Shown here: positions 1 through 38,984 of the stretch, piece after piece
How the letters are laid out: each line of letters begins with the position of its first letter
Numbering within the stretch: the first letter of the stretch is position 1
Source of the DNA: a virus
Lineage: Duplodnaviria > Heunggongvirae > Uroviricota > Caudoviricetes
DNA: 38,984 bases
Reading direction: 5' to 3' (one strand)
IMG/VR virus record: IMGVR_UViG_2690316241_000009
Translations under genes and position numbers: made by a program
The notes under the pieces: model-generated
Seen by the model: only the letters and a program-made list of their open reading frames with translations
What the model was told of the DNA's origin: nothing
Databases searched by the model: none

Positions 1-996
1 TTAACGAACCAGCCAGACCAGCATCAGGATAATCGCGACTAACAGTATCCACAGCGCGGGACGCGTTGCCATATTTTGCAACGTGTCCATCATCGGTGGA
101 AAAGGATTAAGCAGCGGTTGCATAACACGCGGATCAATCCCTTTAACCCGCCGTTGATAAAGCTGATTAAGAATATCCTCGGCCTGGGCAGAAGAAAGCG
201 ATGATTGCGCAGAAAGACCATATTTTTGCTGGATATATGCCGATAACGCCGCCAGTTCACTGGCATCTAAAGGTTGTTTTAGCGTCATCTGTAGTGATTC
301 CAGCGTCGGCGTATTTTGCTGGCTTAGCGTCTGACGCGCCTGTAGCCAGGTCACCAGATGGTTAAACAGTTTCGCTGGAATTAACTCGCCATCTTTCACC
401 CCGGAAAGTTCCAGCATCGATTGCCAGATCTGTTTGCTGGGTTCCCCCGTTGCCGCCGCAAGTTTGGTCACCAGCTGTTTTAGCGCATTGTGCTCCGCCG
501 GTAATAAAGGACGGTCGGTCGCCTCGCGCTGCTGTGGTTGCGGAATAACCATCTTCCCTTCCTGCAACAGGGTGAGAATGGTTTTTAATTGCTCCGGTGA
601 GAGCTGATTCAGCGGCGTCTGACCAAAGTTATGACGGATATAATCCGTGACCGCCTGACGATTATTCCCCAGACGTAAATACTCCCCTAATTGCGCTAAA
701 AGCTGGCGGGCAGAATGGCTTTTTTGCGCGGCCAGCAGACGTTGCGCCAGATTATGCTCAGCGGCAGGGAAGTGACGCGAAAGCAGCGGTGAATCTCCCG
801 ACAGACCAATATCGTGCCTGATACCCGCCCACAGTTCTGCTCTTTGCTGTTGCGTCAGTGAGGTCACTTTCGTCATTAAGCTTTCCAGCGAAGTACGTTG
901 CTGACTGGATAAAGGCTGATTGCCCGCGCCAGACGGCAGGTTATCTCCCTGACCTGGTGGTTGCCCAGGAGGAGGGCCGGAAATAGGTTGTATCAT
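1..996 (-). CDS. flk: Flagellar regulator Flk (host gene)
   Basis: 331-aa ORF with a Pro/Gln-rich N-terminus and a single C-terminal hydrophobic anchor (ALWILLVAIILMLVWLVR), matching my recollection of enterobacterial Flk. Stop codon sits at positions 1-3. Confidence 0.8.
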   Translation of the reverse strand: MIQPISGPPPGQPPGQGDNLPSGAGNQPLSSQQRTSLESLMTKVTSLTQQQRAELWAGIRHDIGLSGDSPLLSRHFPAAEHNLAQRLLAAQKSHSARQLLAQLGEYLRLGNNRQAVTDYIRHNFGQTPLNQLSPEQLKTILTLLQEGKMVIPQPQQREATDRPLLPAEHNALKQLVTKLAAATGEPSKQIWQSMLELSGVKDGELIPAKLFNHLVTWLQARQTLSQQNTPTLESLQMTLKQPLDASELAALSAYIQQKYGLSAQSSLSSAQAEDILNQLYQRRVKGIDPRVMQPLLNPFPPMMDTLQNMATRPALWILLVAIILMLVWLVR

Positions 997-1198
997 TACG
1001 TATCCTTATACCTGAAATCTTCGCAAGTATGCCTGGCCGCGAGATTATGGCACACTTGTCCGGTTAACTCTCGTCTCATACAGGTAACACAAACGTGAAA
1101 ATCCTTGTTGATGAAAAAAATGATGATTTAATTTATTGATATAAAAGGATTTATATCAGCACGTGTCCACGTAGTGACCACATTTTCGAGTTACAGAT

Positions 1199-1230
1199 AA
1201 CACAAAGCCCGTTTTCACGGGCTTTGTGTT
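1199..1230. terminator. Perfect 13-bp stem hairpin, possible terminator between flk upstream region and the AT-rich islet
   Basis: aacacaaagcccg / cgggctttgtgtt inverted repeat around a 6-nt loop. No clean U-tract on either side, so function is uncertain. Confidence 0.35.
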
Positions 1231-1263
1231 ATCTGTGATTGTGGCTAAGCCACATGATTTATG

Positions 1264-2157
1264 CTATTTCCAGTTACAAGCAGCTTGAAGTGGTTTTAGC
1301 GCGTTTGACAGGCCGTTTAAATTGAAAGTTGCACTTACAGGGCTCTCATTATAAGGAGTTATTTTTGTATACATTTTGTTTGAGTTGGCTAGTTTTCGGA
1401 TGAAATCAATGTCATTACCTTTATAAAAAACAGCCTTTGTATCTGTAGATACTAGCCAGTTTCGCTCAACTGCTTTCTGTTTATCAAGACGATAAAGCAT
1501 GCTGGTTTGTTCAAGGCCTAAATATACATCCCAACTAAGAAATACTTCGGTTTTCTTTTCTCGGCAAGCTATAAACAGAGTAGGAGTAACCGCTTCTCCA
1601 AATGGAGTTCTGATATAATCATCACTTTCTAACGATAAAATTACATTTTTCGAATCATCAATTGGCGATGTAGTAATGGATGTGTGCCATTTTCCTACAT
1701 CTGTGGCTTTCTCTAATTTTGATTCAGCTTGAACAGCTTTATCCTGTGGGAATAGTTTATCGTAGCAGTTTAGTCTGGCTTCTTTATCATTTTCTGCTCG
1801 GCATTTAGATATCTCAGAAAGATTTGGTTGCTGAGCCTCTGTTGTTACTGGCTTTTCCGTTTTAGATTTTGAGTTTACAGATGGAGTAAATGTTGGAGAA
1901 AAAAAACGATCATAACAAGATAAACGTCTGTCATCATCTTTCTCATCAGGGCATTGATCTCTGCTTTCGAATTTTTCAGCAACTTTCGTTCGAGTCGGTT
2001 GTATTGACTTATCGTAACAAGAAAGTCTGTCTTTATTATTTTCTATTGCTCGGCACTGGAGTACTGCATTGAAGTTATTATGTTCAGTTGCTGCGTGAAC
2101 AGGCAGTACACTAATTGATATAAATGATGCACCTATAGAAAAAATTATATTTTTCAT
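1264..2157 (-). CDS. Secreted protein with three Cys-containing repeats, unknown function
   Basis: N-terminal signal peptide (MKNIIFSIGASFISISVLPVHA). Three copies of a C-x(n)-RLxCYD[KR] repeat followed by a ~150-aa C-terminal domain. AT-rich relative to flk. Confidence 0.6.
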   Translation of the reverse strand: MKNIIFSIGASFISISVLPVHAATEHNNFNAVLQCRAIENNKDRLSCYDKSIQPTRTKVAEKFESRDQCPDEKDDDRRLSCYDRFFSPTFTPSVNSKSKTEKPVTTEAQQPNLSEISKCRAENDKEARLNCYDKLFPQDKAVQAESKLEKATDVGKWHTSITTSPIDDSKNVILSLESDDYIRTPFGEAVTPTLFIACREKKTEVFLSWDVYLGLEQTSMLYRLDKQKAVERNWLVSTDTKAVFYKGNDIDFIRKLANSNKMYTKITPYNESPVSATFNLNGLSNALKPLQAACNWK

Positions 2158-2161
2158 TTTG

Positions 2162-2494
2162 TTATCCTTTTGGTTTAGTAAGAAACACTAAAATTCCGAT
2201 AATGATATCGCCAATAACCCATAAACTTCCAATGGTAATTAAACCTAAGCCTGTACCAATAACTACACCGGCTTTTTCGGCATCGGATGTTGCATTATTT
2301 ATTATTTCACTAGTGCCTCCCAGTCCAACTAAAAGCGTATAGATCATAAAAATATTAAATAATATAAAAATCCACTTAATGAGCTTTCCAAAAAATGAAC
2401 GCTTAAGTTTTTTTATTTGTTTACCGCAAGCAGGGCAATACAATGCTGAATCGCTCACCTCTTTCTGGCATTCAGGACATTTGATTAATGCCAT
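2162..2494 (-). CDS. Zinc-ribbon membrane protein, unknown function
   Basis: N-terminal CPECx(n)CPAC zinc-ribbon motif followed by two hydrophobic helices. Sits 5 bp upstream of the 1264..2157 gene, so probably co-transcribed. AT-rich. Confidence 0.6.
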   Translation of the reverse strand: MALIKCPECQKEVSDSALYCPACGKQIKKLKRSFFGKLIKWIFILFNIFMIYTLLVGLGGTSEIINNATSDAEKAGVVIGTGLGLITIGSLWVIGDIIIGILVFLTKPKG

Positions 2495-2755
2495 GTAATC
2501 CGCCTCCTTTGGATCAATACGAGTTGATATTTGTTACAAAACATTTTGATTTTATCAGATTTTTTTTTATTGATAAGTGTCAATTGATTAGCTGGTATAG
2601 AGTGAGACATAAAGAAGGTCAGATCTGTATCAGTAGTGATGCAAAAATCCCACAGTTTCATGGAATTTTTGCATTTAGAGCCGTGAGATAGGGTGCCTTA
2701 TCGACCTTACCCTGGCAACCGATTGACGGGGGATTACTCCCCCGTCGCGGTTTCC

Positions 2756-2896
2756 TTACTGCTTACACTGTAAGAACGCCGCAAACTCCGCTCCCCAGAA
2801 ACTCATCCGTATTTCGCACAGCGAACCGTGCAACATCCAGATGATGAGGATTACCGTCACGCAGAACGTGATGGCTGTAAGCGATTTTTGCGACAT
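2756..2896 (-). CDS. Hok/Gef-family type I toxin (46 aa), absent from the ORF track
   Basis: Manual translation gives MSQKSLTAITFCVTVILIIWMLHGSLCEIRMSFWGAEFAAFLQCKQ: a TM helix followed by the SLCEIR motif and an AAF motif, as in Hok proteins. A 9-bp perfect stem hairpin (gacggggga / tcccccgtc, ~2733..2754) lies just 3' of the stop. Confidence 0.55.
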   Translation of the reverse strand: MSQKSLTAITFCVTVILIIWMLHGSLCEIRMSFWGAEFAAFLQCKQ

Positions 2897-3086
2897 AGCA
2901 CTTGCTCCTTTTCCGGAGAGGCGCTAACCTTTCACTTGCTTAGGGTAGACGGTTAGGGCCTCGGTTAAACAAAAGTGTTTTCCGGGGCCTTTCCACATCT
3001 GGCCTTCGGGTATTCCCTCCGACCATCAGCCGAAAGGCACCCGCGCGTAATCTATCGCTTTTTTGTTACTCCGGCAATTCTGCTTG

Positions 3087-3347
3087 TTAATTCTTAGGTA
3101 AAGGCAAACTCATCTGATTGTTTCCCCTGTGTGAAGCTGGTAGCTCATGCCACGGGATACCTTCTGAAGAGTGAACGCCGGAGGCGTGTTTCGATGTGAA
3201 TTTATGGAAAGCTTCCAGTGTTGAGAAGCATACGCCGCATTCCAGATTGTTACACTGGTAATATTTTTGCCGCACGGTGTTTGAATCATTTTCCGGACGA
3301 CTTGTGCGGATACGGGCAGATGCGGCACAAAGCGGACAACGGAACAT
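3087..3347 (-). CDS. ogr: Ogr/Delta-family zinc-finger late-gene activator
   Basis: Starts MFRCPLC and has the CxxC...CxxxxC pattern with conserved RTSR and YYQC, matching P2 Ogr. Lies at the prophage end, transcribed outward as in P2. Confidence 0.85.
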   Translation of the reverse strand: MFRCPLCAASARIRTSRPENDSNTVRQKYYQCNNLECGVCFSTLEAFHKFTSKHASGVHSSEGIPWHELPASHRGNNQMSLPLPKN

Positions 3348-3538
3348 AGCGACCTCCCTTAACGTGGTGTTGCCGCTATTCTAGATTGTACGATCCCTAA
3401 TTCCAACTAACAGCTCGCTCTGTGCGAAGAGTGAAAATTGAACTTTCAATAGTTGTTGAACTTCCATACATCCAATGTGAAAATTCATACGTTCATAATA
3501 GTTAAAATTTAAAATATTGTATATCAGGTGAATAAAGC

Positions 3539-4561
3539 ATGGGAAGAGATATAACGCTGTACCCTAAAAAAGCAACTAGAAACGAACTTAAAAATTACCT
3601 TGAAAATTTAGGTTTTAAAAGGTGTAAACATTTGTGGGAATGGCCCCAAGGAACGTTGAATTACTCTTGGTTTGATGATACGGACTTCAAATCTACAGAT
3701 GGAGTTTCGGCTGATATATATCCTGTTTCAAATGACGAACTACACATATCTGGTAATAAATGGGCATTGCATGTGCGTAATTTATATAGCGCTAGTTGGC
3801 ATGATGTAAAAATGCTTAATGATGTTCTAAAAGGCGCACGGAGTCTTTTTGGTGGAACACTTATAGGTGATTATGGGAAAAATAGGTACGCTCCTCTATG
3901 GAAGGATTCTAGTAGTCCGATCAGTCGTGGCATTTCTTCAATATTTAATCATGTCCATCATGAGATTTCCGCTGTTAAACATGCCTTACCTGAACCTTCT
4001 ATTAAATTAAACCTACCGGAAGATGGCGGCTTATCCGAATACTTTGATTACATGCAATGTATGGATCCCAGTAGAGTTATATATAATGGATTAGTACCTT
4101 TTGCGGTTGCTATGTTTGAATATTTTTTCTCTAGAGCTTTTCAAATACTTATAAAGTACGATCCTTTCGCAATAGCAAAAAGAACATCGTATAAGCAAAA
4201 AGTTGATTTTGATATTCTGCTTGAGATAGAGAAAGGAAATATTTCAATAGAAAGTGTTATTGCAAGAAATTACACTTTTCAAAACTTAACCCACCTAAAT
4301 AAAGCATATAAAGAGTGGCTGGATATAGATGTGAGAGCGATTCTTTATAAGAAAAAAAGAATTGGAAAATCAGTTGATTTTCTTGAGAATCGAATTTCTG
4401 AAATCATACAATATAGACATGGGATAGTTCATCACTTTGAGTTGGATAGGACCTTAAATCGGGATGGATATATTCATATATTAGATGCGATAGAAAAAAG
4501 CATAATTGAATTTATCCATTACATAGAAGGCAAATACAAATTTAAATTAAATGCGTATTAA
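3539..4561 (+). CDS. AT-rich cargo protein (340 aa), candidate HEPN-like abortive-infection effector
   Basis: Inserted between ogr and D on the opposite strand, with a strongly AT-rich promoter region (3348..3538). C-terminal YRHGIVHH fits the HEPN R-x4-H motif. No P2 counterpart. Confidence 0.6.
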   Translation: MGRDITLYPKKATRNELKNYLENLGFKRCKHLWEWPQGTLNYSWFDDTDFKSTDGVSADIYPVSNDELHISGNKWALHVRNLYSASWHDVKMLNDVLKGARSLFGGTLIGDYGKNRYAPLWKDSSSPISRGISSIFNHVHHEISAVKHALPEPSIKLNLPEDGGLSEYFDYMQCMDPSRVIYNGLVPFAVAMFEYFFSRAFQILIKYDPFAIAKRTSYKQKVDFDILLEIEKGNISIESVIARNYTFQNLTHLNKAYKEWLDIDVRAILYKKKRIGKSVDFLENRISEIIQYRHGIVHHFELDRTLNRDGYIHILDAIEKSIIEFIHYIEGKYKFKLNAY

Positions 4562-4586
4562 GCAATCAACCTTACATAGGGATGAC

Positions 4587-4611
4587 AAAGTCCGCTTCTG
4601 ACACGGAGCGG
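4587..4611. terminator. Hairpin between the convergent cargo gene and D
   Basis: gtccgc...gcggac stem in the 120-bp gap between two convergent stop codons. Confidence 0.4.
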
Positions 4612-4681
4612 ACCGTCGTTTATGTTTAATTCTATACTGTAAACTTGCCAGTTTAAGTCTGAGCTAATATGTCTAAGTTGC

Positions 4682-5791
4682 TCACTCTGTTTCTGCTATC
4701 CATTCCGGGATTTTTGCCTCAAGCTCAAGCTGTGTGGTAAAGCCGCTGTTATCAATGGTGTGCTCGGCTTTTGCAATAATCCAGTCCTGATTATCAATCT
4801 CGCTTTTAAAGCCTGTTACCGTGCCATGCATTTCGGGGTAGAGTTCTGCGCGTCCGCGTGCCAGCATGATGGAGAATGATGCGGCTCCGCGTTGTAGCTG
4901 CTGCCACTTTGCCGCCGCTGCGCGTCTTGCTGCCTGCTCGTTCTGATAAGTCTTGCGTAACACAAACACATTGCCTTCCGCGCCTTCCATATAATCACCT
5001 TCACGGCTGCTGCTTTTCTCCTTTTTGGGTTTTGGCGGTTTGCGGCGTTTCACGCTGACTTTTTTCTTTTTCCCGTAATTAAGATCAAGCCAGTAAGCGC
5101 GTACCCCCGTATACGCCTCGCGGTCAGCAATGCGGAACTGATGGCGATCGCCGCTGCTGCGTGTGATGGCGAACGATGGCAACGGCTGGCCCTGTGCGTT
5201 CACGCCACCGCCGGGCATGATGAATAACAGATTACCGCTTTTTACCGTGGTGATTGCGCCCAGCATTTCCGCCATGCGCGTAAGGAAGGACATGTCACTT
5301 TCTTCGGTCTGGTCGGCGTGGTCGATTTCGATATGCATCAGCATTTCGCTGATTTGCGGTTTCAGACCGTACCGATGAGCGATGGCGGATACCACACGCT
5401 CAACGGTCACATCATGCCAGGACACCTCACGTTTAACGTTAAATTCATCCCGAAAATCTGCGCTTCTGGCTGAAACAGTCAGCCTGTCCGGCGGTCCTTC
5501 GTGTGCGATTTCATCGACAATGTAAGAGCCTTTTTCTGTCAGCGGTTCGCCTTTCCAGCCAATGAGAACCGTCAGGCGCGCGCCCCGTGGCGGTAGCTGC
5601 AACTGACCATCCGCATCATCCAGCGTGATGGTGAGCTGGTCCGCTTCAAATCCCCGGTTGTCGGTCAGTGACAGGCTCATCAGGCGCTCTGCCACGCCTG
5701 ACAGCGTTTTACCCTCCGCGAGAATATCAAAATCCGGCATTTTCACGGGGTCTGTGCTCTGACTGAGCAATTGCATGGTGGTGTCGGTCAT
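4682..5791 (-). CDS. D: Tail protein gpD
   Basis: Matches P2 gpD along its length (MPDFDILAEGKTLSGVAERLMSLSLTDNRGFEADQL..., EGDYMEGAEGNV..., GFTTQLELEAK). Start chosen at MTDTT (5791) because a GGGAGGG Shine-Dalgarno precedes it; the ORF track extends to 5812. Confidence 0.9.
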   Translation of the reverse strand: MTDTTMQLLSQSTDPVKMPDFDILAEGKTLSGVAERLMSLSLTDNRGFEADQLTITLDDADGQLQLPPRGARLTVLIGWKGEPLTEKGSYIVDEIAHEGPPDRLTVSARSADFRDEFNVKREVSWHDVTVERVVSAIAHRYGLKPQISEMLMHIEIDHADQTEESDMSFLTRMAEMLGAITTVKSGNLLFIMPGGGVNAQGQPLPSFAITRSSGDRHQFRIADREAYTGVRAYWLDLNYGKKKKVSVKRRKPPKPKKEKSSSREGDYMEGAEGNVFVLRKTYQNEQAARRAAAAKWQQLQRGAASFSIMLARGRAELYPEMHGTVTGFKSEIDNQDWIIAKAEHTIDNSGFTTQLELEAKIPEWIAETE

Positions 5792-5947
5792 CTTTCCCTC
5801 CCTGTGCGGCATGGTCGCATGTGCGTGCGGAGGGGGTTACTGCTTTTTGTTGTCGCCGGGTCGGGAGAACGGCGCAGGGGTGAGATTACGCGCGTGGTGG
5901 GTGATGATTGTTGCCGAATCATTTAACGGATACAAGGGGCTGAAGCT

Positions 5948-7132
5948 ATGAGTGAAACTCGTTTTCATGGTGCCCGTGTTACGGAAAATACCGACCTGGT
6001 AACAGCGATTAACGATGTTGATTCCAGCGTTATCGGTATCGTGGCAACGGCGGATGATGCGGACGCGAAGCTGTTCCCGCTGAACAAGCCCACACTGCTG
6101 ACCCGCGTCAATGACGTGCTGGGAAAATGCGGGACAACGGGGACGCTTTATCGTGCGCTTAAGGCCATCGCAGACCAGGTGAGCACAAAGGTGATCGTCG
6201 TTCGCGTGGCTGAACACAAAGAAGAAAACGGAAAGACGCAGGATCAACTGGTTATCGGTGGTTCTGAATCTGACGGCAGCTATACGGGGATGTATGCGCT
6301 GCTTGTTGCAGAGCAGGATGAAAGCATCGGATACCGTCCGCGTATTCTGGCCGCGCCGGAGCTGGACACGGAGGCGGTGACAAAATCCCTGTGCGTGATT
6401 GCGGGTAAACTGCGCGCGTTTGTGTATGCCGCATGTCATGGTTGTAACACGATGGCTGAGGCGATTACCTACCGCCAGAAATTCAACGAACGTGAGGTGA
6501 TGCTCTTATGGCCTGACTTCATCGCCTACAACCCGAAAAGTGGCAAAAACGAAACGTTCCCCGCGCCTGCTTATGCGTGCGGCCTTCGTGCGTACATTGA
6601 CCATGAGCAGGGCTGGCACAAATCGCTGTCCAACGTTCCGGTTAAAAATGTGCTGGGGATGTCGAGGCATGTGTTCTGGTCGTTGCAGGCCGAAGACAGC
6701 GATGCCAACAGCCTCAACAACAAAGAAATCACGACCATTATTCGTCGCAACGGGTTCCGCTTCTGGGGCAACCGCACACCGGAAACGAACGCCTACATCT
6801 TTGAGGTGTATACCCGAACCGCACAGGTGCTGGCTGATTCAATTGCGGAAGCGCAGTTTGAAACCATCGACAGTCCACTGACGCCTGCGAACGTGAAAGA
6901 TGTTATCAGTGCCATCAGGGCAAAACTGGATTCACTGGTTACTGCCGGGAAACTGATTGGGGCGTCGTGCTGGTATGACGTGGTGGATAACGGCACCACG
7001 AATTTACGTCAGGGGCGTGTGCGTATTCGCTACAAATATACGCCTGTTCCCCCGCTGGAAGACATGGAGCTTTACCAGTCGTTTACTGATGAATTCTTTG
7101 GTCCCGCATTTGCGGTGCTGGGAGGTGCCTGA
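5948..7132 (+). CDS. FI: Tail sheath protein gpFI
   Basis: Matches P2 FI (FPLNKP, LRAFVYAA, WPDF, EQGWHKSLSNV, GFRFWGNRT, YTPVPPLE). AGGGG Shine-Dalgarno upstream. Confidence 0.9.
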   Translation: MSETRFHGARVTENTDLVTAINDVDSSVIGIVATADDADAKLFPLNKPTLLTRVNDVLGKCGTTGTLYRALKAIADQVSTKVIVVRVAEHKEENGKTQDQLVIGGSESDGSYTGMYALLVAEQDESIGYRPRILAAPELDTEAVTKSLCVIAGKLRAFVYAACHGCNTMAEAITYRQKFNEREVMLLWPDFIAYNPKSGKNETFPAPAYACGLRAYIDHEQGWHKSLSNVPVKNVLGMSRHVFWSLQAEDSDANSLNNKEITTIIRRNGFRFWGNRTPETNAYIFEVYTRTAQVLADSIAEAQFETIDSPLTPANVKDVISAIRAKLDSLVTAGKLIGASCWYDVVDNGTTNLRQGRVRIRYKYTPVPPLEDMELYQSFTDEFFGPAFAVLGGA

Positions 7133-7644
7133 TGGCTGTACCAAAACATCTTCGCTTTTTTACGTTGTTTGTGGATGGTGAAAACGAAGTGGGTAAAGTG
7201 ACATCCGTCACGCCACCCAAACTGACGCGCAAAACCGACAGCTATCGTGGTGGTGGCATGATGGGGGCGGTAAGTATTGATCTCGGTCTGGACGACTCCG
7301 CGCTTGATGCGAGTTTTGTCATGGGGGGAGCTGTTCGTGCGCTGTTCCTTAAATATGGCGGCACGATTGACGGCACGCTGCTGCGTTTTGCGGGTGAATA
7401 CTACACCGATGCAGAAAGCGATCTGTATGAAATCGAGATGCGCGGGCGTGTGACGGAAATTGATATGGGGGAGGCCAAACAGGGCGAAGCCACATCACAC
7501 ACTTACGCTGTCAAAAACACCTACTACAAGCTGAGCGTTAACGATCGCCCGCTGTGGGAAATCGACCTGTTGAACCACATCTACCGGAAGGACGGCAAGG
7601 ACATTGTGCCTGACCGCATTCGTTCCGCGCTTGGGCTTGGCTGA
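7132..7644 (+). CDS. FII: Tail tube protein gpFII
   Basis: Matches P2 FII (KLTRK..YRGGGM, DLGLDD, MRGR..EIDMGEAKQGE). Confidence 0.9.
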   Translation: MAVPKHLRFFTLFVDGENEVGKVTSVTPPKLTRKTDSYRGGGMMGAVSIDLGLDDSALDASFVMGGAVRALFLKYGGTIDGTLLRFAGEYYTDAESDLYEIEMRGRVTEIDMGEAKQGEATSHTYAVKNTYYKLSVNDRPLWEIDLLNHIYRKDGKDIVPDRIRSALGLG

Positions 7645-7699
7645 TAAGTAATATGCAGGCGGCGCAGTGCGTCGCCTCTGACTGAAAAGGAGACAACTG

Positions 7700-8074
7700 A
7701 TGAAAGATATCGATACTGAAACCCGGAATAACACCGTAGCGGATGATGTGACGGCAGGTGAGGATATGGCTGTCGAACGTGGTGTAAAACTTTCCCGGCC
7801 AATTGAGCGTGGTGGCGAAAAAATCACATATGTGGAGATCACCGGGGCTATTGAGCAGGCGGGATCCCTGCGTGGTCTGTCGCTGTCTGATGTGCTGAAT
7901 CTGAAAGCGGATACCATGTTCACGCTGTTGCCTCGCGTGACCTCGCCACGACTGGATGAAGTGATGATTAAAAAAATGTCGTCACGCGATTTTATTCAGT
8001 TGTGCGCTGTGGCTGTAAATTTTATGAGCGAGCCAGACTCTGGCGCGAAGAGCGTGCAGGAGACGGCAGCGTAA
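7700..8074 (+). CDS. E: Tail assembly chaperone gpE
   Basis: Sits between FII and T with an AAGGAG Shine-Dalgarno. A -1 frame ORF overlaps its 3' end, the gpE/E' arrangement. Confidence 0.8.
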   Translation: MKDIDTETRNNTVADDVTAGEDMAVERGVKLSRPIERGGEKITYVEITGAIEQAGSLRGLSLSDVLNLKADTMFTLLPRVTSPRLDEVMIKKMSSRDFIQLCAVAVNFMSEPDSGAKSVQETAA

Positions 8075-8238
8075 TCACCCTGGTGTGCTTTGAGCACATC
8101 GAAGATCTGGTGGCGGATATTGCCGCCATTTTTAACTGGTCGCCCGCCGAAATCTTCATGATGACGCCCGGCGAAGTGGTTAGCTGGCGCGAGCGGGCGG
8201 CACTTCGCAGCGGGAATGCAGACAATGAAGACTCTTGA
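7700..8238 (+). CDS. gpE+E' fusion made by programmed -1 frameshift (predicted)
   Basis: The -1 frame opens immediately after a stop at 7969-7971 and runs to 8238, overlapping the T start. Candidate slippery sites in the E frame are the A7 run at 7970-7976 and A_AAT_TTT at 8017-8023. Confidence 0.55.
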
Positions 8239-11038
8239 TATCCGGGTCGCTTTCAGCGCCGTTGACAGGCTGACCCGGCCTGCCGAAAACGCCCGCCGCC
8301 TGATGGGGCAGTTTGGTGACTCCATCCAGCGAACGCAGGGGGCGATCAAAAATCTCGAGCGTCAGGCGCGTTCATTTGAGCGCGCCCGTGACGCTGTCAG
8401 TAAAGCGGATGCGGGCATCGTGAAAGCACGACGCCAGCTTAACGCCCTTAATCAGTTACAACGCACGGGTACAGTGCTCAGCGAAAAACAACAAAAGCTG
8501 ATGCAGCAGTTAAGCACCCGGCTTGAACGCCTGAATGAATCGCGCACACGGGAAATTCAGAAAATGCGGGAACTTGGCGGAGAGCTGAAACGCCACGGCA
8601 TTTCCCTGACAGGCAGCGATAACACCATCCAGCAGGCCATCAGACGCACCGAACAGTACAACAACCAGCTTGAACGCGAACGGCAGGCGCTTGCGCGTGT
8701 AACGCGGGCGCGTGAGCGGTATTCGCGCGCGCAGGAAACCGCGGGAAAACTGAAAACAGGTGGTGCACTGGCAACAGGTGCGGCAGCGGCGGGCGGCTAT
8801 GCTGCCGGGCGTTTTTTGCAGCCCGCGATTGGGTTCGGGAAAGAGATGTCCCGCGTTCAGGCACTGACGCGAATCGACAAAAACAGCCCACAGTTTAAGG
8901 CGCTGCGTGAGCAGGCGTTAAAACTTGGCTCTGAAACGCAGTTCACCGCTGGAGATGCCGCCAGTGGACAGGCATTTCTTGCAATGGCTGGTTTTACTCC
9001 GCAGGCCATTCAGGCTGCGCTTCCCGGCGTGCTGAGCATGGCAACGGCTGGCGGTATGGATCTCGGCGAGACGGCGGATATTGGCTCAAATATCCTGACG
9101 CAGTTCGGCCTCTCTGCTGACCAGATGGACCGGGTTGGCGACACGCTTACAGCGGCGTTTACCCGTACCAACACTGACCTTCGCGCGCTGGGCGAAACCA
9201 TGAAATATGCAGGTCCGGTGGCGGGTAAGCTGGGAATATCGCTGGAGCAGGCCGCTGCGATGGCGGGCGTGCTGGCGAATATGGGCATCAGAGGGAGTGA
9301 TGCCGGGACGGCAATGCGTGCCAGCCTGGCTCGTCTGGCATCACCGCCAAAGGCGGCAGCAGAGGCGCTGAAAGAGCTGGGTGTGGCTGTCTCTGACGCG
9401 AACGGCAAAATGCGCCCGATGGAGGATGTACTGGCCGACCTTTATAAAGCCACCCGCAAATACGGGGAAGTTGACCGGGTATCGTTCTTTAAGGACATTG
9501 CCGGAGAAGAGGCTTTCACATCGTTTATGGCGCTCGTTGATGCAGCGGGTGACGGCTCCTTACCCAAACTGAGAAAAGAACTTGAAGGCGCGCGCGGTGA
9601 GGCTGAACGCACAGCAAAGGTTATGGACAACAACCTTGACGGCGATCTGAAATCACTCGGCAGTGCATGGGAAGGGTTGCGCATCCGCATTGCAGATCTG
9701 ATTGACGGTCCGCTGCGTTCTGTCACGCAGTGGCTCACGCGGGTGGTATCAAAGGTGACGGCGCTGGCGCAGGCCCATCCGGCACTGACGCGCCAGCTAC
9801 TGATTGCAGGTGGGGCATTGCTGGCGATGACTGCAACGGTCGGCTCGTTGTCGTTGGCTATTGGTGTGCTTGCTGGCCCGCTGGCAAAACTGCGTCTTGG
9901 CTTTTCCCTCCTGACCGGATCAATGAATGCTGTCAGGCTCCTGCCAGCACTATGGGGAATGGTGACGGGTTCCGTTTCGTTACTGGGGGGCGCTATCGGG
10001 GCGCTGTTCAGCCCGGTCGGATTGATTGCTGCTGCGTTTGTGGCTGCGGCGGTTCTCATCTGGAAATACTGGGAACCCATCAAGGCGTTTTATGCAGGGG
10101 TGTTCAGTGGGATTATGGAACGGCTGGCTCCGTTGCGCGAAACCTTTGAACGGTTCGGTCCAGTTTTTGATGTCGTGCGCGATGGGATTATTCAGGTCTT
10201 TAACTGGTTTAAATCGCTGCTGTCACCGATGGAGTCCAGCAAGGAAACGCTGGATAAATGTACCAGTGCTGGCGAGGTATTCGGCAGGGTACTCGGTGGA
10301 GCGATAGAGCTTGTCCTGACGCCAACAAAAGCATTGATGGATTCACTGGCGTGGATACTTGAAAAGCTCGGAGTGCTTCCGGATGAAGCGGAACGGGCGA
10401 GAAAGAAAATAGAGAACGCTTCAAAGGCTCCTGTAATGTGGGAATGGGATCCGGTTCTCAAGAAAATGGTTCAGAAACCATGGACTCCCGGCCCGGCCCC
10501 GTCAGATAAGGTCGACGACAAAAAAGGCGATAAACCCAGAGACAACAAACCGCTCACAGACAACAATACCGGTACGCTACGCAGACTCAGCAAAATTGCT
10601 GATAACACAGGTAAGCTGGTTGATGAGACGAAAAAACGCATTGGCCCCGGCGATATTGTCTTTAAGAACCTGCCCCGCGCACTTGCTGTTCGTGGGGAGT
10701 GGCAGGAGCGGAAGATTGCGCAGGTCAGTAAGCCTGCCCCCGCAATTACTATCACACCCGTGGTTCCGGCTCCGCTGCCTCCGGCGCTGGTCCCTGTTGT
10801 TGCGGCCAGCTCCCGCCCGGTGGCGGAGGCTATACGATCGCCAGTGGCATCAGTTCCTGCAACTTCCCGTAACCGGGAGCCTGTTGCCTCCGGATTTGGC
10901 GGTGAAATTCATGTTCATCTGCATAACGTTGTTACACAGAATCCCCGCGAACTGGCGAAACTGATTGGCGAAATGGTCAGGGCAGAAATGGAACGGCGCG
11001 CCCGTGCCGGGCGTGGCAGTTTTTACGATAAAGATTGA
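8216..11038 (+). CDS. T: Tail tape-measure protein gpT
   Basis: 940-aa protein with a coiled-coil N-terminus, a Gly/Ala-rich hydrophobic central region and a Pro-rich C-terminus, in the T position after E/E'. Confidence 0.9.
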   Translation: MQTMKTLDIRVAFSAVDRLTRPAENARRLMGQFGDSIQRTQGAIKNLERQARSFERARDAVSKADAGIVKARRQLNALNQLQRTGTVLSEKQQKLMQQLSTRLERLNESRTREIQKMRELGGELKRHGISLTGSDNTIQQAIRRTEQYNNQLERERQALARVTRARERYSRAQETAGKLKTGGALATGAAAAGGYAAGRFLQPAIGFGKEMSRVQALTRIDKNSPQFKALREQALKLGSETQFTAGDAASGQAFLAMAGFTPQAIQAALPGVLSMATAGGMDLGETADIGSNILTQFGLSADQMDRVGDTLTAAFTRTNTDLRALGETMKYAGPVAGKLGISLEQAAAMAGVLANMGIRGSDAGTAMRASLARLASPPKAAAEALKELGVAVSDANGKMRPMEDVLADLYKATRKYGEVDRVSFFKDIAGEEAFTSFMALVDAAGDGSLPKLRKELEGARGEAERTAKVMDNNLDGDLKSLGSAWEGLRIRIADLIDGPLRSVTQWLTRVVSKVTALAQAHPALTRQLLIAGGALLAMTATVGSLSLAIGVLAGPLAKLRLGFSLLTGSMNAVRLLPALWGMVTGSVSLLGGAIGALFSPVGLIAAAFVAAAVLIWKYWEPIKAFYAGVFSGIMERLAPLRETFERFGPVFDVVRDGIIQVFNWFKSLLSPMESSKETLDKCTSAGEVFGRVLGGAIELVLTPTKALMDSLAWILEKLGVLPDEAERARKKIENASKAPVMWEWDPVLKKMVQKPWTPGPAPSDKVDDKKGDKPRDNKPLTDNNTGTLRRLSKIADNTGKLVDETKKRIGPGDIVFKNLPRALAVRGEWQERKIAQVSKPAPAITITPVVPAPLPPALVPVVAASSRPVAEAIRSPVASVPATSRNREPVASGFGGEIHVHLHNVVTQNPRELAKLIGEMVRAEMERRARAGRGSFYDKD

Positions 11039-11044
11039 GGAGTC

Positions 11045-11539
11045 ATGGCCATGATGATGATCTACGGCATGTTTGTTTTTGAGCTGCGCACATTGCCGCA
11101 TCAGCAGTTACAGCAAAACAAAAGCTGGCGGCATGTGAAAAATGAACGCGTTAACCGTTCAGCAAGCTGGCAGTATATCGGCGCAGGTGATGATCGCATC
11201 GTGCTTTCCGGCGTGCTTTATCCTGAAATTACAGGTGGCGAAGTGTCGCTTTCGTTGCTGACCACGCAGGCATATACAGGACGCCCCTGGCCTCTGATTG
11301 ATGGTGTCGGGCAGATTTACGGCATGTATGTACTGACTGAAACGAATACGACCCGTTCCGAGTTTGATCGCTACGGCAAGGCGAAAAAGATAGAGTTTTC
11401 ACTGACTCTTGAACGCTGCGATGAGGATTTGCGGGAACGCCTGCAATCCTCATCGTTCAGTGATATGCTGTCCGGCTTCAAAGATAAGGTCACATCATCC
11501 CTTAACAGCGCGGCCAGCTCCGTTAAAGGGCTGTTCTGA
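11045..11539 (+). CDS. U: Tail protein gpU
   Basis: Starts MAMMMIYGMFVFEL, resembling the P2 gpU N-terminus (MMMVLGLFVF). GAGGAG Shine-Dalgarno upstream. Confidence 0.85.
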   Translation: MAMMMIYGMFVFELRTLPHQQLQQNKSWRHVKNERVNRSASWQYIGAGDDRIVLSGVLYPEITGGEVSLSLLTTQAYTGRPWPLIDGVGQIYGMYVLTETNTTRSEFDRYGKAKKIEFSLTLERCDEDLRERLQSSSFSDMLSGFKDKVTSSLNSAASSVKGLF

Positions 11540-11542
11540 TTT

Positions 11543-11584
11543 AACACAAAAACCGCTAATGGCCAGATTAGCGGTTATTTTGTT
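11543..11584. terminator. Bidirectional intrinsic terminator between U and the invertase gene
   Basis: Perfect 10-bp stem (aaccgctaat / attagcggtt) with a 6-nt loop, A-run on one side and T-rich on the other, between two convergent genes. Confidence 0.7.
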
Positions 11585-12176
11585 TACTCTTCTCAATTGT
11601 TCCACTTGATTCTCCTGCGGGGTGGTAACGATAAATTGTCGATATACCAATGCTGTAAATTATTGCCAGTTGTTTTCTGTCGTGACCGTTTTTAATCAGC
11701 CTTGCTATTTGCTCATGCTGTTCTTTTGTCAGCTTCGGTCGACGTCCGCCTGTGCGCCCCCGTGCGCGCGCTGCCGCCAGTCCGGCCAGTGTACGTTCAA
11801 CAATTAATTCACGTTCCATTTCAGCCAGGGCACCCATCACGTGGAAGAAAAAACGCCCCATTGGAGAAGATGTATCTATGCTGTCGGTCAGACTGCGAAA
11901 ATTAATCCCTCGCTCCCGTAGTTCTCCGACGAGAGAAATCAGATGTTTCATGCTTCGCCCAAGGCGATCCAGTTTCCAGACAACCAGCGTGTCACCTTTT
12001 TGAAGCTGCTTTAAAGCGCGTTTTAATCCCGGTCGGTCTGTCTTTGTTCCGCTTAATTTATCTTCAAATATTTGTTCACATCCTGCACAAACAAGAGCGT
12101 TTCGTTGCAGGTCTGTATTCTGGTCATTTGTTGATACCCTTACATAACCAATCAGCACACTGAATCTCCCGTCCAA
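11568..12176 (-). CDS. Serine-recombinase DNA invertase (Hin/Gin/Pin/Cin family)
   Basis: N-terminus LIGYVRVSTNDQNTDLQRNAL carries the catalytic Ser motif. GDTLVVWKLDRLGRS and FFFHVMGALAEMERELIVERTLAGL match Hin/Gin closely. C-terminal HTH present. Confidence 0.9.
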   Translation of the reverse strand: MDGRFSVLIGYVRVSTNDQNTDLQRNALVCAGCEQIFEDKLSGTKTDRPGLKRALKQLQKGDTLVVWKLDRLGRSMKHLISLVGELRERGINFRSLTDSIDTSSPMGRFFFHVMGALAEMERELIVERTLAGLAAARARGRTGGRRPKLTKEQHEQIARLIKNGHDRKQLAIIYSIGISTIYRYHPAGESSGTIEKSKQNNR

Positions 12177-12212
12177 AAGCGCAAATCATGCCATGCAGGC
12201 CGGAAACGGCCA

Positions 12213-12238
12213 TTATCTAAAACCTCGGTTTACAGGAA
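12213..12238. repeat. gix/hix-like 26-bp inversion site, invertase-proximal
   Basis: ttatctaaaacc-TC-ggtttacaggaa, close to the Gin/Hin crossover consensus. Reverse-complement partner at 15165..15190 matches at 24 of 26 positions. Confidence 0.8.
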
Positions 12239-12283
12239 ACGGTAAACAAGGCTGGTAACGCCGTTCAGCGTTCCGGCGATAAA

Positions 12284-13126
12284 ATGACCGGAGAACTGAA
12301 AATTGGAACGATGAATGCGCTGCGAATTTTTAATGATGCCTTCGGTCTTATTTTCCGCCGTTCAGAAGAGTCCCTTCATTTCATCCCTACGGCTGAAGGA
12401 CAAGGCGAAAACGGTGATATCGGCCCATTAAGGCCATTCGCTATAAATCTAAGAACAGGTGCTATATATGTCAGCCACGGGGCCAAAATTGAAGGAGGTC
12501 TAGCTATTGGTGCTACTGATAACGCACTGGGTGAAAACTCCATTGTTCTGGGAGATAACGACACCGGATTTAGGCAAGATGGAGATGGTATTATTAGCTT
12601 CTATTCAAATGGTTCGCGCATCGGACATATTGATGGGTTAGGATTACATCTTTATAAAGATATTGAATCTAATTGCAGCAATTTTAGATTAAAAAGTAAT
12701 TACCGCCACCACATTACATTCACCAACGAAGACGGAAGTATTCGTATGTTTTTGTGGAAAGATAACGGTGGTGATGGTGTTCATATTAATAACGGTTCAG
12801 ATGGTGGTGGTGATTTCATTTTTAAAACAGATGGGGGATTTGCGCTGGGAAGTGGTGCGCAAGTTGCGTCTAGTGGCGATATTTATGGTTCAGTGTGGGG
12901 AAACAACTGGTTAAGCACATGGCTGCATAATCATGTCGTTCGGGATATTCGTCTTGGCAGCATTGAATATAAAAACGTATGGCGCGACTACGGCTTTGGC
13001 GATGCGTCAGGTTATGTTTTAACAGCCGCAATTAACGGCAATGCGGATGATCTTGTCGACACTGTTGCCAGAAGGCCAATTCAGAAATTGATTGGGGGAA
13101 TATGGTACAACGTGGGGAGTGTTTAA
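12284..13126 (+). CDS. Alternative tail-fibre C-terminal cassette (silent in this orientation)
   Basis: The frame is open back to the crossover site and encodes ...LGLQETVNKAG..., paralleling ...LGLQETVNQAS... in H. C-terminus ([18 protein letters not shown]) resembles the H C-terminus. No promoter or N-terminus of its own. Confidence 0.7.
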
Positions 13127-13127
13127 G

Positions 13128-13655
13128 ATGATGCACTTAAAAAATATTACTGCTGGCAACCCTAAAACAAAAGAACAATACCAGCTAACTGAAAAAGCGG
13201 GCGTGGTATGGCTCTTTTGCGAAGATGGCAAAAACTGGTATGAGGAACAAAAGAATTTTCAGCCAGACACCATAAAAATTGCTTACGATGAGAACAACAT
13301 CATCGTTGCTGTCAGTAAAGACGTTTCAACTATTAATCCTGAAGGGCTAAGCATAGTTGAAGTTCCTGATATTACGGCAAATCGTCGCGCAGACAATAAC
13401 GGAAAATGGATGTTTCTGTATGGTAAAGTAGTAAAGAGGGAATATACAGAACAGGAACTGCAACAACAGGCCGAATCACAAAAGGCCGCGTTGCTTTCTG
13501 AAGCAGAAAGCGTTATTCAGCCACTGGAACGCGCTGTCAGGCTGAACATGGCAACAGATGAGGAGCGTAGCCGACTGGAAGCATGGGAGCGCTACAGTGT
13601 TCTGGTCAGCCGTGTGGATACGGCAAATCCTGAATGGCCACAAAAGCCTGAATAA
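13128..13655 (+). CDS. Alternative tail-fibre assembly chaperone (Tfa/gpG-like)
   Basis: Starts [21 protein letters not shown], identical over about 20 residues to the other tfa and then diverging. Follows the alternative fibre cassette. Confidence 0.8.
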
Positions 13656-13683
13656 AAATTAAGGCCCGATAGCGGGCCTTGTC

Positions 13684-14217
13684 TCATTCTGGTTGTTCTG
13701 GAAACGTTACTGGCAGGCTGGAGGTGTCTGTAGATTCGACTTTCTGCGCATAGAGCATCCACTCGGTTAATTTTTGTTTATTCTCGTCGGAAATGATGCC
13801 CAGCCGTAGCTGTGAGTCCCATAGCTGGGTTTTATCCCTGACAAGTTGCAACAGGCTTTGCTTTTCATTTTCCGCCTGTTGCCTCTGCTCTTCCCCGGTA
13901 TAAGTTCGCTTTATCACTGCGCCATCTTTGAACATCCATTTACCCGAAATATCAGCCCGGCGATTTGCTGTAATATCAGGTAATTCAACGACGCTTGCGC
14001 CTTCCGGATTAATTGCTGAAACATCCTTTTCAATACAAATAATAACGCCGTTATGGTCATAGGCCATTTTCAATGTGTCTGGCCGGAAATTCTTTTGTTC
14101 CTCATACCAGTTTTTTCCATCATCTGAATAAAGCCATTTGATGTTAAATTGCTTTGTTAGCTGGTATTGCTCTTTTGTTTTAGGATTGCCAGCAGTAATG
14201 TTTTTTAAGTGCATCAT
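13684..14217 (-). CDS. G: Tail-fibre assembly chaperone (Tfa/gpG-like), currently expressed orientation
   Basis: Starts [22 protein letters not shown] and lies immediately downstream of H on the same strand. Confidence 0.85.
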   Translation of the reverse strand: MMHLKNITAGNPKTKEQYQLTKQFNIKWLYSDDGKNWYEEQKNFRPDTLKMAYDHNGVIICIEKDVSAINPEGASVVELPDITANRRADISGKWMFKDGAVIKRTYTGEEQRQQAENEKQSLLQLVRDKTQLWDSQLRLGIISDENKQKLTEWMLYAQKVESTDTSSLPVTFPEQPE

Positions 14218-14219
14218 AA

Positions 14220-16310
14220 TTAAATACTCCCTGCGTTATACCACGTTCCATTAATGCAATACTGAATTGGCCTTGCCTGAGTTGTATCAATTAATTCATC
14301 ACGGTTTCCGTTAACTGAACCAGTAACGACATAACCTGACCTGTCAGACCAGCCAGGACCATTCCATGTCTGAACAGATGACAGACCGCCAAGGCGAATA
14401 CCTGTAATAAACCTTGAGTTACATTCTGCCTGCGTATATGCACCAACATCTCCCGCAGAGGGTTTGCGTGTTGTGGTGTAAAACTCTGACCAGTTAGCTT
14501 CAAAGCCATAACCATCACGCGCTGAACGATAAAAGATACCGCCATTTCTGTAATTCACGCGGAACTGTACAGCAGGGCAACTCCCCGCATTCATATTAAA
14601 GTGGAGGATTAATGTCGATGCGCCACTGATATCTGCATTATAAACGCCGCTATTCCAGTTCCAGCCAACAGCTTTATCATTTGCAACCCTGCTTCCTGTT
14701 TGCCCTAAAGCAAATGCAGGCTGCTGGTTTTTCGTGTTGTAGTCTCGTCGCCAGCCAGGAGCGTAAGCATCACCATGATTAATATAAGTGAATTGAGCGT
14801 TAGTGATTCCGCCGCCGCTGGACGTACTCGGCGTGGTAACGCGTATGGTCATTGCGCCGCGAGTGCCAATAACTTCCACCACAGCACCTGCAAGACAAAT
14901 ATTTCCGCAACCTGTATCTGTAATGACCTTATTGTTTGCATAAGCCCATGAGCCTTTGCACATCCAGTAAGGATGGTTAAATGCTCCCTGACTCTCCAGC
15001 CACGAAATAAATTGCGCGGTTGTCCAGACCTGACTATCACCACCAATATTCAGCCATGCGCTATATGCGCGGCAGGCACCAATATTTTTGGTGAAGGTAT
15101 CTTTTCCTGGAATATCTGCGCCGTTCTGGTTTTTCTGTAATGCGCCAGAAGCCTGATTTACCGTTTCCTGTAAACCGAGGTATTCGATAACAGCGGCAAC
15201 GGTCGATTTCGCAAGAATATCCCGCCCGACTTCTGTCAGGGTTGCCAAACTGGCAACGTCATTCCCCGTAAAATACGGAAACCTGTCTGCCGCAGTAACA
15301 AGCCCGGCCAGCGCCGTCAGGGTGGCATCTTTCGGTTGCTTACCCGCAAGCGCGTTAGTCATGGTGGTCGCAAAATTCGGGTCATTGCCCAGCGCCGCAG
15401 CCAGTTCGCTCAGCGTGTTTAGTGCATCAGGTGACGAATCTACAAGTGCGGCAATCGCGGCCATAACGAAAGCCGTGCTTGCGATCTGGGTACTATTAGT
15501 CCCCTGTGGCGCTGTTGGTGTTGTTGGCGTTCCGGTCAGTGCCGGGCTGTTTAATGGTGCTTTCTTGTTCGTTTCATCCATTACCGCCTTAACAGCTTTT
15601 GGTGTTGCTGCCAGCGTTTCAGACGTGCTGTTCGTGGCGCTACTGAGCTGAACAATCCCTTTTTGTGTTGTGGTGGCGTTCTGGGCGGTATATTTCCCGT
15701 CAGCCAGGTCATATGCAGCCTTAACTGCTTTCGGTGTTGCGGCCAGTGTTTCTGATTCACTGTTAATTGCACTGCTTAACTGAGTAAAACCTTTTGCGGT
15801 CAGCGAGGCGTCCGGGTGATGTCGTGACTGTTCGTGCTCTGAGATTTTATCATCCACATATTTGCGGGTTGCCAGAACCACAGACGGGTCGATTTTCAGC
15901 GTGATGGCTTCGGTGTTCGTGACAACCAGAATCATGCGGATAGTCTGGGTACGACCACTGCCTTCCTGCAACTGCGGTTTGTACGTTTCCGGGCAGTTTG
16001 CCACCGCAATGAGTACACCTTCATCATCATAAAGACCAATCTCACGGATCCAGAATCCTCCCTCGTTTTCAGGGATGATTTGCTCCGCAATAATCTGGCT
16101 CTGATTGTTAGGGTCAACACTCAGAAGATTCAGCGGTGCAATGCGTTTCTGGTTAATCAGTTTTGTTTGTGCAGGGTCTGGTGTTGGTAACACACCATTT
16201 GCATCACCAACGGCCATTTGCGTCAGATTCAGCTTACTGCCGAGCATCGTCGCGTTAGCCAGTCGTGCCGCGCCCTGATTAGTCAGAATGGCGTAGTATT
16301 TCACTGTCAT
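14220..16310 (-). CDS. H: Tail fibre protein gpH
   Basis: 696-aa protein; N-terminal third resembles P2 H and contains tandem tail-fibre repeats. The variable C-terminal part (from about residue 374) lies inside the invertible segment. Confidence 0.9.
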   Translation of the reverse strand: MTVKYYAILTNQGAARLANATMLGSKLNLTQMAVGDANGVLPTPDPAQTKLINQKRIAPLNLLSVDPNNQSQIIAEQIIPENEGGFWIREIGLYDDEGVLIAVANCPETYKPQLQEGSGRTQTIRMILVVTNTEAITLKIDPSVVLATRKYVDDKISEHEQSRHHPDASLTAKGFTQLSSAINSESETLAATPKAVKAAYDLADGKYTAQNATTTQKGIVQLSSATNSTSETLAATPKAVKAVMDETNKKAPLNSPALTGTPTTPTAPQGTNSTQIASTAFVMAAIAALVDSSPDALNTLSELAAALGNDPNFATTMTNALAGKQPKDATLTALAGLVTAADRFPYFTGNDVASLATLTEVGRDILAKSTVAAVIEYLGLQETVNQASGALQKNQNGADIPGKDTFTKNIGACRAYSAWLNIGGDSQVWTTAQFISWLESQGAFNHPYWMCKGSWAYANNKVITDTGCGNICLAGAVVEVIGTRGAMTIRVTTPSTSSGGGITNAQFTYINHGDAYAPGWRRDYNTKNQQPAFALGQTGSRVANDKAVGWNWNSGVYNADISGASTLILHFNMNAGSCPAVQFRVNYRNGGIFYRSARDGYGFEANWSEFYTTTRKPSAGDVGAYTQAECNSRFITGIRLGGLSSVQTWNGPGWSDRSGYVVTGSVNGNRDELIDTTQARPIQYCINGTWYNAGSI
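15165..15190. repeat. gix/hix-like 26-bp inversion site inside H
   Basis: ttcctgtaaacc-GA-ggtattcgataa on the plus strand; the inner half and centre are identical to the reverse complement of site 12213..12238. It encodes IEYLGLQE in H. Confidence 0.8.
15584..15791. repeat. Tandem ~132-bp coding repeat inside H
   Basis: Two copies encoding G(F/I)(T/V)QLSSA..SETLAATPKAVKA.. (residues ~174-250), a known tail-fibre repeat type. Confidence 0.6.
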
Positions 16311-16915
16311 GCGTTTACTCTCAGATTATCAATTAAATGAATGGCCGGGGCAGGGAAATAGTCCCCTTCGACAATAATGGACTCCGGGGTGTAGGGATAA
16401 ACCGTCAGGGCATCGCCGTGATAGCATCCCGTACCAACGAAAATCTTTCCGTTCACACTCAGGCTGATCGCCAGCCCCGTCAGATGGCGACTTACTGGTT
16501 TTGCATCCGCAATAAGGCGCTCAAGTTCCTGATACATTTCATCGGTGATGCCCTGATCAAGTACTCCGACAACAATGCGAAATGTTCCCGGCTCCTCGTT
16601 GAGTTGCCACCACTCCTTTACTTCAATCAGGTAACCGAGAGGCTCCACGGCTCTTCGCAGTGCGCTGATGGTCCCTTTGTGTCGGTGTATCAGCCATGCA
16701 TCACGAATCACCTGTCGCTTTGTCTCTTCCGGCCAGTTGCGATCCCAGCGGTCAACGGAAAACGCCCAGGCGAGATAAGGCAGCAGATGCACCGGGCAGG
16801 TGTCCGGCGACCACAGCGTGTTGAGGTCTACCGGAATGTCTGTAATGCGTGTTCCGACGGCTTCGGCACAACGCATGAAATTGCTGGCTGATGGTGGTAA
16901 CAACGAATTACTCAT
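16307..16915 (-). CDS. I: Baseplate assembly protein gpI
   Basis: Sits between J and H as in P2. Start taken at MSNSLLPP, which overlaps the J stop. Confidence 0.8.
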   Translation of the reverse strand: MSNSLLPPSASNFMRCAEAVGTRITDIPVDLNTLWSPDTCPVHLLPYLAWAFSVDRWDRNWPEETKRQVIRDAWLIHRHKGTISALRRAVEPLGYLIEVKEWWQLNEEPGTFRIVVGVLDQGITDEMYQELERLIADAKPVSRHLTGLAISLSVNGKIFVGTGCYHGDALTVYPYTPESIIVEGDYFPAPAIHLIDNLRVNA

Positions 16916-17804
16916 TGCGCCCACCTTCGCTGATGGTGAATGACTCACAGCGCGCCGCCTGTATGTCGCTGATGGCCATATTCTGTGTGGGTTCGATTAT
17001 CTCCACGCGTTGCACACCGTGCACATGCAGTGCGGCAGCAATGGCGGACAACGCCACGTCCTGACCGATAAGCCCCTGCTCAGCCAGCCACTTCCTGAAC
17101 GACGATTCAGCCGCGGCCAGAATAGGTTCGGATTCCGGGCCGGGGTAAAAGTACAGTTTTGCATTCAGCCGCCATGTCACGATTCTGGCGCTCTGTACGG
17201 TCAGGCGGTCGGCCACCGGACGGGTATCCTCTGCATTCAGAACGGCGCGAACGGTATTAAGCAACGCCTCCGTTGCTGTGCCGTCGCCTTCAGTGGACAG
17301 AATGGAAACCGTCACACAGGCCGGAGACGGGCTGATGGCCCGCGCATCACGCACCAGACCGCTGGCGCTGCGTGCAAAATACTCGTATGCACCTGACGGG
17401 CCAGCAACACTCAGGCCATCGTACGCCCGCTGTGCCCGCAGTCTCAGCGAGGTGTCACTTTCCATCACTGCGTCGGTGGTATCCGTTGCCGGAGTGATGG
17501 TCAGGCGCTTTGTGTTCATATTGCCCGCGAGGTTGTCCAGGTCTGTCCCGGCGCTGTGGCTTAACATGCAGGCGCGTGCCCCCTCATTGACCCGCTGGCG
17601 TAACAGCATTTCACGAAACGCTGTTGTCTGGGCGATAACGTTCAGGGGTTCCGATTCCAGCTCCAGCGCGGCGGAGACGGCTTCACGCTGTTCGGCGGGA
17701 TAAGCCGCAATCATCATGGCCTTTGTGTCAGCCAGAATTGCCTCAAAGTCAGGCTCCGCGATGATGGCGGGTTCCGGTAACTGGGAAAGGTCAACGGCGG
17801 GCAT
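16908..17804 (-). CDS. J: Baseplate protein gpJ
   Basis: 298-aa protein in the conserved V-W-J-I order; size matches P2 J (~302 aa). Confidence 0.85.
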   Translation of the reverse strand: MPAVDLSQLPEPAIIAEPDFEAILADTKAMMIAAYPAEQREAVSAALELESEPLNVIAQTTAFREMLLRQRVNEGARACMLSHSAGTDLDNLAGNMNTKRLTITPATDTTDAVMESDTSLRLRAQRAYDGLSVAGPSGAYEYFARSASGLVRDARAISPSPACVTVSILSTEGDGTATEALLNTVRAVLNAEDTRPVADRLTVQSARIVTWRLNAKLYFYPGPESEPILAAAESSFRKWLAEQGLIGQDVALSAIAAALHVHGVQRVEIIEPTQNMAISDIQAARCESFTISEGGRNE

Positions 17805-17807
17805 GAT

Positions 17808-18158
17808 TTACTCCTTCAGCGTGATGGTTAACTCAACATTCTGCATGGTCTGCATGACAGTGCCCGACAGCGTCACCCCGGCGCGGCCTCCCGCTTTCCA
17901 GACAACGTCGATGGCGTCCAGGGCAATGCGGGGTTCCCATCGTGTCAGCGCAATCACGGCAGCACTCATGCATTGCAGACGAGTTGTGTTATTCATGGGT
18001 TCGTCAATCAAATCAGGCACAAGGCTGCCATATTCCCGTCGCATAACCCGGCTTGCCAGCGGGGTGATCAGGATGTCCCTGACTGACTGTTTCAGGTGCT
18101 CCATATCGTTCAGGTTTCCCGTCCCGTCCGGATTCATTCCTGTGTAGCGGGTTGTCAC
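17808..18158 (-). CDS. W: Baseplate wedge protein gpW
   Basis: 116-aa protein in the W position between V and J, matching P2 W in size. Confidence 0.85.
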   Translation of the reverse strand: MTTRYTGMNPDGTGNLNDMEHLKQSVRDILITPLASRVMRREYGSLVPDLIDEPMNNTTRLQCMSAAVIALTRWEPRIALDAIDVVWKAGGRAGVTLSGTVMQTMQNVELTITLKE

Positions 18159-18736
18159 TGCGGGCCTCCTGTCGAATCGCTGCCACCTTTAACGCCACCG
18201 TGCTTATGCGTATGCACTGTGATGCCGTTTGAGGTGAAATCGCCGCCGCTGTGCGTGATATTGCCGCTCATCTTTCCCCCTTTTGTGACGTCAAGCGTCG
18301 CTGTTCTCAGAAGGTCTGTGCATTCCACGACGGGCGTATCCAGTGTCACGCTGACGGATGCCTGCAGGGTGGCTGTTTTCATGCCGCTGGCGCTCAGTGC
18401 GCCTGCGTCCGTGTCGTAGCGGAACACCGCGCCATCCGGCGCGCTGATCACGATTTCTTTCAGGCTTTTGCCGGGGGCCGGACTGGCATCACTCCACAGG
18501 CTGCCAATTATCATGGCGGTTTCCGGGTTGCCGCCAATGCAGGCAATTACCACCTGTTCGCCTGGTGATGGCGGCAGCCACACATTGAAGGCTCCCGCGC
18601 GCGTGGTGTTCCAGCGCAGCCAGCCTGTTTCCAGTTCGCCGCTGCGAACGCGCACGCACCAGGATTCCTCATCAACTTCAGAGATGATCCCGGTACGGAT
18701 GATGTTGCTCAGCAGTCGCATGAGTTCTGCGCTCAC
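18155..18736 (-). CDS. V: Baseplate spike protein gpV
   Basis: 193-aa protein in the V position with a Gly-rich C-terminus, matching P2 V in size. Confidence 0.85.
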   Translation of the reverse strand: MSAELMRLLSNIIRTGIISEVDEESWCVRVRSGELETGWLRWNTTRAGAFNVWLPPSPGEQVVIACIGGNPETAMIIGSLWSDASPAPGKSLKEIVISAPDGAVFRYDTDAGALSASGMKTATLQASVSVTLDTPVVECTDLLRTATLDVTKGGKMSGNITHSGGDFTSNGITVHTHKHGGVKGGSDSTGGPQ

Positions 18737-19377
18737 CGTACAGCCTCCGCAATCCGGCCCAGCACCGTGTTATAAATCAGGCGCTCATCTGCCTGGCTGA
18801 TACCCAGCAGCTCACGTACCGGGTAATCGGTGAAAATGCCCGGCGCAACCTGATCGCGCTCACCGAACTGATGAACGCGTGCAATACGTGCGGCCACGCC
18901 GCTGTAACCCACCGTCACACCGGAAGCATCTGCACGGGCTTTCAGGTAGCGGGCGGTGCGCAGTTTTACGAACATGGGGACGCGCTTTGTGCTGTCCTGG
19001 TTGATGCGCCGGGTGCGTATTTCCAGAAAACGGTCGATGTCATCCCGGTAAAACGTGCGGATATTGTTTTTATCCTCATCCCACCCGGTAATGGTTCGCC
19101 CGTATTTCCCCGTGTCGTGATGCCAGTTTTTCAGCGTGCGTGCTTCGTTATTCCAGATAAAGCGAATGCGCTCCTGTATCCGGGTTACGCGGCGTCTGCG
19201 TGGTGTCCATGCGGTCCCGTCCGGCGCTTTCTGTGACCGGATGCGCGCCTGCTGGGCGCGGCGTAAATCCTGTGCCAGCTTTCTGGCGATGTTATTGATG
19301 GCCTGCTGATTCAGGCTGTCGCGGATGGCCTCAAAGGTTTCATCCACGCGGGTGAATGCCTTATCCATCGCTTTCAC
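18733..19377 (-). CDS. S: Virion morphogenesis / tail completion protein (gpS-like)
   Basis: Occupies the S position between R and V. It is longer than P2 S (214 vs ~150 aa). Confidence 0.7.
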   Translation of the reverse strand: MKAMDKAFTRVDETFEAIRDSLNQQAINNIARKLAQDLRRAQQARIRSQKAPDGTAWTPRRRRVTRIQERIRFIWNNEARTLKNWHHDTGKYGRTITGWDEDKNNIRTFYRDDIDRFLEIRTRRINQDSTKRVPMFVKLRTARYLKARADASGVTVGYSGVAARIARVHQFGERDQVAPGIFTDYPVRELLGISQADERLIYNTVLGRIAEAVR

Positions 19378-19828
19378 CCCACGTCACATCCTGGAATACA
19401 TGCGACCAGTCGCCTTCGGAAGATGGCAGGCGGGGTTTTGGCTCCGGCAGGTGTTCTGCCTGCGGTGTGCCCTGACTGCTGCGCGTGATGCGAACGCGTT
19501 CCCGCAGGGGGAGCGTAAACAGGAGATCGGCGCTGTCATCGTCATTGATAACGGCGGAAAATTTGATGTCCTGATTACGCTCAGGGTTGAGCAACAACTG
19601 TGGCTGATTTTCGGATAACCACGCCAGCAGCGGCAGCGTGAGGTCGTCCAGCTCCCCGGCGTAATCCATGACAAACATCACCATCTGATAGCGGTAAACA
19701 AACGAGGGCGTTTCTCCGGTCGTTTCAATGTTGCCGCTCTCCACGAAAATGGTGAATTTTTCCGGGTTGGCCTGACACCATCGGCATGAACGGGTCATGG
19801 CTTCACGCAGGGAATCAGTTTTCAGCAT
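19361..19828 (-). CDS. R: Tail completion protein gpR
   Basis: MLKTDSLREAM... with LPLLAWLSENQP, resembling P2 R (MLKPDSLRRAL..., VPVLAWLRENQP). Confidence 0.85.
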   Translation of the reverse strand: MLKTDSLREAMTRSCRWCQANPEKFTIFVESGNIETTGETPSFVYRYQMVMFVMDYAGELDDLTLPLLAWLSENQPQLLLNPERNQDIKFSAVINDDDSADLLFTLPLRERVRITRSSQGTPQAEHLPEPKPRLPSSEGDWSHVFQDVTWGESDG

Positions 19829-20105
19829 GGTTGTTGTCCTCGTTGTTCAGTCGTTGCAGTCTGCGCTGTTCCAGTAATTCAATGGCCCGTTTATCCGCGT
19901 TACAGGTTTCCAGTGCATCCAGAAGGCGGTCGCCCCATATACCGAGATTTCCCCATGTGGGAGTGTCAGGGAAGGGGGGAGGCGTTACCGGTATGGTCAG
20001 CGTCTGCGGTATAAGCCGGACTGACGGCGCTGGCCGTGGCGCGTTCTGCGTGCCTGCGCAACCTGTCAGTAAAACGAGCATCAGGCAAAGCGTGGGCGCA
20101 TTCAT
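19815..20105 (-). CDS. lysC: Outer-membrane lipoprotein spanin (LysC/Rz1-like)
   Basis: Lipobox LLTGC after a short signal peptide, Pro-rich mature part. Starts inside lysB in another frame and extends past its stop, the overlapped spanin arrangement. Start could be 20135. Confidence 0.6.
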   Translation of the reverse strand: MNAPTLCLMLVLLTGCAGTQNAPRPAPSVRLIPQTLTIPVTPPPFPDTPTWGNLGIWGDRLLDALETCNADKRAIELLEQRRLQRLNNEDNNHAEN

Positions 20106-20373
20106 CTTTTGCAATATCGTTGCGTAGCTGTTCACGTCTGGCTTCTCCGTCCTGATTGCGTTGCTGATTTTCCACGCGGAGTTGCGCCAGCACCTGCTGC
20201 ATATCCTGTACCCCGGTGCTGATGATATTCAGGGTGTCGACGGTACTTTTCAGGGTGCTGGCCTGCGCTTCGTTTCTGGCGTTCTCCCGGCCCAGCGACC
20301 ACGACAGACGTATGGATGTTCCCCATGCGGCAATCAGAAGGAAAGCGACACCCAGCGTGGGCCAGAGCTTCAT
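19966..20373 (-). CDS. lysB: Inner-membrane spanin (LysB/Rz-like)
   Basis: Starts MKLWPTLGVAFLLIAAW (N-terminal TM helix) followed by a coiled-coil region; overlaps the endolysin stop. Confidence 0.7.
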   Translation of the reverse strand: MKLWPTLGVAFLLIAAWGTSIRLSWSLGRENARNEAQASTLKSTVDTLNIISTGVQDMQQVLAQLRVENQQRNQDGEARREQLRNDIAKDECAHALPDARFTDRLRRHAERATASAVSPAYTADADHTGNASPLP

Positions 20374-20762
20374 GCCGGATAGGCTCCGTGTGGTAACTGA
20401 AAATGCGGTCCGTCTTTCAGGGTCTTCCAGTCGCCGCCCCATTCCACCGGAATATTCAGTTCCCGGCTGGCCTGTCTGAATGCTGCTGCGATTTTTTCGT
20501 ACAGCGACCATTCCCATGACACCTGGCTGCCGATATAAGCCACAACATCCACGGCATGCCCCGTAAGGTGGCGGCTGTTCATGGTCTGGCTCTTACCCGT
20601 GGCCACCAGTTGCTTCTGGCGGTAACGGCTGCGCAACCCTTCGGTGATACCAAAATCCACTTCCGAGATTTCCAGTGCCCGTCGGGTCACTTTCACCAGA
20701 TCAGGATTTACGCCCTGCAAATTCTTTTCGCTCCGGCTGCTGAATTTAAATGTGTTGCTCAT
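20370..20762 (-). CDS. Endolysin, M15-type peptidoglycan peptidase
   Basis: 130-aa protein with an HxxxxxxD...H metallopeptidase motif (HLTGHAVDV...H), in the K position. A different enzyme class from P2 K lysozyme. Confidence 0.75.
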   Translation of the reverse strand: MSNTFKFSSRSEKNLQGVNPDLVKVTRRALEISEVDFGITEGLRSRYRQKQLVATGKSQTMNSRHLTGHAVDVVAYIGSQVSWEWSLYEKIAAAFRQASRELNIPVEWGGDWKTLKDGPHFQLPHGAYPA

Positions 20763-21082
20763 TCGTCCTTCTCCTTCACCCTGCGATTAAAGGCCGCAAT
20801 AACCTTGTCGCGTGCTTTCTCTGCCCCCATAAAACCGATTGATGCGCCGATAAACGTCACGGCATCTTCAGGAAAACCGAAGAAGCGCAACGACCCGGCC
20901 ACGGCCATGGCAAGAACGCCGCACGCCAGCGATCCCGTTACGGTCTGAACCAGTGTTCGTCCGTCATAAAGACTCATCAGCGCGGAAATGCTGACCGCCG
21001 CGCCTACTGCATACACCGTTGGCAGGTGGTCAAAGAGCCATGCAATAACCTGCTCTGTGATCCCTGTTTGAATGGTGCTCAC
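20759..21082 (-). CDS. Holin (gpY position)
   Basis: Hydrophobic segments and a charged C-terminus (RRVKEKDE). Likely GTG start after a GGGGGGAG Shine-Dalgarno; the longer ORF in the track overlaps X and is probably not translated. Confidence 0.6.
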   Translation of the reverse strand: MSTIQTGITEQVIAWLFDHLPTVYAVGAAVSISALMSLYDGRTLVQTVTGSLACGVLAMAVAGSLRFFGFPEDAVTFIGASIGFMGAEKARDKVIAAFNRRVKEKDE

Positions 21083-21084
21083 TG

Positions 21085-21285
21085 CTACTCCCCCCACAAC
21101 TGAATCATTTCTCGTTTCTTCTTCTCCGGCTCCGGCATCTCCACTTCCTGCCCGGCGTCCAGAAATACCTGCTGACAGAGTCCGGGGTTGGCATCCAGCA
21201 CCTTTTCGGTGACGCCCTGCGTCGTGCCGTAGTACCGGAAACAGAGCGAATCCACGGTGTCGCCTTCCAGTGCCTTTACTTTCAT
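21085..21285 (-). CDS. X: Tail protein gpX
   Basis: MKVKALEGDTVDSLCFRYYGTTQGVTEKVLDANPGL... resembles P2 X (MKTFALQGDTLDAICVRYYGRTEGVVETVLAANPGL). Confidence 0.85.
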   Translation of the reverse strand: MKVKALEGDTVDSLCFRYYGTTQGVTEKVLDANPGLCQQVFLDAGQEVEMPEPEKKKREMIQLWGE

Positions 21286-21788
21286 CAGCACAACTCCGCA
21301 AAGATTCGCGGACGGCACAGAATGTCAGAGATGGCCCAGCTCACATCACGCCACAAATCCGATGTCTGTATATCCAGTGCGTCCGCCCGGCGGTCGCCCT
21401 TGTCCGTTGTGTCCGCATCGCGGTAACGCTCCAGAATCAGGGCGCGTGTGGCGGTGTAAACCGCATTGCGCCAGTGCCAGAGATTGACGCTTTCTCCGTT
21501 AATTACGGGTGCCGGAACATCGGCCAGCGTCTGATGGCCAGCCGCCTGCTGTTCCTGCTGCCATGCTTCCAGCTCGCGGGTAACATGTGCCACAGCCCCG
21601 GTGGCGGTATGCAGCAGACGGGAGGTGGTCACACGGCCCGGCAGTCGTACCGCCAGACGCAGCTCACGCAGCACAATATCCGGCCAGAATGCACCCGCTG
21701 AAATACGGGTATCACCATCATCGGTATCGGTGATGTCGTCCTCTGCGGGGCCGGGGTTGGTTCTGGCAACCATACTCATGGGGTTCAC
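21285..21788 (-). CDS. L: Head completion protein gpL
   Basis: 167-aa protein in the L position between M and X, matching P2 L in size. Confidence 0.85.
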   Translation of the reverse strand: MNPMSMVARTNPGPAEDDITDTDDGDTRISAGAFWPDIVLRELRLAVRLPGRVTTSRLLHTATGAVAHVTRELEAWQQEQQAAGHQTLADVPAPVINGESVNLWHWRNAVYTATRALILERYRDADTTDKGDRRADALDIQTSDLWRDVSWAISDILCRPRIFAELC

Positions 21789-21881
21789 TCCTGAAAAAAA
21801 TCGGGCGGTGGGTGCGCGGTGTAAACGGTCACGGAGTCAAACCGGAACACCGCGCACGCCGCCCGCTGACGGGGTCAGTCG

Positions 21882-22682
21882 TTAACCGCGCTTCGCCTTC
21901 TGCGTCGCGGTGGTTTTTCGTGTTGCAGGCTTCCGCGTTGTCTTTTTACTTTTGCTGCTTTCGTCCTGCGCCTGCTGTGCGCTGGCGTCTTCTGGTTCGG
22001 CTGCGGAATCGGCTTTTTTCAGGGCGCGGGAAAGGGTTGCAATCTCGCGTTTCACACCTGCATTCGGGTTCAGGTGCATTGCTTCGCGCAGCAGCTTCAG
22101 TGACAGGGCCATGCTGTCCGCATCACTCAGGCCACGACGGGCAAAGGCGCACGCCTTGCATAATTTGGCGCGCACTTCGTCCGGCATGTCCTGGTCGGTG
22201 ACAATCTCCCGGAGGGTATCCAGTGGTTCGATAAAGGCGGACAAATCCGCGTCGGCATCCGTCCCGGCCTGCGTCAGTACCGGGTTGCAGATTTCTTCGG
22301 TCAGCACTGTGGCAGCAGTACGGCCAAAGTTATCCGGCATAATGAGGTTATGACGGACCACATACGCACCAATACGCAACGCCAGCGGAAGATCGCCGCA
22401 GTCAATCGCCCACACCATCAGCGTGGCAATCACTTCATCCTGCTGCCCGCCGTCAGCCTCCAGCGTTCCCTCAATCCAGCCGGAAAAGTCCGGCAACAAC
22501 TCTTTTTTGATGGCGGCTTTCGCGCTTCTGGCCTGTACGCCCTTAAGCCGGGCCTGTGCCAGACGCAGACGATACAGCACCTCTTCATGCGCGGTACGCG
22601 CGGCGTGGTCCACGCCTTCATTCGCCCGGCCTGCGCGCTGTGCCATCACGTTCTGCCAGTGTTGCTGTGCAGGAGTAATCAT
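21882..22682 (-). CDS. M: Terminase small (endonuclease) subunit gpM
   Basis: 266-aa protein in the M position with a basic Lys/Thr-rich C-terminal tail. Confidence 0.85.
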   Translation of the reverse strand: MITPAQQHWQNVMAQRAGRANEGVDHAARTAHEEVLYRLRLAQARLKGVQARSAKAAIKKELLPDFSGWIEGTLEADGGQQDEVIATLMVWAIDCGDLPLALRIGAYVVRHNLIMPDNFGRTAATVLTEEICNPVLTQAGTDADADLSAFIEPLDTLREIVTDQDMPDEVRAKLCKACAFARRGLSDADSMALSLKLLREAMHLNPNAGVKREIATLSRALKKADSAAEPEDASAQQAQDESSKSKKTTRKPATRKTTATQKAKRG

Positions 22683-22727
22683 TTTTTCTCTCCGTTACAG
22701 GCGGGCATGATGCCCGCTGTGAGTTGA

Positions 22728-23780
22728 TTAGCTGTCGGCGAACTTCAGGCCAGTGACCATCGCGCACTTGCCATAGTCTTCAACGACATAAGCGTCATTG
22801 ATGGACTGGTAGGTGGCGATGCGGTTGTATTCCGGTTCGTCTTTCATCAGACGACGCATTGAACCTTTCTGCCAGTAAATCGACAGGTTGTTGAACGAGG
22901 TGATCAGCATCGTTGCATCCGGGAAGAACGGCGCAAGGAACACACCCAGCCCGCCAATGGTGCGCGATGACAGGATGAGCTGTCCGGCGAGTAATTCCGC
23001 ATTGGGATTCTGGCCGCTGATGCTGTTCAGCACGGGCAGACGCAGCGAGTTAAACAGGTTGCGCCCCATAATCACCACGAGGTCGTCAGCTTCCTTGTGC
23101 CATTCATCCAGCAGGGATGAGCGTGCGTCCTGAACCAGTGCATCAGCGTTCGCATACTTACCCGCGTGCGCCACGGTGTTGTCCATGTTGCGGGAGGTCA
23201 GCGTCACGTCATTCATTACGCGCGCGCTGGCATTGGTTCTGATGTGCTCCAGCCACCCCACGTTAACGTCCTGAAGCAGCTTGTTGGTGCTGAAGTTGGA
23301 TTTTTCCGCGTGTGACGTGCCGTTAAAGCCGATCATGATGCGGTCAAGCGCCACCTGTCGGGCAATCTGTGCGCTGATGCGGGTCTGGAAGTCATTGTGC
23401 GCCGCCCAGGCATCAAGCTGCGGATACGAAATAAACGTGTCGTAGTTCACCTGCTCACACTGGTACTGACGGGACTTCAGGTCGACAGCGTTAATCGGGT
23501 TGCGGCGATCTGTGCCGTCATAACTGGTATTTGTGCGCGCAATCGGCCCGGTGGTGTCCATGAGGACTTTTTCGCCTTTCTGGTCGGTCACACCGATCAC
23601 GTTAATTTTTTTTGTAAGTTCGGTGCTATCCTTTGAGGCGTTTTCAAAACGCTGCTGCACCGAGGGTTCCACGGTAAATCGCGATACCAGCCCAGAAACC
23701 GGGATATTGTTAATCGACGCCTGTCGCGTCATGTAGCAGCCCAGCTTGTTACGGGCATTATCTGACATCACCAGATTCAT
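22728..23780 (-). CDS. N: Major capsid protein gpN
   Basis: Matches P2 N (FTVEPSV, IMIGFNG, LLQDVNVGWL, YFPDATMLIT, LSIYW, YVVEDY). AAGGAG Shine-Dalgarno upstream. Confidence 0.9.
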   Translation of the reverse strand: MNLVMSDNARNKLGCYMTRQASINNIPVSGLVSRFTVEPSVQQRFENASKDSTELTKKINVIGVTDQKGEKVLMDTTGPIARTNTSYDGTDRRNPINAVDLKSRQYQCEQVNYDTFISYPQLDAWAAHNDFQTRISAQIARQVALDRIMIGFNGTSHAEKSNFSTNKLLQDVNVGWLEHIRTNASARVMNDVTLTSRNMDNTVAHAGKYANADALVQDARSSLLDEWHKEADDLVVIMGRNLFNSLRLPVLNSISGQNPNAELLAGQLILSSRTIGGLGVFLAPFFPDATMLITSFNNLSIYWQKGSMRRLMKDEPEYNRIATYQSINDAYVVEDYGKCAMVTGLKFADS

Positions 23781-23803
23781 AAAAAATTTGCTCCTTTGTC
23801 TTA

Positions 23804-24640
23804 TCAGAAGTCAGCCAGCTGGTCGGAGGCTGCGCCCGTTGCGGTGAACCGGTTCTGCGGATCGCCGTCCTGCGTGCGCAGTTTTTCCTTCAGTGCTGTC
23901 AGCTCTGTGGTCAGCGAAGTGATTTTCTGGCTGTCCTGCTGATGGCGGGTTTCCAGTGCATTAAAACGGTCGATAATATCGGCCTGTGACGTTGCGACAC
24001 CTTCCACCGCTTCCTGAATACGGGAGAAACTGGCGTCATCCGCTTTGCGGCCACGGCCAATAATCCCCATAACGCGGTTAAACCACTGGGTGCCTTCTTC
24101 CTGACGTTGTTCGGTGAGTTCGATAAGTTCTGACTCCATAGCGGCGGTGAACATCGCCACGTCTCCCTGCTGACAGTTGAATGTCATCAGTTGCATACGT
24201 TGTTGTGCCGCAAAGGCCAGACGTTCCGTGCCCAGGCTGGCGGGGGTGTCGGTCATTGCCAGCCCGCGCAGGTAAGGGCCTCCCGTGATGGTTGACTGTG
24301 GTTCCAGCTCAATACTGGAGTAAATTTTTTTACCATCGTTAAGCAGGGACATCATGCGAGCGGTCGGCTCAATTTCGGCATACAGTGCCGTGCGGCCTGC
24401 CAGCGGGCCATCGGTTATGTCTTCGGTGCTCAACCCCACAACATCGCCCATAGCGGAAAACTCGCTACCGGGGAGTGGTGACAGGATGTGCTCAATATTC
24501 ACACGTGCACCATAAACGGACGGGTTATAACTGGTGGCGGCAGCTTTCAGCATGTCGCCGTTGATTTCGCGCCCGTCTGCCGTCACACCGGAGACAGCCA
24601 CGCGAAACTTTTTGCGGGATGTCTTTTTTTCATTAGTCAT
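23804..24640 (-). CDS. O: Capsid scaffold protein gpO
   Basis: Matches P2 O (FRVAVSG..DGR.I, VYG.R.N.EH, LAMTD.PASLGTE). Start taken at MTNEKK after an AGAGGGG Shine-Dalgarno. Confidence 0.85.
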   Translation of the reverse strand: MTNEKKTSRKKFRVAVSGVTADGREINGDMLKAAATSYNPSVYGARVNIEHILSPLPGSEFSAMGDVVGLSTEDITDGPLAGRTALYAEIEPTARMMSLLNDGKKIYSSIELEPQSTITGGPYLRGLAMTDTPASLGTERLAFAAQQRMQLMTFNCQQGDVAMFTAAMESELIELTEQRQEEGTQWFNRVMGIIGRGRKADDASFSRIQEAVEGVATSQADIIDRFNALETRHQQDSQKITSLTTELTALKEKLRTQDGDPQNRFTATGAASDQLADF

Positions 24641-24794
24641 AGTTTTTGCCCCTCTGACTGGTTCTTCAGTCATGATGGCAAAGCGTAACAGGCTGATACA
24701 AAGGGCTTTTGTTGTAAGAAAACAGTCAGAACAGGGGGTTAAGGAGAACGGTTTCGCGCGCGGGTAATCTTCCTGTAATTACTCAGGGGGAGCA

Positions 24795-26546
24795 ATGATT
24801 CAGGACGCTTTTGTGCGCCAGCGTGCGCGGCAACTTTACTGGCAGGGTTATCCGCCCGCAGAAATATCACGTCTGATGGGAATAAACCCGAACACGATTT
24901 ATGCGTGGAAAAAACGCGACCAGTGGGATGAAACGCCACCCGTGCAGCGTGTCACGCAGTCCATCGATGCGCGCCTCATCCAGCTTACTGAAAAACAGAA
25001 TAAAACAGGTGGTGACTTCAAGGAAATAGACCTGCTGACCCGGCAGCTTAAAAAGCTGCATGATGGCCAGCCGGATGTGATGGCCGCAGGAAAGAAAGGC
25101 CGGGCGAAAAAACTCAAAAATCATTTCACGCCGGAACAGATTGCCGCACTGCGGGAAAAAATCATCAGCAGGCTGGAGTGGCATCAGCGGGGCTGGTTTG
25201 ACTCCCTGACCCTTTGCAGGGAAGCCGGGATACGTAACAGGATGATCCTGAAATCCCGACAGATTGGGGCGACCTGGTATTTTGCACAGGAAGCACTGCT
25301 GATGGCGCTGCGTGACGATGTGGCACAACCTTACCAGCGTAACCAGATTTTTTTGTCTGCGTCGCGTCGTCAGGCGTTCCAGTTTAAAAGCATTATTCAG
25401 AAGGCTGCGGCTGAAGTTGATGTGGAGCTGAAAGGGGGCGATAAAATCATCCTCTCCAACGGCGCAGAGCTGCATTTTCTTGGTACTTCTGCTGCGACGG
25501 CACAGTCCTACACGGGCAATTTTTATTTTGATGAATTTTTCTGGGTCAGTCGCTTTGCTGAACTGCGCAAGGTGGCTGGCGCTATGGCAACCCTCAGCGG
25601 ACTGCGGCGCACCTACTTCTCCACGCCATCCACCGAAACGCACGAGGCATACGCCTACTGGAATGGCGACCGCTGGAACGAGAAAAAGGCCACGCATAAA
25701 CGCCAGCGTTTTTCTGTGGACTGGAAAACGCTGCATAACGGGCTTATCTGCCCTGACCGGACGTGGCGGCAAATTGTCACGCTGGAAGATGTGGTTAATC
25801 ACGGCTGGAAACACACCGATATTGACGAAATTCGTGATGAAAACACCGAAGACGAGTTCCGCAATCTCTATATGTGTGAGTTTGTCCGCGAAGGGGAATC
25901 GGCATTTAACCTGAATATCCTGATTGGCTGCGGTGTTGACGGATACGACGACTGGAAAGACTGGAAACCTTTTGCTCCCCGCCCGATGGGGAATCGTCCG
26001 GTATGGATTGGGTATGACGCAAACGGCAGCAGTGGAAACGGCGACAGCGGCGCTGTGTCCGTGGTGGTTCCTCCGGCTGTTCCTGGAGGCCGTTTTCGAA
26101 CGGTGGAGACGCGACGCGTTCAGGGGCTGGAGTTTGAAGAACAGGCCAGAGTCATTGAAGAGTTCACGTGTCGCTACAACGTGGAACACATCGGCATTGA
26201 TGTGACGGGCGGGAACGGGGAGGCTGTTTATCAGATAGTGAAACGGTTTTTCCCTGCTGCTATTCCGTACACCTTCACGCTGTCATCAAAACGGTCGCTG
26301 GTACTGAAAATGCTGCAAATAATGCGTGCCGGGCGGTGGGAATATGATCGCGCCGAACGCGAGCTGGTCGCAGCCTTTAACGCCGTGCGTAAGGTGAAAA
26401 CACCGGGCGGCTTTATCACTTACGAAACGGACCGTGCGAGGGGGATCAGCCACGGCGACCTTGCGTGGGCAACCATGCTTGCTGTCATTAACGAACCGAT
26501 TGGCGGCGAAGGGGAAAACGAGCGTTTTACGGTTATGGAGTTCTGA
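24795..26546 (+). CDS. P: Terminase large (ATPase) subunit gpP
   Basis: 583-aa protein with N-terminal RQLYWQGY and ARLIQL motifs as in P2 P; divergent from O as in P2. Confidence 0.9.
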   Translation: MIQDAFVRQRARQLYWQGYPPAEISRLMGINPNTIYAWKKRDQWDETPPVQRVTQSIDARLIQLTEKQNKTGGDFKEIDLLTRQLKKLHDGQPDVMAAGKKGRAKKLKNHFTPEQIAALREKIISRLEWHQRGWFDSLTLCREAGIRNRMILKSRQIGATWYFAQEALLMALRDDVAQPYQRNQIFLSASRRQAFQFKSIIQKAAAEVDVELKGGDKIILSNGAELHFLGTSAATAQSYTGNFYFDEFFWVSRFAELRKVAGAMATLSGLRRTYFSTPSTETHEAYAYWNGDRWNEKKATHKRQRFSVDWKTLHNGLICPDRTWRQIVTLEDVVNHGWKHTDIDEIRDENTEDEFRNLYMCEFVREGESAFNLNILIGCGVDGYDDWKDWKPFAPRPMGNRPVWIGYDANGSSGNGDSGAVSVVVPPAVPGGRFRTVETRRVQGLEFEEQARVIEEFTCRYNVEHIGIDVTGGNGEAVYQIVKRFFPAAIPYTFTLSSKRSLVLKMLQIMRAGRWEYDRAERELVAAFNAVRKVKTPGGFITYETDRARGISHGDLAWATMLAVINEPIGGEGENERFTVMEF

Positions 26547-27592
26547 TGAGCAGAAAAAATAAAAAAGTGCGCATGAGTTCACGCATTGATCTCGCTGATG
26601 CGCTCAGGAAAGAATCATCGCTCAGTGCATTCACATTTGATGGTCCTTATCGCCTGACCGGGCATGACCTGCTGGACAATATGTACTGTGCTGATAACGG
26701 GCGGTGGTATGAAACCCCGGTGGACTGGTACAGTCTGGCAAGAGCCGCCCGGCAAACGTCCTGGCATCAGTCTGCGCTTTACTTTAAGCGTAATGTATTG
26801 CTCGGGTGCTACATCCCGCACCCGCTGCTTTCCCGGCAGGATTTCTCGGCGCTGGCGCTGGACTGGTTTGTGTTCGGTAACGCATTCCTTGAGCTTCGGA
26901 GCAATATGCTCGGCGAACCGCTTAAATTACGGCACGCCCTGGCGAAATACATGCGACGCGGAAGCGATCTTGAATCATGGTGGTATGTGCAGGATGGCAA
27001 GGACGCGTTCCAGTTTCGCCCTGGCAAAGTGTGCCACCTGATGAATCCGGATATTAACCAGGAAATCTACGGCATGCCGGAATATCTTGGCGCATTACTC
27101 TCGGCCAGCCTTTCTCATTCGGCGGACATGTTCAGAAAACTGTACTACGACAACGGATCCCACGCCGGGTGCATCATCTACATCGGTGCAGCGCAGGTAA
27201 ACCGCGAAAGCATGGACTCCCTGAAAGAAACGTTACAGGGTGCGCGTGGTGGTGGTGCATTTAAAAACGTGCTCATTCATGCGCCCAACGGGGGCAAAGA
27301 AGGGGTGCAAATTTTGCCGTTCCAGCAGATCACCGCAAAGGATGAGTTCATGAATGTTAAGGCGGCATCCCGTGATGATGTGCTGGCTGCGCACCGCGTT
27401 CCGCCGCAACTGATGGGGGCGATGCCGGGCGAAAAAAGTGCGTTTGGTGATGTGGAGAAGGCCGCGCGGGTTTACGCAATTAACGAGCTGATGCCCGTCA
27501 TGGAGGCCATGAAGCACATCAATGACTGGCTTGGCGAAGAGGTGATCCGCTTTAACCCTTACGCACTGTTAGACACCCAGCCCACATCCTGA
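26546..27592 (+). CDS. Q: Portal protein gpQ
   Basis: 348-aa protein whose start overlaps the P stop (ATGA). Position and size match P2 Q next to cos. Confidence 0.9.
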   Translation: MSRKNKKVRMSSRIDLADALRKESSLSAFTFDGPYRLTGHDLLDNMYCADNGRWYETPVDWYSLARAARQTSWHQSALYFKRNVLLGCYIPHPLLSRQDFSALALDWFVFGNAFLELRSNMLGEPLKLRHALAKYMRRGSDLESWWYVQDGKDAFQFRPGKVCHLMNPDINQEIYGMPEYLGALLSASLSHSADMFRKLYYDNGSHAGCIIYIGAAQVNRESMDSLKETLQGARGGGAFKNVLIHAPNGGKEGVQILPFQQITAKDEFMNVKAASRDDVLAAHRVPPQLMGAMPGEKSAFGDVEKAARVYAINELMPVMEAMKHINDWLGEEVIRFNPYALLDTQPTS

Positions 27593-27619
27593 CGCGCTTC
27601 GCTTGTCTGCTGCTTCGCC

Positions 27620-27642
27620 GGGGCATAAAAAATTTATGCCCC
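27620..27642. other. Perfect 10-bp stem hairpin just after Q
   Basis: ggggcataaa-aaa-tttatgcccc. No U-tract follows, so it is either a weak terminator or a recognition element. Confidence 0.4.
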
Positions 27643-27901
27643 GACTCTCCAGCTCCTGTATCAGTCAGATAATTTCACGACGCTTTCCTGCTGATTGCCA
27701 TCATCGACAGTCAGACTCTTACGCAATCCCACCGCGTTGACTGCATGTTCTCGCCGTCTCAGTGCGATTTTGACGGCCTTACCTTTCACCCCATCAAATC
27801 AAAAGCCCTCACGTCTTTTTCACGCTCAGCGTGAGAAATACAGCCATTCTGTTCTATCTCTGCGACATCGTTCAGGGAATGCTATTTACCCCCTGAAACG
27901 C

Positions 27902-27920
27902 GGGCTGTTCCCCCGTCACC
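27902..27920 (-). other. Candidate cos cohesive-end core (low confidence)
   Basis: Minus-strand GGTGACGGGGGAACAGCCC resembles the P2 cos overhang GGCGAGGCGGGGAAAGCAC as I recall it (about 13 of 19 positions), in the expected place between Q and the old-like locus. Confidence 0.3.
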
Positions 27921-28016
27921 TGCGCGCAGAAAAAACGCGTTTTTTTGTGCACGCACGGATCCTTGACGGATCCAGCCGCCATGCGGGCCGGAAGGGCAAA
28001 AAGTCGTTCAAAAAAA

Positions 28017-28043
28017 TTGTGCAAATTTGTGCACTATTGTGCA
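28017..28043 (+). promoter_or_regulatory. Three direct TTGTGCA repeats at exact 10-bp spacing
   Basis: TTGTGCAaatTTGTGCActaTTGTGCAaac. Helical-phase periodicity suggests a protein-binding array. Confidence 0.45.
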
Positions 28044-28283
28044 AACCGAACGGAGTGTTTATTTATAGAAAAATTGAGCCTATGTATACGACGTTGCTTA
28101 TAAATACATCCCTGACTGTTATGTGAAAATATGCAAAGAAAATTACATGCTATGGAGATGAGAGTTATAACGACCTTTTCTACTTATTTGTAAAAGAGGT
28201 CGTTATGTATAAAGTTAAATTATTTTTTACTCTTGATATGTGTAAAGAATATAGCTTTGATGTTTATATTCTATTAGAATACA

Positions 28284-29981
28284 TTATTTATCCTCTTTAA
28301 TGATTTTGTTATAGTCAAAATCCCAAATTTTTCTGTCAATGCCGTTTGTTGGTGTAACCCGGTAGAATAAGGATCGTAATCCATTGTAAAAATACTGGAG
28401 AGATTTCTGATTTTCTGGTTTGTCTAACCAGTTTCTTGTAATCATTCTAAAGAATTCAATATGCTGATTGAATATTTTCTTATTTAATTTTCTTCTTAAA
28501 CCGGATGTAGACTCATGGTTGTCTTTTCTTTTCTGAATTTCAGTTTCAATTGATTGTAGTTGAGGACGTATCTTGAGTAAGTATAACTCTTTCGAAAAAC
28601 CATTGTTAATTATATCCTGATTTTCCCAGAAGGAAGAGTCGTCGGTATTATAAAGGTGCTCACAATGCTCAAATATCAATTGTTCTGGAGCTTTTTCTCC
28701 CGGCAGTGATATAATTCCTCTCTGATCCTCAGGGCTGTGATCTCCATCAAGAATACAAATTGATTTTAACGAGGTTTCCTTAAGATGAGAATCATTAAAA
28801 ATAGTTTTTAAATTGTCTGCACCAATGAAACAATCAATTAAGTGAAATGAATTACTAACTATAGCAAAATTTGGATATTTGCTTATCCAATAACCAAGTA
28901 TTTCATTAAATAAAAAGCGAGCTTCTTCATCTTCCGTGAAAACTGGTATCTTGTTCCTTGTGTATATCTCATCCTTTGTTTGTGTTTTCAGATACATTGT
29001 TATTTTTAATATGTCAGGATTATCTAAAAGCAGAGCCTTTGTAATATTGTTAATTAGATAGACAACATGGTATTTTTTATGAAAAGCATATTCTAGCAAT
29101 GTCAGACTGTGCGTTGTGAAAAATACTTGAATCTTATAATCTTTTGCGTATTGATAAATTTTATCTAATAATCTTATCTGTAAAGAAGGATGTAAAGTGG
29201 CATCAAATTCATCTATTAACAGAATGCTTTCTTTTTGATCAGTGGATTGAATAAGTGATTCAAAATAATACCTAAGGCTAACTAATGCCTTGATTATAAT
29301 GAATATATTGTCTTCCCCGGATGATATGGTATTAGAATCAATTGCTGGGTTATCGGTATCAAATAATGGGCCAGCTTTAAAATCTCCGATATTGTTTGAT
29401 TCTATATTTATAATATTAATGCCCAAAAGTTCATTATATATTTTCGATATATAACCAACATACTCTTCTGGTAGGTTTAACGGAATTTTTGTAAGGGCGT
29501 CGTCTTTAGTTTCACCAATCGGGAATAGTCGCGATAATCCAAGATATAAAACTGGTTTAGCTGGAAGTGATTGTTTTTCTTTTCCGCGTGGGTATACTGG
29601 TTTGATAGCATACCGTTGCGCTTCGTCTGGATTTTTTGAGTTGTGCTTTCTGAAGTCTAGTGTGCTATGATCCAAATAGTTAATAGAAAATAACACACCT
29701 TTTGTTCCCTCTGCCGGATCGGTGTAATTTTTTGATTCCCTAACAATTGCTTCCATTTTGGGGTTGGCTATTTTGTTTATAGATTTTATAACTCTAACAC
29801 AATTACTATTTGAATAATTTTGTGATCGAGATGGTGGCATTTGGAAACCATTGCTAATTAAATGAAGCAATGTTGTCTTACATGTCCCATTGGTTCCTGA
29901 TATTATATTGATGTCTTCATTGAATGAGAAGTCAATATCTATCAGTTTCTTAAATTTTTTAAAACTAATTTCTTTAATCAT
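28284..29981 (-). CDS. OLD-like ABC ATPase with probable C-terminal TOPRIM nuclease domain
   Basis: Walker A GTNGTCKTT, signature-like SSGEDN, Walker B LLIDEFDATLHP and H-loop FFTTHS. C-terminal PVFTEDEE then ICILDGD fit TOPRIM E...DxD spacing. AT-rich. Occupies the position of P2 old. Confidence 0.7.
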   Translation of the reverse strand: MIKEISFKKFKKLIDIDFSFNEDINIISGTNGTCKTTLLHLISNGFQMPPSRSQNYSNSNCVRVIKSINKIANPKMEAIVRESKNYTDPAEGTKGVLFSINYLDHSTLDFRKHNSKNPDEAQRYAIKPVYPRGKEKQSLPAKPVLYLGLSRLFPIGETKDDALTKIPLNLPEEYVGYISKIYNELLGINIINIESNNIGDFKAGPLFDTDNPAIDSNTISSGEDNIFIIIKALVSLRYYFESLIQSTDQKESILLIDEFDATLHPSLQIRLLDKIYQYAKDYKIQVFFTTHSLTLLEYAFHKKYHVVYLINNITKALLLDNPDILKITMYLKTQTKDEIYTRNKIPVFTEDEEARFLFNEILGYWISKYPNFAIVSNSFHLIDCFIGADNLKTIFNDSHLKETSLKSICILDGDHSPEDQRGIISLPGEKAPEQLIFEHCEHLYNTDDSSFWENQDIINNGFSKELYLLKIRPQLQSIETEIQKRKDNHESTSGLRRKLNKKIFNQHIEFFRMITRNWLDKPENQKSLQYFYNGLRSLFYRVTPTNGIDRKIWDFDYNKIIKEDK

Positions 29982-29998
29982 CTATATCATCCTTAAAT

Positions 29999-30844
29999 TT
30001 AAATGTCAGGGATTTTTATACCATGATTATAAATGATAATTTCTAGACCTTTTTTCTTATCTTGTGCAGTATAATTAAGCGTATAATCAGTCATGTTGAA
30101 TTCATGATATATGCTTTTTATTTCAGGCACATTGTCATAAGACACAACCCAAGGTAGTTGAATTTCCCGTAGTGTATTAGCGATTTTTACATGATCATCA
30201 TGTTTATAAAAATTTCTATATAACTCTGCTCCTTTAACATAATAAGGTGGATCAAGATATATTAGACTATTTTGGGGTAGCAATGCTTTTTGGTGTAGCA
30301 GAAAATCTACAGCATCAAAATTCGATACGTAAATTTTCTCCTTATATGCACCAATTAGTTCAATCCTTTTAATTAACTCTTTTTTGTTGAATCTTGCATC
30401 TAACTTCCATGGTCCTTTTTGTTCTTTCCCTCCAATAACGCCAGCCTTAAGTATTCCTGAACGGTTTGTTCTATTTAAAAAGAAAGTTGATAATGCGACT
30501 TCAAGCATACTATATTTATCATTGTTTAGGAGTATCTCCTTTTGAGTATGCCAATTTTCAATAGTCACAGGAACTTCATCAATCATTTCACATAACAGAT
30601 CGTTATGATTAACCACTGCAAACCAAAAAGAATAAAGGGCAGGATCAATATCATTTATGAAGATATTTTCAACAAGACCGTTAAGGAGCAAACCTAATGC
30701 TACACCGGCTCCACCTGCATAAGGTTCAGCATAACATCCACCAATGAGATCATTGTTGCGGAGTATTTGTTCAATATGTGGCAAGAATTTTGCCTTACCT
30801 CCCGGATAACGAAGAGGGGTTCTAAAATGAGAAGGCTTTGTCAT
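29999..30844 (-). CDS. Dam-family (D12 class) N6-adenine DNA methyltransferase
   Basis: N-terminal RYPGGK, AdoMet-binding EPYAGGAGV and catalytic DPPY motifs. AT-rich. Lies 17 bp upstream of the ATPase on the same strand. Confidence 0.85.
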   Translation of the reverse strand: MTKPSHFRTPLRYPGGKAKFLPHIEQILRNNDLIGGCYAEPYAGGAGVALGLLLNGLVENIFINDIDPALYSFWFAVVNHNDLLCEMIDEVPVTIENWHTQKEILLNNDKYSMLEVALSTFFLNRTNRSGILKAGVIGGKEQKGPWKLDARFNKKELIKRIELIGAYKEKIYVSNFDAVDFLLHQKALLPQNSLIYLDPPYYVKGAELYRNFYKHDDHVKIANTLREIQLPWVVSYDNVPEIKSIYHEFNMTDYTLNYTAQDKKKGLEIIIYNHGIKIPDI

Positions 30845-30931
30845 CCACGATTTTCTCAGTAAAAAATAAACATAATCTTAACATGGCACTTGAGTTTTCC
30901 CGATAAAAAACATCGTCGCCGTCCATAGATA

Positions 30932-30949
30932 TTTGCATAGTTATGCAAA
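30932..30949. promoter_or_regulatory. Palindrome in the promoter region of the methyltransferase operon
   Basis: tttgcata-gt-tatgcaaa inverted repeat about 90 bp upstream of the methyltransferase start, within AT-rich promoter-like sequence. Confidence 0.4.
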
Positions 30950-31029
30950 AAATCCAGTTTTCAATGAATTAAGGGGAATTATATCAATTGCATTCTATTC
31001 AACACAATATTCGGTTAGCGATTCACATC

Positions 31030-33846
31030 TCATCCCTCATGATGGAAAAGGCATATCCAACTTTGTAATTGTTTTTTCTCATCATCATTTTGATTACTAA
31101 AGTGCTGTTTGCCTCTCTTTTGGAGCAAAGTAGCCTTGCGGCGTGCGCGTTCAGTGGTTTCATTGATTCTTTGTGCGTGCTCTGTGTCACGGATGGCGCG
31201 CAGCATGTCAGAAAGCACGGTAACGGGGGTTTTCATGGTGTTCTGGTCCTGCTGAAGTGTGGATGCCAGACGTGCGGCGGCTTCGGGGTCTGATGCCCCC
31301 AGTTGTTCCAGATAGCTGGCGACCGGGTTATGGCGGATCTCTGTGCTGCTTACGCCGTGATTACGGCTCAGGCGCTGCCAGAGCTGCGTGATTCGGCTGT
31401 CCGGGCTGGTATCCGGTTTGCGTACAATTTCAAATCCCTGCGGTGCAATGATGCTGCCGTCAACGTACAGGCTGCCGCCCCGTAACAGGTGCTGCATCTG
31501 CTGTTCACCGATATGCAGGCCGAGAGATTCGGCAGATTCCCGCCATTCTTTAGCGAGTAATTCGTGGTTATCAGGCAAAGGCCGCTGCTGTTTGCGGCTC
31601 TGTGTCCAGCTCTGCATTTCATCACTGCTGTTTTTTGCCTGTTTGTCACGAAGCGAACGCATCAGCGCCCGGCGTTCGTGCCGTTTCAGTGAGCGCATCC
31701 ATTCGTTCACTTCAACGCCATCAGGGAGCTGCGGCCACGGTGCTGGCCGTTCTTCCGGCTGTTCTGTCCCGTTGTTGTTCGTTTCCTGTACACGGGGACA
31801 GTTATTGCCACGAGTCCGAGTCCAAGGGGCGGCAGGGCCGCCCTGAAGGTCAAAACCATTTTCGTGGGAGCTGTCTTCCGCTTCCGGTTTGCGTCTTACC
31901 AGCTTCCAGTTATCCGGATGCGTGCATACGCGGGAAGACTCCCCGATGAGCGGCGACCAGATCCCGTAAATCTGTACGCTCTGTTCGCCGTAATCGTTCA
32001 GCTCATCTGCGAGGTCGTAGGCGGTGCGAATCAGGTAGTCTTTGCGTGGAACAAGTACGCCGCCCTGTTTCTCTATGTAGGTGGCAAAACATCCGGCATC
32101 AGCGGCAGCGAGTACCGCATCCATTGCGTCATCCTTCAGCCGTTGCGGGCCTTCCGGGTTGCGTGCCATCTGGCTGGCAAGGCGGCGGAGTTCACGCCAC
32201 ACCTGACGGGAGGGGATACCAAAGAACTGGAACTGGCGGACACGGTGAAGGCGCGCCCAGCCGATGGCGCGTTCCACGCTCTCGGCCATTGATTTTCCGG
32301 TTTCGTGGTCAACGCGTGGCTTGCCCGTTTTCGGGTCGATGCCATCTACGGCGCGGCTGTCCAGGTTCTTTCCGATGTAGGTGGCGATGTAGCTGGTTGG
32401 CGTGCCTTTTGAGCCGTCGACGTACTCCGCCTTAAAGCGTGGGGTAATATCATCACCCAGCTCGTGACGATCTTCCTGAATGGCAATATCGCGGGTGTGG
32501 GACACAATGGTGTCGATTTCTTCCGGATGAGCAAAGACCATCATATGCCAGTGCACGGTGCCGTCATGGTGAGGCTCCACCGTGCGGATGCCATACCAGC
32601 GCAGGCCGTCGCGGTTCAGTTTCTTGCGGACCGCCGCAAAAAACGTGTTAACCAGGTAATCGCTGGAGTCGCGCATGGTGGCCCCGTTCCATTTGGGATT
32701 CGGATGACCGTTCTCTGTTGTGGCGTGGTATTTTGACGGGCAGGTGATGGTCAGAAACACCGCTTTGTCGCCACGGGCTTCGGCCAGAAGTTCCAGCCCC
32801 TTCATGGTGGCCATCATTTCTGCCTTACGGTGAACCGGGTTACTTACTCCCGCGTAATACACTGTCTCGAGATCAATCGTGAACCCGTCTTCGTTTTCCA
32901 GAATGAAACTTTTCAGGAAATCGCGTGTTTTCTCGCGCTGTGCGCGAAACTCGCTTAACGCGTCCTGGCTCAGATAGGGCGATGTTTTTCTGGAAACCAG
33001 ACAGGCGGCGCGGAGTTGTTCTTCCCGCCACTCGCAACGTAACAGCCACAGTTTGCGTTTCCACCATTCCGCACAGGTCAGGCGAAGGATTGCGCCCGGT
33101 AACAGTTCCGTATCCGGATCGCTCTTGTTCAGAGCTTCGTAATGTGGCGGCATGGCGTGCAGGTGTAACGCCATGCGGGCCAGCATCTGATACGCCTTCA
33201 GCGTTACATCCATGGTCAGTTCGCCATCGGTCGCGCCAAAGCCATCGCAGAGTTTTTCGAAGGTGCTGCTGAACATCGCCGCCGTCATGGTGGCCAGCGT
33301 CTGTATCTGGTACTGGTTGAGCTGCGGCAGGTAAAGCAAATCATCCAGGCGTTCGCGTCCGGCAAGGGAGCGATAACCCGGTGTCAGCCAGCGGTGGTCG
33401 GTGCGGTCCAGACGTTCGAATATTTTGCGCAGTGTTCCGCGCGCGTAGCGTTCAGCCTGCCAGCTCTTTTTGCCTTTCCGGCGATCGGCTTCCTGTTTTT
33501 TGCGCAGGAAGGAGAGGTGGCGAATAAGCGGATCGCGCAGATAGGACGGCAGCAGGCGCAGCGAGGCCATGGCTTCATCCACCGCGCCGCGTGCCTGTTT
33601 TCTGGCGTCTCCTGCCAGTGTGATGGTTTTGTCCTGTTTTTCCTGTGCGTCCAGGCTTTTATTAATCAGGTTGCCCAGCGGCGTGGCGGAGAACGCCGCA
33701 TCAGCCATTTCCTGGCGGCGCTCGTTCTCTGCCCGGTAGGCATCCAGCCAGGAGGAAAGCGCGGATTCAGGAACGGGGATCCCCGTTCCTTCACGCCCCA
33801 CTGCGTGGCGCGGTTGTTGCCAGTCCCTGATGTACTCTGCCGTCAT
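31030..33846 (-). CDS. A: Replication initiation protein gpA (rolling-circle endonuclease)
   Basis: 938-aa protein in the A position at the end of the early operon, with an HxH motif (VHWHMM). Longer than P2 A as I recall it (761 aa). Confidence 0.85.
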   Translation of the reverse strand: MTAEYIRDWQQPRHAVGREGTGIPVPESALSSWLDAYRAENERRQEMADAAFSATPLGNLINKSLDAQEKQDKTITLAGDARKQARGAVDEAMASLRLLPSYLRDPLIRHLSFLRKKQEADRRKGKKSWQAERYARGTLRKIFERLDRTDHRWLTPGYRSLAGRERLDDLLYLPQLNQYQIQTLATMTAAMFSSTFEKLCDGFGATDGELTMDVTLKAYQMLARMALHLHAMPPHYEALNKSDPDTELLPGAILRLTCAEWWKRKLWLLRCEWREEQLRAACLVSRKTSPYLSQDALSEFRAQREKTRDFLKSFILENEDGFTIDLETVYYAGVSNPVHRKAEMMATMKGLELLAEARGDKAVFLTITCPSKYHATTENGHPNPKWNGATMRDSSDYLVNTFFAAVRKKLNRDGLRWYGIRTVEPHHDGTVHWHMMVFAHPEEIDTIVSHTRDIAIQEDRHELGDDITPRFKAEYVDGSKGTPTSYIATYIGKNLDSRAVDGIDPKTGKPRVDHETGKSMAESVERAIGWARLHRVRQFQFFGIPSRQVWRELRRLASQMARNPEGPQRLKDDAMDAVLAAADAGCFATYIEKQGGVLVPRKDYLIRTAYDLADELNDYGEQSVQIYGIWSPLIGESSRVCTHPDNWKLVRRKPEAEDSSHENGFDLQGGPAAPWTRTRGNNCPRVQETNNNGTEQPEERPAPWPQLPDGVEVNEWMRSLKRHERRALMRSLRDKQAKNSSDEMQSWTQSRKQQRPLPDNHELLAKEWRESAESLGLHIGEQQMQHLLRGGSLYVDGSIIAPQGFEIVRKPDTSPDSRITQLWQRLSRNHGVSSTEIRHNPVASYLEQLGASDPEAAARLASTLQQDQNTMKTPVTVLSDMLRAIRDTEHAQRINETTERARRKATLLQKRGKQHFSNQNDDEKKQLQSWICLFHHEG

Positions 33847-33852
33847 AGTGAT

Positions 33853-34218
33853 TTACTTCGTCATGCCATTCAGGGTGTCGCGGCAGACGGCAGCCAGCCG
33901 CTGAATTTCCAGCACGGTGTCTTCTGTGTCGGCATGGCGATGTGTGATGCGGATGCTGTCGGCAATCACATCGACGATTGCAGAGGATGGGCGCTGGTAA
34001 ATGCCAATAACGGACGGGGTGCCATCTTCAATGCGGTAAAGCCTGTAATTTCCCTCGTGGCTGTCAATCATGTAGCGACCATCAATAACAATCTTTCCGT
34101 CAGCGAGCTGCGGTACAGGCAGGGATTTCTGGTACATGTCATAACGATCACGCACGCGAGCGGCAAGATCACGTTCTGTGTTGAGCAGGTATTCAAGAAA
34201 GTCGTTGGCGAGAATCAT
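33853..34218 (-). CDS. Early-region hypothetical protein
   Basis: 121-aa ORF directly upstream of A, same strand. Confidence 0.55.
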   Translation of the reverse strand: MILANDFLEYLLNTERDLAARVRDRYDMYQKSLPVPQLADGKIVIDGRYMIDSHEGNYRLYRIEDGTPSVIGIYQRPSSAIVDVIADSIRITHRHADTEDTVLEIQRLAAVCRDTLNGMTK

Positions 34219-34290
34219 TGCGGCAATCCTCTTGTTACAGATGTGCGAAGGCCTCCCGCCGCAAGGTGCAGGAAAGGCCCGGAACAGGAA

Positions 34291-34521
34291 TTAATGGAGT
34301 TTGTTTTGCTGCTGGATGAGCTGTTGAAGCTCGTGCAGATCATCCGCCAGATAGCTGAAAACAGAGGCGGAATAAATGTTTGATAGTGCGTGGCTGCGCT
34401 CATGCAGCATATTGATGTGCATGATTTGCGCGACGCGTGATGCGCGGGAAAGTCTGCGGTTGATTTCAGTCTGGATGTGACGACGCTCCGCGATAGCGCG
34501 GTGTGGTTTGCGGTTTGCCAT
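34291..34521 (-). CDS. Early-region hypothetical protein
   Basis: 76-aa ORF in the early operon; basic N-terminus. Confidence 0.45.
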   Translation of the reverse strand: MANRKPHRAIAERRHIQTEINRRLSRASRVAQIMHINMLHERSHALSNIYSASVFSYLADDLHELQQLIQQQNKLH

Positions 34522-34708
34522 GGTGTGGCCCCTTGTGTAGTAAGTTGTGAAAACTCACCATCCAGAGCTGCGAAACTGTGGGTGGCGAGACGTACGAGGT
34601 TCGCAGTACCGGCTACACAAGAACCCGGCCCGACCGAAGTCGGCCCCGTACGCCCCGCCATAATTCTGACGCGAAAAAAACGTGGCAATACAGTACGCAC
34701 AAAAAAAC

Positions 34709-34733
34709 CGCTGGCGCGGTTGTGCGCTTGTGT
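34709..34733 (-). terminator. Intrinsic terminator-like hairpin inside the early region (minus strand)
   Basis: On the minus strand: AACCGC-GCCA-GCGGUU followed by U7. Confidence 0.5.
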
Positions 34734-34843
34734 AGTCAGCAGGCTGCGAAACCCGACACCCGTTTTGTGAGGTGCAGCGGAAATGTAACCTGACTGATTG
34801 CGGCATGGCAAGCGGTTTTTTTGTGTGTGCATGTTCTGGTTTC

Positions 34844-35143
34844 TTACTGGTTCAGAAAAAAATCAAAAACCTTGTCAATGCGTTGCAGCAGCTCTTGCTG
34901 TATTGCTTCCGGTGTTTCCGGTTCGCCTGGCGCCTTCAACGTCGCGCAGAAATCAGCGATTTCATGATGGAGCGTCAGGCGAATGGCAGGAGCCGTGGTT
35001 CTGGCGTGCTCCAGCTCATCCAGCAGTGCCAGCACAGCAGACGGCGAGAGCATTGCGCGAAATACCAGTAATTTTTGAGGCGTTGCCATTCGTTGCAGGG
35101 CAAATGCCAGTTCGCGTAGCTTCTGGTGATTGATGGTGCTCAT
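34844..35143 (-). CDS. Early-region hypothetical protein
   Basis: 99-aa ORF whose start overlaps the stop of the upstream ORF. Confidence 0.5.
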   Translation of the reverse strand: MSTINHQKLRELAFALQRMATPQKLLVFRAMLSPSAVLALLDELEHARTTAPAIRLTLHHEIADFCATLKAPGEPETPEAIQQELLQRIDKVFDFFLNQ

Positions 35144-35406
35144 GCTCTGGTTTCCTTCAGTAGCTGGTTAAACATGTGAGTAAGTGGATTGCTACACCCG
35201 AACGGCATCGGGTTTACGTGGTAAGAAGCCTGGCCTCCAGTTTTGCGAGCGCGACCACCTGTGCTGCGGTTTGTTCTGATGACTAAGCCGCCGCGCCAGA
35301 GTCGGCGTAACTCAGCATTGATGGCTGTGGTTGGGGTATTCAGTGCTGCGGCGATTTCTCCGCCGCTACAACCCGGATGGGTAGCGATGTAGTCCAGAAT
35401 GGTCAT
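35140..35406 (-). CDS. Early-region protein, possible winged-helix DNA-binding protein
   Basis: 88-aa ORF; its N-terminal ~50 residues look like an HTH/winged-helix fold (GEIAAALNTPTTAINAELRRLWRGGLV). Confidence 0.5.
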   Translation of the reverse strand: MTILDYIATHPGCSGGEIAAALNTPTTAINAELRRLWRGGLVIRTNRSTGGRARKTGGQASYHVNPMPFGCSNPLTHMFNQLLKETRA

Positions 35407-35606
35407 CTGCGTGGCTCCTGTACCTGTCGGATAAGATTCACCCGCGCCACGTTGGTGGCGCAGAAGTAAGTGCCGTCAGTGAGGTAGATGTGGTGTGCAT
35501 CCTTTTCCGAACGGTGTTTGTCGATTGTGGTAATCAGGCGTTCGTCGACTTCGTATTCACGCCCTCTGGAGGTAAAACGAACGACAGGAAAATGCTTAAT
35601 TGCCAT
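35403..35606 (-). CDS. Early-region hypothetical protein
   Basis: 67-aa ORF whose stop overlaps the next start. Confidence 0.45.
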   Translation of the reverse strand: MAIKHFPVVRFTSRGREYEVDERLITTIDKHRSEKDAHHIYLTDGTYFCATNVARVNLIRQVQEPRR

Positions 35607-35802
35607 TACGCCTCCTTGGCGTGTGCGAATACCTCCGCTAATGCGGATTGTTTTTACATTTTCTTATTTTATCTGTGGTTTTATTTGCTCTGTTATTCGC
35701 CAGTGAAAAAACGTTCAATCTTTTTTATTGAATGAATAATTCGCATAATCCCAATAGCGCAGGCCACCGAAATAATCAGAACAAGCCATGAGATAAATAT
35801 AC

Positions 35803-36048
35803 TCATGCGATATTCCCCAGCTTATACGGTTCAATATGTTCCCCGCATTCTGCGGCACAGATCAGCTCGGAAAGTTCGTTAAGTGCATCCAGATCATCAG
35901 CGTAAAAAGCCACGTCATACAGACTTCGGATTGCTCTGGTCAATGAGTCACGGGCCGCACGTTCAGCATGAGCGCCTGATGCACTTAAGCGAAAATAAAA
36001 ACGCTCAAGTGCTTTGTTAATGAGAGTTTTATATTCTTTGCCCATCAC
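35803..36048 (-). CDS. Early-region hypothetical protein
   Basis: 81-aa ORF in the cox-to-A early operon. Confidence 0.45.
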   Translation of the reverse strand: MMGKEYKTLINKALERFYFRLSASGAHAERAARDSLTRAIRSLYDVAFYADDLDALNELSELICAAECGEHIEPYKLGNIA

Positions 36049-36056
36049 AACGCCCT

Positions 36057-36344
36057 TTAATCTGCTTTCTGTATTTCAGCTTCTGAATCCATACAAATAA
36101 TTTCGATATAGGGTTCATCGCCATTAGCCTGGCGTGCCTTTTCAGCTTCGCTAATGATTTCTCGTACGGTCTGGTACGGAAGTTCCAGAAGCAGTCGCGT
36201 GCCGTTCAGATAAACGTAAGTGGCTTCGTCGGCTCCGTTTTTACCCGCCGGAGTCACTCCGTCAATAGCGGATGCACGTAATAACAGTTCACCGCGAAAA
36301 TCAATAAAACGGATAAATACACCTTGTGCATGGTCTTTGGTCAT
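36057..36344 (-). CDS. Early-region hypothetical protein
   Basis: Start taken at the internal Met (MTKDHAQG) so that it does not overlap the upstream ORF. Confidence 0.45.
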   Translation of the reverse strand: MTKDHAQGVFIRFIDFRGELLLRASAIDGVTPAGKNGADEATYVYLNGTRLLLELPYQTVREIISEAEKARQANGDEPYIEIICMDSEAEIQKAD

Positions 36345-36354
36345 AAAGCACCTG

Positions 36355-36696
36355 TTATAAATCAGCCTGTTTAATAAAACTTTGCCCGCGAAGCAGACGA
36401 TCAACCGTGCGAAGTGCTTCGTATAATGTGAAATCCTGCCCGAACTGATTGTCGCCACTGCTTAGAGCAAAAATGCGGTTTCCGCTAAACGGATTGTGTG
36501 GGCATTTGTGGATCACGATTCCAGCTTTCTCAATCAGCCAGGCATGCTCGCCGATTTGTTTTACTGGGTAGCCATCCGGCGTTGCGTGTGTATCACTCAG
36601 GCTGTAGCGGATGTTGCTGCGTGATGCACTGGTAGCAAAACGGTTAGCGTGGCGTTCTGCACCATTGCGAAAGCGTGAATTACGTTGCTGTTTCAT
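36355..36696 (-). CDS. Early-region hypothetical protein
   Basis: 113-aa ORF in the early operon; no recognisable motif. Confidence 0.45.
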   Translation of the reverse strand: MKQQRNSRFRNGAERHANRFATSASRSNIRYSLSDTHATPDGYPVKQIGEHAWLIEKAGIVIHKCPHNPFSGNRIFALSSGDNQFGQDFTLYEALRTVDRLLRGQSFIKQADL

Positions 36697-36948
36697 GTTA
36701 AAGACTCTGTACAGATTTAATTATTCCGGCATAGAGGCCGAACTCAAAATATTTGCGATTAAATCGCATCGCATTGTTTTCACGTTTTGCGGACTGCTGG
36801 TTCATTTTCGTTTGCCTCCGCACATGAGAATTGCGCCGCTTAAGAGGTAACCGAAGTTAATTGATAGTATTACAATTAACATAAGGTCCAATTTGTCCAT
36901 GCCACACATAATTACCCTCATTGCAGTAGTTGTGGGTTGTCAGGTTTC

Positions 36949-37155
36949 TCACCCGATAAACCAGATAACAAACGCTATAAACATCGCCCCAATAGCTGCC
37001 GGGAAAAGTCCTTTGGTATAAGCGGCGATATATTCAATGCTGAGTTCAATAAAGCGTTCTTCATGTCCCGTTAACTTGCGAAACAAATAGATCTCTATTA
37101 CGCCTATCTCAATAAAAACAAGGGTCAGAATGGCGCTGATGATATGGCTGGTCAT
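36949..37155 (-). CDS. Small membrane protein (68 aa)
   Basis: Two hydrophobic helices; lies immediately downstream of cox on the same strand. Confidence 0.5.
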   Translation of the reverse strand: MTSHIISAILTLVFIEIGVIEIYLFRKLTGHEERFIELSIEYIAAYTKGLFPAAIGAMFIAFVIWFIG

Positions 37156-37161
37156 TTATGA

Positions 37162-37449
37162 CTAAAGTCCCAGCCACAACAACCATGCGTCGCGGCGTTC
37201 TTTCGGTTGCTCAAAAAACGCTTTGCGCATGCCTTCGTTAAATGCTGGCAGATATACCCAGTTTTCTGATGCACGCGTCTTTACTGAACCTGGTTTCACA
37301 AAGTCAATTGTCGGTAGCTTTGCTGCGTCAATCATGGTTCTGACTGTGGATTCCTTGCGGCCGATCATCTTGGCGAATAGTTGATATGGCACCGCTTCAA
37401 GTGGATATGGTGCTACCTGAATGAACCCCCCAAGCTCTGATTCGCTCAT
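37162..37449 (-). CDS. cox: Cox excisionase / early-promoter regulator
   Basis: Matches P2 Cox (PYQ.FAK.IGK, ..R.MID..KLP.ID, WVYLPA.N.G, WL.WLGL). Confidence 0.85.
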   Translation of the reverse strand: MSESELGGFIQVAPYPLEAVPYQLFAKMIGRKESTVRTMIDAAKLPTIDFVKPGSVKTRASENWVYLPAFNEGMRKAFFEQPKERRDAWLLWLGL

Positions 37450-37562
37450 TGTGGTAATCTCCCTAATTCGTTCGAATGGCTCAAAATGGCTTATATCGGC
37501 TTATTTGAGTGTTTTTATGTTTGTGCCCGATGTGGCATGTTGCGATGGAGGATATGCCCGAT
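37450..37562. promoter_or_regulatory. cox/C divergent promoter and operator (lysogeny switch) region
   Basis: Intergenic region between divergent cox and C. Contains direct repeats gaATGGCTcaaaATGGCTtat and CGATGTGGCAT / CGATATGGCAT. Confidence 0.55.
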
Positions 37563-37883
37563 ATGGCATCTTTGTCAAGCATGGGTGAAAAATTTCGCCT
37601 GATTCGTGAAGCAGAAGGTATGACCCGCCAGGAGTTTGCGGATTGTGTTGGGCTGCCTTATGGGACGGTAACTAACTATGAGGTGAGGGGGAAGCAAGTA
37701 ACAGAGGGTGCCTTACTTAAGGTTACGAAACACCCTAAATTTAAGAAGTATGCTTATTGGTTATCAACAGATGAAACGATGCCGGAGGTCGGGCAAATTT
37801 CTCCGGCTCTCTCTCTTGATGGTTCCTGCAATTCGGAGGGAGATCGCGTTTCAACCGAAACAATCCAAAAATTATCCCGCTGA
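37563..37883 (+). CDS. C: Immunity repressor C
   Basis: The region EKFRLIREAEGMTRQEFADCVGLPYGTV aligns with P2 C (EKIVLMRKSEYLSRQQLADLTGVPYGTL). Start taken at MASLSS; the ORF track extends to 37509. Confidence 0.8.
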   Translation: MASLSSMGEKFRLIREAEGMTRQEFADCVGLPYGTVTNYEVRGKQVTEGALLKVTKHPKFKKYAYWLSTDETMPEVGQISPALSLDGSCNSEGDRVSTETIQKLSR

Positions 37884-37979
37884 GGCCAGAAAACTGGTTA
37901 GACCTGCTTTTTGTCTGGTCTGATTATTGCTGGAAAGAGGCTGGAGAAATTGTAGAGCGGTTCATTGGAGGGCTTCGTA

Positions 37980-38984
37980 ATGTCGATTAAGAAGCTCGAA
38001 GATGGTCGTTATTTGCTGGACATCAGGCCGAACGGACGCAAGGGAAAGCGCGTGCGTAAGGTATTTGACAAAAAATCGGTAGCGGTGGCCACTGAACGCT
38101 ACATCATGGCGAACGCTGAAAAGCGGGAATATATACAGGGCTACCGTGATCGTCGAACGCTAAATGATTTGCTTGAGTTGTGGTGGATGTATCACGGCCA
38201 GCACAGGCGTAAGGCGGAAGAAGACCGAAAACAACTGCGCAACATAATTAATGAGCTTGGCGCTGATATGCAGGCTGTGGATCTTGATAAGCTGAAAATT
38301 ATCGCGTGGCGTTCTCAAAAGATAGCTGAAGGATTGAAACCGTCATCTGCTAACAGGTACATGAATCGGTTATCCGGAATGTTTACCGTGCTGAAAAAAA
38401 TAGGTCTTTGGGATGCAGAACATCCAGTAAGGGGAATTTCTATTCTTTATGTATCTCCACGAGAAATGGCGTTCCTGTCACAGAAGGAAGTGGCGCTATT
38501 GCTCGATACACTGGAGGGCGACTACTGGCGTGTTGCGCTTTTGTGTTTAAGCACAGGGGCGCGCTGGAGTGAAGCCTGTAAGCTTCGTGGTGAACAGATA
38601 GTTCATAACCGTGTAACGTTTCTTGAAACCAAAAATGGCCGGAAGAGAACAGTGCCAGTTTCGCAGGCAGTTTGTGAGGCGATCAAAACCAGAGAAACAG
38701 GCAGCTTGTTTGAGGTGAAGTACCGGGAATTCTGCCTGGCGCTGAAAAGAGTTAAGCCCGATTTACCAAAAGGCCAGGCTGCACATGTGCTGCGGCATAC
38801 GTTCGCCAGCCATTTTGTGATGAACGGAGGAAACATTATTGCGCTTCAGAAGATTCTTGGTCACGCAACCATTCAGCAAACAATGGCATATGCGCATTTT
38901 GCACCGGATTACCTGCAGGATGCGGTGGCCCTTAATCCGCTGAAAGGTGGCGTAAGTGTCCACGCAGTGTCCACGGGGGATTAA
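37980..38984 (+). CDS. int: Tyrosine integrase (P2 Int family)
   Basis: MSIKKLEDGRYLLDIRPNGRKGKRVRKVFDKK matches the P2 Int N-terminus; C-terminal LSTGARWSEA, HVLRHTFASH and YAHFAPDYLQDA motifs. Stop codon is the last three bases of the window. Confidence 0.9.
   Translation: MSIKKLEDGRYLLDIRPNGRKGKRVRKVFDKKSVAVATERYIMANAEKREYIQGYRDRRTLNDLLELWWMYHGQHRRKAEEDRKQLRNIINELGADMQAVDLDKLKIIAWRSQKIAEGLKPSSANRYMNRLSGMFTVLKKIGLWDAEHPVRGISILYVSPREMAFLSQKEVALLLDTLEGDYWRVALLCLSTGARWSEACKLRGEQIVHNRVTFLETKNGRKRTVPVSQAVCEAIKTRETGSLFEVKYREFCLALKRVKPDLPKGQAAHVLRHTFASHFVMNGGNIIALQKILGHATIQQTMAYAHFAPDYLQDAVALNPLKGGVSVHAVSTGD

Follow-up and report, generated by a model that had tools for sequence, protein, structure and literature searches.

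A Hok/Gef-family toxin cassette with a predicted Sok-like antisense RNA, very probably cargo of a P2-type prophage in pdxB

The closest described relatives of the locus analyzed here are the hok/sok system of R1 and the hokB/sokB and hokC/sokC loci of K-12, which combine a small Hok/Gef peptide bearing an L-C-E core and a C-terminal Cys with an mRNA of approximately 350 nt that begins at GGGUGC and closes its 5′ end onto its 3′ end. Their leaders contain a GCCCC/GAGG hairpin, a GC-rich hairpin is found toward the 3′ end, and an antisense RNA of 55–59 nt, folded into a terminator hairpin behind an unpaired 5′ tail, starts approximately 40–50 nt upstream of the hok ATG with its −35 box over the hok SD region. 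Specifically, K-12 sokB is 57 nt long and sokC 59 nt, and the distances to the hok ATG downstream are 48 and 49 nt, respectively; the Sok-like RNA predicted here matches them in position and length. Our locus shares the other features as well, those of the RNAs as predicted. With respect to phages, hok is enriched in prophages (bioRxiv 10.1101/2025.08.07.668861), and the hokW-sokW module of the Stx2 prophage Sp5 has an antitoxin that depends on RNase III and Hfq; HokW is induced after mitomycin C, and deletion of the module halves phage release (Takada et al. 2021, PMC8621323). Our literature search found no dedicated description of hok in P2-like phages.

The locus lies in a 38,984-nt stretch of viral DNA (IMG/VR record IMGVR_UViG_2690316241_000009), hereafter the window. 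It is, in our judgment, very probably a type I toxin–antitoxin cassette of the hok/sok type that is carried as a moron by a P2-type prophage; this prophage belongs to the P88 group (Xuanwuvirus/Peduoviridae) and has the 5′ end of pdxB as its integration site. The cassette is a conserved unit of about 355 nt on the minus strand (about 3042..2690), and the coordinates of its elements are collected in Table 1.

Table 1. Features of the hok cassette and its surroundings (window coordinates)
Feature	Position	Strand	Details
attL core	1098..1117		AAAATCCTTGTTGATGAAAA; 20 bp, inside the 5′ end of pdxB; prophage–chromosome junction
fbi-like 3′ element	2691..2706	minus	GGUCGAUAAGGCACCC; complementary to 3042..3028; covariation
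3′ UTR stem-loop	2717..2752	minus	outer helix 2752..2748/2721..2717; inner 9-bp GC stem 2746..2738/2733..2725
hok-family toxin ORF	2756..2896	minus	46 codons, ATG start, stop TAA 2758..2756; from the ORF list
Coding segment encoding AEFAAF	2776..2791	minus	GCGGAGUUUGCGGCGU; pairs with hok start region 2896..2881
SD-sequestering local hairpin	2897..2925	minus	anti-SD CUCUCC 2920..2915 pairs with hok SD AAGGAG 2910..2905
hok mRNA 5′ leader	2897..3042	minus	146 nt
Sok promoter (predicted)	2902..2930	plus	−35 TTGCTC 2902..2907, 17-nt spacer, −10 TAACCT 2925..2930
24-codon upstream ORF	2924..2998	minus	start ATG 2998..2996, stop TAG 2926..2924; same frame as hok; 28 nt between its end and the hok ATG
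Sok-like RNA (predicted)	2938..2995	plus	about 55–59 nt, both ends approximate; 13-nt single-stranded 5′ tail GCUUAGGGUAGAC; terminator stem 2955..2964/2982..2991
GAGG box	2955..2964	minus	ACCGAGGCCC; homologous to mok Shine-Dalgarno of hokB/hokC (three-way alignment with K-12)
ucb-like box	2982..2994	minus	GGAAAGGCCCCGG; pairs with GAGG box in closed form, with tac in trimmed form
tac-like 5′ element	3028..3042	minus	GGGUGCCUUUCGGCU; pairs with 3′ fbi-like element (full-length RNA), with ucb-like box (3′-trimmed RNA)
hok promoter (predicted)	3049..3077	minus	−35 TTGCCG 3077..3072, 17-nt spacer, −10 TAGATT 3054..3049; start about 3042
ogr/Delta late-gene activator	3087..3347	minus	Pfam Ogr_Delta 48.1 bits; RefSeq annotation; directly upstream of hok promoter

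The toxin ORF encodes MSQKSLTAITFCVTVILIIWMLHGSLCEIRMSFWGAEFAAFLQCKQ, a peptide with a visible N-terminal hydrophobic stretch (residues 6–23) and the SLCEIR and AAF motifs. A sequence-only reading of this DNA had called it a Hok-family toxin, and profile searches bear this out: Pfam PF01848 (HOK_GEF) matches with 30.1 bits (gathering score 22; E 3.7e-7) over profile positions 5–42 of 42, and PHROG 251, ‘MokW-like host killing’, matches over its full length with 82.8 bits (E 2.5e-23). In a logo built from 1264 Hok peptides, the residues conserved at more than 80% are M1, C16, T18, L30, C31, E32 and E41 (bioRxiv 10.1101/2025.08.07.668861); all seven are present in the 46-aa peptide, as M1, C12, T14, L26, C27, E28 and E37, at a constant offset of −4 that also places C44 at logo position 48. 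Each of 68 relatives is named Hok/Gef, and 14 alignment columns are invariant, among them those of L-C-E and of the C-terminal Cys. Of 21 divergent homologues, 19 have an ORF of the same 46 codons, and dN/dS of the ORF ranges from 0.12 to 0.62, about 0.2. Taken together, these comparisons indicate that the ORF encodes a real Hok-family membrane peptide under purifying selection.

In terms of subfamily, the protein scores 35.8 bits against the NCBIfam HokA equivalog NF007290 (cut-off 89) and 23.6 bits against the Hok subfamily model NF007279 (cut-off 73), and since both values fall below the cut-offs we assign it to a separate subfamily rather than to HokA–E. Longer members of its cluster (59–81 aa) were considered as N-terminally extended Mok–Hok fusions, and this was rejected as they are C-terminal read-through variants. 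The gene had been described as unannotated, which applies only to the first ORF track; RefSeq names the identical DNA as WP_000078920.1, ‘Hok/Gef family protein’, and more than a thousand E. coli genomes in public databases carry an annotation of the gene. The cassette is thus already known in kind and belongs to a mildly divergent, uncharacterized subfamily, and the value of its description is modest, going little beyond tidy annotation. What annotation does lack is this subfamily's predicted antisense RNA and mRNA elements, which the Rfam gathering threshold misses.

Upstream of the toxin, the sequence-only reading had placed a GC-rich leader of about 190 bp. The composition is as described (54.8% GC, compared with 35–36% in the flanking cargo); the predicted length is shorter, at 146 nt, as the remaining stretch (3043..3086) contains the predicted hok promoter and adjoins the ogr stop codon (3089..3087). 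The −10 box of this promoter (TAGATT/TAGAAT/TAAATT) and its spacing to an invariant GCGGGTGCC are kept throughout a 21-sequence alignment, and the box aligns with the TATAAT of K-12 hokC. A consensus scan for promoters and terminators reported neither the hok nor the Sok promoter; the basis of the two predictions is sequence conservation together with homology to the K-12 loci. On its sense strand, the leader matches the whole of the Rfam sok model RF01794 (positions 1–157 of 157) with 51.9 bits (E 1.4e-9), a score below the gathering threshold of 59; the sense strands of the K-12 leaders score 118 bits (hokC) and 110 bits (hokB), and two relatives score 38–42 bits.

The mRNA, as predicted, also has features of the hok type. 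The full-length RNA (3042..2680) has a minimum free energy (MFE) of −160.1 kcal/mol (z −7.7) with closure of the 5′ end onto the 3′ end. This closing helix, formed by 3042..3028 with 2706..2691, contains 10 pairs that are about 96% kept in 21 homologues, with 3 of them changed on both sides; helices 1 and 2 of the consensus (tac/fbi) are paired in 95.9% and 96.8% of cases, and helix 2 is double-changed in 3/3 pairs. Over the consensus fold as a whole, 97.6% of cells are paired, compared with 38–41% when the alignment is slid, and double changes occur in 16 pairs (73 cells), figures to be read with the facts that the structure was built from the same alignment and that many of the compensatory changes do no more than set the E. 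coli-type clade apart from the Salmonella-type clade and hence represent few independent events. The homologues themselves were assembled from E. coli matches together with Salmonella and Klebsiella contigs, and an alignment-based scan gave 7 loci, some of them in contaminated assemblies. Conservation stops at about 2685–2690, and similarity among homologues and to phage P88 ends at about 2683–2685.

Within this fold, the hok SD (AAGGAG) is strong and lies 8 nt from the ATG. Its local hairpin (fold of 2925..2896) is predicted at −11.7 kcal/mol, the corresponding helix 7 is 99% paired across the homologues, and GCCTCTCC is nearly invariant. The start region pairs with the coding segment through helices 8 and 9 (13 pairs, about 99% paired), which appear in both MFE folds. 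Conserved helices of the predicted full-length RNA thus enclose the hok SD as well as the start codon. The ucb-like box, which forms helix 5 of the consensus fold, is almost invariant in the alignment. Past the stop codon, the strong 3′ UTR hairpin of the sequence-only reading is present as a 9-bp GC stem set in an outer helix, and 5/9 pairs of this inner stem (helix 14) show compensatory changes across the homologues. By analogy with R1 (PMC9841398), it is likely to be the hairpin that protects the 3′ end of the trimmed mRNA.

With respect to the antitoxin, a Sok-like antisense RNA is predicted on the plus strand within the hok leader. In alignments with annotated K-12 sokB and sokC, each of its predicted elements (promoter, start and terminator) meets its counterpart in the same order, and the predicted promoter parallels the TTGCCG-17-TAAGAT-CTGAATT-G found upstream of sokB. 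The −10 box TAACCT matches the consensus at 3/6 positions and is below the threshold of the promoter scan. The promoter elements are kept in the 17 homologues surveyed, with TATCCT, in Salmonella copies, as the sole variant of the −10 box, a conservation that the overlapping sense-strand helix and TAG stop could also explain. The RNA is predicted to fold at −23.2 kcal/mol (z −2.9) into the same shape as SokB and SokC, and its tail is U-poor, with only three U residues. The sequence-only reading had expected both Sok and mok in the leader, and for the Sok half an RNA with promoter and terminator can indeed be predicted. Overall, a Hok family match was found together with a predicted antisense and leader architecture, and the core of that reading stands.

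The mok half fared differently. A frame scan of the window copy found no mok frame overlapping hok, and no upstream ORF is conserved among the homologues surveyed for one (17 of the 21; Sal_P0031, Sal_P0022, Sal_P0022b and Sal_P0047 were left out). In K-12 hokB and hokC the annotated mok ATG follows the GAGG sequence, and the window has no counterpart; neither the alignment nor the upstream-ORF survey revealed an ATG, GTG or TTG after the GAGG box at the mok-start position in the homologues. The 24-codon upstream ORF is a possible truncated mok analogue. Its ATG opens frames of 61–87 codons that overlap hok in three relatives and is absent from Salmonella-type copies. Since mok is absent, the coupling step of R1 is not transferable as such, and a subfamily without a conserved mok might be used as a natural test case for the need for Mok coupling in the control of hok.

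Using R1 (PMC9841398) as the template for mechanism and hokW-sokW (PMC8621323) as that for phage role, the following sequence of events can be proposed. By homology with R1 hok and K-12 hokB and hokC, the full-length hok mRNA would be translationally inert, and gradual trimming of its 3′ end as far as the 2752..2717 hairpin would take off the fbi-like element. As predicted by folding, the trimmed RNA would then re-pair its 5′ end with GGAAAGGCCCC, and the released GAGGC would pair with GCGCCUC, stripping the anti-SD from the hok SD. The short-lived Sok-like RNA would bind the leader through its free 5′ tail and, as its homologues suggest, would block activation and trigger cleavage of the duplex. 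If Sok were not replenished, Hok would be made and the inner membrane would be depolarized. The MFE fold of the trimmed RNA (3042..2713) is in line with the central step, in that the 5′ end re-pairs with the ucb-like box, GAGGC is joined to GCGCCUC, and only 2 bp of the SD hairpin are left; the start codon remains paired to the coding segment, and the segments concerned are invariant, so covariation speaks neither for nor against them.

Several other readings of the locus must be weighed against this one. Control of a working Hok might be independent of mok, with Sok directing RNase III cleavage and directly keeping the leader from rearranging to expose the hok SD, and with GAGG, the old mok SD, reduced to a structural element of the RNA that also complements the Sok terminator. 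The lack of a start codon after GAGG in any homologue, the strong SD that hok has of its own, the shrunken SD hairpin of the trimmed fold and the existence of Salmonella-type copies without any upstream ORF all favor such control, and we regard it as quite possible, if short of an even chance. Its basis is nonetheless MFE predictions, on whose alternative pairing the invariant segments leave covariation silent and in which the start codon stays paired; moreover, an ATG preceded by a GAAGG box persists at −102 in E. coli-type copies, and in three relatives it opens a frame that overlaps hok as mok does. The related proposition that the 46-aa subfamily operates without Mok, having kept the mok SD box only as an RNA switch element (anti-anti-SD) and Sok-terminator complement, so that Sok would block RNA rearrangement rather than translation of a leader peptide, strikes us as somewhat doubtful. 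Far less probable is that the locus is a decayed hok remnant, like several chromosomal hok loci of K-12, in which an intact-looking ORF is never expressed and has no working antitoxin. The sub-threshold Rfam and NCBIfam scores, the missing canonical mok start, the drift of upstream ORFs in frame and length and the visibly damaged members of the family (Sal_P0031, read-through variants and partial proteins) would fit decay, but they must be set against an ORF length held in 19/21 divergent copies at a dN/dS of about 0.2, against a −10 box, SD, closing helix and 3′ hairpin conserved with compensatory changes, and against the spread of the cassette through E. coli genomes and inducible phage genomes and its movement as a precise unit between unrelated phage backbones.

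The role of the cassette allows a further alternative, in which it mainly serves the lysogen as anti-phage defense (abortive infection). The R1 hok/sok system has been reported to exclude phage T4, and the cassette sits among other AT-rich morons, including a HEPN-like gene, in a variable region of the prophage. [quoted passage not shown] Our cassette would more likely contribute to prophage addiction, to lysis and phage release, as hokW-sokW does in Sp5, or to both. One speculative link to lytic growth is suggested by its position. Because the hok promoter begins 9 nt past the ogr stop codon with no terminator between them, read-through could occur, and late-operon read-through in lytic growth could give 5′-extended transcripts unable to form the closing helix. 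If so, Hok production would be tied to the late phase of the phage.

Cargo status follows from the prophage boundary, which we place away from hok. The sequence-only reading had put the gene exactly at the prophage–chromosome junction; comparison with the empty site of K-12, in which homology ends at window position 1117, instead locates the junction at the attL core, whose sequence is repeated at the integrase-side junction in IHE3034. The phage records PhiR44_2 and Shae_phiSM end at window positions 1094 and 1101, respectively. The hok locus is therefore 1.6 kb inside the prophage, with two further genes (1264..2157 and 2162..2494; TagO-like and zinc-ribbon) between it and attL, and this more distant boundary reclassifies both as phage cargo. 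At the other end of the window lies the integrase (37965..38984), 99.8% identical to the IHE3034 integrase region; as the window ends at its stop codon, the second att site is outside the window. A search of 2400..2900 against the right part of the window found no att-like direct repeats, and an 11-nt stretch at 2726..2736, ACGGGGGATTA, that recurs where the integrase gene of IHE3034 ends was rejected as att core in view of the K-12 comparison.

Of the two options first raised for the gene, phage cargo or a marker of the integration neighborhood, the former is the one sustained, as the protein is identical in P88 and the cassette has close variants in PhiR44_2 and Shae_phiSM. The cassette is found between att sites and in induced phage P88, in PhiR44_2 and in the Citrobacter phage Shae_phiSM, and a search of 5426 complete E. 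coli genomes places it in 1750 of them (about a third). It also follows ogr in prophages at other att sites, occurs in lambdoid prophages and has been transferred between unrelated phage backbones as a precise unit. Some family members are damaged: Sal_P0031 lacks the 5′ GGGTGCC, C-terminal read-through variants occur and many proteins are partial.

Compared with R1, hokB and hokC, the window peptide is shorter (46 versus 49–52 aa), with an N terminus reduced by four residues, and its leader scores 52 bits on the Rfam model versus 110–118 for hokB and hokC. A mok start after the GAGG box is missing and the mok frame is not conserved. The loop of the SD hairpin is also 9 nt shorter than in K-12, which places the Sok −35 box over and downstream of the SD rather than upstream. 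With hokW-sokW the cassette shares its prophage location and the family phrog_251. We rejected the identification of the window gene as hokW, since HokW is a different 51-aa paralogue that starts with MKQQKAM and has a leader that, going by primer sequences, fits the canonical Rfam consensus; moreover, hokW-sokW resides in a lambdoid phage and our cassette in a P2-type phage. Stx phages additionally carry a copy of the 46-aa subfamily, at 82% DNA identity, between lom and the tail-fiber genes. The cassette is shared with phage P88 and other Xuanwuvirus/Peduoviridae genomes, in which it likewise lies directly after ogr. DNA identity to P88, P884B11 and Chuche is 93.6–96.8% over window positions of about 2683–3120, and that to PhiR44_2 and Shae_phiSM is 94.3–94.6% over 2600–3120. 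The difference is confined to the cargo past the 3′ end of the cassette, where P88 has a different small gene, whereas the window, PhiR44_2 and Shae_phiSM share the TagO-like and zinc-ribbon pair at this position; other prophages have no further gene between hok and their junction with the host, which is at serS or prpB.

Overall, the 46-codon minus-strand ORF is protein-coding and evolves under purifying selection. The ORF, the motifs of its product and the hairpin in its 3′ UTR are as the sequence-only reading had described them. The proposed identity as a Hok-family toxin was also borne out by Pfam HOK_GEF (30.1 bits versus a gathering score of 22, E 3.7e-7, profile positions 5–42 of 42) and by PHROG 251, 'MokW-like host killing' (category moron), which matched the 46-residue peptide over its full length at 82.8 bits. 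Matches to the NCBIfam HokA equivalog and Hok subfamily models fell far below the cut-offs, so orthology to K-12 HokA–E is rejected. Among 5.8 billion proteins we found 68 relatives, from E. coli, Shigella, Salmonella and Klebsiella; those that are named are all 'Hok/Gef family protein', and the full-length members are nearly all 46 residues long. Residues Q3, K4, G24, C27, E28, A36, E37, A39, A40, L42, Q43, C44 and K45 are invariant in a 25-member alignment. Moreover, the positions that are >80% conserved across 1264 Hok peptides (M1, C16, T18, L30, C31, E32 and E41; bioRxiv 10.1101/2025.08.07.668861) all recur in the window peptide with a uniform shift of four positions (M1, C12, T14, L26, C27, E28 and E37). 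Compared pairwise with nine divergent homologues, the window copy gave dN/dS values of 0.12–0.62, mostly ~0.2, and the 46-codon length is retained in 19 of 21 copies. The peptide is presumably toxic.

The gene had been considered unannotated, but it is already known in kind and named in public annotation. Specifically, many complete E. coli chromosomes match a 521-bp stretch (2600..3120) without a single difference; one of them is that of IHE3034, where RefSeq names the identical ORF 'Hok/Gef family protein' (WP_000078920.1) and its neighbor 'ogr/Delta-like zinc finger family protein'. The records of phages P88, Xuanwuvirus P884B11 and Chuche label the cassette gene 'MokW-like host killing'. 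Of 5426 complete E. coli genomes, 1750 carry the cassette, with up to 9 copies in one genome, and a 2026 survey catalogued 32,532 hok loci with a four-fold enrichment in prophages (bioRxiv 10.1101/2025.08.07.668861). What remains of interest is that mok is missing and Sok un-annotated in a very common Hok subfamily. E. coli-type cassettes were also seen in contigs that bear the names Planococcaceae MAG, Vagococcus sp. and Xanthomonas pisi (L009, L010 and L013; protein identity 100% in L009 and L010, 74% in L013), which most likely reflects assembly contamination.

Coordinates of the features in and around the hok cassette
Feature	Position	Strand	Remarks
att core, 20 bp	1098..1117		AAAATCCTTGTTGATGAAAA; within first codons of pdxB
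Long inverted repeat, near-perfect	1189-1240		CAGATAACACAAAGCCCG...CGGGCTTTGTGTTATCTG; just inside attL, downstream of TagO-like gene
TagO/VasI-like gene	1264..2157	-	Secreted product; Pfam VasI 89.6 bits; repeated 'RLSCYD' motifs
Zinc-ribbon membrane protein gene	2162..2494	-	
hok 3′ UTR hairpin	2746..2725	-	GC-rich, 9 bp
hok-family ORF	2756..2896	-	46 codons, ATG start; MSQKSLTAITFCVTVILIIWMLHGSLCEIRMSFWGAEFAAFLQCKQ
hok SD	2910..2905	-	AAGGAG, strong; 8 nt 5′ of ATG
Only sizeable upstream ORF	ATG 2998 to TAG 2926..2924	-	24 codons; in frame with hok
Predicted Sok-like RNA	2938..2995	+	13-nt free 5′ tail and terminator hairpin
Predicted hok promoter	-35 3077..3072; -10 3054..3049	-	TTGCCG, 17-nt spacer, TAGATT; -10 conserved
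340-aa ORF	3539-4561	+	Between gpD and ogr, opposite strand; 36% GC
Integrase	37965..38984		Window ends at its stop codon

In terms of location, hok is phage cargo and lies 1.6 kb within the prophage, rather than exactly at the prophage–chromosome junction as had been supposed. The junction was placed by comparison with the empty flk–pdxB site of K-12 and with the integrase-side junction of IHE3034 (L004). Host homology reaches window position 1117 and, past the IHE3034 integrase, restarts 20 bp earlier in K-12 coordinates, which identifies the duplicated core. The records of Escherichia phage PhiR44_2 and Citrobacter phage Shae_phiSM end at window positions 1094 and 1101, respectively, and both hold the TagO/VasI-like gene, the zinc-ribbon gene, hok and ogr, which together with the junction places hok among the cargo. 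As the window stops with the integrase, the second att site lies outside it. The annotated pdxB is 1158 nt in IHE3034 versus 1137 nt in K-12 because the gene takes a new 5′ end from the phage. The 'complete genome' of Escherichia phage 500465-2 (NC_049343.1, L002) contains the host genes flk and yfcJ and is thus a mis-delimited prophage. The Shae_phiSM record (OR565851.1, L007) annotates neither hok nor ogr, and its product names are displaced to the adjacent gene ('tagO' is given to the zinc-ribbon gene and 'ogr' to gpD).

The two genes between hok and attL are AT-rich (35% GC) and fall into PHROG 1848 and PHROG 6586, both of unknown function; PADLOC gave no match for this pair. The pair is absent from P88, which encodes a Hok identical to that of the window and whose similarity to the window ends at ~2685, the 3′ end of the cassette, with other cargo beyond. 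The inverted repeat by attL is probably a bidirectional terminator, and it attracts spurious Rfam matches (microRNA, rimP-leader). On the other side of ogr, the 340-aa ORF is a candidate defence moron; it had no match in PADLOC or PHROG and a sub-threshold match to HEPN RiboL-PSP (22.5 versus 28.4 bits), and it is missing from PhiR44_2, where gpD directly adjoins ogr.

The ~360-nt hok unit behaves as a discrete mobile cassette. In lambdoid and Stx prophages a copy with 82% identity separates lom from the tail-fibre genes. Further copies lie between gpJ and a tail-fibre gene, beside ykgM in O157:H7, and after ogr in a Salmonella P2-type prophage with an HU-like gene beyond; in Salmonella enterica, tandem cassettes lie ~495 bp apart (L026, 601-741 and 1095-1235; L027, 103-243 and 601-741). 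Other P2-type prophages, joined to the host at serS or prpB, end with hok, so a junctional position holds true there. Directly beyond hok at one Salmonella P2-type prophage end (L023) lies the enterobacterial sRNA STnc540 (Rfam 171.6 bits; 895-1092, minus strand), which may mark the integration site of that phage. The ykgM-linked copy of O157:H7 ATCC 43890 (L018) is the most divergent in E. coli (75% DNA identity). Its 3′ fbi element, GTCGCACCC, is degenerate, several residues that are conserved elsewhere are substituted (e.g. SPCEF, MWSEIAAF), and it may be a decaying chromosomal copy.

With respect to the transcript, cassette limits, promoter and leader length were taken from a 21-sequence alignment, in which similarity begins at the conserved -10 box and stops just past an invariant GGCACCC (2697..2691). 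The -10 box precedes an invariant GGGTGCC (3042..3036) by 7 nt, and the leader is therefore 146 nt; the remainder of the ~190 bp previously assigned to it is promoter, beginning 9 nt past the ogr stop codon (3089..3087). No terminator lies between, so ogr and late-operon transcripts would read into the leader, and these 5′-extended RNAs would be unable to form the closing helix. That helix joins the first 15 nt of the predicted RNA (3042..2680, 363 nt; -160.1 kcal/mol, z = -7.7 versus dinucleotide shuffles) to 2706..2691. The ends and processing of this RNA are predicted.

The cassette is conserved, and its covariation favors a closed mRNA form. RNAalifold gave a consensus of 72 pairs; paired cells make up 97.6%, versus 38–41% with the 3′ partners slid, in a count made on the same alignment from which the consensus was derived. 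Double-sided changes affect 16 pairs, in 73 cells (slid controls gave no more than 12 pairs and 18 cells; 0 of 500 shuffles reached the observed values), much of this covariation separating two clades only. Three pairs of the closing helix differ between the E. coli-type and the Salmonella-type copies (UA to CG, CG to GC, GC to AU). Also conserved are a leader helix pairing GGCCCCGG with CCGAGGCC, a local hairpin in which the hok SD is masked by CUCUCC (2920..2915), a helix of 13 pairs that joins the region of the start codon (2896..2881) to coding segment 2791..2776, and the 3′ hairpin, which covaries.

A hok-type leader and a predicted antisense region are present, as had been expected, and the core reading of the locus withstood the refutation test set for it. 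The 157-nt Rfam 'sok' model (RF01794) aligns over its whole length with 3042..2883 on the hok strand (E 1.4e-9); it also hits that strand in K-12 hokC and hokB (118 and 110 bits), and so represents the hok leader. Its score here, 51.9 bits, is under the gathering score of 59, and two relatives from the same subfamily score 42 and 38 bits, which marks this subfamily as a divergent branch missed by threshold-based RNA annotation.

On the plus strand, the anticipated Sok promoter and terminator can be predicted, collinear with K-12 sokB. Upstream of sokB stand TTGCCG, 17 nt, TAAGAT, CTGAATT and GCTAGG; the window has TTGCTC (2902..2907), 17 nt, TAACCT (2925..2930), TTCACTT and GCTTAGG, which makes G2938 the likely start. 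K-12 SokB (57 nt) begins 48 nt before the ATG of hok, and SokC (59 nt) begins 49 nt before it. The predicted RNA (-23.2 kcal/mol, z -2.9) has their shape, and their tails are equally U-poor. All 17 homologues surveyed for it keep the -35, the -10 and the region of the start, the -10 varying only to TATCCT, but the same bases are also constrained on the sense strand, the -10 is weak (3 of 6 consensus positions), and a promoter consensus scan did not call this promoter. Taken together, homology argues strongly, short of proof, for a Sok RNA here with a putative antitoxin function.

The expected mok frame, by contrast, is missing. In hokB and hokC the annotated mok ATG follows a GAGG box by 7–9 nt; the box (2961..2958) is invariant among homologues, and no aligned homologue has an ATG, GTG or TTG after it. 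A survey of 17 of the 21 sequences showed that the counterpart of ATG 2998 opens hok-overlapping frames of 61–87 codons in three relatives and no frame in further copies, and that the Salmonella-type copies lack it, so this defining feature of the R1 paradigm is lacking. In R1, tac/fbi pairing locks full-length hok mRNA, 3′ trimming allows tac–ucb pairing and releases the Sok target along with the translation signals, and Sok binding leads to RNase III cleavage (PMC9841398). If the window RNA were trimmed to its 3′ hairpin (3042..2713), its 5′ end is predicted to re-pair with GGAAAGGCCCC; freed GAGGC would pair with GCGCCUC, reducing the SD hairpin to two pairs. This modelled fold suggests direct exposure of the hok SD by the switch, and a mok-independent version of the system is possible, if less likely than not. 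Alternatively, a ribosome terminating at UAG 2924, the end of the 24-codon ORF, could melt the anti-SD pairing. The reading that the locus probably works like hok/sok stands; the reading that it has mok does not.

Prophage addiction and abortive infection are possible roles of the cassette, for which PADLOC gave no match. Among temperate phages, experiments offer a single precedent, hokW–sokW of Sp5, whose antitoxin is RNase III- and Hfq-dependent; mitomycin C treatment is followed by a rise in HokW, and loss of hokW–sokW halves the release of phage (PMC8621323). HokW is a different paralogue from the window Hok, with 51 residues and the start MKQQKAM.

Follow-up and report, generated by a model that had tools for sequence, protein, structure and literature searches.

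A two-domain HEPN gene in an ogr-D cargo slot of P88-like Escherichia coli prophages, a putative stand-alone abortive-infection RNase

Single-protein HEPN systems such as HepS, ApeA and DARNA are the clearest current models of how one polypeptide can sense infection and kill translation, and each of them has revealed a different trigger. HepS, encoded by the Gifsy-1 prophage, is a solo HEPN abortive-infection tRNase that senses the tail-tip protein J (PMC13043305, PDB 9oik). ApeA and DARNA (PD-T7-3) are single-gene systems that combine a sensor with a HEPN domain; triggered by a small molecule or by ssDNA, they cut tRNA and so abort the infection. The anti-T4 toxins RnlA and LsoA (RNase LS) are also among the closest known systems. 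The RiboL-PSP-HEPN family (PF18735) is a predicted mRNA-targeting RNase of conflict systems. It is said to be distantly related to AbiD/AbiF. According to the same study, HEPN domains are recognised by an Rx4-6H motif whose R is followed by a polar residue (N, D or H), by an acidic residue (Ex3[K/R]) farther upstream that lies close to the active site, and by the motif closing helix 3, ahead of the loop that leads into helix 4 (Anantharaman et al., 2013, PMC3710099). The accessory-gene hotspots described in P2-like phages are old/tin, between gpA and gpQ, and Z/fun, after the tail-fibre genes (Rousset, 2022, PMC9122126; PMC13586616).

The window, i.e. the whole stretch of 38,984 nucleotides analysed here (IMGVR_UViG_2690316241_000009), is an E. 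coli prophage of the Peduoviridae whose integration site adjoins flk. A first-pass annotation, made from the letters alone, had taken the phage to be P2-like. This kinship was confirmed, but the phage belongs to the P88-like group (Gemsvirus/Xuanwuvirus), whose members have the FI-U tail block inverted with respect to D-ogr, and not to P2 proper; Escherichia phage 500465-2 (Gemsvirus) was 99.6% identical to the window over the studied region. The same annotation started from the premise that P2 has no gene between D and ogr, and it was right, because only 81 bp with the ogr promoter separate the two genes in P2. In the window, the ogr-D gap is 1334 bp long and is occupied by a 340-aa ORF (3539-4561, plus strand), oriented opposite to the late genes as had been noticed before. 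The features of the locus are as follows.

3087-3347, minus strand: ogr, late-gene activator with an Ogr/Delta zinc finger (Pfam PF04606, E 1.1e-12; RefSeq 'ogr/Delta-like zinc finger'); left border of the slot.
3348-3412, minus strand: left flank of the slot, containing a site that resembles an ogr promoter (-35 TTGGAA 3406-3401, 17 nt, -10 TAGAAT 3383-3378; promoter scan).
3413-3538, plus strand: cargo-specific upstream region, with a weak promoter candidate and a Shine-Dalgarno sequence, AGGTGA (3526-3531), read from the sequence.
3539-3916, plus strand: N-terminal domain (aa 1-126), a conserved beta-alpha-beta3-alpha-beta sandwich, proposed to be sensory or regulatory.
3917-4561, plus strand: C-terminal helical HEPN domain (aa 127-340) and the stop codon.
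4118-4120, plus strand: codon of E194.
4415-4432, plus strand: R293-H-G-I-V-H298 motif, within YRHGIVHH.
4586-4681, no strand assigned: right flank of the slot, with a hairpin (4590-4613) and a CTGAGCTAATAyrTCTAA box (terminator scan).
4682-5812, minus strand: gene D, tail/baseplate hub, late control D (Pfam PF05954, E 2e-17; product against PHROG 52 tail protein, E 1e-164); right border of the slot.

As the computation showed, the cargo ORF is a real gene under selection. At its own composition, an open frame of 340 codons would arise by chance with a probability of about 4e-13. It starts with an ATG preceded by the Shine-Dalgarno sequence, and the MGRD N-terminus is kept in homologues; RefSeq lists the product as a hypothetical protein (WP_000532200.1). 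The GC content of the ORF was 0.336 (GC3 0.258) while that of D and FI was 0.54 and that of the backbone about 54%, in agreement with the earlier remark that the gene lies far below the phage backbone. The gene is divergent from ogr and has its own upstream region. Of the AT-rich promoter region proposed previously, the cargo-specific upstream region stood, but the promoter itself amounted to a weak consensus match: a candidate composed of TTGAAC (3456-3461), a spacer of 17 nt and an extended -10 element, TGtGAAAAT (3476-3484), which was not reported by the promoter scan at its consensus threshold. The upstream region (3413-3538) also contains short direct repeats, in two copies only. When the upstream regions of the homologues were compared, they were unconserved save for part of the Pantoea copy, and therefore no shared regulatory element could be defined. 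The segment TTGTTGAA...CCAATGT was common to the upstream region of the Pantoea homologue only, and the candidate promoter was in part shared with that copy.

The assignment of the C-terminal half to the HEPN domains is well supported. Its sole Pfam match was PF18735 (aa 181-329, E 1.2e-4), at a score of 22.5 bits that lies under the gathering cut-off of 28.4 bits. However, the same family was matched by 25 of 30 relatives at E < 0.01 (best 2.6e-8), and most close homologues carry a precomputed PF18735 match. In a divergent alignment, whose 30 sequences reach down to 20% identity, only five positions were invariant, namely G55, D89, E194, R293 and H298, and R293 and H298 were unchanged across 26 close homologues as well. 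The polar residue after R293 (H294) was present in at least 90% of the 30 aligned sequences. At position +4 from E194 most divergent members have K or R, whereas in the studied clade +4 is S and +5 is R or Q. In the AlphaFold model (pLDDT 84), short helices and a beta-hairpin (224-281) lie ahead of helix 3; the helix 282-299 ends with R293-H298 and is followed by a loop (300-307) and a further helix (308-333). Set beside the diagnostics of HEPN domains (PMC3710099), the protein thus has the Rx4H motif with its polar residue, the upstream acid E194 and, in the predicted model, the placement at the end of helix 3. The HEPN-like domain suggested in the first-pass annotation was therefore upheld by the family profile, the three invariant residues and the position of the motif. 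The annotation had relied on YRHGIVHH, which is indeed present, but the motif by itself is at chance level: about 0.7 R-x4-H are expected by chance in this protein, and a second, unconserved one starts from R308. The motif is meaningful because it is conserved, not on its own. In the structural comparison that had been suggested, the domain was scored as resembling solved HEPN domains; Foldseek against the PDB returned nothing below E 0.01. When the PDB was searched by sequence, neither the single protein (phmmer) nor the family profile (hmmsearch) matched any chain. Taken as a whole, we regard the HEPN RNase part of our reading as very likely, and the domain is predicted to be a metal-independent endoribonuclease.

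The N-terminal domain is highly conserved too: G55 and D89 are invariant in it, and S52, S86, N94 and an FGG turn are near-invariant. It matched no recognisable ligand- or protein-binding family.

The protein resembles the known single-gene systems in some respects and departs from them in others. Like ApeA and DARNA, it is the product of a single gene and joins a HEPN domain to a second domain, here a proposed sensor. In DARNA the HEPN domain is N-terminal and the C-terminal partner is a helical Pds5-like domain, whereas in the studied protein HEPN is C-terminal and the partner is a different one. No PADLOC model was matched, those of the PD-T7 and ApeA families included, and in Pfam neither ApeA nor any other HEPN family was matched besides PF18735. 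HepS is a 218-residue chain with a single HEPN domain; our protein showed no detectable sequence similarity to it and has an additional N-terminal alpha/beta domain of about 125 aa. The conserved Rx4H is shared with RiboL-PSP-HEPN, the only family that the C-terminal domain matched. However, the contexts that gave this family its name are missing, as there is neither an endoRNase L-PSP fusion nor a ParB operon, and the N-terminal domain has not been described for it. Searches of the studied protein against the PADLOC-DB 2.0 models gave 0 families at E up to 1, NCBIfam gave no match, and PHROGs gave a non-significant match only (E 0.09).

The gene had been called an orphan. Instead, a word-indexed search returned 295 matches, and the best 120 of these 295 were full-length (about 340 aa), 64-87% identical, and came from Pantoea, Proteus, Shewanella, Aeromonas, Pseudomonas, Methylococcaceae and Halochromatium. 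When 1.8 billion representatives were searched exhaustively with a profile, 342 clusters (50% identity) emerged; barring short fragment-like matches, they were 320-370 aa long and covered both halves of the protein. Furthermore, a scan of one genome per species by close alignment gave 36 loci at 60-70% identity, spanning Gamma-, Beta- and Deltaproteobacteria, Bacteroidota, Patescibacteria, Cyanobacteria, Actinobacteria and Spirochaetia. Such identity across phyla, together with the patchy distribution, points to frequent horizontal transfer. Most homologues lie outside phages, in chromosomal islands of many phyla; in the phage and plasmid collections, tblastn recovered the same prophage record only and no plasmid copy. 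An 81%-identical copy occupies the Z/fun hotspot of another P2-like phage (L059), just past the tail-fibre assembly genes, so the same gene is found in two different P2-like hotspots.

The gene sits in defence hotspots and islands. For example, one homologue directly follows the Hachiman helicase gene hamB, another belongs to an island next to smpB that also contains AbiTii, a type I RM system and two integrases, one is found in a lambdoid prophage with a SIR2/PDC-S25 gene, and one in an integrase/AlpA/DUF927 island beside a UvrD-like helicase. Several others are isolated insertions among housekeeping or metabolic genes and have no defence neighbour. When a conserved partner gene was sought in 35 loci, no flanking gene occurred in more than three, and those three were syntenic Saccharibacteria; we therefore take the gene to form a module of its own.

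The ogr-D junction is a real cargo slot of P88-like prophages. Its backbone was present in about 1450 of 5426 complete E. coli genomes (about 27%), and the studied gene in 65 of the 5426, every one of the 65 copies lying in the ogr-D slot. With 65 of about 1450 backbone genomes carrying it, it is not a structural or regulatory gene that the lineage conserves; conservation of that kind was among the findings that, according to the first-pass annotation, would overturn its reading. The junction was surveyed in a systematic sample of 40 rows of backbone matches, 27 of which had ogr and D in one match. Among these joined junctions, 20 were empty (1432-1435 bp), 2 held the studied gene and 5 held other cargo. 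In four further rows the D side was matched alone, and the two of these that were examined had larger cargo. At least eight unrelated other genes were found in the slot, among them the following.

465-aa unknown protein.
DUF2971 protein, matching the PADLOC candidate PDC-S31.
Alpha/beta hydrolase.
DUF3800 protein.
SEC-C-motif protein.
GmrSD_N+HNH protein, a GmrSD-like nuclease.
221-aa unknown protein with an IS3 element.
132-aa unknown protein, in phage 520873.

All cargo segments checked were of low GC (0.34-0.43). The junction thus shows what defines a hotspot, i.e. conserved core flanks, an empty state and unrelated cargos that include defence candidates, and the earlier suggestion of a further cargo site in these phages was borne out.

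The boundaries of the slot were read by comparing the studied junction with one empty and five other occupied junctions. On the left, the 65 bp next to ogr, which include TCCAA and TATTCTA, were kept in all occupied variants compared, with five other cargos, and the way they are placed with respect to the ogr ATG is similar to that of the Pogr annotated in P2. On the right, about 25-95 bp next to D were common to most occupied variants; the hairpin was present in 4 of 6 cargo variants and the CTGAGCTAATAyrTCTAA box in 5 of 6, and both were missing from the empty junctions examined. The variable cargo proper therefore extends over about 3413-4585. The hairpin folds at -18.4 kcal/mol on the plus strand (z -3.6) and at -16.4 kcal/mol on the minus strand, is bidirectional and terminator-like, and lies between the converging cargo gene and D. 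The first-pass annotation correctly saw a hairpin beside the gene. However, we rejected it as the gene's own terminator: it is common to prophages with different cargo, and is thus a backbone element in the conserved right flank of the slot. The empty junction is just 40 bp and reads as a deletion between two TCTA(A/G)G microrepeats, by which the -35 element would have been lost too.

Like the known P2-like hotspots, the ogr-D slot has conserved core flanks and AT-rich cargo; this cargo is unrelated in different strains, and defence genes are part of it. Unlike old/tin and Z/fun, it lies between the D terminator and the ogr promoter. The position is not named among the P2 hotspots in PMC9122126 or PMC13586616, and nothing specific turned up in the literature for the record accession or for a D-ogr cargo site already described; the slot has been at most sketchily described so far.

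We propose that the gene is a horizontally acquired 'moron' in the P88-like slot and encodes a stand-alone, two-domain abortive-infection HEPN RNase, a reading that we hold to be probable. The mechanism envisaged follows HepS, DARNA and ApeA by analogy. The lysogen would make the protein from its own weak promoter and keep it inactive. On infection by another phage, a trigger would act through the N-terminal domain, in the role of a sensor, or through the oligomeric state. Two HEPN domains could then pair their R293-x4-H298 motifs, aided by E194, into a composite active site, so that dimerisation would activate the enzyme. The activated RNase would cut cellular RNA, and the likeliest target may be the anticodon loops of tRNA, as with HepS, ApeA, DARNA and PrrC. 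Translation would stop and the infection would be aborted, by which the lysogen population and its prophage would be protected.

Other explanations were weighed against abortive infection. The protein might be the toxin of a toxin-antitoxin or addiction module that stabilises the prophage, or one with an unrecognised antitoxin, so that defence would not be its main role; a small RNA, a distant gene or the N-terminal domain itself, working in cis, might play the part of the antitoxin. We consider this unlikely. A toxin-antitoxin pair was set aside as the main explanation because the slot holds no antitoxin-sized small ORF and none of the neighbours is conserved in the 35 loci. Type III-like systems with an RNA antitoxin (AbiF-type, ToxIN-type) were set aside likewise, since TRF over 3300-4700 (score >= 30) gave no tandem repeat array and an Rfam search of the slot gave no RNA family. 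HEPN-MNT (HepT/MntA) was rejected as there is no adjoining minimal nucleotidyltransferase; the neighbours are ogr and D, and none is conserved elsewhere. A type II toxin of the RnlA/LsoA kind was rejected too, with no antitoxin adjoining (no RnlB or LsoB-like ORF in the slot) and no phmmer or hmmsearch match to the PDB chains of RnlA or LsoA. Moreover, the slots in which the gene is found are otherwise taken by nucleases and defence candidates. A toxin-antitoxin function is compatible with abortive infection.

It is quite unlikely that the RNase serves the phage itself, by degrading host or competitor transcripts in lytic growth, by countering a host defence or by hindering P4-type satellites that use ogr/delta control. 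The gene does adjoin ogr, divergently and within the late region, and P4-like satellites are known to parasitise P2-like phages (PMC9122126). However, most related prophages have an empty slot, so the life cycle does not depend on its content; most homologues are found outside phages in many phyla, and the gene runs opposite to the late genes behind an upstream region of its own. Very unlikely, in our view, is a HEPN-fold protein without a role in conflict, such as an RNA- or nucleotide-binding regulator or a housekeeping RNA-processing factor that the phage happens to carry. HEPN families without catalytic activity are known (PMC3710099), and several homologues do lie among metabolic genes. 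But Rx4-6H is typically lost in non-catalytic domains, whereas the R, the H and the upstream E are all invariant in this family, and the patchy, transfer-driven distribution and the location on mobile elements speak against housekeeping.

Returning to the abortive-infection reading, the finding is not categorically new, because prophage hotspots are already well known to hold HEPN effectors. What is new is the uncharacterised two-domain architecture, the absence of the gene from PADLOC-DB 2.0, and the ogr-D slot. A compact, partner-free protein of 340 aa with a conserved N-terminal domain, an intact HEPN site and a spread across phyla offers a practical route to another sensing mechanism. In addition, the slot for cargo that separates the D terminator from the ogr promoter is now documented with boundaries at sequence level, and it can be mined for further defence genes, for example those of the DUF3800, SEC-C and 465-aa proteins. 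A more speculative extension, which we put forward tentatively and which may well not hold, is that the N-terminal domain is an undescribed sensor, of a nucleotide-derived small molecule or of a specific phage protein, that switches HEPN allosterically, that the family is a single-gene cassette, and that ogr-D is a general cassette-exchange site. If so, the family would be a new stand-alone sensor-effector defence system, the cassette would shuttle between P2-like hotspots (ogr-D, and Z/fun in L059) and chromosomal islands across phyla, and the ogr-D junction would be a general promoter-proximal exchange site with its conserved flanks as recombination substrates.

The gene is present in E. coli lysogens of clinical and animal origin. 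The gpA-gpQ hotspot of the prophage in the window holds a PD-Lambda-5-like pair.

The predicted HEPN RNase gene was not confined to the ogr-D junction. An 81%-identical homologue was found in L059, a locus of a different P2-like phage recovered from a metagenome, where it sits after two tail-fibre assembly genes:

L059 637-1659, HEPN-gene homologue in the Z/fun hotspot

Thus, one single-gene cargo occurs in two different P2-like hotspots. A further copy, in L018 (DEQA01000038.1), came from the scan of one genome per species. This 4.2-kb contig, belonging to a MAG assigned to 'Planococcaceae bacterium', encodes a HEPN protein 100% identical to that of the window, together with a hok protein and a partial D protein that are likewise identical, and an ogr at 74% (tblastn). 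It is almost certainly an Enterobacterales contig that was binned wrongly.

The two states of the ogr-D slot also differed upstream of ogr. Prophages with an occupied slot have a promoter-like TTGGAA-17-TAGAAT there (3378-3406 in the window; the region compared in the empty-slot prophage L007 is 2762-2801), whereas those with an empty slot kept the -10 alone, the -35 position falling inside the 3' end of D. The promoter-like -35 is missing in the empty state, and therefore ogr expression may differ between occupied and empty prophages. From the sequences compared, the empty slot looks as though a deletion had occurred between TCTA(A/G)G microrepeats.

On the other side of ogr, the following features were located towards the prophage end:

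2756-3042 (-), hok/sok-like module just past ogr
2756-2896, 46-aa Hok/Gef-family ORF of this module
2883-3042, sok-like antisense RNA (Rfam RF01794, 51.9 bits, short of the gathering score of 59)
1264-2494 (-), AT-rich two-gene block between the hok module and flk
1170-1260, strong palindromic element directly downstream of the VasI-like gene

The hok/sok-like module was found in every related prophage examined, including those with an empty slot. The AT-rich block has two products: a 297-aa VasI/TagO-like protein (PF11319, E 2.6e-25), which scored far under the cut-off of the NCBIfam equivalog, and a zinc-ribbon membrane protein of 110 aa. Each of them matches a PHROG family without assigned function. 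The block was not found in prophages inserted at other integration sites, and it may be either an islet of the host chromosome or additional cargo carried at the end of the prophage. The palindrome, which attracted several spurious hairpin-type Rfam matches on both strands, may represent either a terminator or a sequence of the att/REP type close to the prophage-host boundary.

One further region of the window lies at a published accessory-gene hotspot of P2-like phages, and a second probably does:

28284-30844 (-), second AT-rich island, GC 0.32
11568-13655, serine DNA invertase and tail-fibre segment

The island lies in the classic old/tin hotspot, with the replication gene on one side and the portal/terminase genes on the other. 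Its methyltransferase matched PD-Lambda-5_B (E 9e-122) and its 565-aa ABC-type ATPase gave AbiL, PtuA, GajA and AriA-like matches; by these similarities the two look like a PD-Lambda-5-type defence pair. The invertase (Resolvase + HTH_7, E 1e-50) adjoins an alternative C-terminal part of a tail fibre, as well as a tail-fibre assembly gene on the opposite strand. This stretch probably represents a host-range segment that can be inverted, situated at the Z/fun position. Compared with P2, the entire FI-U block (5948-11539, +) has the reverse orientation with respect to D-ogr.

Follow-up and report, generated by a model that had tools for sequence, protein, structure and literature searches.

Gene content of the locus

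The window, that is, the whole stretch of 38,984 nucleotides analysed here, is by sequence similarity a prophage of the P88-like group (Xuanwuvirus, Peduoviridae). Nucleotide comparison with Xuanwuvirus phages covered its late region (positions 3000–27900, 24.9 kb), which is ~94–96% identical to them over 80–86% of its length and collinear on a single strand with P88, P884B11, 500465-2 and PhiSM. Gene identities were assigned from Pfam profile matches, while orientation and identity to phage P2 were obtained by searching the window with all P2 proteins (tblastn). With these two approaches the complete set Q, P, O, N, M, L, X, R, S, V, W, J, I, H, G, FI, FII, E, T, U, D and ogr was found. The features around the block FI–U are:

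3087–3347, minus strand: ogr, late-gene activator (Ogr/Delta zinc finger; Pfam Ogr_Delta, E 1e-12; 38% identical to P2 Ogr)
3539–4561, plus strand: low-GC moron of 340 aa between ogr and D (GC ~34%), outside the inversion
4590–4613: terminator-like hairpin between the moron and the D 3' end (9-bp stem on the plus strand, shorter match on the minus strand)
4682–5791, minus strand: D, baseplate hub / late control D (Pfam Phage_GPD; 48% identical to P2 gpD)
5792–5947: divergent D/FI control region, 156 bp
5948–7132, plus strand: FI, tail sheath (Pfam sheath domains; 45% identical to P2 FI)
7132–7644, plus strand: FII, tail tube (Pfam Phage_tube, E 2e-45; 42% identical to P2 FII)
7700–8074, plus strand: E, tail assembly chaperone (Phage_TAC_7; 35% identical to P2 gpE)
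~8074–8229, plus strand: E' frameshift extension, placed from its position in the P88 annotation (P88 gp47/gp46)
8216–11038, plus strand: T, tape measure (Pfam PhageMin_Tail, E 2e-58; 33% identical to P2 gpT)
11045–11539, plus strand: U, tail protein (Pfam Phage_P2_GpU, E 6e-39; 46% identical to P2 gpU)
11551–11576: bidirectional intrinsic terminator common to U (plus) and invertase (minus), 10-bp stem, T-runs on both strands
11568–12158, minus strand: serine DNA invertase of the Gin/Cin/Pin type (Pfam Resolvase and HTH_7)
13684–14217, minus strand: G, tail-fibre chaperone (Pfam Caudo_TAP), in P2-collinear orientation
14220–16310, minus strand: H, tail fibre (Pfam Phage_tail_fib; 52% identical to P2 gpH), in P2-collinear orientation

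Some of these assignments need a comment. The Phage_TAC_7 match of E is weak (21.7 bits, below the cut-off of 25), and the sole Pfam match of the moron, HEPN_RiboL-PSP, is sub-threshold; a PADLOC search of the moron gave no match. The open reading frame of D extends to 5812 and its best start is the ATG at 5791, which is preceded by a GGGAGGG Shine–Dalgarno sequence and coincides in alignment with the D starts of relatives. For the invertase the mechanical reading frame reaches 12176, and its probable start is the GTG at 12158, giving MLIGYVRVS.

Orientation of the FI–U block

In the P2 record the genes FI-FII-E-E'-T-U-D-ogr are read in the same direction as V-W-J-I-H-G. P2 (Peduovirus) has FI-FII-E-T-U-D as one rightward operon co-oriented with H-G, whereas in the window FI–U are split from D. 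The tblastn search places all late genes of the P2 plus strand on the minus strand of the window with the exception of FI, FII, E, T and U, which lie on the plus strand, so that the block is flipped relative to P2. The best match of P2 G was an alternative plus-strand copy within the invertible segment. The original prediction, made from the letters of the sequence only, had proposed exactly this inversion of FI through U, with H, G, D and ogr on the minus strand, and Pfam, tblastn and the P2 record all agree with it. Its coordinates hold throughout, including the 156-bp spacer (exact, given the D start at 5791).

Since FI–U (5948–11539) alone among the P2 homologues is found on the plus strand, D is divergent from FI. 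At the other end U converges with the invertase at 11551–11576. The bidirectional terminator postulated there is present: its stem (AACCGCTAAT/ATTAGCGGTT) has an A-run on one side and a T-run on the other, is detected on both strands and overlaps the stop codon of the invertase. Outside FI–U the order is the same as in P2, and the common gene set shows 31–60% protein identity (79% for G). The position held by the invertase is occupied in P2 by fun(Z), and the P2 lysis genes, B and the P2 morons gave no tblastn match in the window.

Distribution of the inverted order

The synteny comparison with P2-like relatives that had been suggested along with the original prediction reveals the inverted order as the norm of the lineage. 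P88 and PhiSM, both functional phages, have the same order as the window, and in P88 and further Xuanwuvirus members (P884B11, 500465-2, 520873, Citrobacter phage Shae_phiSM) it reads ogr and D (minus), FI, FII, E, T and U (plus), invertase (minus), invertible fibre segment, and G and H (minus). Differences between these relatives and the window are confined to cargo, namely the 340-aa moron, the variable parts of the tail fibre, and IS insertions in some relatives. Salmonella phages SEN4 and SEN5 (Senquatrovirus) and Klebsiella phage Kp4871-3 (Reginaelenavirus) belong to other genera and carry other cargo, but they show the FI–U block inverted as in the window with D proteins that are 63–73% identical. 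The P2 order was found in P2, Fels-2, Burkholderia phiE202 and Mannheimia PHL101.

Our survey of loci from genomes and phages extended over ~25 genera of Enterobacterales. Among 80 genome loci 57 are inverted, 16 are of the P2 type and 7 are truncated. The classifiable ones split perfectly according to the identity of D to that of the window (at least 60% in inverted loci, 47–54% in P2-type loci): in 57/57 loci that reach 60%, FI...U lies on the other strand than D, and the two diverge from a spacer of ~150 bp. With the phage loci included, every classifiable locus with such a D is likewise inverted. In complete E. coli genomes the D/FI junction is contiguous in 1352 of 5426, about a quarter. 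A chimeric query representing the un-inverted D/U junction gave no joined match in the same 5426 genomes (0/1414 genomes against 1352 with the observed junction); only the one orientation was found in these natural populations.

These data leave a practically nil probability for an assembly artefact, i.e. a block mis-oriented when the source genome was assembled, which the original prediction had considered. The identical junction recurs in all those complete genomes and in P88, PhiSM and SEN5, plaque-forming phages that were sequenced independently (PMC5285337, PMC6456863); the alternative junction was never found, and the regulatory architecture of the D/FI spacer is conserved. The other suggestion, a lineage-specific rearrangement, was right in kind, but the lineage is very large and old; it spans at least three ICTV genera and hosts from ~25 bacterial genera, and a quarter of complete E. 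coli genomes carry it. It had also been stated that the arrangement would be unremarkable if it were the norm among related phages. As it is, the inverted order is, on this comparative evidence, normal, ancient and fixed in a large P2-like group around P88, and hence ordinary. It is also already known in the sense that the published and annotated genomes of P88, PhiSM and SEN4/5 contain it. The papers on P88, PhiSM and SEN4/5 do not comment on how the FI–U block is oriented or ordered or on its being inverted, the Burkholderia P2-like paper does not bear on it, and the literature found under the genus names consists of taxon lists with no explicit description of an inversion.

The DNA invertase and its crossover sites

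The neighbouring invertase was a candidate for the agent of the rearrangement, as it adjoins the U end of the block and serine invertases are able to act on degenerate sites. The original prediction had raised a possible inversion by it at secondary sites and suggested a search for degenerate gix-like sequences at the junctions 5792–5947 and 11540–11567. Only two gix/cix-type sites occur in the window:

12213–12238, plus strand: gix/cix-type crossover site at the right end of the invertible tail-fibre segment
15165–15190, minus strand: partner site inside H, in inverted orientation (2 mismatches to the first site; 0 expected by chance)

Both flank the tail-fibre segment 12213–15190, which would be all that the Gin-type invertase flips; the FI–U inversion would be unrelated to it. 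At the two junctions a degenerate gix scan returned best scores of 13–15/26, no better than 14–68% of random windows. A search for inverted repeats in 4000–15000 yielded repeats of the tail-fibre segment, the terminator hairpin and chance pairs only, with none pairing the two FI–U junctions, and the junctions themselves appear to serve as promoter and terminator, not as sites of crossover. The comparison with relatives points in the same direction. E. coli L004 and L005 and phage SEN5 are inverted yet lack an invertase; no invertase match was obtained in Kp4871-3 or in the majority of the 57 inverted loci. Fels-2 (Salmonella, Felsduovirus) resembles the window in that the slot between G and the F operon holds a Gin/Cin-type invertase with an invertible tail-fibre cassette, but its order is the canonical D-U-T-E-FII-FI, co-oriented with H-G; therefore the presence of an invertase does not go with the inversion. 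Together with the complete lack of the alternative orientation in the E. coli genomes, this makes it extremely improbable that the enzyme flipped, or still flips, the FI–U block.

Phylogeny and polarity of the inversion

With phiE202 and PHL101 as outgroups, trees of D, FI, FII and U, reconstructed by simple neighbour joining on tblastn segments without support values, unite all inverted loci in one clade that contains no P2-type member. This monophyly fits a single ancient inversion, and we infer such a single-event history, though recombination among P2-like phages could blur it. In the common ancestor of a large enterobacterial P2-like clade the pF late promoter together with the segment FI-FII-E/E'-T-U would have been inverted once, with one breakpoint between U and D and the other just upstream of the pF activator site. 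D would thereby have been severed from its operon, U would have come to end at a bidirectional terminator facing a variable moron/invertase slot, and the inverted order would then have been fixed, with no switching today.

The opposite polarity, with the inverted order ancestral and that of P2 derived, appears very improbable, even if the rooting relies on just two outgroup phages and neighbour-joining trees. Both outgroups (from Betaproteobacteria and Pasteurellaceae) have FI...U and D co-oriented, as do P2, Fels-2 and the 16 enterobacterial loci; the inverted loci are a single nested clade. Moreover, P2-type loci have U and D abutting or overlapping as one operon and do not possess the mirror-image -10 element upstream of pF that is described below.

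Conserved elements of the D/FI spacer

The length of the D/FI spacer is conserved, with a median of 153 bp among 62 distinct relatives. Three elements are predicted in it:

5851–5868: Ogr-type activator site TGT-N12-AGA (centre 5859.5), aligning with the perfect TGT-N12-ACA / GTTGT-N12-ACAAC of relatives
5902–5907, plus strand: FI (pF) -10 hexamer GATGAT (TSS ~5914), 43.5–48.5 nt from the site centre
5811–5816, minus strand: D -10 hexamer GACCAT (TSS ~5804), the mirror of the FI -10, 43.5–48.5 nt from the dyad centre

A central site of the TGT-N12-ACA type is found with at most one mismatch in 58 of the 62 distinct spacers and perfectly in 36 of them. In the alignment of relatives the window carries the variant TGT-N12-AGA, an imperfect site that has AGA in place of ACA and agrees at 5/6 positions. 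Correspondingly, the canonical TGT-N12-ACA is absent from both the D/FI and the P/O spacer of the window, and its five matches window-wide are at chance level. The site centre lies 88.5 nt from the FI ATG, which is similar to pF of P2 (~83 nt); across the related spacers the medians are 82.5 nt to the FI ATG and 70.5 nt to the D ATG.

Anchoring the spacers on this site brings out a conserved pattern A..AT, on the FI side at +44.5 to +48.5 and on the D side in exact mirror position. On the FI side A2, A5 and T6 of the hexamer are conserved at 95–97%, in inverted and P2-type loci alike. Among 59 sequences of the inverted clade the D side has A2 in 95% and T6 in 90%, figures that partly reflect shared ancestry as related spacers are non-independent samples. 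The hexamers there vary (AATCAT, AACTAT, GACCAT, GATCCT, GACGAT) yet keep A2 and T6, and both together are present in the mirror hexamer of 90% of inverted spacers versus 12% of 16 P2-type controls. In P88 and SEN5 small "hypothetical proteins" annotated in the D/FI spacer fall on predicted promoter sequence.

A proposed mirror-image promoter for D

In P2, D is without a promoter of its own (PMC3931495; P2 record). That D has acquired its own late promoter in this lineage, as was originally supposed, gains comparative support from the conserved site and the conserved mirror -10. However, the promoter of D is likely to be a mirror promoter that uses the activator site of the FI operon, without a new control region of its own. 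The Ogr site of pF, which is dyad-symmetric, would now sit in mid-spacer between D and FI, with -10-like hexamers at mirror positions (5902–5907 for FI, 5816–5811 for D). Its distance to the predicted -10 elements fits the geometry of P2 late promoters on both sides (dyad ~55 bp upstream of the TSS); the consensus of these promoters and their dependence on Ogr are summarised in PMC3931495. With a central site and mirror -10 elements, Ogr bound at about -55 would activate both promoters. From this geometry we infer where transcription starts and that D depends on Ogr.

A model for such an arrangement exists in P2 itself, where according to the annotation one activator site (3057–3087) serves the divergent promoters pP (TSS 3016) and pO (TSS 3127); the geometry proposed for D/FI is the same. 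The corresponding region of the window is:

24641–24794: divergent late control region between P and O (154 bp with the start of O taken as the ATG 24640), TGT-N12-AGAAC at 24713–24732

The motif TTTTGTTGT-N12-AGAAC is central in the P/O spacer and is the same as in the D/FI region. Translation and the homologous start place the start of O at the ATG 24640, with a GAGGGG Shine–Dalgarno sequence. A start at 24673, with which the P/O geometry would be inconsistent, was rejected.

Alternatively, D could be driven by an independent promoter that does not share the Ogr site, either a constitutive sigma-70 promoter or one starting in the conserved CGCGCG block, the mirror symmetry being a coincidence. 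Some details speak for it: the D-side -10 of the window (GACCAT) is weak although the D-side half (TGT) of its activator site is the better half, and a conserved CGCGCGCG block sits between the activator site and the D -10. The predicted D leader measures only ~13 nt. Yet the D-side hexamer keeps the exact mirror distance of the FI -10 across ~59 diverged spacers and is absent in P2-type controls, and the product of D is a virion protein required at the late stage, as are those of the genes with which it once shared an operon. A sigma-70 consensus scan of 5792–5947 called no minus-strand promoter, an outcome that is expected of activator-dependent promoters. We consider an independent promoter unlikely, and think it rather probable that, after D was orphaned, the clade turned the unidirectional pF into a symmetric bidirectional promoter in which a new mirror -10 lets one Ogr site drive both FI–U and D. 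A bidirectional pF/D promoter is not described in the genome papers of P2-like phages that were searched (P88, PhiSM, SEN4/5, Burkholderia). For the account as a whole, a P88-like prophage with one ancestral inversion, a fixed order, and D and FI sharing an Ogr-activated site, our confidence is high.

Significance

The gene order per se is of little import, being found in published genomes and in roughly one in four complete E. coli genomes. As a clean binary synapomorphy that unites Xuanwuvirus, Senquatrovirus, Reginaelenavirus and many unnamed prophages versus the P2, 186 and Fels-2 type, the inversion is useful for the classification of prophages and for spotting mis-assemblies. Annotators should be cautious with the spacer "hypothetical proteins" of P88 and SEN5, which overlie predicted promoter sequence. 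What is new here is solely the apparent use by D of a mirror-image late promoter that has its activator site in common with the sheath operon. The D/FI spacer offers a testable case in which re-use of a symmetric activator site would bring an operon fragment back under control once a rearrangement has cut it off and, if this holds true, would be a natural and datable example of promoter capture via activator-site symmetry.

Gene map of the prophage and limits of the inverted block

The window contains an almost complete P2-like prophage which is an ordinary member of Xuanwuvirus. A tblastn search with every P2 protein placed Q and P, together with int and C at the right end, on the plus strand and O, N, M, L, X, R, S, V, W, J, I, H, D and ogr on the minus strand. 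The P2 record gives the opposite signs for these genes, which means that the prophage lies in reverse orientation as a mirror image of the standard P2 map. The sole exceptions are FI, FII, E, T and U. Since they are on the plus strand in both P2 and the window, they are inverted relative to the rest of the phage, as the original prediction had claimed. Pfam upholds the gene identities (E only by a weak match):

5948-7132, plus strand, FI (tblastn with the P2 protein, Pfam)
7132-7644, plus strand, FII (tblastn with the P2 protein, Pfam)
7700-8074, plus strand, E (tblastn with the P2 protein, weak Pfam match)
8216-11038, plus strand, T (tblastn with the P2 protein, Pfam)
11045-11539, plus strand, U (tblastn with the P2 protein, Pfam)

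D most plausibly starts at ATG 5791, which is preceded by a GGGAGGG ribosome-binding site and agrees with the aligned D starts of relatives; the D/FI spacer therefore comprises 156 bp (5792-5947) up to the FI ATG. At the other border U ends at 11539 and the invertase ORF at 11568, with one element between and across these ends:

11551-11576, both strands, hairpin of a bidirectional terminator (10-bp stem, T-runs on both strands)

The coordinates of the original prediction all proved accurate. Among the remaining late genes, S (18733-19377) and V (18155-18736) overlap at 18733-18736 and leave neither intergenic space nor an orf30-type insert. This phage seems to lack a counterpart of the separate pV promoter of P2, and O...S-V...G may constitute one long operon.

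Cargo genes are found at several positions. Between the portal gene Q and the replication gene A, the position of old/tin in P2, a low-GC (~31%) two-gene cassette is located on the minus strand (28284-30844). Its products are a D12 N6-adenine methyltransferase, with a PADLOC match to PD-Lambda-5_B (E 9e-122), and a 565-aa ATPase (AAA_15/AAA_21) that gives PtuA/AriA/GajA-like matches; together they probably form a PD-Lambda-5-type system for defence against phages. The genes ogr and D, directly adjacent in P2, are separated here by a low-GC ORF of 340 aa (3539-4561, plus strand), which converges with D at a hairpin (4590-4613). Its sole domain match is a sub-threshold HEPN_RiboL-PSP, PADLOC gave no match for it, and it may represent an uncharacterised moron (accessory cargo gene) with a role in abortive infection or defence. 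Left of ogr (1264-2494, minus strand) the prophage carries a VasI-domain (type VI secretion-associated) protein and a small zinc-ribbon protein; Citrobacter phage Shae_phiSM has this pair too, annotated there as "TagO".

Distribution and age of the inverted order

The closest phage matches are the Xuanwuvirus members P88, P884B11, 500465-2, 520873 and Citrobacter phage PhiSM, with which the late region 3000-27900 aligns on a single strand at 94-96% identity. In the annotations of P88 and PhiSM gene order and strands are identical to those of the window. Both phages are inducible and plaque-forming (PMC5285337, PMC6456863), thus the inverted arrangement is functional. A 1.2-kb probe spanning D|FI (coverage at least 80%) showed this junction to be contiguous, at 95-99% identity, in 1352 of the 5426 complete E. 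coli genomes searched. A chimeric probe for the un-inverted D|U junction was matched in one piece in none of the 1414 genomes holding the parts. An assembly artefact, one of the two explanations proposed originally, is excluded by these counts and by the collinearity of P88 and PhiSM. As the junction is common and no alternative state occurs, the FI-U block is fixed and does not switch. A degraded P88-like prophage was also observed in O157-type genomes (E. coli strain 143, locus L004, and matches H43-H44 of the junction search), with a D gene cut short by IS30, a frameshift in the tape-measure gene and replaced head genes; even so, these genomes still have the D|FI spacer and the FI-U block.

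For a broader view 80 loci, one genome per species, were chosen after D protein alignment, and FI, FII, T, U, D and ogr were placed by tblastn. The inverted order was found in 57 loci and the P2 order in 16, while 7 were truncated. D identity separates the two orders without exception: all loci with at least 60% identity to the window's D are inverted, and all those with 47-54% have the P2 order. Inverted loci come from ~25 genera, including Salmonella, Citrobacter, Klebsiella, Enterobacter, Kosakonia, Serratia, Pantoea, Erwinia, Pectobacterium, Brenneria, Edwardsiella, Hafnia, Yersinia, Morganella, Providencia, Xenorhabdus and Photorhabdus. SEN5 (Senquatrovirus) and Klebsiella phage Kp4871-3 (Reginaelenavirus) share the inversion, whereas in P2, Fels-2, Burkholderia phiE202 and Mannheimia PHL101 the block is co-oriented with D. 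Neighbour-joining trees were built for D, FI, FII and U, as simple distance trees lacking support values and with phiE202 and PHL101 as the only outgroups; in them the inverted loci form one clade with no P2-type locus inside. A single ancient inversion in the ancestor of these loci would be the simplest reading. The suggested lineage-specific rearrangement is thus correct at the level of a lineage, but it is not special to a few phages, being ancient, fixed and spread over ~25 genera. The synteny comparison with related phages gives the same arrangement as the norm, and on the original prediction's own terms it is unremarkable. One sampled contig labelled as Gram-positive (NZ_JBQPOM010000071.1, "Vagococcus sp. 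WN89Y") carries a prophage with 95-98% protein identity to the window phage, which probably reflects contamination or mislabelling of the assembly.

The invertase as possible cause

It had also been proposed that the invertase inverted the block at secondary sites. The window contains just two matches to its crossover site (12213-12238 and 15165-15190, inverted relative to each other), and these bound the usual invertible tail-fibre cassette, i.e., the H C-terminus and G versus alternative copies at 12284-13655. No inverted repeat common to both FI-U block junctions was found, and the search of these junctions for degenerate gix sites (crossover sites of Gin-type serine invertases) gave nothing above chance, with best scores of 13-15/26 that are equalled or exceeded by 14-68% of random windows. 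Relatives with an acetyltransferase moron in place of the invertase have the same inversion, as does SEN5 with nothing in this slot; in Fels-2 the slot is occupied by an invertase, yet the order is canonical. An origin by the invertase is rejected, as site, repeat and relative-genome evidence all speak against it. Between G and the F block lies a variable moron position, occupied by fun(Z) in P2 and by the invertase in the window.

The D/FI spacer and expression of D

In P2 the operon transcribed from the late promoter pF ends with D (P2 record), and late promoters carry a TGT-N12-ACA site for the activator Ogr (PMC3931495). We aligned 58 D/FI spacers and anchored them on this site; site counts refer to 62 distinct spacers and hexamer counts to 59. 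The following elements were recognized in the window:

5851-5868, Ogr-type site in the window's variant TGT-N12-AGA (spacer alignment)
5902-5907, plus strand, FI-side -10-like hexamer GATGAT (consensus nAnnAT, 43.5-48.5 nt from the dyad centre)
5816-5811, minus strand, D-side -10-like hexamer GACCAT, at the exact mirror distance

A site of this type (at most one mismatch) is present in 58/62 spacers and perfect in 36/62, often as GTTGT-N12-ACAAC. It is nearly central, its centre being a median of 70.5 nt from the D ATG and 82.5 nt from the FI ATG, compared with 83 nt from the FI ATG in pF of P2. In the D-side hexamer A2 is kept in 95% and T6 in 90% of spacers, the rest being variable. Among the 16 P2-type control loci, anchored on the pF site, A2 and T6 occur together in 88% on the FI side and in 12% at the mirror position. 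Transcription is predicted to start at ~5914 (FI) and ~5804 (D), each ~55 nt from the site centre; the annotated divergent promoters pP/pO of P2 (site 3057-3087, starts 3016 and 3127) have the same geometry.

The P/O spacer of the window is a near twin in size and design. The scaffold gene O probably starts at the homologous ATG 24640 (MTNEKK..., GAGGGG Shine-Dalgarno sequence) and not at the first ATG 24673, which makes this spacer 154 bp long (24641-24794). Its central site, TTTTGTTGT-N12-AGAAC (24713-24732), is of the same variant as in the D/FI spacer.

Because the central site and the mirror hexamers are conserved, with a geometry like that of pP/pO, we think that D is driven by a mirror promoter using the Ogr site of pF. 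This site would be common to two divergent promoters, serving the FI operon one way and D the other way. The claim that D has its own late promoter is supported in this predicted form. Most spacers of this clade also contain a conserved CGCGCGCG block between the Ogr-type site and the predicted D -10, which is degenerate in the window (TGTGCGTGCG, 5820-5829); CGCGCG-like runs also precede the -10 elements of FI (5891-5896) and P (24754-24761). Small "hypothetical protein" genes are annotated inside the spacer in P88 (gp50, 2529-2660 of locus L001) and SEN5 (SEN5_27, 11800-11952 of locus L087); these calls lie over the conserved promoter and activator elements and are unlikely to be real genes.

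Annotated genomes in public databases already show the inverted arrangement, which is the usual one in a large clade. No explicit description of the FI-U inversion or of a bidirectional D/FI promoter was found in the literature searched. Only the predicted shared D/FI promoter may be new, and this regulatory aspect is of modest, specialist interest.

Follow-up and report, generated by a model that had tools for sequence, protein, structure and literature searches.

Layout of the fibre locus

The window, i.e., the whole stretch of 38,984 bp that was analyzed, carries P2-type genes recognized by Pfam (GpU, GPD, sheath and GPA) and an ogr-like ORF, and the RefSeq annotation of a 99.7% identical region agrees with a P2-like assignment. 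Judged by these genes, the gene order and the DNA similarity to P88, the prophage is assigned to Xuanwuvirus (P88-like Peduoviridae). ORFs for capsid, terminase, portal, lysis, replication and integrase genes are intact, and the prophage, which lies beside flk, is apparently complete. The features of its fibre locus are as follows:

11551–11576, no strand: bidirectional terminator-like hairpin (terminator scan on both strands; also an inverted repeat in the repeat search)
11568–12158, minus strand: Gin-type serine DNA invertase, 196 aa from the likely start GTG 12158 (Pfam, identity to Mu Gin)
12051–12137, minus strand: candidate Fis-dependent recombinational enhancer in the invertase 5′ coding region (gene nt 22–108)
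12213–12238, plus strand: left crossover site (gix-like), 26-bp core TTATCTAAAACCTCGGTTTACAGGAA, central TC at 12225–12226
12227–13126, plus strand: silent alternative fibre C-terminus, 299 aa, Pfam gp37_trimer
13128–13655, plus strand: silent tail-fibre assembly chaperone, partner of the alternative tip, 175 aa, Pfam Caudo_TAP (1.7e-35)
13661–13680, no strand: GC-rich hairpin between the convergent tfa genes (hairpin/terminator scan)
13684–14217, minus strand: tail-fibre assembly chaperone, now expressed, 177 aa, Pfam Caudo_TAP (1.7e-36)
14220–15176, minus strand: variable C-terminus of H, now expressed, residues 379–696, Mu S′v-like
15165–15190, minus strand: right crossover site (gix-like), 26-bp core TTATCGAATACCTCGGTTTACAGGAA (15190–15165), central TC at 15178–15177
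15177–16310, minus strand: constant N-terminal part of fibre gene H with its start codon, residues 1–378, outside the segment

Between the outer edges of both sites the segment measures 2,978 bp (12213–15190). The gixL and gixR sites of Mu, taken from the annotated G-segment boundaries in NC_000929, are identical to each other (TTATCCAAAACCTCGGTTTACAGGAA); the left site of the window has one mismatch to them, and the right site has two, both in the outer half-site. The two 26-bp cores differ from each other at two positions and have the central TC in common; they form a pair of inverted, imperfectly palindromic sites with an identical 2-bp core, as is characteristic of Fis/enhancer-dependent invertases. 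Repeat similarity extends past the cores, being almost perfect across ~41 nt (12213–12253 vs. 15190–15150), and the repeat search returned inverted arms of 56 nt (12213–12268 and 15135–15190) that are 80% complementary. Searching the 38,984-bp window and 100 shuffles with the Mu gix pattern (at most three mismatches) gave two matches in the window, the left and right sites, and none in the shuffles. No third crossover site of the shufflon type was found in the window at this threshold, and a multiple-inversion system (shufflon-like, such as Min of p15B or the three-repeat EPEC P2 locus) was ruled out because the window has only two sites.

These results confirm the segment length and the gix-matching 26-bp repeats given in the initial annotation, which had also placed the second site inside H at about codon 374; the site begins in codon 374 and extends to codon 382, with Leu378 as the crossover centre. 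The left site had been called promoter-proximal. It does lie 55–80 nt upstream of the invertase start, but a sigma-70 scan found no promoter, with a site count no higher than in shuffles and nothing upstream of the invertase, and therefore we make no promoter claim for this gene.

The constant part of H runs on from the upstream genes I, J, W and V, and has the Pfam Phage_tail_fib N-terminal domain and Phage_fiber_2 repeats. The tip currently joined to it is 97.5% identical to Mu S′v over 318 aa, and the accompanying chaperone is 95.5% identical to Mu U′. In the present orientation, the alternative tip is blocked by an in-frame TAA (12218–12220); its nearest relative among sequenced phages is just 45.6% identical at the protein level, and its chaperone is 81.7% identical to Mu U. 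Inverting the segment in silico yields an in-frame H of 677 aa, compared to 696 aa at present, in which the silent tip makes up residues 379–677, and reproduces the predicted fusion ...IEYLGLQETVN-KAGNAVQ... Two fibre C-termini and two tfa chaperones in opposite orientations, as first described, were recovered as ORFs with Caudo_TAP matches to the chaperones. The locus therefore has the arrangement of a Mu G-type switch, i.e., a constant N-terminus outside the segment, opposed tip and chaperone pairs, and fusion in frame in both states. The hairpin at 13661–13680 likely terminates the fibre operon. RefSeq labels the silent tip in one of two ways, either as a “tail fiber protein” of 280 aa that stands alone or as a pseudogene (“missing N-terminus”).

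The invertase and its candidate enhancer

The invertase ORF spans 11568–12176 on the minus strand, with TTG 12176 as an alternative start; the GTG at 12158 is the likely start, and RefSeq begins the identical protein there, under the name “recombinase family protein” only. The hairpin at 11551–11576 sits between this gene and the convergent gene U. With 196 aa, an N-terminal resolvase catalytic domain (Pfam Resolvase, 1.1e-50) and a C-terminal helix-turn-helix (HTH_7, 6.2e-13), the protein fits the small (~190 aa) serine recombinases. Its identity to Mu Gin is 84.5%; it matches PDB 4m6f (Gin) with E=9e-101 and can be aligned over its full length with the Gin structures 4m6f and 3uj3, in line with the Hin/Gin-family assignment made initially. 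The catalytic serine, Ser9, sits in the motif YVRVSTNDQ. Residues specific to Fis/enhancer-dependent invertases have been listed for Hin as R43, K47, K/R48 and K/R51, and Q151, R154 and L155 (PMC3798978); K47, K/R48, K/R51, Q151, R154 and L155 serve as contacts to Fis and the enhancer. By these criteria, and with an offset of −1, the window's invertase has R42, K46, R47 and K50 in place of the first group (Hin R43, K47, R48 and K51) and Q150, R153 and L154 in place of the second.

At the DNA level, the gene is 194/200 identical to Mu gin over nt 1–200 and 122/123 identical over nt 13–135, so any Mu enhancer located in the latter stretch is retained. The same 5′ region contains two pairs of G-N13-C 15-mers at a spacing of 48–49 bp, centred at +29/+78 and +53/+101. 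Putative Fis sites were assigned from this spacing and from the identity to Mu gin, by which the exact Fis cores are inferred as well. After nt 330, identity to Mu gin falls to only 58%, i.e., the DNA-binding domain has diverged from Gin.

Orientations in other genomes and the proposed switch

Comparison with E. coli E300082, which carries the same prophage, gave three pieces for the native window, with 12213–15190 reversed and both breakpoints inside the repeats, whereas the window flipped in silico aligned as a single ungapped block of 8,001 bp at 99.45% identity. In E300082 the alternative tip is fused to H, and the annotated fibre agrees with the predicted flipped H at 676 of 677 residues. 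In the E110019 assembly, a sister prophage with the same two 26-bp sites and the same flk-adjacent position as in the window is present in both orientations, one on the chromosome and the other on an alternative contig; the flanks of these two copies are 99.96% identical, and the middle 3,097 bp are inverted. The contig described as extrachromosomal is thus nothing other than the second orientation of the chromosomal prophage. Both H-tip junctions are widespread: with at least 80% of the query covered, E. coli genomes with the flipped junction number 240 and those with the native one 126. Natural flipped copies in E300082 and the two states in E110019 support the earlier proposal that the segment would invert.

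Taken together, we consider it very probable that the locus works as a tail-fibre switch of the Mu G type with two states, driven by the invertase, in a P88-like prophage (Xuanwuvirus, Peduoviridae) that appears complete and lies beside flk. The right gix-like site splits H such that codons 1–378 and the late promoter stay fixed; the segment carries two promoterless tip and chaperone cassettes face to face, with the invertase just beyond the left site. Catalysis, Fis dependence, the switching rate and the consequence for host range are what we infer, following the model established for Gin and Hin. The invertase would bind both 26-bp sites, assisted by host Fis on the enhancer in the 5′ part of its gene, and staggered cuts at the central TC, subunit rotation and religation would leave the segment inverted. 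In the present state, H has the Mu S′v-like tip and is co-expressed with the U′-like chaperone, and in the flipped state, H (677 aa) has the different tip and is co-expressed with the U-like chaperone. The virions that a lysogen population releases would thus be of two kinds, differing in receptor specificity.

Alternatively, the locus might be a fossil of a Mu-like ancestral cassette, in which inversion was lost through the invertase, its expression or the right site, leaving the fibre locked in the S′v-like form. The two mismatches of the right site to Mu gix, the diverged DNA-binding domain, the promoter scan that found none for the invertase, and the orientation of the two closest genomes (99.7% identity), which is that of the window, are all compatible with such a loss. 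However, the invertase ORF is undisrupted, and a genome in the flipped state encodes the identical protein (which occurs in both FDAARGOS_1059 and E300082); the ORFs of the silent tip and of its chaperone are intact as well, and one assembly, that of E110019, contains the same site pair in both orientations. We regard a locked fibre as improbable.

It is less probable still that the ~41-bp inverted repeats underwent RecA-dependent homologous recombination and that this, rather than a site-specific invertase, produced the orientation differences. The near-perfect match over ~41 nt would permit it, and the genome comparisons resolve the breakpoints no further than to the repeats; however, ~41 nt is short for efficient RecA recombination, the internal repeats, which are longer and more similar (62 nt at 95%; 277 nt at 70%), have not rearranged correspondingly in E300082 or E110019, and a complete Gin-type invertase adjoins the segment, whose 26-bp sites match and share their core dinucleotide. 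Equally improbable is a switch that chiefly benefits the bacterium, which would gain variety in a tailocin-like particle or a surface property, rather than phage host range, as in the speculation of Goldberg et al. on prophage invertons (PMC4272514), given that the capsid, terminase, portal, lysis, replication and integrase ORFs are intact and the prophage is therefore not a head-less tailocin cluster.

The silent tip (12227–13126) may encode a receptor specificity absent from all sequenced phages, and the invertase may be a natural chimera of a Gin catalytic domain and another DNA-binding domain that is co-adapted to the asymmetric right site. The prophage could also flip other gix- or pix-type segments of the same genome in trans. 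Taken as a whole, this reading is rather doubtful.

Comparison with known inversion systems

The gene order of P2 is H, G, fun(Z), FI...U, D, ogr, with all late operons co-directional. In the window, as in P88, the genes after the invertase are U, T, E, FII and FI, encoded on the other strand; the FI–U tail operon is reversed in Xuanwuvirus relative to P2. The initial annotation's view that the cassette replaces the Z/fun cargo position of P2 thus holds only loosely, as what follows is a reversed operon on the opposite strand. Neither gix-like sites nor inverted repeats were found flanking the reversed FI–U block, and the idea that the invertase now controls this inversion, or visibly created it, was dropped for lack of third or flanking sites.

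Xuanwuvirus P88 (NC_026014) and Escherichia phages 520873 and 503458 have the same order of H, tfa, tfa′, tip′ and invertase, followed, as in the window, by U-T-E-FII-FI on the opposite strand and then D. The matched parts are 89–92% identical to the window in DNA, and a “DNA invertase” and fibre genes are already annotated there, whereas tip combinations and orientation states differ from those of the window. The P88 paper studied fibre host-range determinants and nowhere mentions inversion, and neither this paper nor a literature search on the genus yielded a description of inversion in Xuanwuvirus.

Among P2-like prophages, swapping of fibre C-termini by an invertase and inverted repeats was demonstrated experimentally in EPEC E2348/69, in which clonal cultures hold both fibre states together (Goldberg et al., 2014, PMC4272514). 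However, the EPEC loci have pin-type repeats (AAACCTTGGTTTGGGAGAA) and segments of ~1.9–2.2 kb (PMC4272514), and one of them has three repeats and four states, in contrast to the gix-type sites of the window, of which there are only two. Because of the pin-type repeats, we rejected these loci as the same cassette.

The P1/P7 C segment (Cin), the e14 P segment (Pin) and Salmonella Hin belong to the same Fis/enhancer-dependent family with 26-bp sites, although their sites are of other types (cix, pix and hix). Trans-complementation between these invertases is established. The tips and chaperones of the P1/P7 C segment are 86–92% identical in DNA to the window at 13100–15150. Salmonella Hin acts by promoter control, unlike the gene fusion in the window.

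The topology of the window is that of the Mu G segment with Gin, i.e., a constant fibre N-terminus, a site, two convergent tip and chaperone cassettes, a second site and the invertase, which in both phages is transcribed away from the segment. The differences are that in the window the constant part has an N-terminus of the P2 H type (collar domain), where Mu has Sc, that the silent tip is not Mu Sv (similarity is limited to the first 24 and the last ~67 residues), and that the host phage is P2-like and integrating, whereas Mu is transposable. The switch adds no new mechanism, and its value beyond correct annotation is small, although for phage host-range prediction such prophages should each be counted as encoding two fibres. 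It is the Mu G/gin module within a phage genus that was already described; its kind is known, and its sequence nearly so.

Crossover sites and contents of the segment

The tail-fibre switching cassette that the initial annotation had placed beside an invertase was recovered in the ORF list and in a repeat search of the window, which together put a serine recombinase gene next to an inverted repeat with arms at 12213-12268 and 15135-15190. The features of the module are as follows.

11568-12176, minus strand: serine recombinase (invertase) ORF, 202 codons
12213-12238, plus strand: left 26-bp core, TTATCTAAAACCTCGGTTTACAGGAA, central dinucleotide TC
12227-13126, plus strand: second, silent fibre tip, inside the segment
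13128-13655, plus strand: chaperone after the silent tip (Caudo_TAP)
13661-13680: GC-rich hairpin between the two chaperone genes
13684-14217, minus strand: chaperone after the present H tip (Caudo_TAP)
14220-15176, minus strand: present C-terminus of H, inside the segment
14220-16310, minus strand: tail fibre gene H, 696 codons
15190-15165, minus strand: right 26-bp core, TTATCGAATACCTCGGTTTACAGGAA, central dinucleotide TC

The sites had been likened to the gix/hix type, and since gixL and gixR of phage Mu, taken from NC_000929 at the annotated G-segment boundaries, both read TTATCCAAAACCTCGGTTTACAGGAA, the window sites have one and two mismatches to gix. Allowing up to three mismatches, the gix pattern occurred only at these two sites of the window and never in 100 shuffles, and the switch is therefore of the simple two-state form. 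The outer edges of the sites enclose 2,978 bp, and the right site starts in codon 374 of H.

The segment consists of two tip-plus-chaperone cassettes facing each other, so that the two alternative C-termini and the two oppositely oriented chaperones of the first reading are borne out by the ORFs and the Caudo_TAP matches. The silent tip and the left site share a reading frame, and the TAA that precedes the tip (12218-12220) lies outside the crossover point. Reverse complementing 12226-15177 in silico fused codon 378 of H to the silent tip and gave an uninterrupted H of 677 amino acids with the junction ...IEYLGLQETVNKAGNAVQ..., exactly the in-frame fusion that had been predicted.

Identity to Mu proteins is 97.5% for the expressed tip (S'v), 95.5% for its chaperone (U') and 81.7% for the silent chaperone (U). 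These matches place the window in the state equivalent to Mu G(-). The similarity of the silent tip to Mu S is confined to the first 24 and last ~67 residues, and across 50,697 phage records its nearest relative (45.6% identical) is found in Yersinia Mu-like phages. In RefSeq, the silent tip is named either a stand-alone 280-aa 'tail fiber protein' starting from an internal ATG or a pseudogene 'missing N-terminus' (window 12284-13126; compared locus L003, 8396-9355); both annotations are artefacts of the overlooked invertible segment.

The chaperone genes also form internal inverted repeats, at 13128-13189/14156-14217 (62 nt, 95%) and at 13208-13484/13861-14137 (277 nt, 70%). These could in principle allow a homologous inversion that exchanges chaperones between the tips; neither E300082 nor E110019, the two E. 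coli strains compared, shows such a variant.

Orientation of the segment in E. coli genomes

We queried 5,426 complete E. coli genomes with two H-tip junctions, the native one and the one flipped in silico. At a query coverage of at least 80%, the flipped junction was present in 240 genomes and the native one in 126. In E300082, the flipped junction matched with 99.9% identity across all 802 nt. The fibre gene of this strain (2,034 nt, 677 aa) is followed by a U-like chaperone, by a U'-like chaperone and an S'v-like 'tail fiber protein, missing N-terminus' on the other strand, and finally by the same invertase. With the segment flipped, window positions 10000-18000 aligned to E300082 as a single ungapped block of 8,001 bp (99.45%), whereas the native window aligned in three pieces, the middle one being exactly 12213-15190, reversed, and the pieces overlapping solely inside 41-nt repeats. 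Of the 677 residues of the predicted flipped H, all but one agree with the annotated E300082 protein. The native state is found in FDAARGOS_1059, whose prophage has 99.7% DNA identity to the window.

In the assembly of E110019, a sister prophage is present twice, on the chromosome and on a 25-kb linear 'extrachromosomal' contig, with 99.96% identical flanks, an inverted middle of 3,097 bp and the same two 26-bp sites as in the window. The contig also carries flk, chromosomal flank and a chromosomal transporter gene, and is taken as an alternative contig of the same locus because of flk and this flank. The most plausible reading of these sequences is that both states were present together in the E110019 culture that was sequenced. 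The records concerned, NZ_CP035755.1 (contig) and NZ_CP035751.1 3149941-3163055 (chromosome), match except that the fibre segment is inverted and a few indels are present, and NZ_CP035755.1 looks like an alternative assembly contig arising from inversion heterogeneity rather than a replicon.

The orientation differences might alternatively result from RecA recombination between the 41-nt repeats. This is disfavoured, since the longer internal inverted homologies of the chaperone genes are without corresponding rearrangements in E300082 and E110019. That the window holds a locked, fossil switch is unlikely given its intact ORFs and the occurrence of the same sites and the same invertase in both states; the window, FDAARGOS_1059 and E300082 have one and the same invertase protein. 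A tailocin role is also unlikely, as head, packaging and replication genes are intact.

Several E. coli genomes (e.g., WS1933D, RM8843-C1 and MSI001) carry at least two related P88-type cassettes in opposite states in the same chromosome, and it is therefore plausible that the invertases of co-resident cassettes act in trans on each other's segments.

Invertase and predicted switching mechanism

The likely start of the invertase is the GTG at 12158, giving 196 amino acids, the start that RefSeq also assigns to the identical protein WP_000905050.1. The protein matches the Pfam families Resolvase (1.1e-50) and HTH_7 (6.2e-13) and is 84.5% identical to Mu Gin. Over residues 1-183 it aligns (E about 1e-100) with 4m6f and 3uj3, the sequences of Gin crystal structures; near identity over the first ~113 residues gives way to a more diverged DNA-binding domain. 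The gene follows the same gradient at the DNA level, with 122/123 positions identical to Mu gin over nt 13-135, 194/200 over nt 1-200, and a drop to 58% identity beyond nt 330. No invertase promoter was identified in a promoter scan of the window.

By analogy with Gin and Hin, dimers of the invertase would bind both sites, and the tetramer would be activated by Fis bound to an enhancer in the 5' portion of the invertase gene. Attack by Ser9 at the 2-bp core, subunit rotation and religation would follow, the last needing identical cores; both cores in the window are TC and hence identical. Two pairs of G-N13-C 15-mers, 48-49 bp apart, are candidate Fis sites in the invertase gene, centred on gene nt +29/+78 and +53/+101, and the first pair is the probable homologue of the hin Fis sites. 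All the residues reported by McLean et al. as uniquely conserved in Fis/enhancer-dependent invertases (PMC3798978) are found in the window invertase. The title of Kahmann et al. (1985), cited in PMC3798978, places the Mu enhancer inside the invertase gene. The conserved residues and the near identity of the gin 5' region to that of Mu support Fis dependence.

H would be transcribed from the upstream late operon, and only the cassette facing H would be expressed, with the hairpin at 13661-13680 probably ending the fibre transcript.

Carrier phage and known invertible fibre loci

The module is surrounded by P2-type genes (GpU, GPD, sheath, tube, tape measure, I, J, W and V, as well as capsid, terminase, portal, GPA, ogr and int). 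The nearest matches among phage records, Escherichia phages 520873 and 503458 and P88, all belong to Xuanwuvirus (Peduoviridae); they share the layout of the window, and a 'DNA invertase' is already annotated in them. P2 has the gene order V W J I H G, followed by fun(Z) and then by FI FII E T U D ogr, with co-directional late operons and U directly followed by D, whereas in the window and P88 the genes FI-FII-E-T-U occupy the opposite strand from H and D.

4682-5812, minus strand: D
5948-11539, plus strand: FI-FII-E-T-U tail operon, opposite to H...V and D
11551-11576: bidirectional hairpin between U and the invertase

Therefore, the suggestion that the cassette replaces the Z/fun position of P2 holds only approximately, because the FI-U block is reversed relative to P2 and, as a consequence, the invertase converges on U. 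The reversal is also seen in P88 and phage 520873, and is thus a trait of the genus; in the window, the block is flanked by neither gix-like sites nor inverted repeats.

Other genes of the window include a low-GC island (~0.31-0.34) at 28284-30844, which separates the portal gene from replication gene A. The island encodes a 565-aa AAA/SMC-like ATPase with weak matches to many defence ATPases (PtuA, GajA, AriA) and a 281-aa D12 N6-adenine methyltransferase (PADLOC PD-Lambda-5_B, 8.7e-122), and is probably defence cargo at a P2-type hotspot. Between an ogr-like gene (3087-3347, minus strand) and D lies a 340-aa ORF (3539-4561, plus strand; GC ~0.39-0.41), whose sole match is a sub-threshold Pfam HEPN RiboL-PSP hit (1.2e-4), with none in PADLOC. 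It is missing from the FDAARGOS_1059 prophage, where D is truncated instead. Low-GC genes at 1264-2896, between flk (1-996) and the prophage end, are also annotated by RefSeq in FDAARGOS_1059.

1264-2157: TagO/VasI-like protein
2162-2494: zinc-ribbon membrane protein
2756-2896: Hok/Gef-like 46-aa ORF

Comparison with Mu, as proposed initially, matched the invertase, the expressed tip, the chaperones and the sites to Mu parts; the module is the Mu G segment with gin, set in another phage. Both the G segment and its invertase Gin are textbook knowledge, and PMC10434027 gives a summary. Our literature search found no paper on inversion specifically in P88-like phages. In EPEC E2348/69, Goldberg et al. 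demonstrated by sequencing and PCR that the invertible fibre loci of one Mu prophage and two P2-like prophages occur in both, or in four, states side by side in clonal cultures (PMC4272514); the P2-like loci there have pin-type repeats. Since its parts are 92-98% identical to those of Mu and already annotated in RefSeq, the switch in the window is real and already known in kind.

Follow-up and report, generated by a model that had tools for sequence, protein, structure and literature searches.

A D12 methyltransferase and an ABC ATPase-TOPRIM-like protein form a candidate restriction-modification-like cassette of a P88/P2-like prophage at its gpA-portal hotspot

The window analysed here, a 38,984-nt stretch of tailed-phage DNA (IMG/VR record IMGVR_UViG_2690316241_000009), carries side by side a gene for a 281-aa DNA methyltransferase (MTase) and a gene for a 565-aa ATPase, and raises the question of whether the two act together in defence and, if so, how. 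The original prediction, made from the DNA letters alone, had proposed a restriction-like operon of a Dam-type methyltransferase and an OLD-like ATPase/TOPRIM protein; its coordinates, AT-richness and quoted motifs were all found as stated, with both genes on the minus strand. Our preferred reading, to which we assign a probability of about 0.6, is that the pair constitutes a two-gene restriction-modification (R-M)-like defence and addiction cassette that a P88/P2-like prophage carries as cargo at its gpA-portal hotspot.

Together the two open reading frames (ORFs) occupy a 3-kb AT-rich island (Table 1), whose GC content of 0.29-0.36 contrasts with flanks at 0.53-0.60. In megablast alignments, homology with P88-like phages stops at window position ~28046, and the stop codon of replication gene A lies at 31030. 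One flank encodes a replication protein of 938 aa (Phage_GPA, 435 bits) and the other the portal and large terminase. This position is the gpA-gpQ hotspot, where P2 has tin and old (PMC9122126, PMC9519451), and the cargo found there differs between P88 and P2. The placement of the genes between gene A and cos at the P2 old/tin hotspot was thus borne out for the hotspot, gene A and the portal side, whereas the P2 cos 19-mer was not found when up to 3 mismatches were allowed. The island holds no third ORF. Neither ORF is a product of chance, given their length in DNA of about 32% GC and their thousands of homologues. DNA identical to the cassette was not found in the INPHARED phage collection; on six IMG/VR viral contigs an identical MTase adjoins a full-length ATPase of the same family. 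The short spacer between the genes, with its own ribosome-binding site, suggests that they form one operon. The extended -10-like sequence TGATATAAT is a possible promoter for it, and a weak candidate, as a sigma-70 consensus scan of the AT-rich region gave sites no more often than shuffled sequence (13 versus 14.9 expected).

Table 1. Positions of the features of the island and its edges in the window
Feature	Position	Strand	Basis
AT-rich cargo island, gpA-portal hotspot of P88/P2-like prophage	28047..31029		GC drop, megablast edge, gene A stop
D12-class N6-adenine DNA methyltransferase, 281 aa, PD-Lambda-5_B clade	29999..30844	-	Pfam, PADLOC, motifs
ABC-type ATPase fused to putative TOPRIM-like nuclease domain and C-terminal helical bundle, 565 aa	28284..29981	-	Pfam, Foldseek, conservation
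ABC ATPase domain, aa 1-~315	29037..29981	-	Invariant columns in alignment A1; Pfam and PADLOC coverage
TOPRIM-like core, aa ~340-430	28692..28964	-	E350/D351/E353 after strand 1; D412-G-D414 after strand 3
C-terminal helical domain, aa 431-565	28287..28691	-	Secondary structure of predicted model; invariant R497, K501, W518, F531
Intergenic spacer, 17 nt	29982..29998	-	Shine-Dalgarno-like AAGGATG before ATPase ATG; read: ...taa atttaaggatgatatag atg...
Extended -10-like TGATATAAT	30978..30986	-	134 nt upstream of MTase ATG; read from sequence
Terminator-like hairpin and T-run, GTGCACAAATTTGCAC then AATTTTTTTG	28019..28034	-	250 nt downstream of ATPase stop; consensus match only

The upstream protein matches Pfam MethyltransfD12 (PF02086) at 74.6 bits (cutoff 22), with aa 13-253 covering profile positions 1-246 of 253. 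Its assignment as Dam-type therefore stood for the D12 class and failed for the Dam family: the Dam equivalog (NCBIfam TIGR00571) gives 70.4 bits, under its cutoff of 114.85, and the protein belongs to the clade of PADLOC PD-Lambda-5_B (PDLC04018), which it matches over its full length at 404 bits (E 9e-122; 358 bits for PADLOC MTase_II). Its motifs include PLRYPGGK, EPYAGGAG and LDPPYY. Among 14 relatives EPYAGGAG (aa 40-47, AdoMet-binding motif I) and DPPY (aa 198-201, catalytic motif IV) are unchanged, as is the stretch TFFLNRTNRSGIL.AGV.GG. The putative DNA-contact segment is also unchanged regardless of the type of partner, which fits one common methyl mark read by alternative effectors. 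The sole PDB relative, 7m6b, is distant (67 bits). M.EcoGII was ruled out as a relative, being a beta-class and not a D12 enzyme (PMC7544214). No NCBIfam model attains its cutoff for either the MTase or the ATPase.

The 565-aa protein belongs to a family conserved along its whole length and contains the motifs GTNGTCKT, LLIDEFD, TTHS, IPVFTEDEEAR and ICILDGD. An ABC-type ATPase core had been expected, and is present: Pfam AAA_15 and AAA_21 match at 47 and 42 bits, and Walker A (G29..K35-T36), the signature S220-G-E-D-N, Walker B (D257-E258) and the H-loop H291 are invariant in alignment A1. The domain carries a large conserved insert (aa 45-210). A PDB profile search matched PtuA, AriA and OLD over the ATPase region only. 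The best PADLOC match was HEC-04, accompanied by AriA/AriAB, PtuA and GajA; PD-Lambda-5_A was absent from the 25 best. Membership in MADS, Septu, Menshen or AbiL was rejected, these PADLOC matches being limited to generic ATPase motifs.

The C-terminal domain appears to be a divergent TOPRIM-like fold, visible only by structure and profile-profile links. With the full-length predicted model, the top Foldseek matches were GajA, the retron-Eco8 effector and Thermus OLD, and structural search with the C-terminal domain returned AriB as the best match, with retron TOPRIMs, GajA and OLD also among the best. The predicted E...DxD pattern falls on E350 and D412-G-D414, which are invariant in the family, and parallels E319/D375/D377 of HEC-04, where mutation abolishes defence (Payne et al. 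2024, bioRxiv 10.1101/2024.01.29.577857). Sequence profiles gave a different picture. For the C-terminal 230 aa of the window protein and 27 diverse homologues, Pfam returned no TOPRIM, OLD or DUF4435 match (for DUF4435, PF14491, none at E<=1), and a PDB profile search with the domain yielded only spurious globin matches. In the helical domain, R497, K501, W518 and F531 (alignment A3 columns R162, K166, W183 and F196) stand out, and by analogy the domain may serve a role like that of the catalytic lysine in the helical domain of Bp OLD (PMC6755086). The term OLD-like is accordingly apt for structure and does not extend to membership in the OLD family by sequence. Close homology to P2 Old was rejected: the hhalign alignment (probability 78%) covered no more than 61 columns surrounding Walker B, BLASTP gave an E of 0.011, and the OLD structure 6p74 scored 22 bits.

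The pairing of the two genes is real and near-obligate across phyla, as the original prediction had required. Across 80 species-representative loci of the ATPase, an MTase homologue lies nearby in 75, within 400 bp in 68; the five loci without one are all cut by contig ends, and we found no verified orphan ATPase of the 565-aa family among the 80. Paired loci span Firmicutes, Proteobacteria, Actinobacteria, Bacteroidales, Brachyspira, Mucispirillum and one archaeon, and gene order and strand vary between them while adjacency is kept. The divergences of the two proteins correlate (r 0.65, Mantel p 0.001), a correlation that shared species phylogeny explains in part. In E. coli the pair sits at the P2-like hotspot in 15 of 5426 complete genomes, and also on a different mobile element, an smpB-adjacent integrase island. 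The same MTase clade partners PD-λ-5_A (ParB/HEPN) as well, and three-gene loci combining the ATPase, PD-λ-5_A and the MTase were found. Decay is asymmetric: a frameshifted or fragmented ATPase accompanies an intact MTase in four loci and the reverse was seen in none, nuclease-first decay of the kind known from R-M systems.

These data allow us to propose a mechanism. The D12 methyltransferase would place N6-methyladenine at a fixed motif in host and prophage DNA. The 565-aa protein would be the effector, its OLD-like ABC ATPase cycle governing the fused, metal-dependent TOPRIM nuclease, which would attack incoming DNA that lacks the mark. DNA would thus be the substrate, methylation status the signal that the nuclease reads, and the methylase, on this proposal, would protect the cell from the nuclease, fixing the probable direction of dependency between the genes. 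The linkage and co-inheritance of MTase and predicted nuclease genes that an R-M class requires were both found. As in Type II and III R-M systems, an MTase lies by a nuclease, with near-obligate linkage, variable order, mobile carriage and nuclease-first decay; the restriction subunits of those systems are PD-(D/E)XK, HNH, PLD or GIY-YIG nucleases or the helicase-nuclease Res, whereas here the subunit is a putative ATP-dependent OLD-like TOPRIM. Some points weigh against this reading. No DNA-reading or methyl-sensing domain was recognised in the effector. AriB, which ranks with the nearest structural neighbours of the C-terminal domain, cleaves tRNA and not DNA (PMC11464382). HEC-04, of the validated systems the nearest relative of the ATPase, defends without a methylase, so an ATPase-TOPRIM protein is not intrinsically dependent on a modification partner.

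A different explanation, which we consider unlikely, is a guard that acts by abortive infection. Here a PARIS- or HEC-04-like ATPase would sense failing methylation or a phage protein, such as a factor that counters restriction or targets the methylase, and would free the TOPRIM nuclease; tRNA/RNA or DNA would be destroyed indiscriminately and the infected cell stopped, the methylase being guarded, or a bait, rather than a self-marking enzyme. The leading place of AriB in the structural search is in keeping with such a guard, as are the PADLOC matches of the ATPase and the behaviour of HEC-04, which protects alone and is toxic on induction (bioRxiv 10.1101/2024.01.29.577857). Moreover, OLD-ABC/TOPRIM modules are known in BREX-type systems and have been read as backup suicidal effectors of methylase-containing systems (PMC12839542), and where all three genes occur together, the ATPase-TOPRIM protein could back up PD-λ-5_A as the primary nuclease. 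However, the methylase is the sole partner of the ATPase in 68/80 loci, so that there is no primary restriction for it to back up, and a guard is not expected to depend on the same methylase clade genome after genome. PARIS and HEC-04 work without any methylase, and the missing DUF4435 match also tells against a PARIS-like protein.

It is far less probable that the genes are independent neighbours, a phage orphan methylase serving anti-restriction protection or epigenetic control next to a distinct Old-like exclusion gene. Phages often carry orphan D12 methylases, P2 old acts as a single gene at this same hotspot, and more distant relatives of the MTase occur on viral contigs with neither partner present. 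Against this stand the near-universal pairing over unrelated taxa and mobile elements, kept adjacent despite shuffled order and strand, the operon-like spacer, the correlated divergences and the failure to find a verified orphan ATPase; given the co-occurrence data, independence is close to refuted.

Returning to the R-M-like reading, the closest precedent is PD-λ-5, a validated methyltransferase and nuclease defence composed of PD-Lambda-5_A (ParB/HEPN) and PD-Lambda-5_B (Vassallo et al. 2022, PMC9519451). Its defence needed an mrr-deleted host, and its authors termed it a compacted RM+Abi system; many of the systems they describe lie in P2-like prophages, four of them at the gpA-portal position (PMC9519451). 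The two cassettes share a two-gene methylase and nuclease layout and an MTase clade, the MTase scoring 404 bits here and 418 bits beside a true PD-λ-5_A, and natural loci join both effectors to one MTase. The effectors differ, ParB/HEPN being unrelated to the ABC ATPase-TOPRIM fusion. PADLOC would not call PD-λ-5 here, since component A is missing. That the cassette is a plain instance of PD-λ-5 or of P2 Old, as the MTase score and the old/tin location might suggest, is the least probable reading of all, because the island has no ParB/HEPN gene, the best PADLOC matches of the ATPase are other families, true PD-λ-5_A proteins reach 100-890 bits on the A model, and alignment to P2 Old is confined to the Walker-B region.

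HEC-04, as is predicted for the 565-aa protein, combines in one polypeptide an ABC ATPase and a TOPRIM domain with an E...DxD metal site of similar spacing; the match is distant and partial (58 bits; aa 249-444 versus model positions 230-408 of 494). HEC-04 occurs inside the methylase-containing Hma (helicase-methylase-ATPase) system and has been validated as a stand-alone defence (bioRxiv 10.1101/2024.01.29.577857), whereas the partner here is a small D12 methylase with no helicase. PARIS, which consists of the ABC ATPase AriA and the TOPRIM/DUF4435 protein AriB, or of fused AriAB forms, operates without a methylase, has Ocr as its trigger and cuts tRNA-Lys (PMC11464382); its likeness to the present protein is structural only. 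The OLD family (P2 Old, class 1 and 2 OLD, GajA and the retron-Eco8 effector) has the layout predicted here, an N-terminal ABC ATPase and a C-terminal TOPRIM with a helical region, with sequence likeness confined to the ATPase motifs, and P2 Old shares the hotspot. Published OLD classes comprise solitary and helicase-linked genes and include no methylase-linked class (PMC6755086). Gabija and class 2 OLD have a UvrD/GajB-type helicase, which the island lacks, and type I-B retrons have a reverse transcriptase, of which there is no ORF in or beside it.

We therefore read the cassette as a variant of known methylase and nuclease defence, an R-M-like module whose effector is of OLD type, and not as categorically new. 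The pair matched no dedicated model in PADLOC-DB 2.0 (2023), nor did the ATPase, and this part of the claim that the combination lacks precedent holds; the claim was overstated in that PD-λ-5 shares the MTase family and Hma- and BREX-linked ATPase-TOPRIM proteins are known. No name or description of a methylase and ATPase-TOPRIM pair was found in the literature searched, including the Rousset 2022 hotspot survey; Krishnan et al. 2020, a possible earlier computational description, lies outside that scope. More tentatively, and at somewhat less than even odds, the pair may be the type member of an unnamed, phylum-spanning R-M class, whose restriction subunit, an OLD-type ABC-ATPase-TOPRIM protein, reads a PD-λ-5-type D12 methyl mark and can be swapped or stacked with a ParB/HEPN nuclease.

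Self/non-self discrimination by ATPase-TOPRIM nucleases (P2 Old, Gabija, PARIS and HEC-04) is only partly understood, and is unclear in the case of P2 Old. Given that this ATPase-TOPRIM protein almost never occurs without one methylase clade, the discrimination rule is directly testable and, if the proposed mechanism is true, an OLD-like nuclease would for the first time have a self/non-self rule that is explicit and genetically tractable. As a modification module, the PD-λ-5 methylase is shared by two or more unrelated effectors, which it sometimes serves together, a clear case of natural effector swapping in defence. In carrier strains the cassette would influence plasmid transformation as well as host range in phage therapy. 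Hundreds of E. coli contigs and many gut Firmicutes have it in public records, where it is labelled only 'AAA family ATPase' and 'DNA adenine methylase'.

Both genes of the original prediction lie exactly where it had placed them, on the minus strand, separated by a 17-nt spacer that contains an AAGGATG ribosome-binding sequence. They fill an AT-rich island of ~3 kb with a GC content of 0.29-0.36, against 0.53-0.60 in both flanks. In the sense of transcription, the pair is preceded by a gene for a protein with a Phage_GPA replication domain (435 bits) and followed by the portal and large-terminase genes. The prophage backbone shares 98% identity with P88-like Peduoviridae (genus Xuanwuvirus), with homology ending at window position ~28046; at the island position P88 carries ParM/partition-like genes and P2 carries orf91, tin and old. 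Given that backbone homology stops here and that P88 and P2 hold other genes, the island is cargo in the gpA-portal position, a known defence hotspot (PMC9122126, PMC9519451). The predicted location at the P2 old/tin hotspot was correct. A search for the P2 cos 19-mer, allowing up to 3 mismatches, found no match. The gene A homologue is longer than its P2 counterpart (761 aa), with the GPA domain spanning residues 180-498 only and long N- and C-terminal extensions beyond.

Features of the prophage window and related loci (window positions unless a handle is given; L-numbers denote individual loci)
Feature	Location	Strand	Size (aa)	Arrangement
Methyltransferase ORF	29999-30844	minus	281	
ATPase-TOPRIM ORF (TOPRIM putative)	28284-29981	minus	565	
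Gene A homologue	31030-33846	minus	938	
Protein in second AT-rich island	3539-4561	plus	340	beside tail gene D homologue
AT-rich segment with VasI-domain protein	1264-2494	minus	297	
Segment with invertase-like ORF	11568-14217		202	
Three-gene loci	L014, L045, L075, L076 (species genomes), L100 (viral contig)			ATPase-TOPRIM, PD-Lambda-5_A homologue, methylase
Sister ATPase-TOPRIM family	L096-L139 (~25 viral contigs), e.g. L137:2757-4448		535-600	directly upstream of close methylase relatives
Four-gene variant, Rhizobium and Pseudorhizobium (Rhizobiaceae)	L051:1222-7737, L052:1174-7695			methylase, HerA-like ATPase, third protein, ATPase-TOPRIM

The upstream gene encodes a D12-class N6-adenine methyltransferase (Pfam 74.6 bits, cutoff 22) with RYPGGK, EPYAGGAG and DPPY motifs. 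Its score against the Dam equivalog, 70 bits, is below the 115-bit cutoff, so that "Dam-type", as it had been called, is a description at the level of fold only. The protein matches PD-Lambda-5_B, the methyltransferase of the two-gene defence system PD-λ-5, over its full length (PADLOC, 404 bits). Within this clade the segment TFFLNRTNRSGIL.AGV.GG is invariant whether the partner is the ATPase-TOPRIM or the ParB/HEPN nuclease PD-λ-5_A. Alpha-class methyltransferases recognise their target through the region between motifs III and IV, where this segment falls; its invariance suggests that one shared methyl mark would be placed whichever effector is present.

The N-terminal ~315 residues of the 565-aa protein form an ABC-type ATPase (Pfam AAA_15 47 bits, AAA_21 42 bits), in which Walker A (G29, G32, K35), signature (S220, G222, E223, D224, N225), Walker B (D257, E258) and H-loop (H291) residues are invariant among 24 homologues. 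The C-terminal half matched no Pfam or NCBIfam profile, a PDB profile search with it recognised nothing, and 27 diverse C-terminal domains of the family gave no Pfam match. The best structural matches of a full-length AlphaFold model (pLDDT 80) were GajA, the retron-Eco8 OLD-type effector and Thermus OLD. A model of residues 321-565 (pLDDT 89, pTM 0.85) has a four-strand β/α core followed by a helical bundle, with invariant E350/D351/E353 after strand 1 and invariant D412-G-D414 after strand 3. In the predicted structure this placement is the TOPRIM arrangement, and the spacing of E350/D412/D414 resembles that of E319/D375/D377 in the defence protein HEC-04. A sister ATPase-TOPRIM family aligns with the window family over the full length (hhalign probability 100%, E 3e-89), both TOPRIM motifs being in register; in it the PADLOC retron type I-B model "ATPase-Toprim_I-B" aligns to the C-terminal end, and this model detects the sister family with greater ease than the window family. 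At the sequence level, the sister family is thus a transitive link from the C-terminal half to a putative TOPRIM domain. Grouped at 50% identity, the C-terminal domain falls into ~159 clusters among 1.84 billion representatives; in full-length matches it makes up the C-terminal portion of proteins of 540-620 aa. We conclude that in the 565-aa protein an OLD-like ABC ATPase is joined to a divergent putative TOPRIM nuclease domain. The predicted resemblance to OLD thus extends to the ATPase core and the modelled fold and shared architecture, but not to membership by sequence, as the alignment with P2 Old is confined to the surroundings of Walker B.

To evaluate the pairing, one genome per species was scanned with the ATPase family. 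This returned 80 loci from Firmicutes, Proteobacteria, Actinobacteria, Bacteroidales, Brachyspira, Mucispirillum, Kiritimatiellia and one methanogenic archaeon. In 75 there is a methylase homologous to that of the window (33-57% identity), confirming the expected co-occurrence, and in each of the other five a contig end cuts the locus short on the relevant side; among the 80, none has an intact ATPase as an orphan. The methylase lies within 400 bp of the ATPase in 68 loci, downstream on the same strand in 56, upstream, as in the window, in eight and on the opposite strand in four. Over 74 loci, the pairwise divergence of one protein correlates with that of the other (Pearson 0.65, Mantel p 0.001), to which shared phylogeny contributes. 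At four loci (L002, L080, L102, L108) an intact methylase adjoins an ATPase-TOPRIM gene that is frameshifted or in fragments, and no disrupted methylase was seen among the surveyed species loci. These broken genes could reflect real nuclease-first decay or MAG assembly error.

Of 5426 complete E. coli genomes, 15 contain the identical 2.9-kb island, which is annotated "AAA family ATPase | DNA adenine methylase" and nothing further. The exact proteins of the pair have records on 759 and 889 contigs, respectively, and six IMG/VR viral contigs carry the identical methylase with an adjoining full-length ATPase of the window family. E. coli also has a second, paralogous copy (L082-L084; ATPase 65% and methylase 71% identical) in an integrase island beside smpB, adjoining shufflon/pilus and Tra/Mob genes. 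Given that this is a different mobile element, the cassette moves from one type of element to another inside a single species.

PD-λ-5, from E. coli ECOR7, has been validated by experiment and protects broadly; its cloning needed a host deleted for mrr, a requirement that implies that adenine methylation is active (PMC9519451). In Pseudomonas, a methylase with 59-60% identity to that of the window adjoins a protein scoring 843 bits on PD-Lambda-5_A. In four of the species loci with a gap of 1.5-2 kb, the gene between ATPase and methylase is a homologue of PD-λ-5_A (103-893 bits); such three-gene loci are two unrelated nuclease effectors stacked on one methylase. Of 57 viral contigs that carry a close relative of the methylase, ~19 have PD-λ-5_A beside it, ~25 the sister ATPase-TOPRIM, six the window pair and one both effector types; more distant methylases have neither partner. 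The four-gene variant combines a D12 methylase of 337-341 aa with a 710-aa HerA-like ATPase (PADLOC HerA 80 bits, mad8 46 bits) and a third protein of 500-532 aa with no PADLOC match.

The simplest reading, to which we give a probability of roughly 0.6, is a restriction-modification-like module in which resident DNA would carry the mark of the methylase and unmarked incoming DNA would be the target of the ATP-dependent TOPRIM nuclease. The near-obligate pairing, a gene order that varies as is usual for such cassettes, carriage by mobile elements, the PD-λ-5 parallel and the asymmetric decay all support this. The main alternative is a guard or abortive-infection model on the pattern of PARIS and HEC-04. 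AriB of PARIS cleaves tRNA (PMC11464382), HEC-04 defends alone (bioRxiv 10.1101/2024.01.29.577857), and OLD-ABC/TOPRIM modules have been interpreted as suicidal backups linked to systems that contain a methylase (PMC12839542). Most of our loci, however, lack another nuclease for the ATPase-TOPRIM to back up, and we consider this model rather unlikely. Coincidence and an already-known system jointly take the little weight that remains.

Several pieces are already known: the family of the methylase (PD-λ-5_B), the architecture of the effector (OLD, GajA, AriAB, HEC-04), the hotspot and the general idea of OLD-ABC/TOPRIM modules associating with modification systems. The pair thus has more precedent than had been proposed. 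Novelty would lie in the specific pair: no named or tested system of this D12 methylase with this ATPase-TOPRIM family was found in the accessible literature or in PADLOC-DB 2.0, which has no dedicated model for the 565-aa ATPase (best matches 54-58 bits, mostly partial). A methylase-linked class is absent from the published OLD classification (PMC6755086), and a literature search found no mention of the pair's RefSeq accessions.

Elsewhere in the window, the 340-aa protein lies in a second AT-rich island (GC 0.31-0.36). It has an RHGIVHH motif, a sub-threshold HEPN_RiboL-PSP match (22.5 bits, cutoff 28.4) and no PADLOC match, and may be another cargo or defence gene of the prophage. The 297-aa protein, in a segment with a GC content of 0.34-0.38, contains a type VI secretion domain, VasI (89.6 bits), and several copies of an RLSCYD motif; it adjoins a 110-aa zinc-ribbon membrane protein, and the two may be either prophage cargo or host flank. 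The 202-aa ORF resembles, by eye, a Hin/Cin-type serine invertase and adjoins two closely similar, oppositely oriented ORFs (177 and 187 aa) and a tail-fibre C-terminal segment, a layout that suggests an invertible host-range switch.

Follow-up and report, generated by a model that had tools for sequence, protein, structure and literature searches.

What occupies the space at positions 34522-34843, between two genes of a phage early operon, is the question raised by this locus. The window, by which we mean the whole stretch of 38,984 bases that was analysed, is a complete phage of the P2 family and most similar to Xuanwuvirus/P88. Its capsid and tail genes are of the P2 type, gpA and cox are present, and its repressor, of the P2 C type, is 37% identical to P2 C. 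A P4-like satellite was considered as the element and rejected, as the window is a full phage that has only the immunity-epsilon module in common with such satellites. The interval is exactly the space between a 99-aa ORF (34844-35143) and a 76-aa ORF (34291-34521), both on the minus strand and in the early operon. The original prediction had described a structured gap with repeats and had proposed an independent or 3'UTR-derived small RNA, an attenuator in front of the replication gene A, or an origin-like or protein-binding element. The first two of these proposals were essentially right. The gap encodes two minus-strand small-RNA genes of families known in Rfam. With a probability of about 0.8, the early operon of this P88-like phage (Xuanwuvirus, P2 family) holds here an antisense-RNA immunity cassette of the P4/P1 type.

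Two small RNAs on the minus strand

A covariance-model search, which had been suggested along with the prediction, gave only two matches at gathering thresholds (GA) in the full window. Both were full-length, on the minus strand and inside the gap. The first is an isrK / P4-seqA-like leader RNA at 34701..34775 (RF01394, 61.9 bits, GA 50, model positions 1-77 of 77) and the second a C4 / P4-CI-like antisense RNA at 34578..34665 (RF01695, 83.2 bits, GA 45, positions 1-87 of 87, E 4.5e-15). In a permissive scan, a weak match to RF03163, 'a1, b1 targets of C4', overlapped the 5' part of the isrK match. The isrK-like RNA is located 36 nt upstream of the C4-like RNA on the same strand and behind a promoter-like site. 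We confidently assign to the gap a C4/CI plus isrK/seqA antisense-RNA immunity system.

A sigma-70-like promoter was predicted on the minus strand at 34782..34811 (TTGCCA-18 nt-TACATT, matching the consensus at 9/12 positions). The -10 hexamer ends 7 nt before position 1 of the isrK model (34775), and both hexamers were unchanged in 42 relatives. Another promoter-like site, at 34688..34660, is probably not functional. Its -10 hexamer coincides with the conserved 5' tail of C4, transcription from it would yield a C4 RNA with a shortened stem, and its -35 hexamer is mutated from TTGCCA to TCGCCA in about one third of the relatives.

The folding of the minus strand, likewise suggested beforehand, gave three hairpins for the isrK-like RNA (34775..34699), the terminator being one of them. 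The RNA is composed of hairpin 1, hairpin 2 with the target b1 in its loop, a linker with the target a1, and the intrinsic terminator at 34699..34721 on the minus strand, where a 6-bp stem (34721..34706) is followed by a U7 tract (34705..34699). A minus-strand terminator with a U7 tail had been predicted and is present, but the position given for it, about 34709..34733, was wrong by about 10 nt. In the relatives the terminator stem was invariant; hairpin 1 was only 84% paired and had no compensatory change. Transcripts of the early operon must get past this terminator to express the essential gene A, which is a point against the immunity cassette.

The C4-like RNA has a 17-bp closing stem, a UUCG hairpin, a second hairpin that carries the recognition element a' in its loop, and the element b' in the 3' junction. 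Its minimum free energy (MFE) was -47.7 kcal/mol (z -4.46), and the MFE structure was identical to the consensus structure of the family. The predicted CGAA tetraloop was found on the plus strand at 34635-34638; read on the minus strand it is UUCG, the tetraloop of C4 hairpin 1. After the closing stem comes the 3' tail CCCAC, with CCCA as in the 3' end of a tRNA. In the relatives the C4 model scored 74-84 bits, and over the 36 sequences the C4 stems (helices 4-6) were 100% paired, 4 of their positions having changed on both sides.

Recognition elements, targets and their covariation

The repeats of the gap were confirmed as first described. The 9-mer CTTGTGTAG has three exact copies in the 38,984 bases, all of them in the gap, two direct (34532-34540 and 34727-34735, plus strand) and one inverted (34613-34621, minus strand), where the expected count is 0.11. 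The 10-mer GCTGCGAAAC is present twice in the gap, at 34567-34576 and 34743-34752 (expected count 0.16). In none of 100 shuffles was a count of 3 reached for the 9-mer or a count of 2 for the 10-mer. The original prediction had not seen that these repeats are the elements by which a C4/CI-type antisense RNA recognises its targets, together with the targets themselves, and a third copy of GCTGCGAAAC, inverted and imperfect, at 34597-34606 had been overlooked.

When read on the minus strand, the inverted 9-mer copy is a' (RNA CUUGUGUAG, 34613..34621), which lies in the loop of the second C4 hairpin. Both direct copies (RNA CUACACAAG) are complementary to it: a1 at 34727..34735 in the linker of the isrK-like RNA, and a2 at 34532..34540. 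Similarly, the 10-mer copies contain b1 (34744..34750) in the loop of isrK-like hairpin 2 and b2 (34568..34574), both with the RNA sequence UUCGCAG and complementary to b' (CUGCGAA, 34600..34606) in the single-stranded 3' junction of C4. The complements of a' and b' are exact over 9 nt and 7 nt, respectively, and are found in an upstream and a downstream target pair of the same transcript. The order on the RNA is promoter, b1 and a1 in the isrK-like RNA, terminator, C4 with a' and b', b2, a small hairpin, a2, Shine-Dalgarno sequence and AUG. The pair b2/a2 sits in the 57-nt leader of the downstream gene, and the last 3 nt of a2 are the first 3 nt of the Shine-Dalgarno sequence AAGGGG (34534..34529), which lies 7 nt before the AUG at 34521.

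The product of this downstream gene, the 76-aa ORF at 34291..34521 on the minus strand, is homologous to P4 epsilon, the 'derepression protein'. It matched Pfam PF25738 (32.5 bits, GA 27) and phrog_3688 (E 1e-46), and was 29% identical to P4 epsilon over 66 aa in BLASTP (E 4e-9). As an anti-repressor, P4 epsilon binds to the C repressor of P2 (PMC2995052). Judged by its sequence, the epsilon-like ORF is a putative anti-repressor and probably the gene that is directly gated by the cassette. The same minus-strand transcription unit continues with orf121 (33853-34218) and the replication endonuclease gene A (31030-33846; Phage_GPA, 434.7 bits), and both are expected to be affected by polarity.

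For a comparison we used 80 IMG/VR loci that encode the 76-aa protein with at least 89% identity. They contained 42 distinct upstream sequences, of which 36 were distinct over the aligned 303 nt. Conservation across P2-like phages, named before as a check, was observed for the 36 distinct relatives and for P88 and the Citrobacter phage phiSM, which have both RNAs, but not for P2 and 186, whose early regions have neither. Promoter hexamers, terminator and C4 stems were almost invariant, and the variation was gathered in six patches, which are a', b', a1, b1, a2 and b2.

The helices between these patches were then scored in the 36 sequences. The a1-a' helix (9 bp) was 100% paired with 6 positions changed on both sides, and the b1-b' helix (7 bp) was 100% paired with 4 such positions. 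For the downstream targets, the a'-a2 helix (9 bp) was 95.7% paired with 5 positions changed on both sides and the b'-b2 helix (7 bp) 100% paired with 4. Up to four pair types were observed at one helix position. The covariation score was 0.373, compared to 0.078 in shuffles (0/500 reached 0.373), and control helices that had been slid out of register were 34-48% paired. Cognate duplexes of C4 with the leader had a mean of -23.5 kcal/mol, whereas non-cognate duplexes had -13.0 kcal/mol and types sharing either a or b were intermediate. The compensatory covariation of the helices is strong evidence that these RNA-RNA contacts are real and selected and that their specificity is diversifying. In total, at least 11 a types and at least 5 b types were found in at least 13 combinations, including those of phage phiSM, of Salmonella and of one further locus.

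The type of the RNA was also compared with the allele of the C repressor. This was possible for 24 of 81 loci, cox/C being too divergent or missing in the rest. Among these, RNA type and C allele reassort: one C allele is found with 2-3 RNA types, and one RNA type with several C alleles. The two are thus unlinked, which is the pattern expected of a second, independent immunity determinant, as in P1/P7. The epsilon-like protein itself is at least 89% identical in phages with C repressors that are less than 50% identical. This near-identity in spite of the divergent C is awkward if the phage's own C is the sole target.

The cassette was present in 1152 of 5426 complete E. coli genomes (about 21%, at a coverage of at least 80%). 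In species-representative genomes the 76-aa protein was found at only 3 loci, in Salmonella, in E. albertii and in a 'Vagococcus' assembly that is probably contaminated. In GenBank and RefSeq the region carries the name 'hypothetical protein' or 'ash family protein' or has no label, and the RNAs were annotated in none of the records sampled.

Proposed function and alternative readings

By analogy with the known systems, the cassette is most likely an RNA immunity module that would block translation of the anti-repressor and, by polarity, expression of A. The internal promoter would yield a read-through RNA from which the C4-like RNA would be excised, as it is by RNase P in P1 and P4. In trans, the C4-like RNA would pair with b2/a2 and block the binding of ribosomes to the epsilon-like gene. 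The untranslated mRNA would then end early by Rho-dependent polarity, and with this premature termination orf121 and A would be silent in the lysogen. The isrK-like RNA may modulate the system in two ways: its terminator would limit the read-through, and the RNA would bind a'/b', either in cis or as a short decoy. Specificity would be set by the hypervariable a and b elements, and a superinfecting or co-resident phage with another a/b type would escape the resident RNA. The attenuator before A that had been proposed is essentially borne out, as a terminator and RNA-RNA target sites lie on the path to A, but the gene under direct control would be the 76-aa anti-repressor homologue.

By the precedent of Gifsy-1, the one close system of just this arrangement that has been studied by experiment, the same isrK-C4 architecture can also activate instead of repress. 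That such an activating switch is the main function, with the C4-leader pairing being secondary, is quite possible, though we hold it at less than even chances; it is compatible with the immunity module described above. The read-through RNA would then be inactive through the pairing of its isrK part with C4 in cis, and a short isrK-like RNA acting in trans would open it, turning on the translation of the anti-repressor and leading to induction. In agreement with this, the MFE fold of the 291-nt read-through RNA paired the a1/b1 region with a'/b' in cis, a1/b1 covaried with a'/b' as strictly as a2/b2 did, and there is the experimental precedent in Gifsy-1 (PMC4825925). However, the covariation with a'/b', in every type, of the a2/b2 targets on the Shine-Dalgarno sequence is left unexplained, and the Gifsy-1 model needs a translated orf45 over C4, whereas the equivalent frame here is without a coding signature.

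The left edge of the conserved cassette, at 34808..34828 on the minus strand, is formed by an A-tract and CCGCUUGC (RNA ACACACAAAAAAACCGCUUGC), an inverted repeat that we call I1. This arm was complementary at 19 of 21 positions to the 3' half of the terminator and its U-tract (34715..34695), whereas 60 dinucleotide shuffles reached at most 16/21. It was invariant in 42 of 42 relatives, even where the sequence further upstream was replaced. When the RNA was started upstream, its MFE fold (-48.9 kcal/mol, z -3.85) paired the arm with the 3' half of the terminator and replaced the terminator hairpin; in an RNA started at isrK +1 the terminator hairpin was formed. The modelling suggests a promoter-dependent anti-termination by the 34828..34808 arm, and the arm may be an UP-like element and/or an anti-terminator limited to transcripts that start upstream. 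As an addition to the immunity module, a promoter-dependent attenuator, in which transcripts from the early promoter would read through and those from the internal promoter would terminate, is rather unlikely. The two arms never vary and hence offer no covariation test. For anti-termination, a pairing with the terminator's 3' half is at a kinetic disadvantage, and the arm overlaps the -35 region and the A-tract and could be just an UP element. By eye, no equivalent was seen in P4.

We then considered whether the gap codes for a protein. The original prediction had held that no credible ORF spans it. Mechanically called ORFs of 205 aa (34215..34832, minus strand), 83 aa (minus), 97 aa (plus) and 71 aa (plus) do cross the gap, but none of them was supported as coding. 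The one to be weighed is an 'Ash family' protein, encoded by the 205-aa ORF (34832..34215) or by a shorter form from an AUG at the 5' end of C4. Its frame runs for 205 codons without a stop, across both the cassette and the epsilon-like gene, it is conserved in phage phiSM and it ends in an ATGA overlap with the start of orf121; orf45 of Gifsy-1, at an equivalent position, was reported to be translated (PMC4825925). The ORF matched Pfam PF10554 with 25.0 bits, which is below the gathering score of 26, and the phiSM frame with 32.9 bits. However, it lies out of frame over the epsilon-like gene, which is well supported. All three sense frames had few stop codons, and in many relatives two of them were open together. 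The substitutions between the window and phiSM were concentrated on codon position 2 (14, 23 and 16 at the three positions), and indels of 1-2 nt occurred in relatives (L024, L066 and L062), with three variants breaking the frame. In P4, PF10554 'Phage_ASH' matched not epsilon but a conceptual ORF over PLE-seqA-CI-seqC, the region of the immunity RNA, which is described as processed from an untranslated transcript. PF10554 seems to represent this RNA region in conceptual translation. The stop density, the codon-position pattern, the indels and the low Pfam score led us to reject the Ash ORF as unsupported, and we regard a coding function of this kind as very improbable.

A replication origin, protein-binding array or retron-like element has practically no chance. 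Nothing but the short direct and inverted repeats near a replication gene speaks for it, and RNA-RNA pairing with compensatory changes explains every repeat except I1. The gap has no iterons, and the P2 origin is annotated inside gene A. As for the retron, the neighbouring ORFs that were scanned contained no reverse transcriptase, as already stated in the original prediction, and the Rfam scan of the full window gave no retron family.

Taking the antisense-RNA immunity cassette as the preferred reading, we tentatively propose a wider role for it. P88-like helper-type phages might carry the immunity-plus-epsilon module of satellite P4, with the a/b types as 'barcodes' that reassort with each other and with the C allele. 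These would then constitute a second, RNA-encoded dimension of immunity deciding on superinfection and cross-induction among near-identical prophages, and early transcripts may carry the 34828..34808 arm as an anti-terminator to bypass the isrK terminator.

With this reading, a 320-bp 'hypothetical' gap becomes a regulatory module that most likely controls the anti-repressor and replication genes of a prophage type that is very common in E. coli. Helper-type P2-family phages share the P4 immunity/epsilon module, although the laboratory models P2 and 186 lack it, and this sharing is relevant to the exchange of control modules between satellites and helpers. PF10554 has been used as an 'epsilon' marker for the detection of P4-like satellites (PMC8628076), but it can also match these full phages and not satellites alone. 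The natural covarying a/b types offer a ready-made panel of orthogonal RNA repressor/target pairs. This natural covariation series and the consequences for annotation are the most useful by-products of the analysis.

Comparison with known systems

In the literature that was searched, no paper links C4/isrK to P2-like phages or Xuanwuvirus. As an RNA switch the cassette is of a known kind; for the P2-family phage no published description of it was found. The sar RNA of P22 is a cis-encoded antisense RNA that controls the synthesis of the anti-repressor (ant) and belongs to a second immunity region. It is an analogue only, and has no structural or sequence relationship to the RNA of the cassette.

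The isrK - STnc1160/orf45 - anrP region of Gifsy-1 resembles the cassette in having an isrK RNA with a terminator, a processed C4-like RNA and an anti-repressor gene, and in the pairing of the isrK part with the C4 part (PMC4825925). It differs from it in that Gifsy-1, a lambdoid prophage, has an anti-repressor of another kind with no relationship to the one here, and in that the short IsrK activates translation through the translated orf45, whereas here a2/b2 are located directly on the Shine-Dalgarno sequence of the anti-repressor gene. In Gifsy-1, IsrK in trans lifted the translation of anrP more than 100-fold and was required for the induction of the prophage, and constitutive expression of the C4-like STnc1160 left the IsrK toxicity unrelieved (PMC4825925). 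Hfq binding and trans-activation of an anti-repressor mRNA by isrK are known only for Gifsy-1 (PMC4825925).

The immI region of P1/P7, with the order a1 b1 - c4 RNA - a2 b2 - icd - ant, carries an RNA of the same family (RF01695). In both cases the antisense RNA lies between two target pairs, and the downstream pair covers the ribosome binding site of the first ORF in the anti-repressor operon. The heteroimmunity of P1 and P7 rests on a second specificity determinant of the c4 type, and the cassette described here would likewise act as a second determinant independent of the protein repressor. The differences are that the anti-repressor is here epsilon-like and unrelated to Ant, that icd is absent, and that the cassette lies within the early lytic operon, upstream of the replication gene. 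The c4 RNA of P1 is described as controlling icd/ant (PMC8201110).

In P4, the elements are called seqA, CI RNA (seqB) and seqC, and the CI RNA is cut from the untranslated leader and causes premature termination, so that the replication genes stay silent (PMC4825925, PMC3632133). P4 is a satellite, whereas the phage studied here is a complete member of the P2 family that encodes a C repressor of its own as well as cox, gpA and structural genes. Here epsilon, behind its short leader, is the first ORF to be gated; in P4 this is kil/eta, with epsilon 245 nt downstream. The spacer between isrK and C4 is 108 nt in P4, three times that of the cassette, and the replication gene is the alpha primase in P4 and the gpA nickase here. 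No a/b type was common to the P88-like set and 80 P4-like loci (7 a' types, 3 b' types), and we found no evidence for a cross-talk with P4-like satellites through common a/b types. On the other hand, P4 has both RNA families in the same order and on the same strand, with isrK at 8692..8615 and C4 at 8507..8420, followed by b2, by a2 over the Shine-Dalgarno sequence of the first ORF, and then by epsilon. Its promoter PLE (TTGCCT-17-TATAGT) was judged by eye to be at the same position relative to the isrK model. In both elements b2 and a2 are spaced by about 35 nt with a2 overlapping the Shine-Dalgarno sequence of the first ORF, the a'/b' specificities are hypervariable and modular, a homologous epsilon gene follows downstream, and a replication gene closes the unit.

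Borders and promoter-like sites of the cassette

The isrK-like gene of the RNA cassette is flanked by a 21-nt inverted repeat with arms at 34808-34828 and 34695-34715, which match at 19 of 21 positions. The upstream arm (34808-34828), at which the conserved block ends on the left, showed no variation among all the relatives. It may serve as an anti-terminator for transcripts that were begun further upstream, or as an UP element. A second promoter-like site was found by sequence match on the minus strand at 34660-34688 (TTGCCA-17-AATTAT). Its -10 hexamer lies within the conserved 5' tail of the C4-like RNA, and the -35 hexamer is changed in about one third of the relatives.

Upstream of about position 34830, the adjoining genes differ between the relatives (L011, L030, L041, L078, L084 and L083). 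Directly ahead of the cassette, for example, P88 has the gene for an SPFH-domain protein and phage phiSM that for a 183-aa DNA-binding protein. It looks as if a variable cargo slot adjoins the conserved block of the cassette, the epsilon-like gene, orf121 and gene A. Within this block, the epsilon-like gene and orf121 are separated by a spacer (34219-34290, minus strand) with a GC-rich hairpin (GGCCUUUCC...GGGAGGCC) that lacks a U-tail, and the 76-nt spacer has only 2 differences to phiSM.

An enterobacterial P88-like cassette was also observed in an assembly labelled as the Gram-positive 'Vagococcus sp.' (L169, NZ_JBQPOM010000071.1), where the epsilon-like protein is 88% identical. This is probably an assembly contamination.

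Variation of the a and b elements

The P4-like satellites (L087-L166), in which epsilon is nearly identical (97-99%), likewise have many a'/b' combinations, with 7 types of a' and 3 of b'. Their a and b elements show a modular reassortment. No a/b types common to these satellites and the P88-like set were found. The C4-like RNA of locus L072 (236-340 of IMG/VR contig 2582580934_000004) has a 17-nt insertion through which the a' hairpin is present twice in tandem, once in the L028 type and once in the window type, and still scores 73.9 bits. This could be a recombinant with dual specificity or an artefact of the assembly.

Reading frames through the immunity region

The Pfam family PF10554 ('Phage_ASH') appears to have arisen by conceptual translation of a region that is non-coding and specifies the immunity RNAs. 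Related frames are found in the window (34215-34832, minus strand), in P4 (8168-8812, minus strand) and in locus L083 (3690-4307). In Pfam, the P4 ORF that covers PLE, seqA, CI and seqC matches PF10554 with 82 bits, whereas the real P4 epsilon matches PF25738. PF10554 has been used as the 'epsilon' marker for P4-like satellites (PMC8628076). Since the phiSM frame scores 32.9 bits, PF10554 can also match full P88-like phages.

In the window, the frame comprises 205 residues and its TGA overlaps the ATG of orf121 (ATGA, 34215-34218, minus strand). The frame is conserved in phiSM, and its codon-position pattern gives no support for coding. The frame also takes in an AUG (34659-34661, minus strand) that is conserved and lies at the 5' end of the C4-like RNA; at the position of this AUG, Gifsy-1 has the translated orf45.
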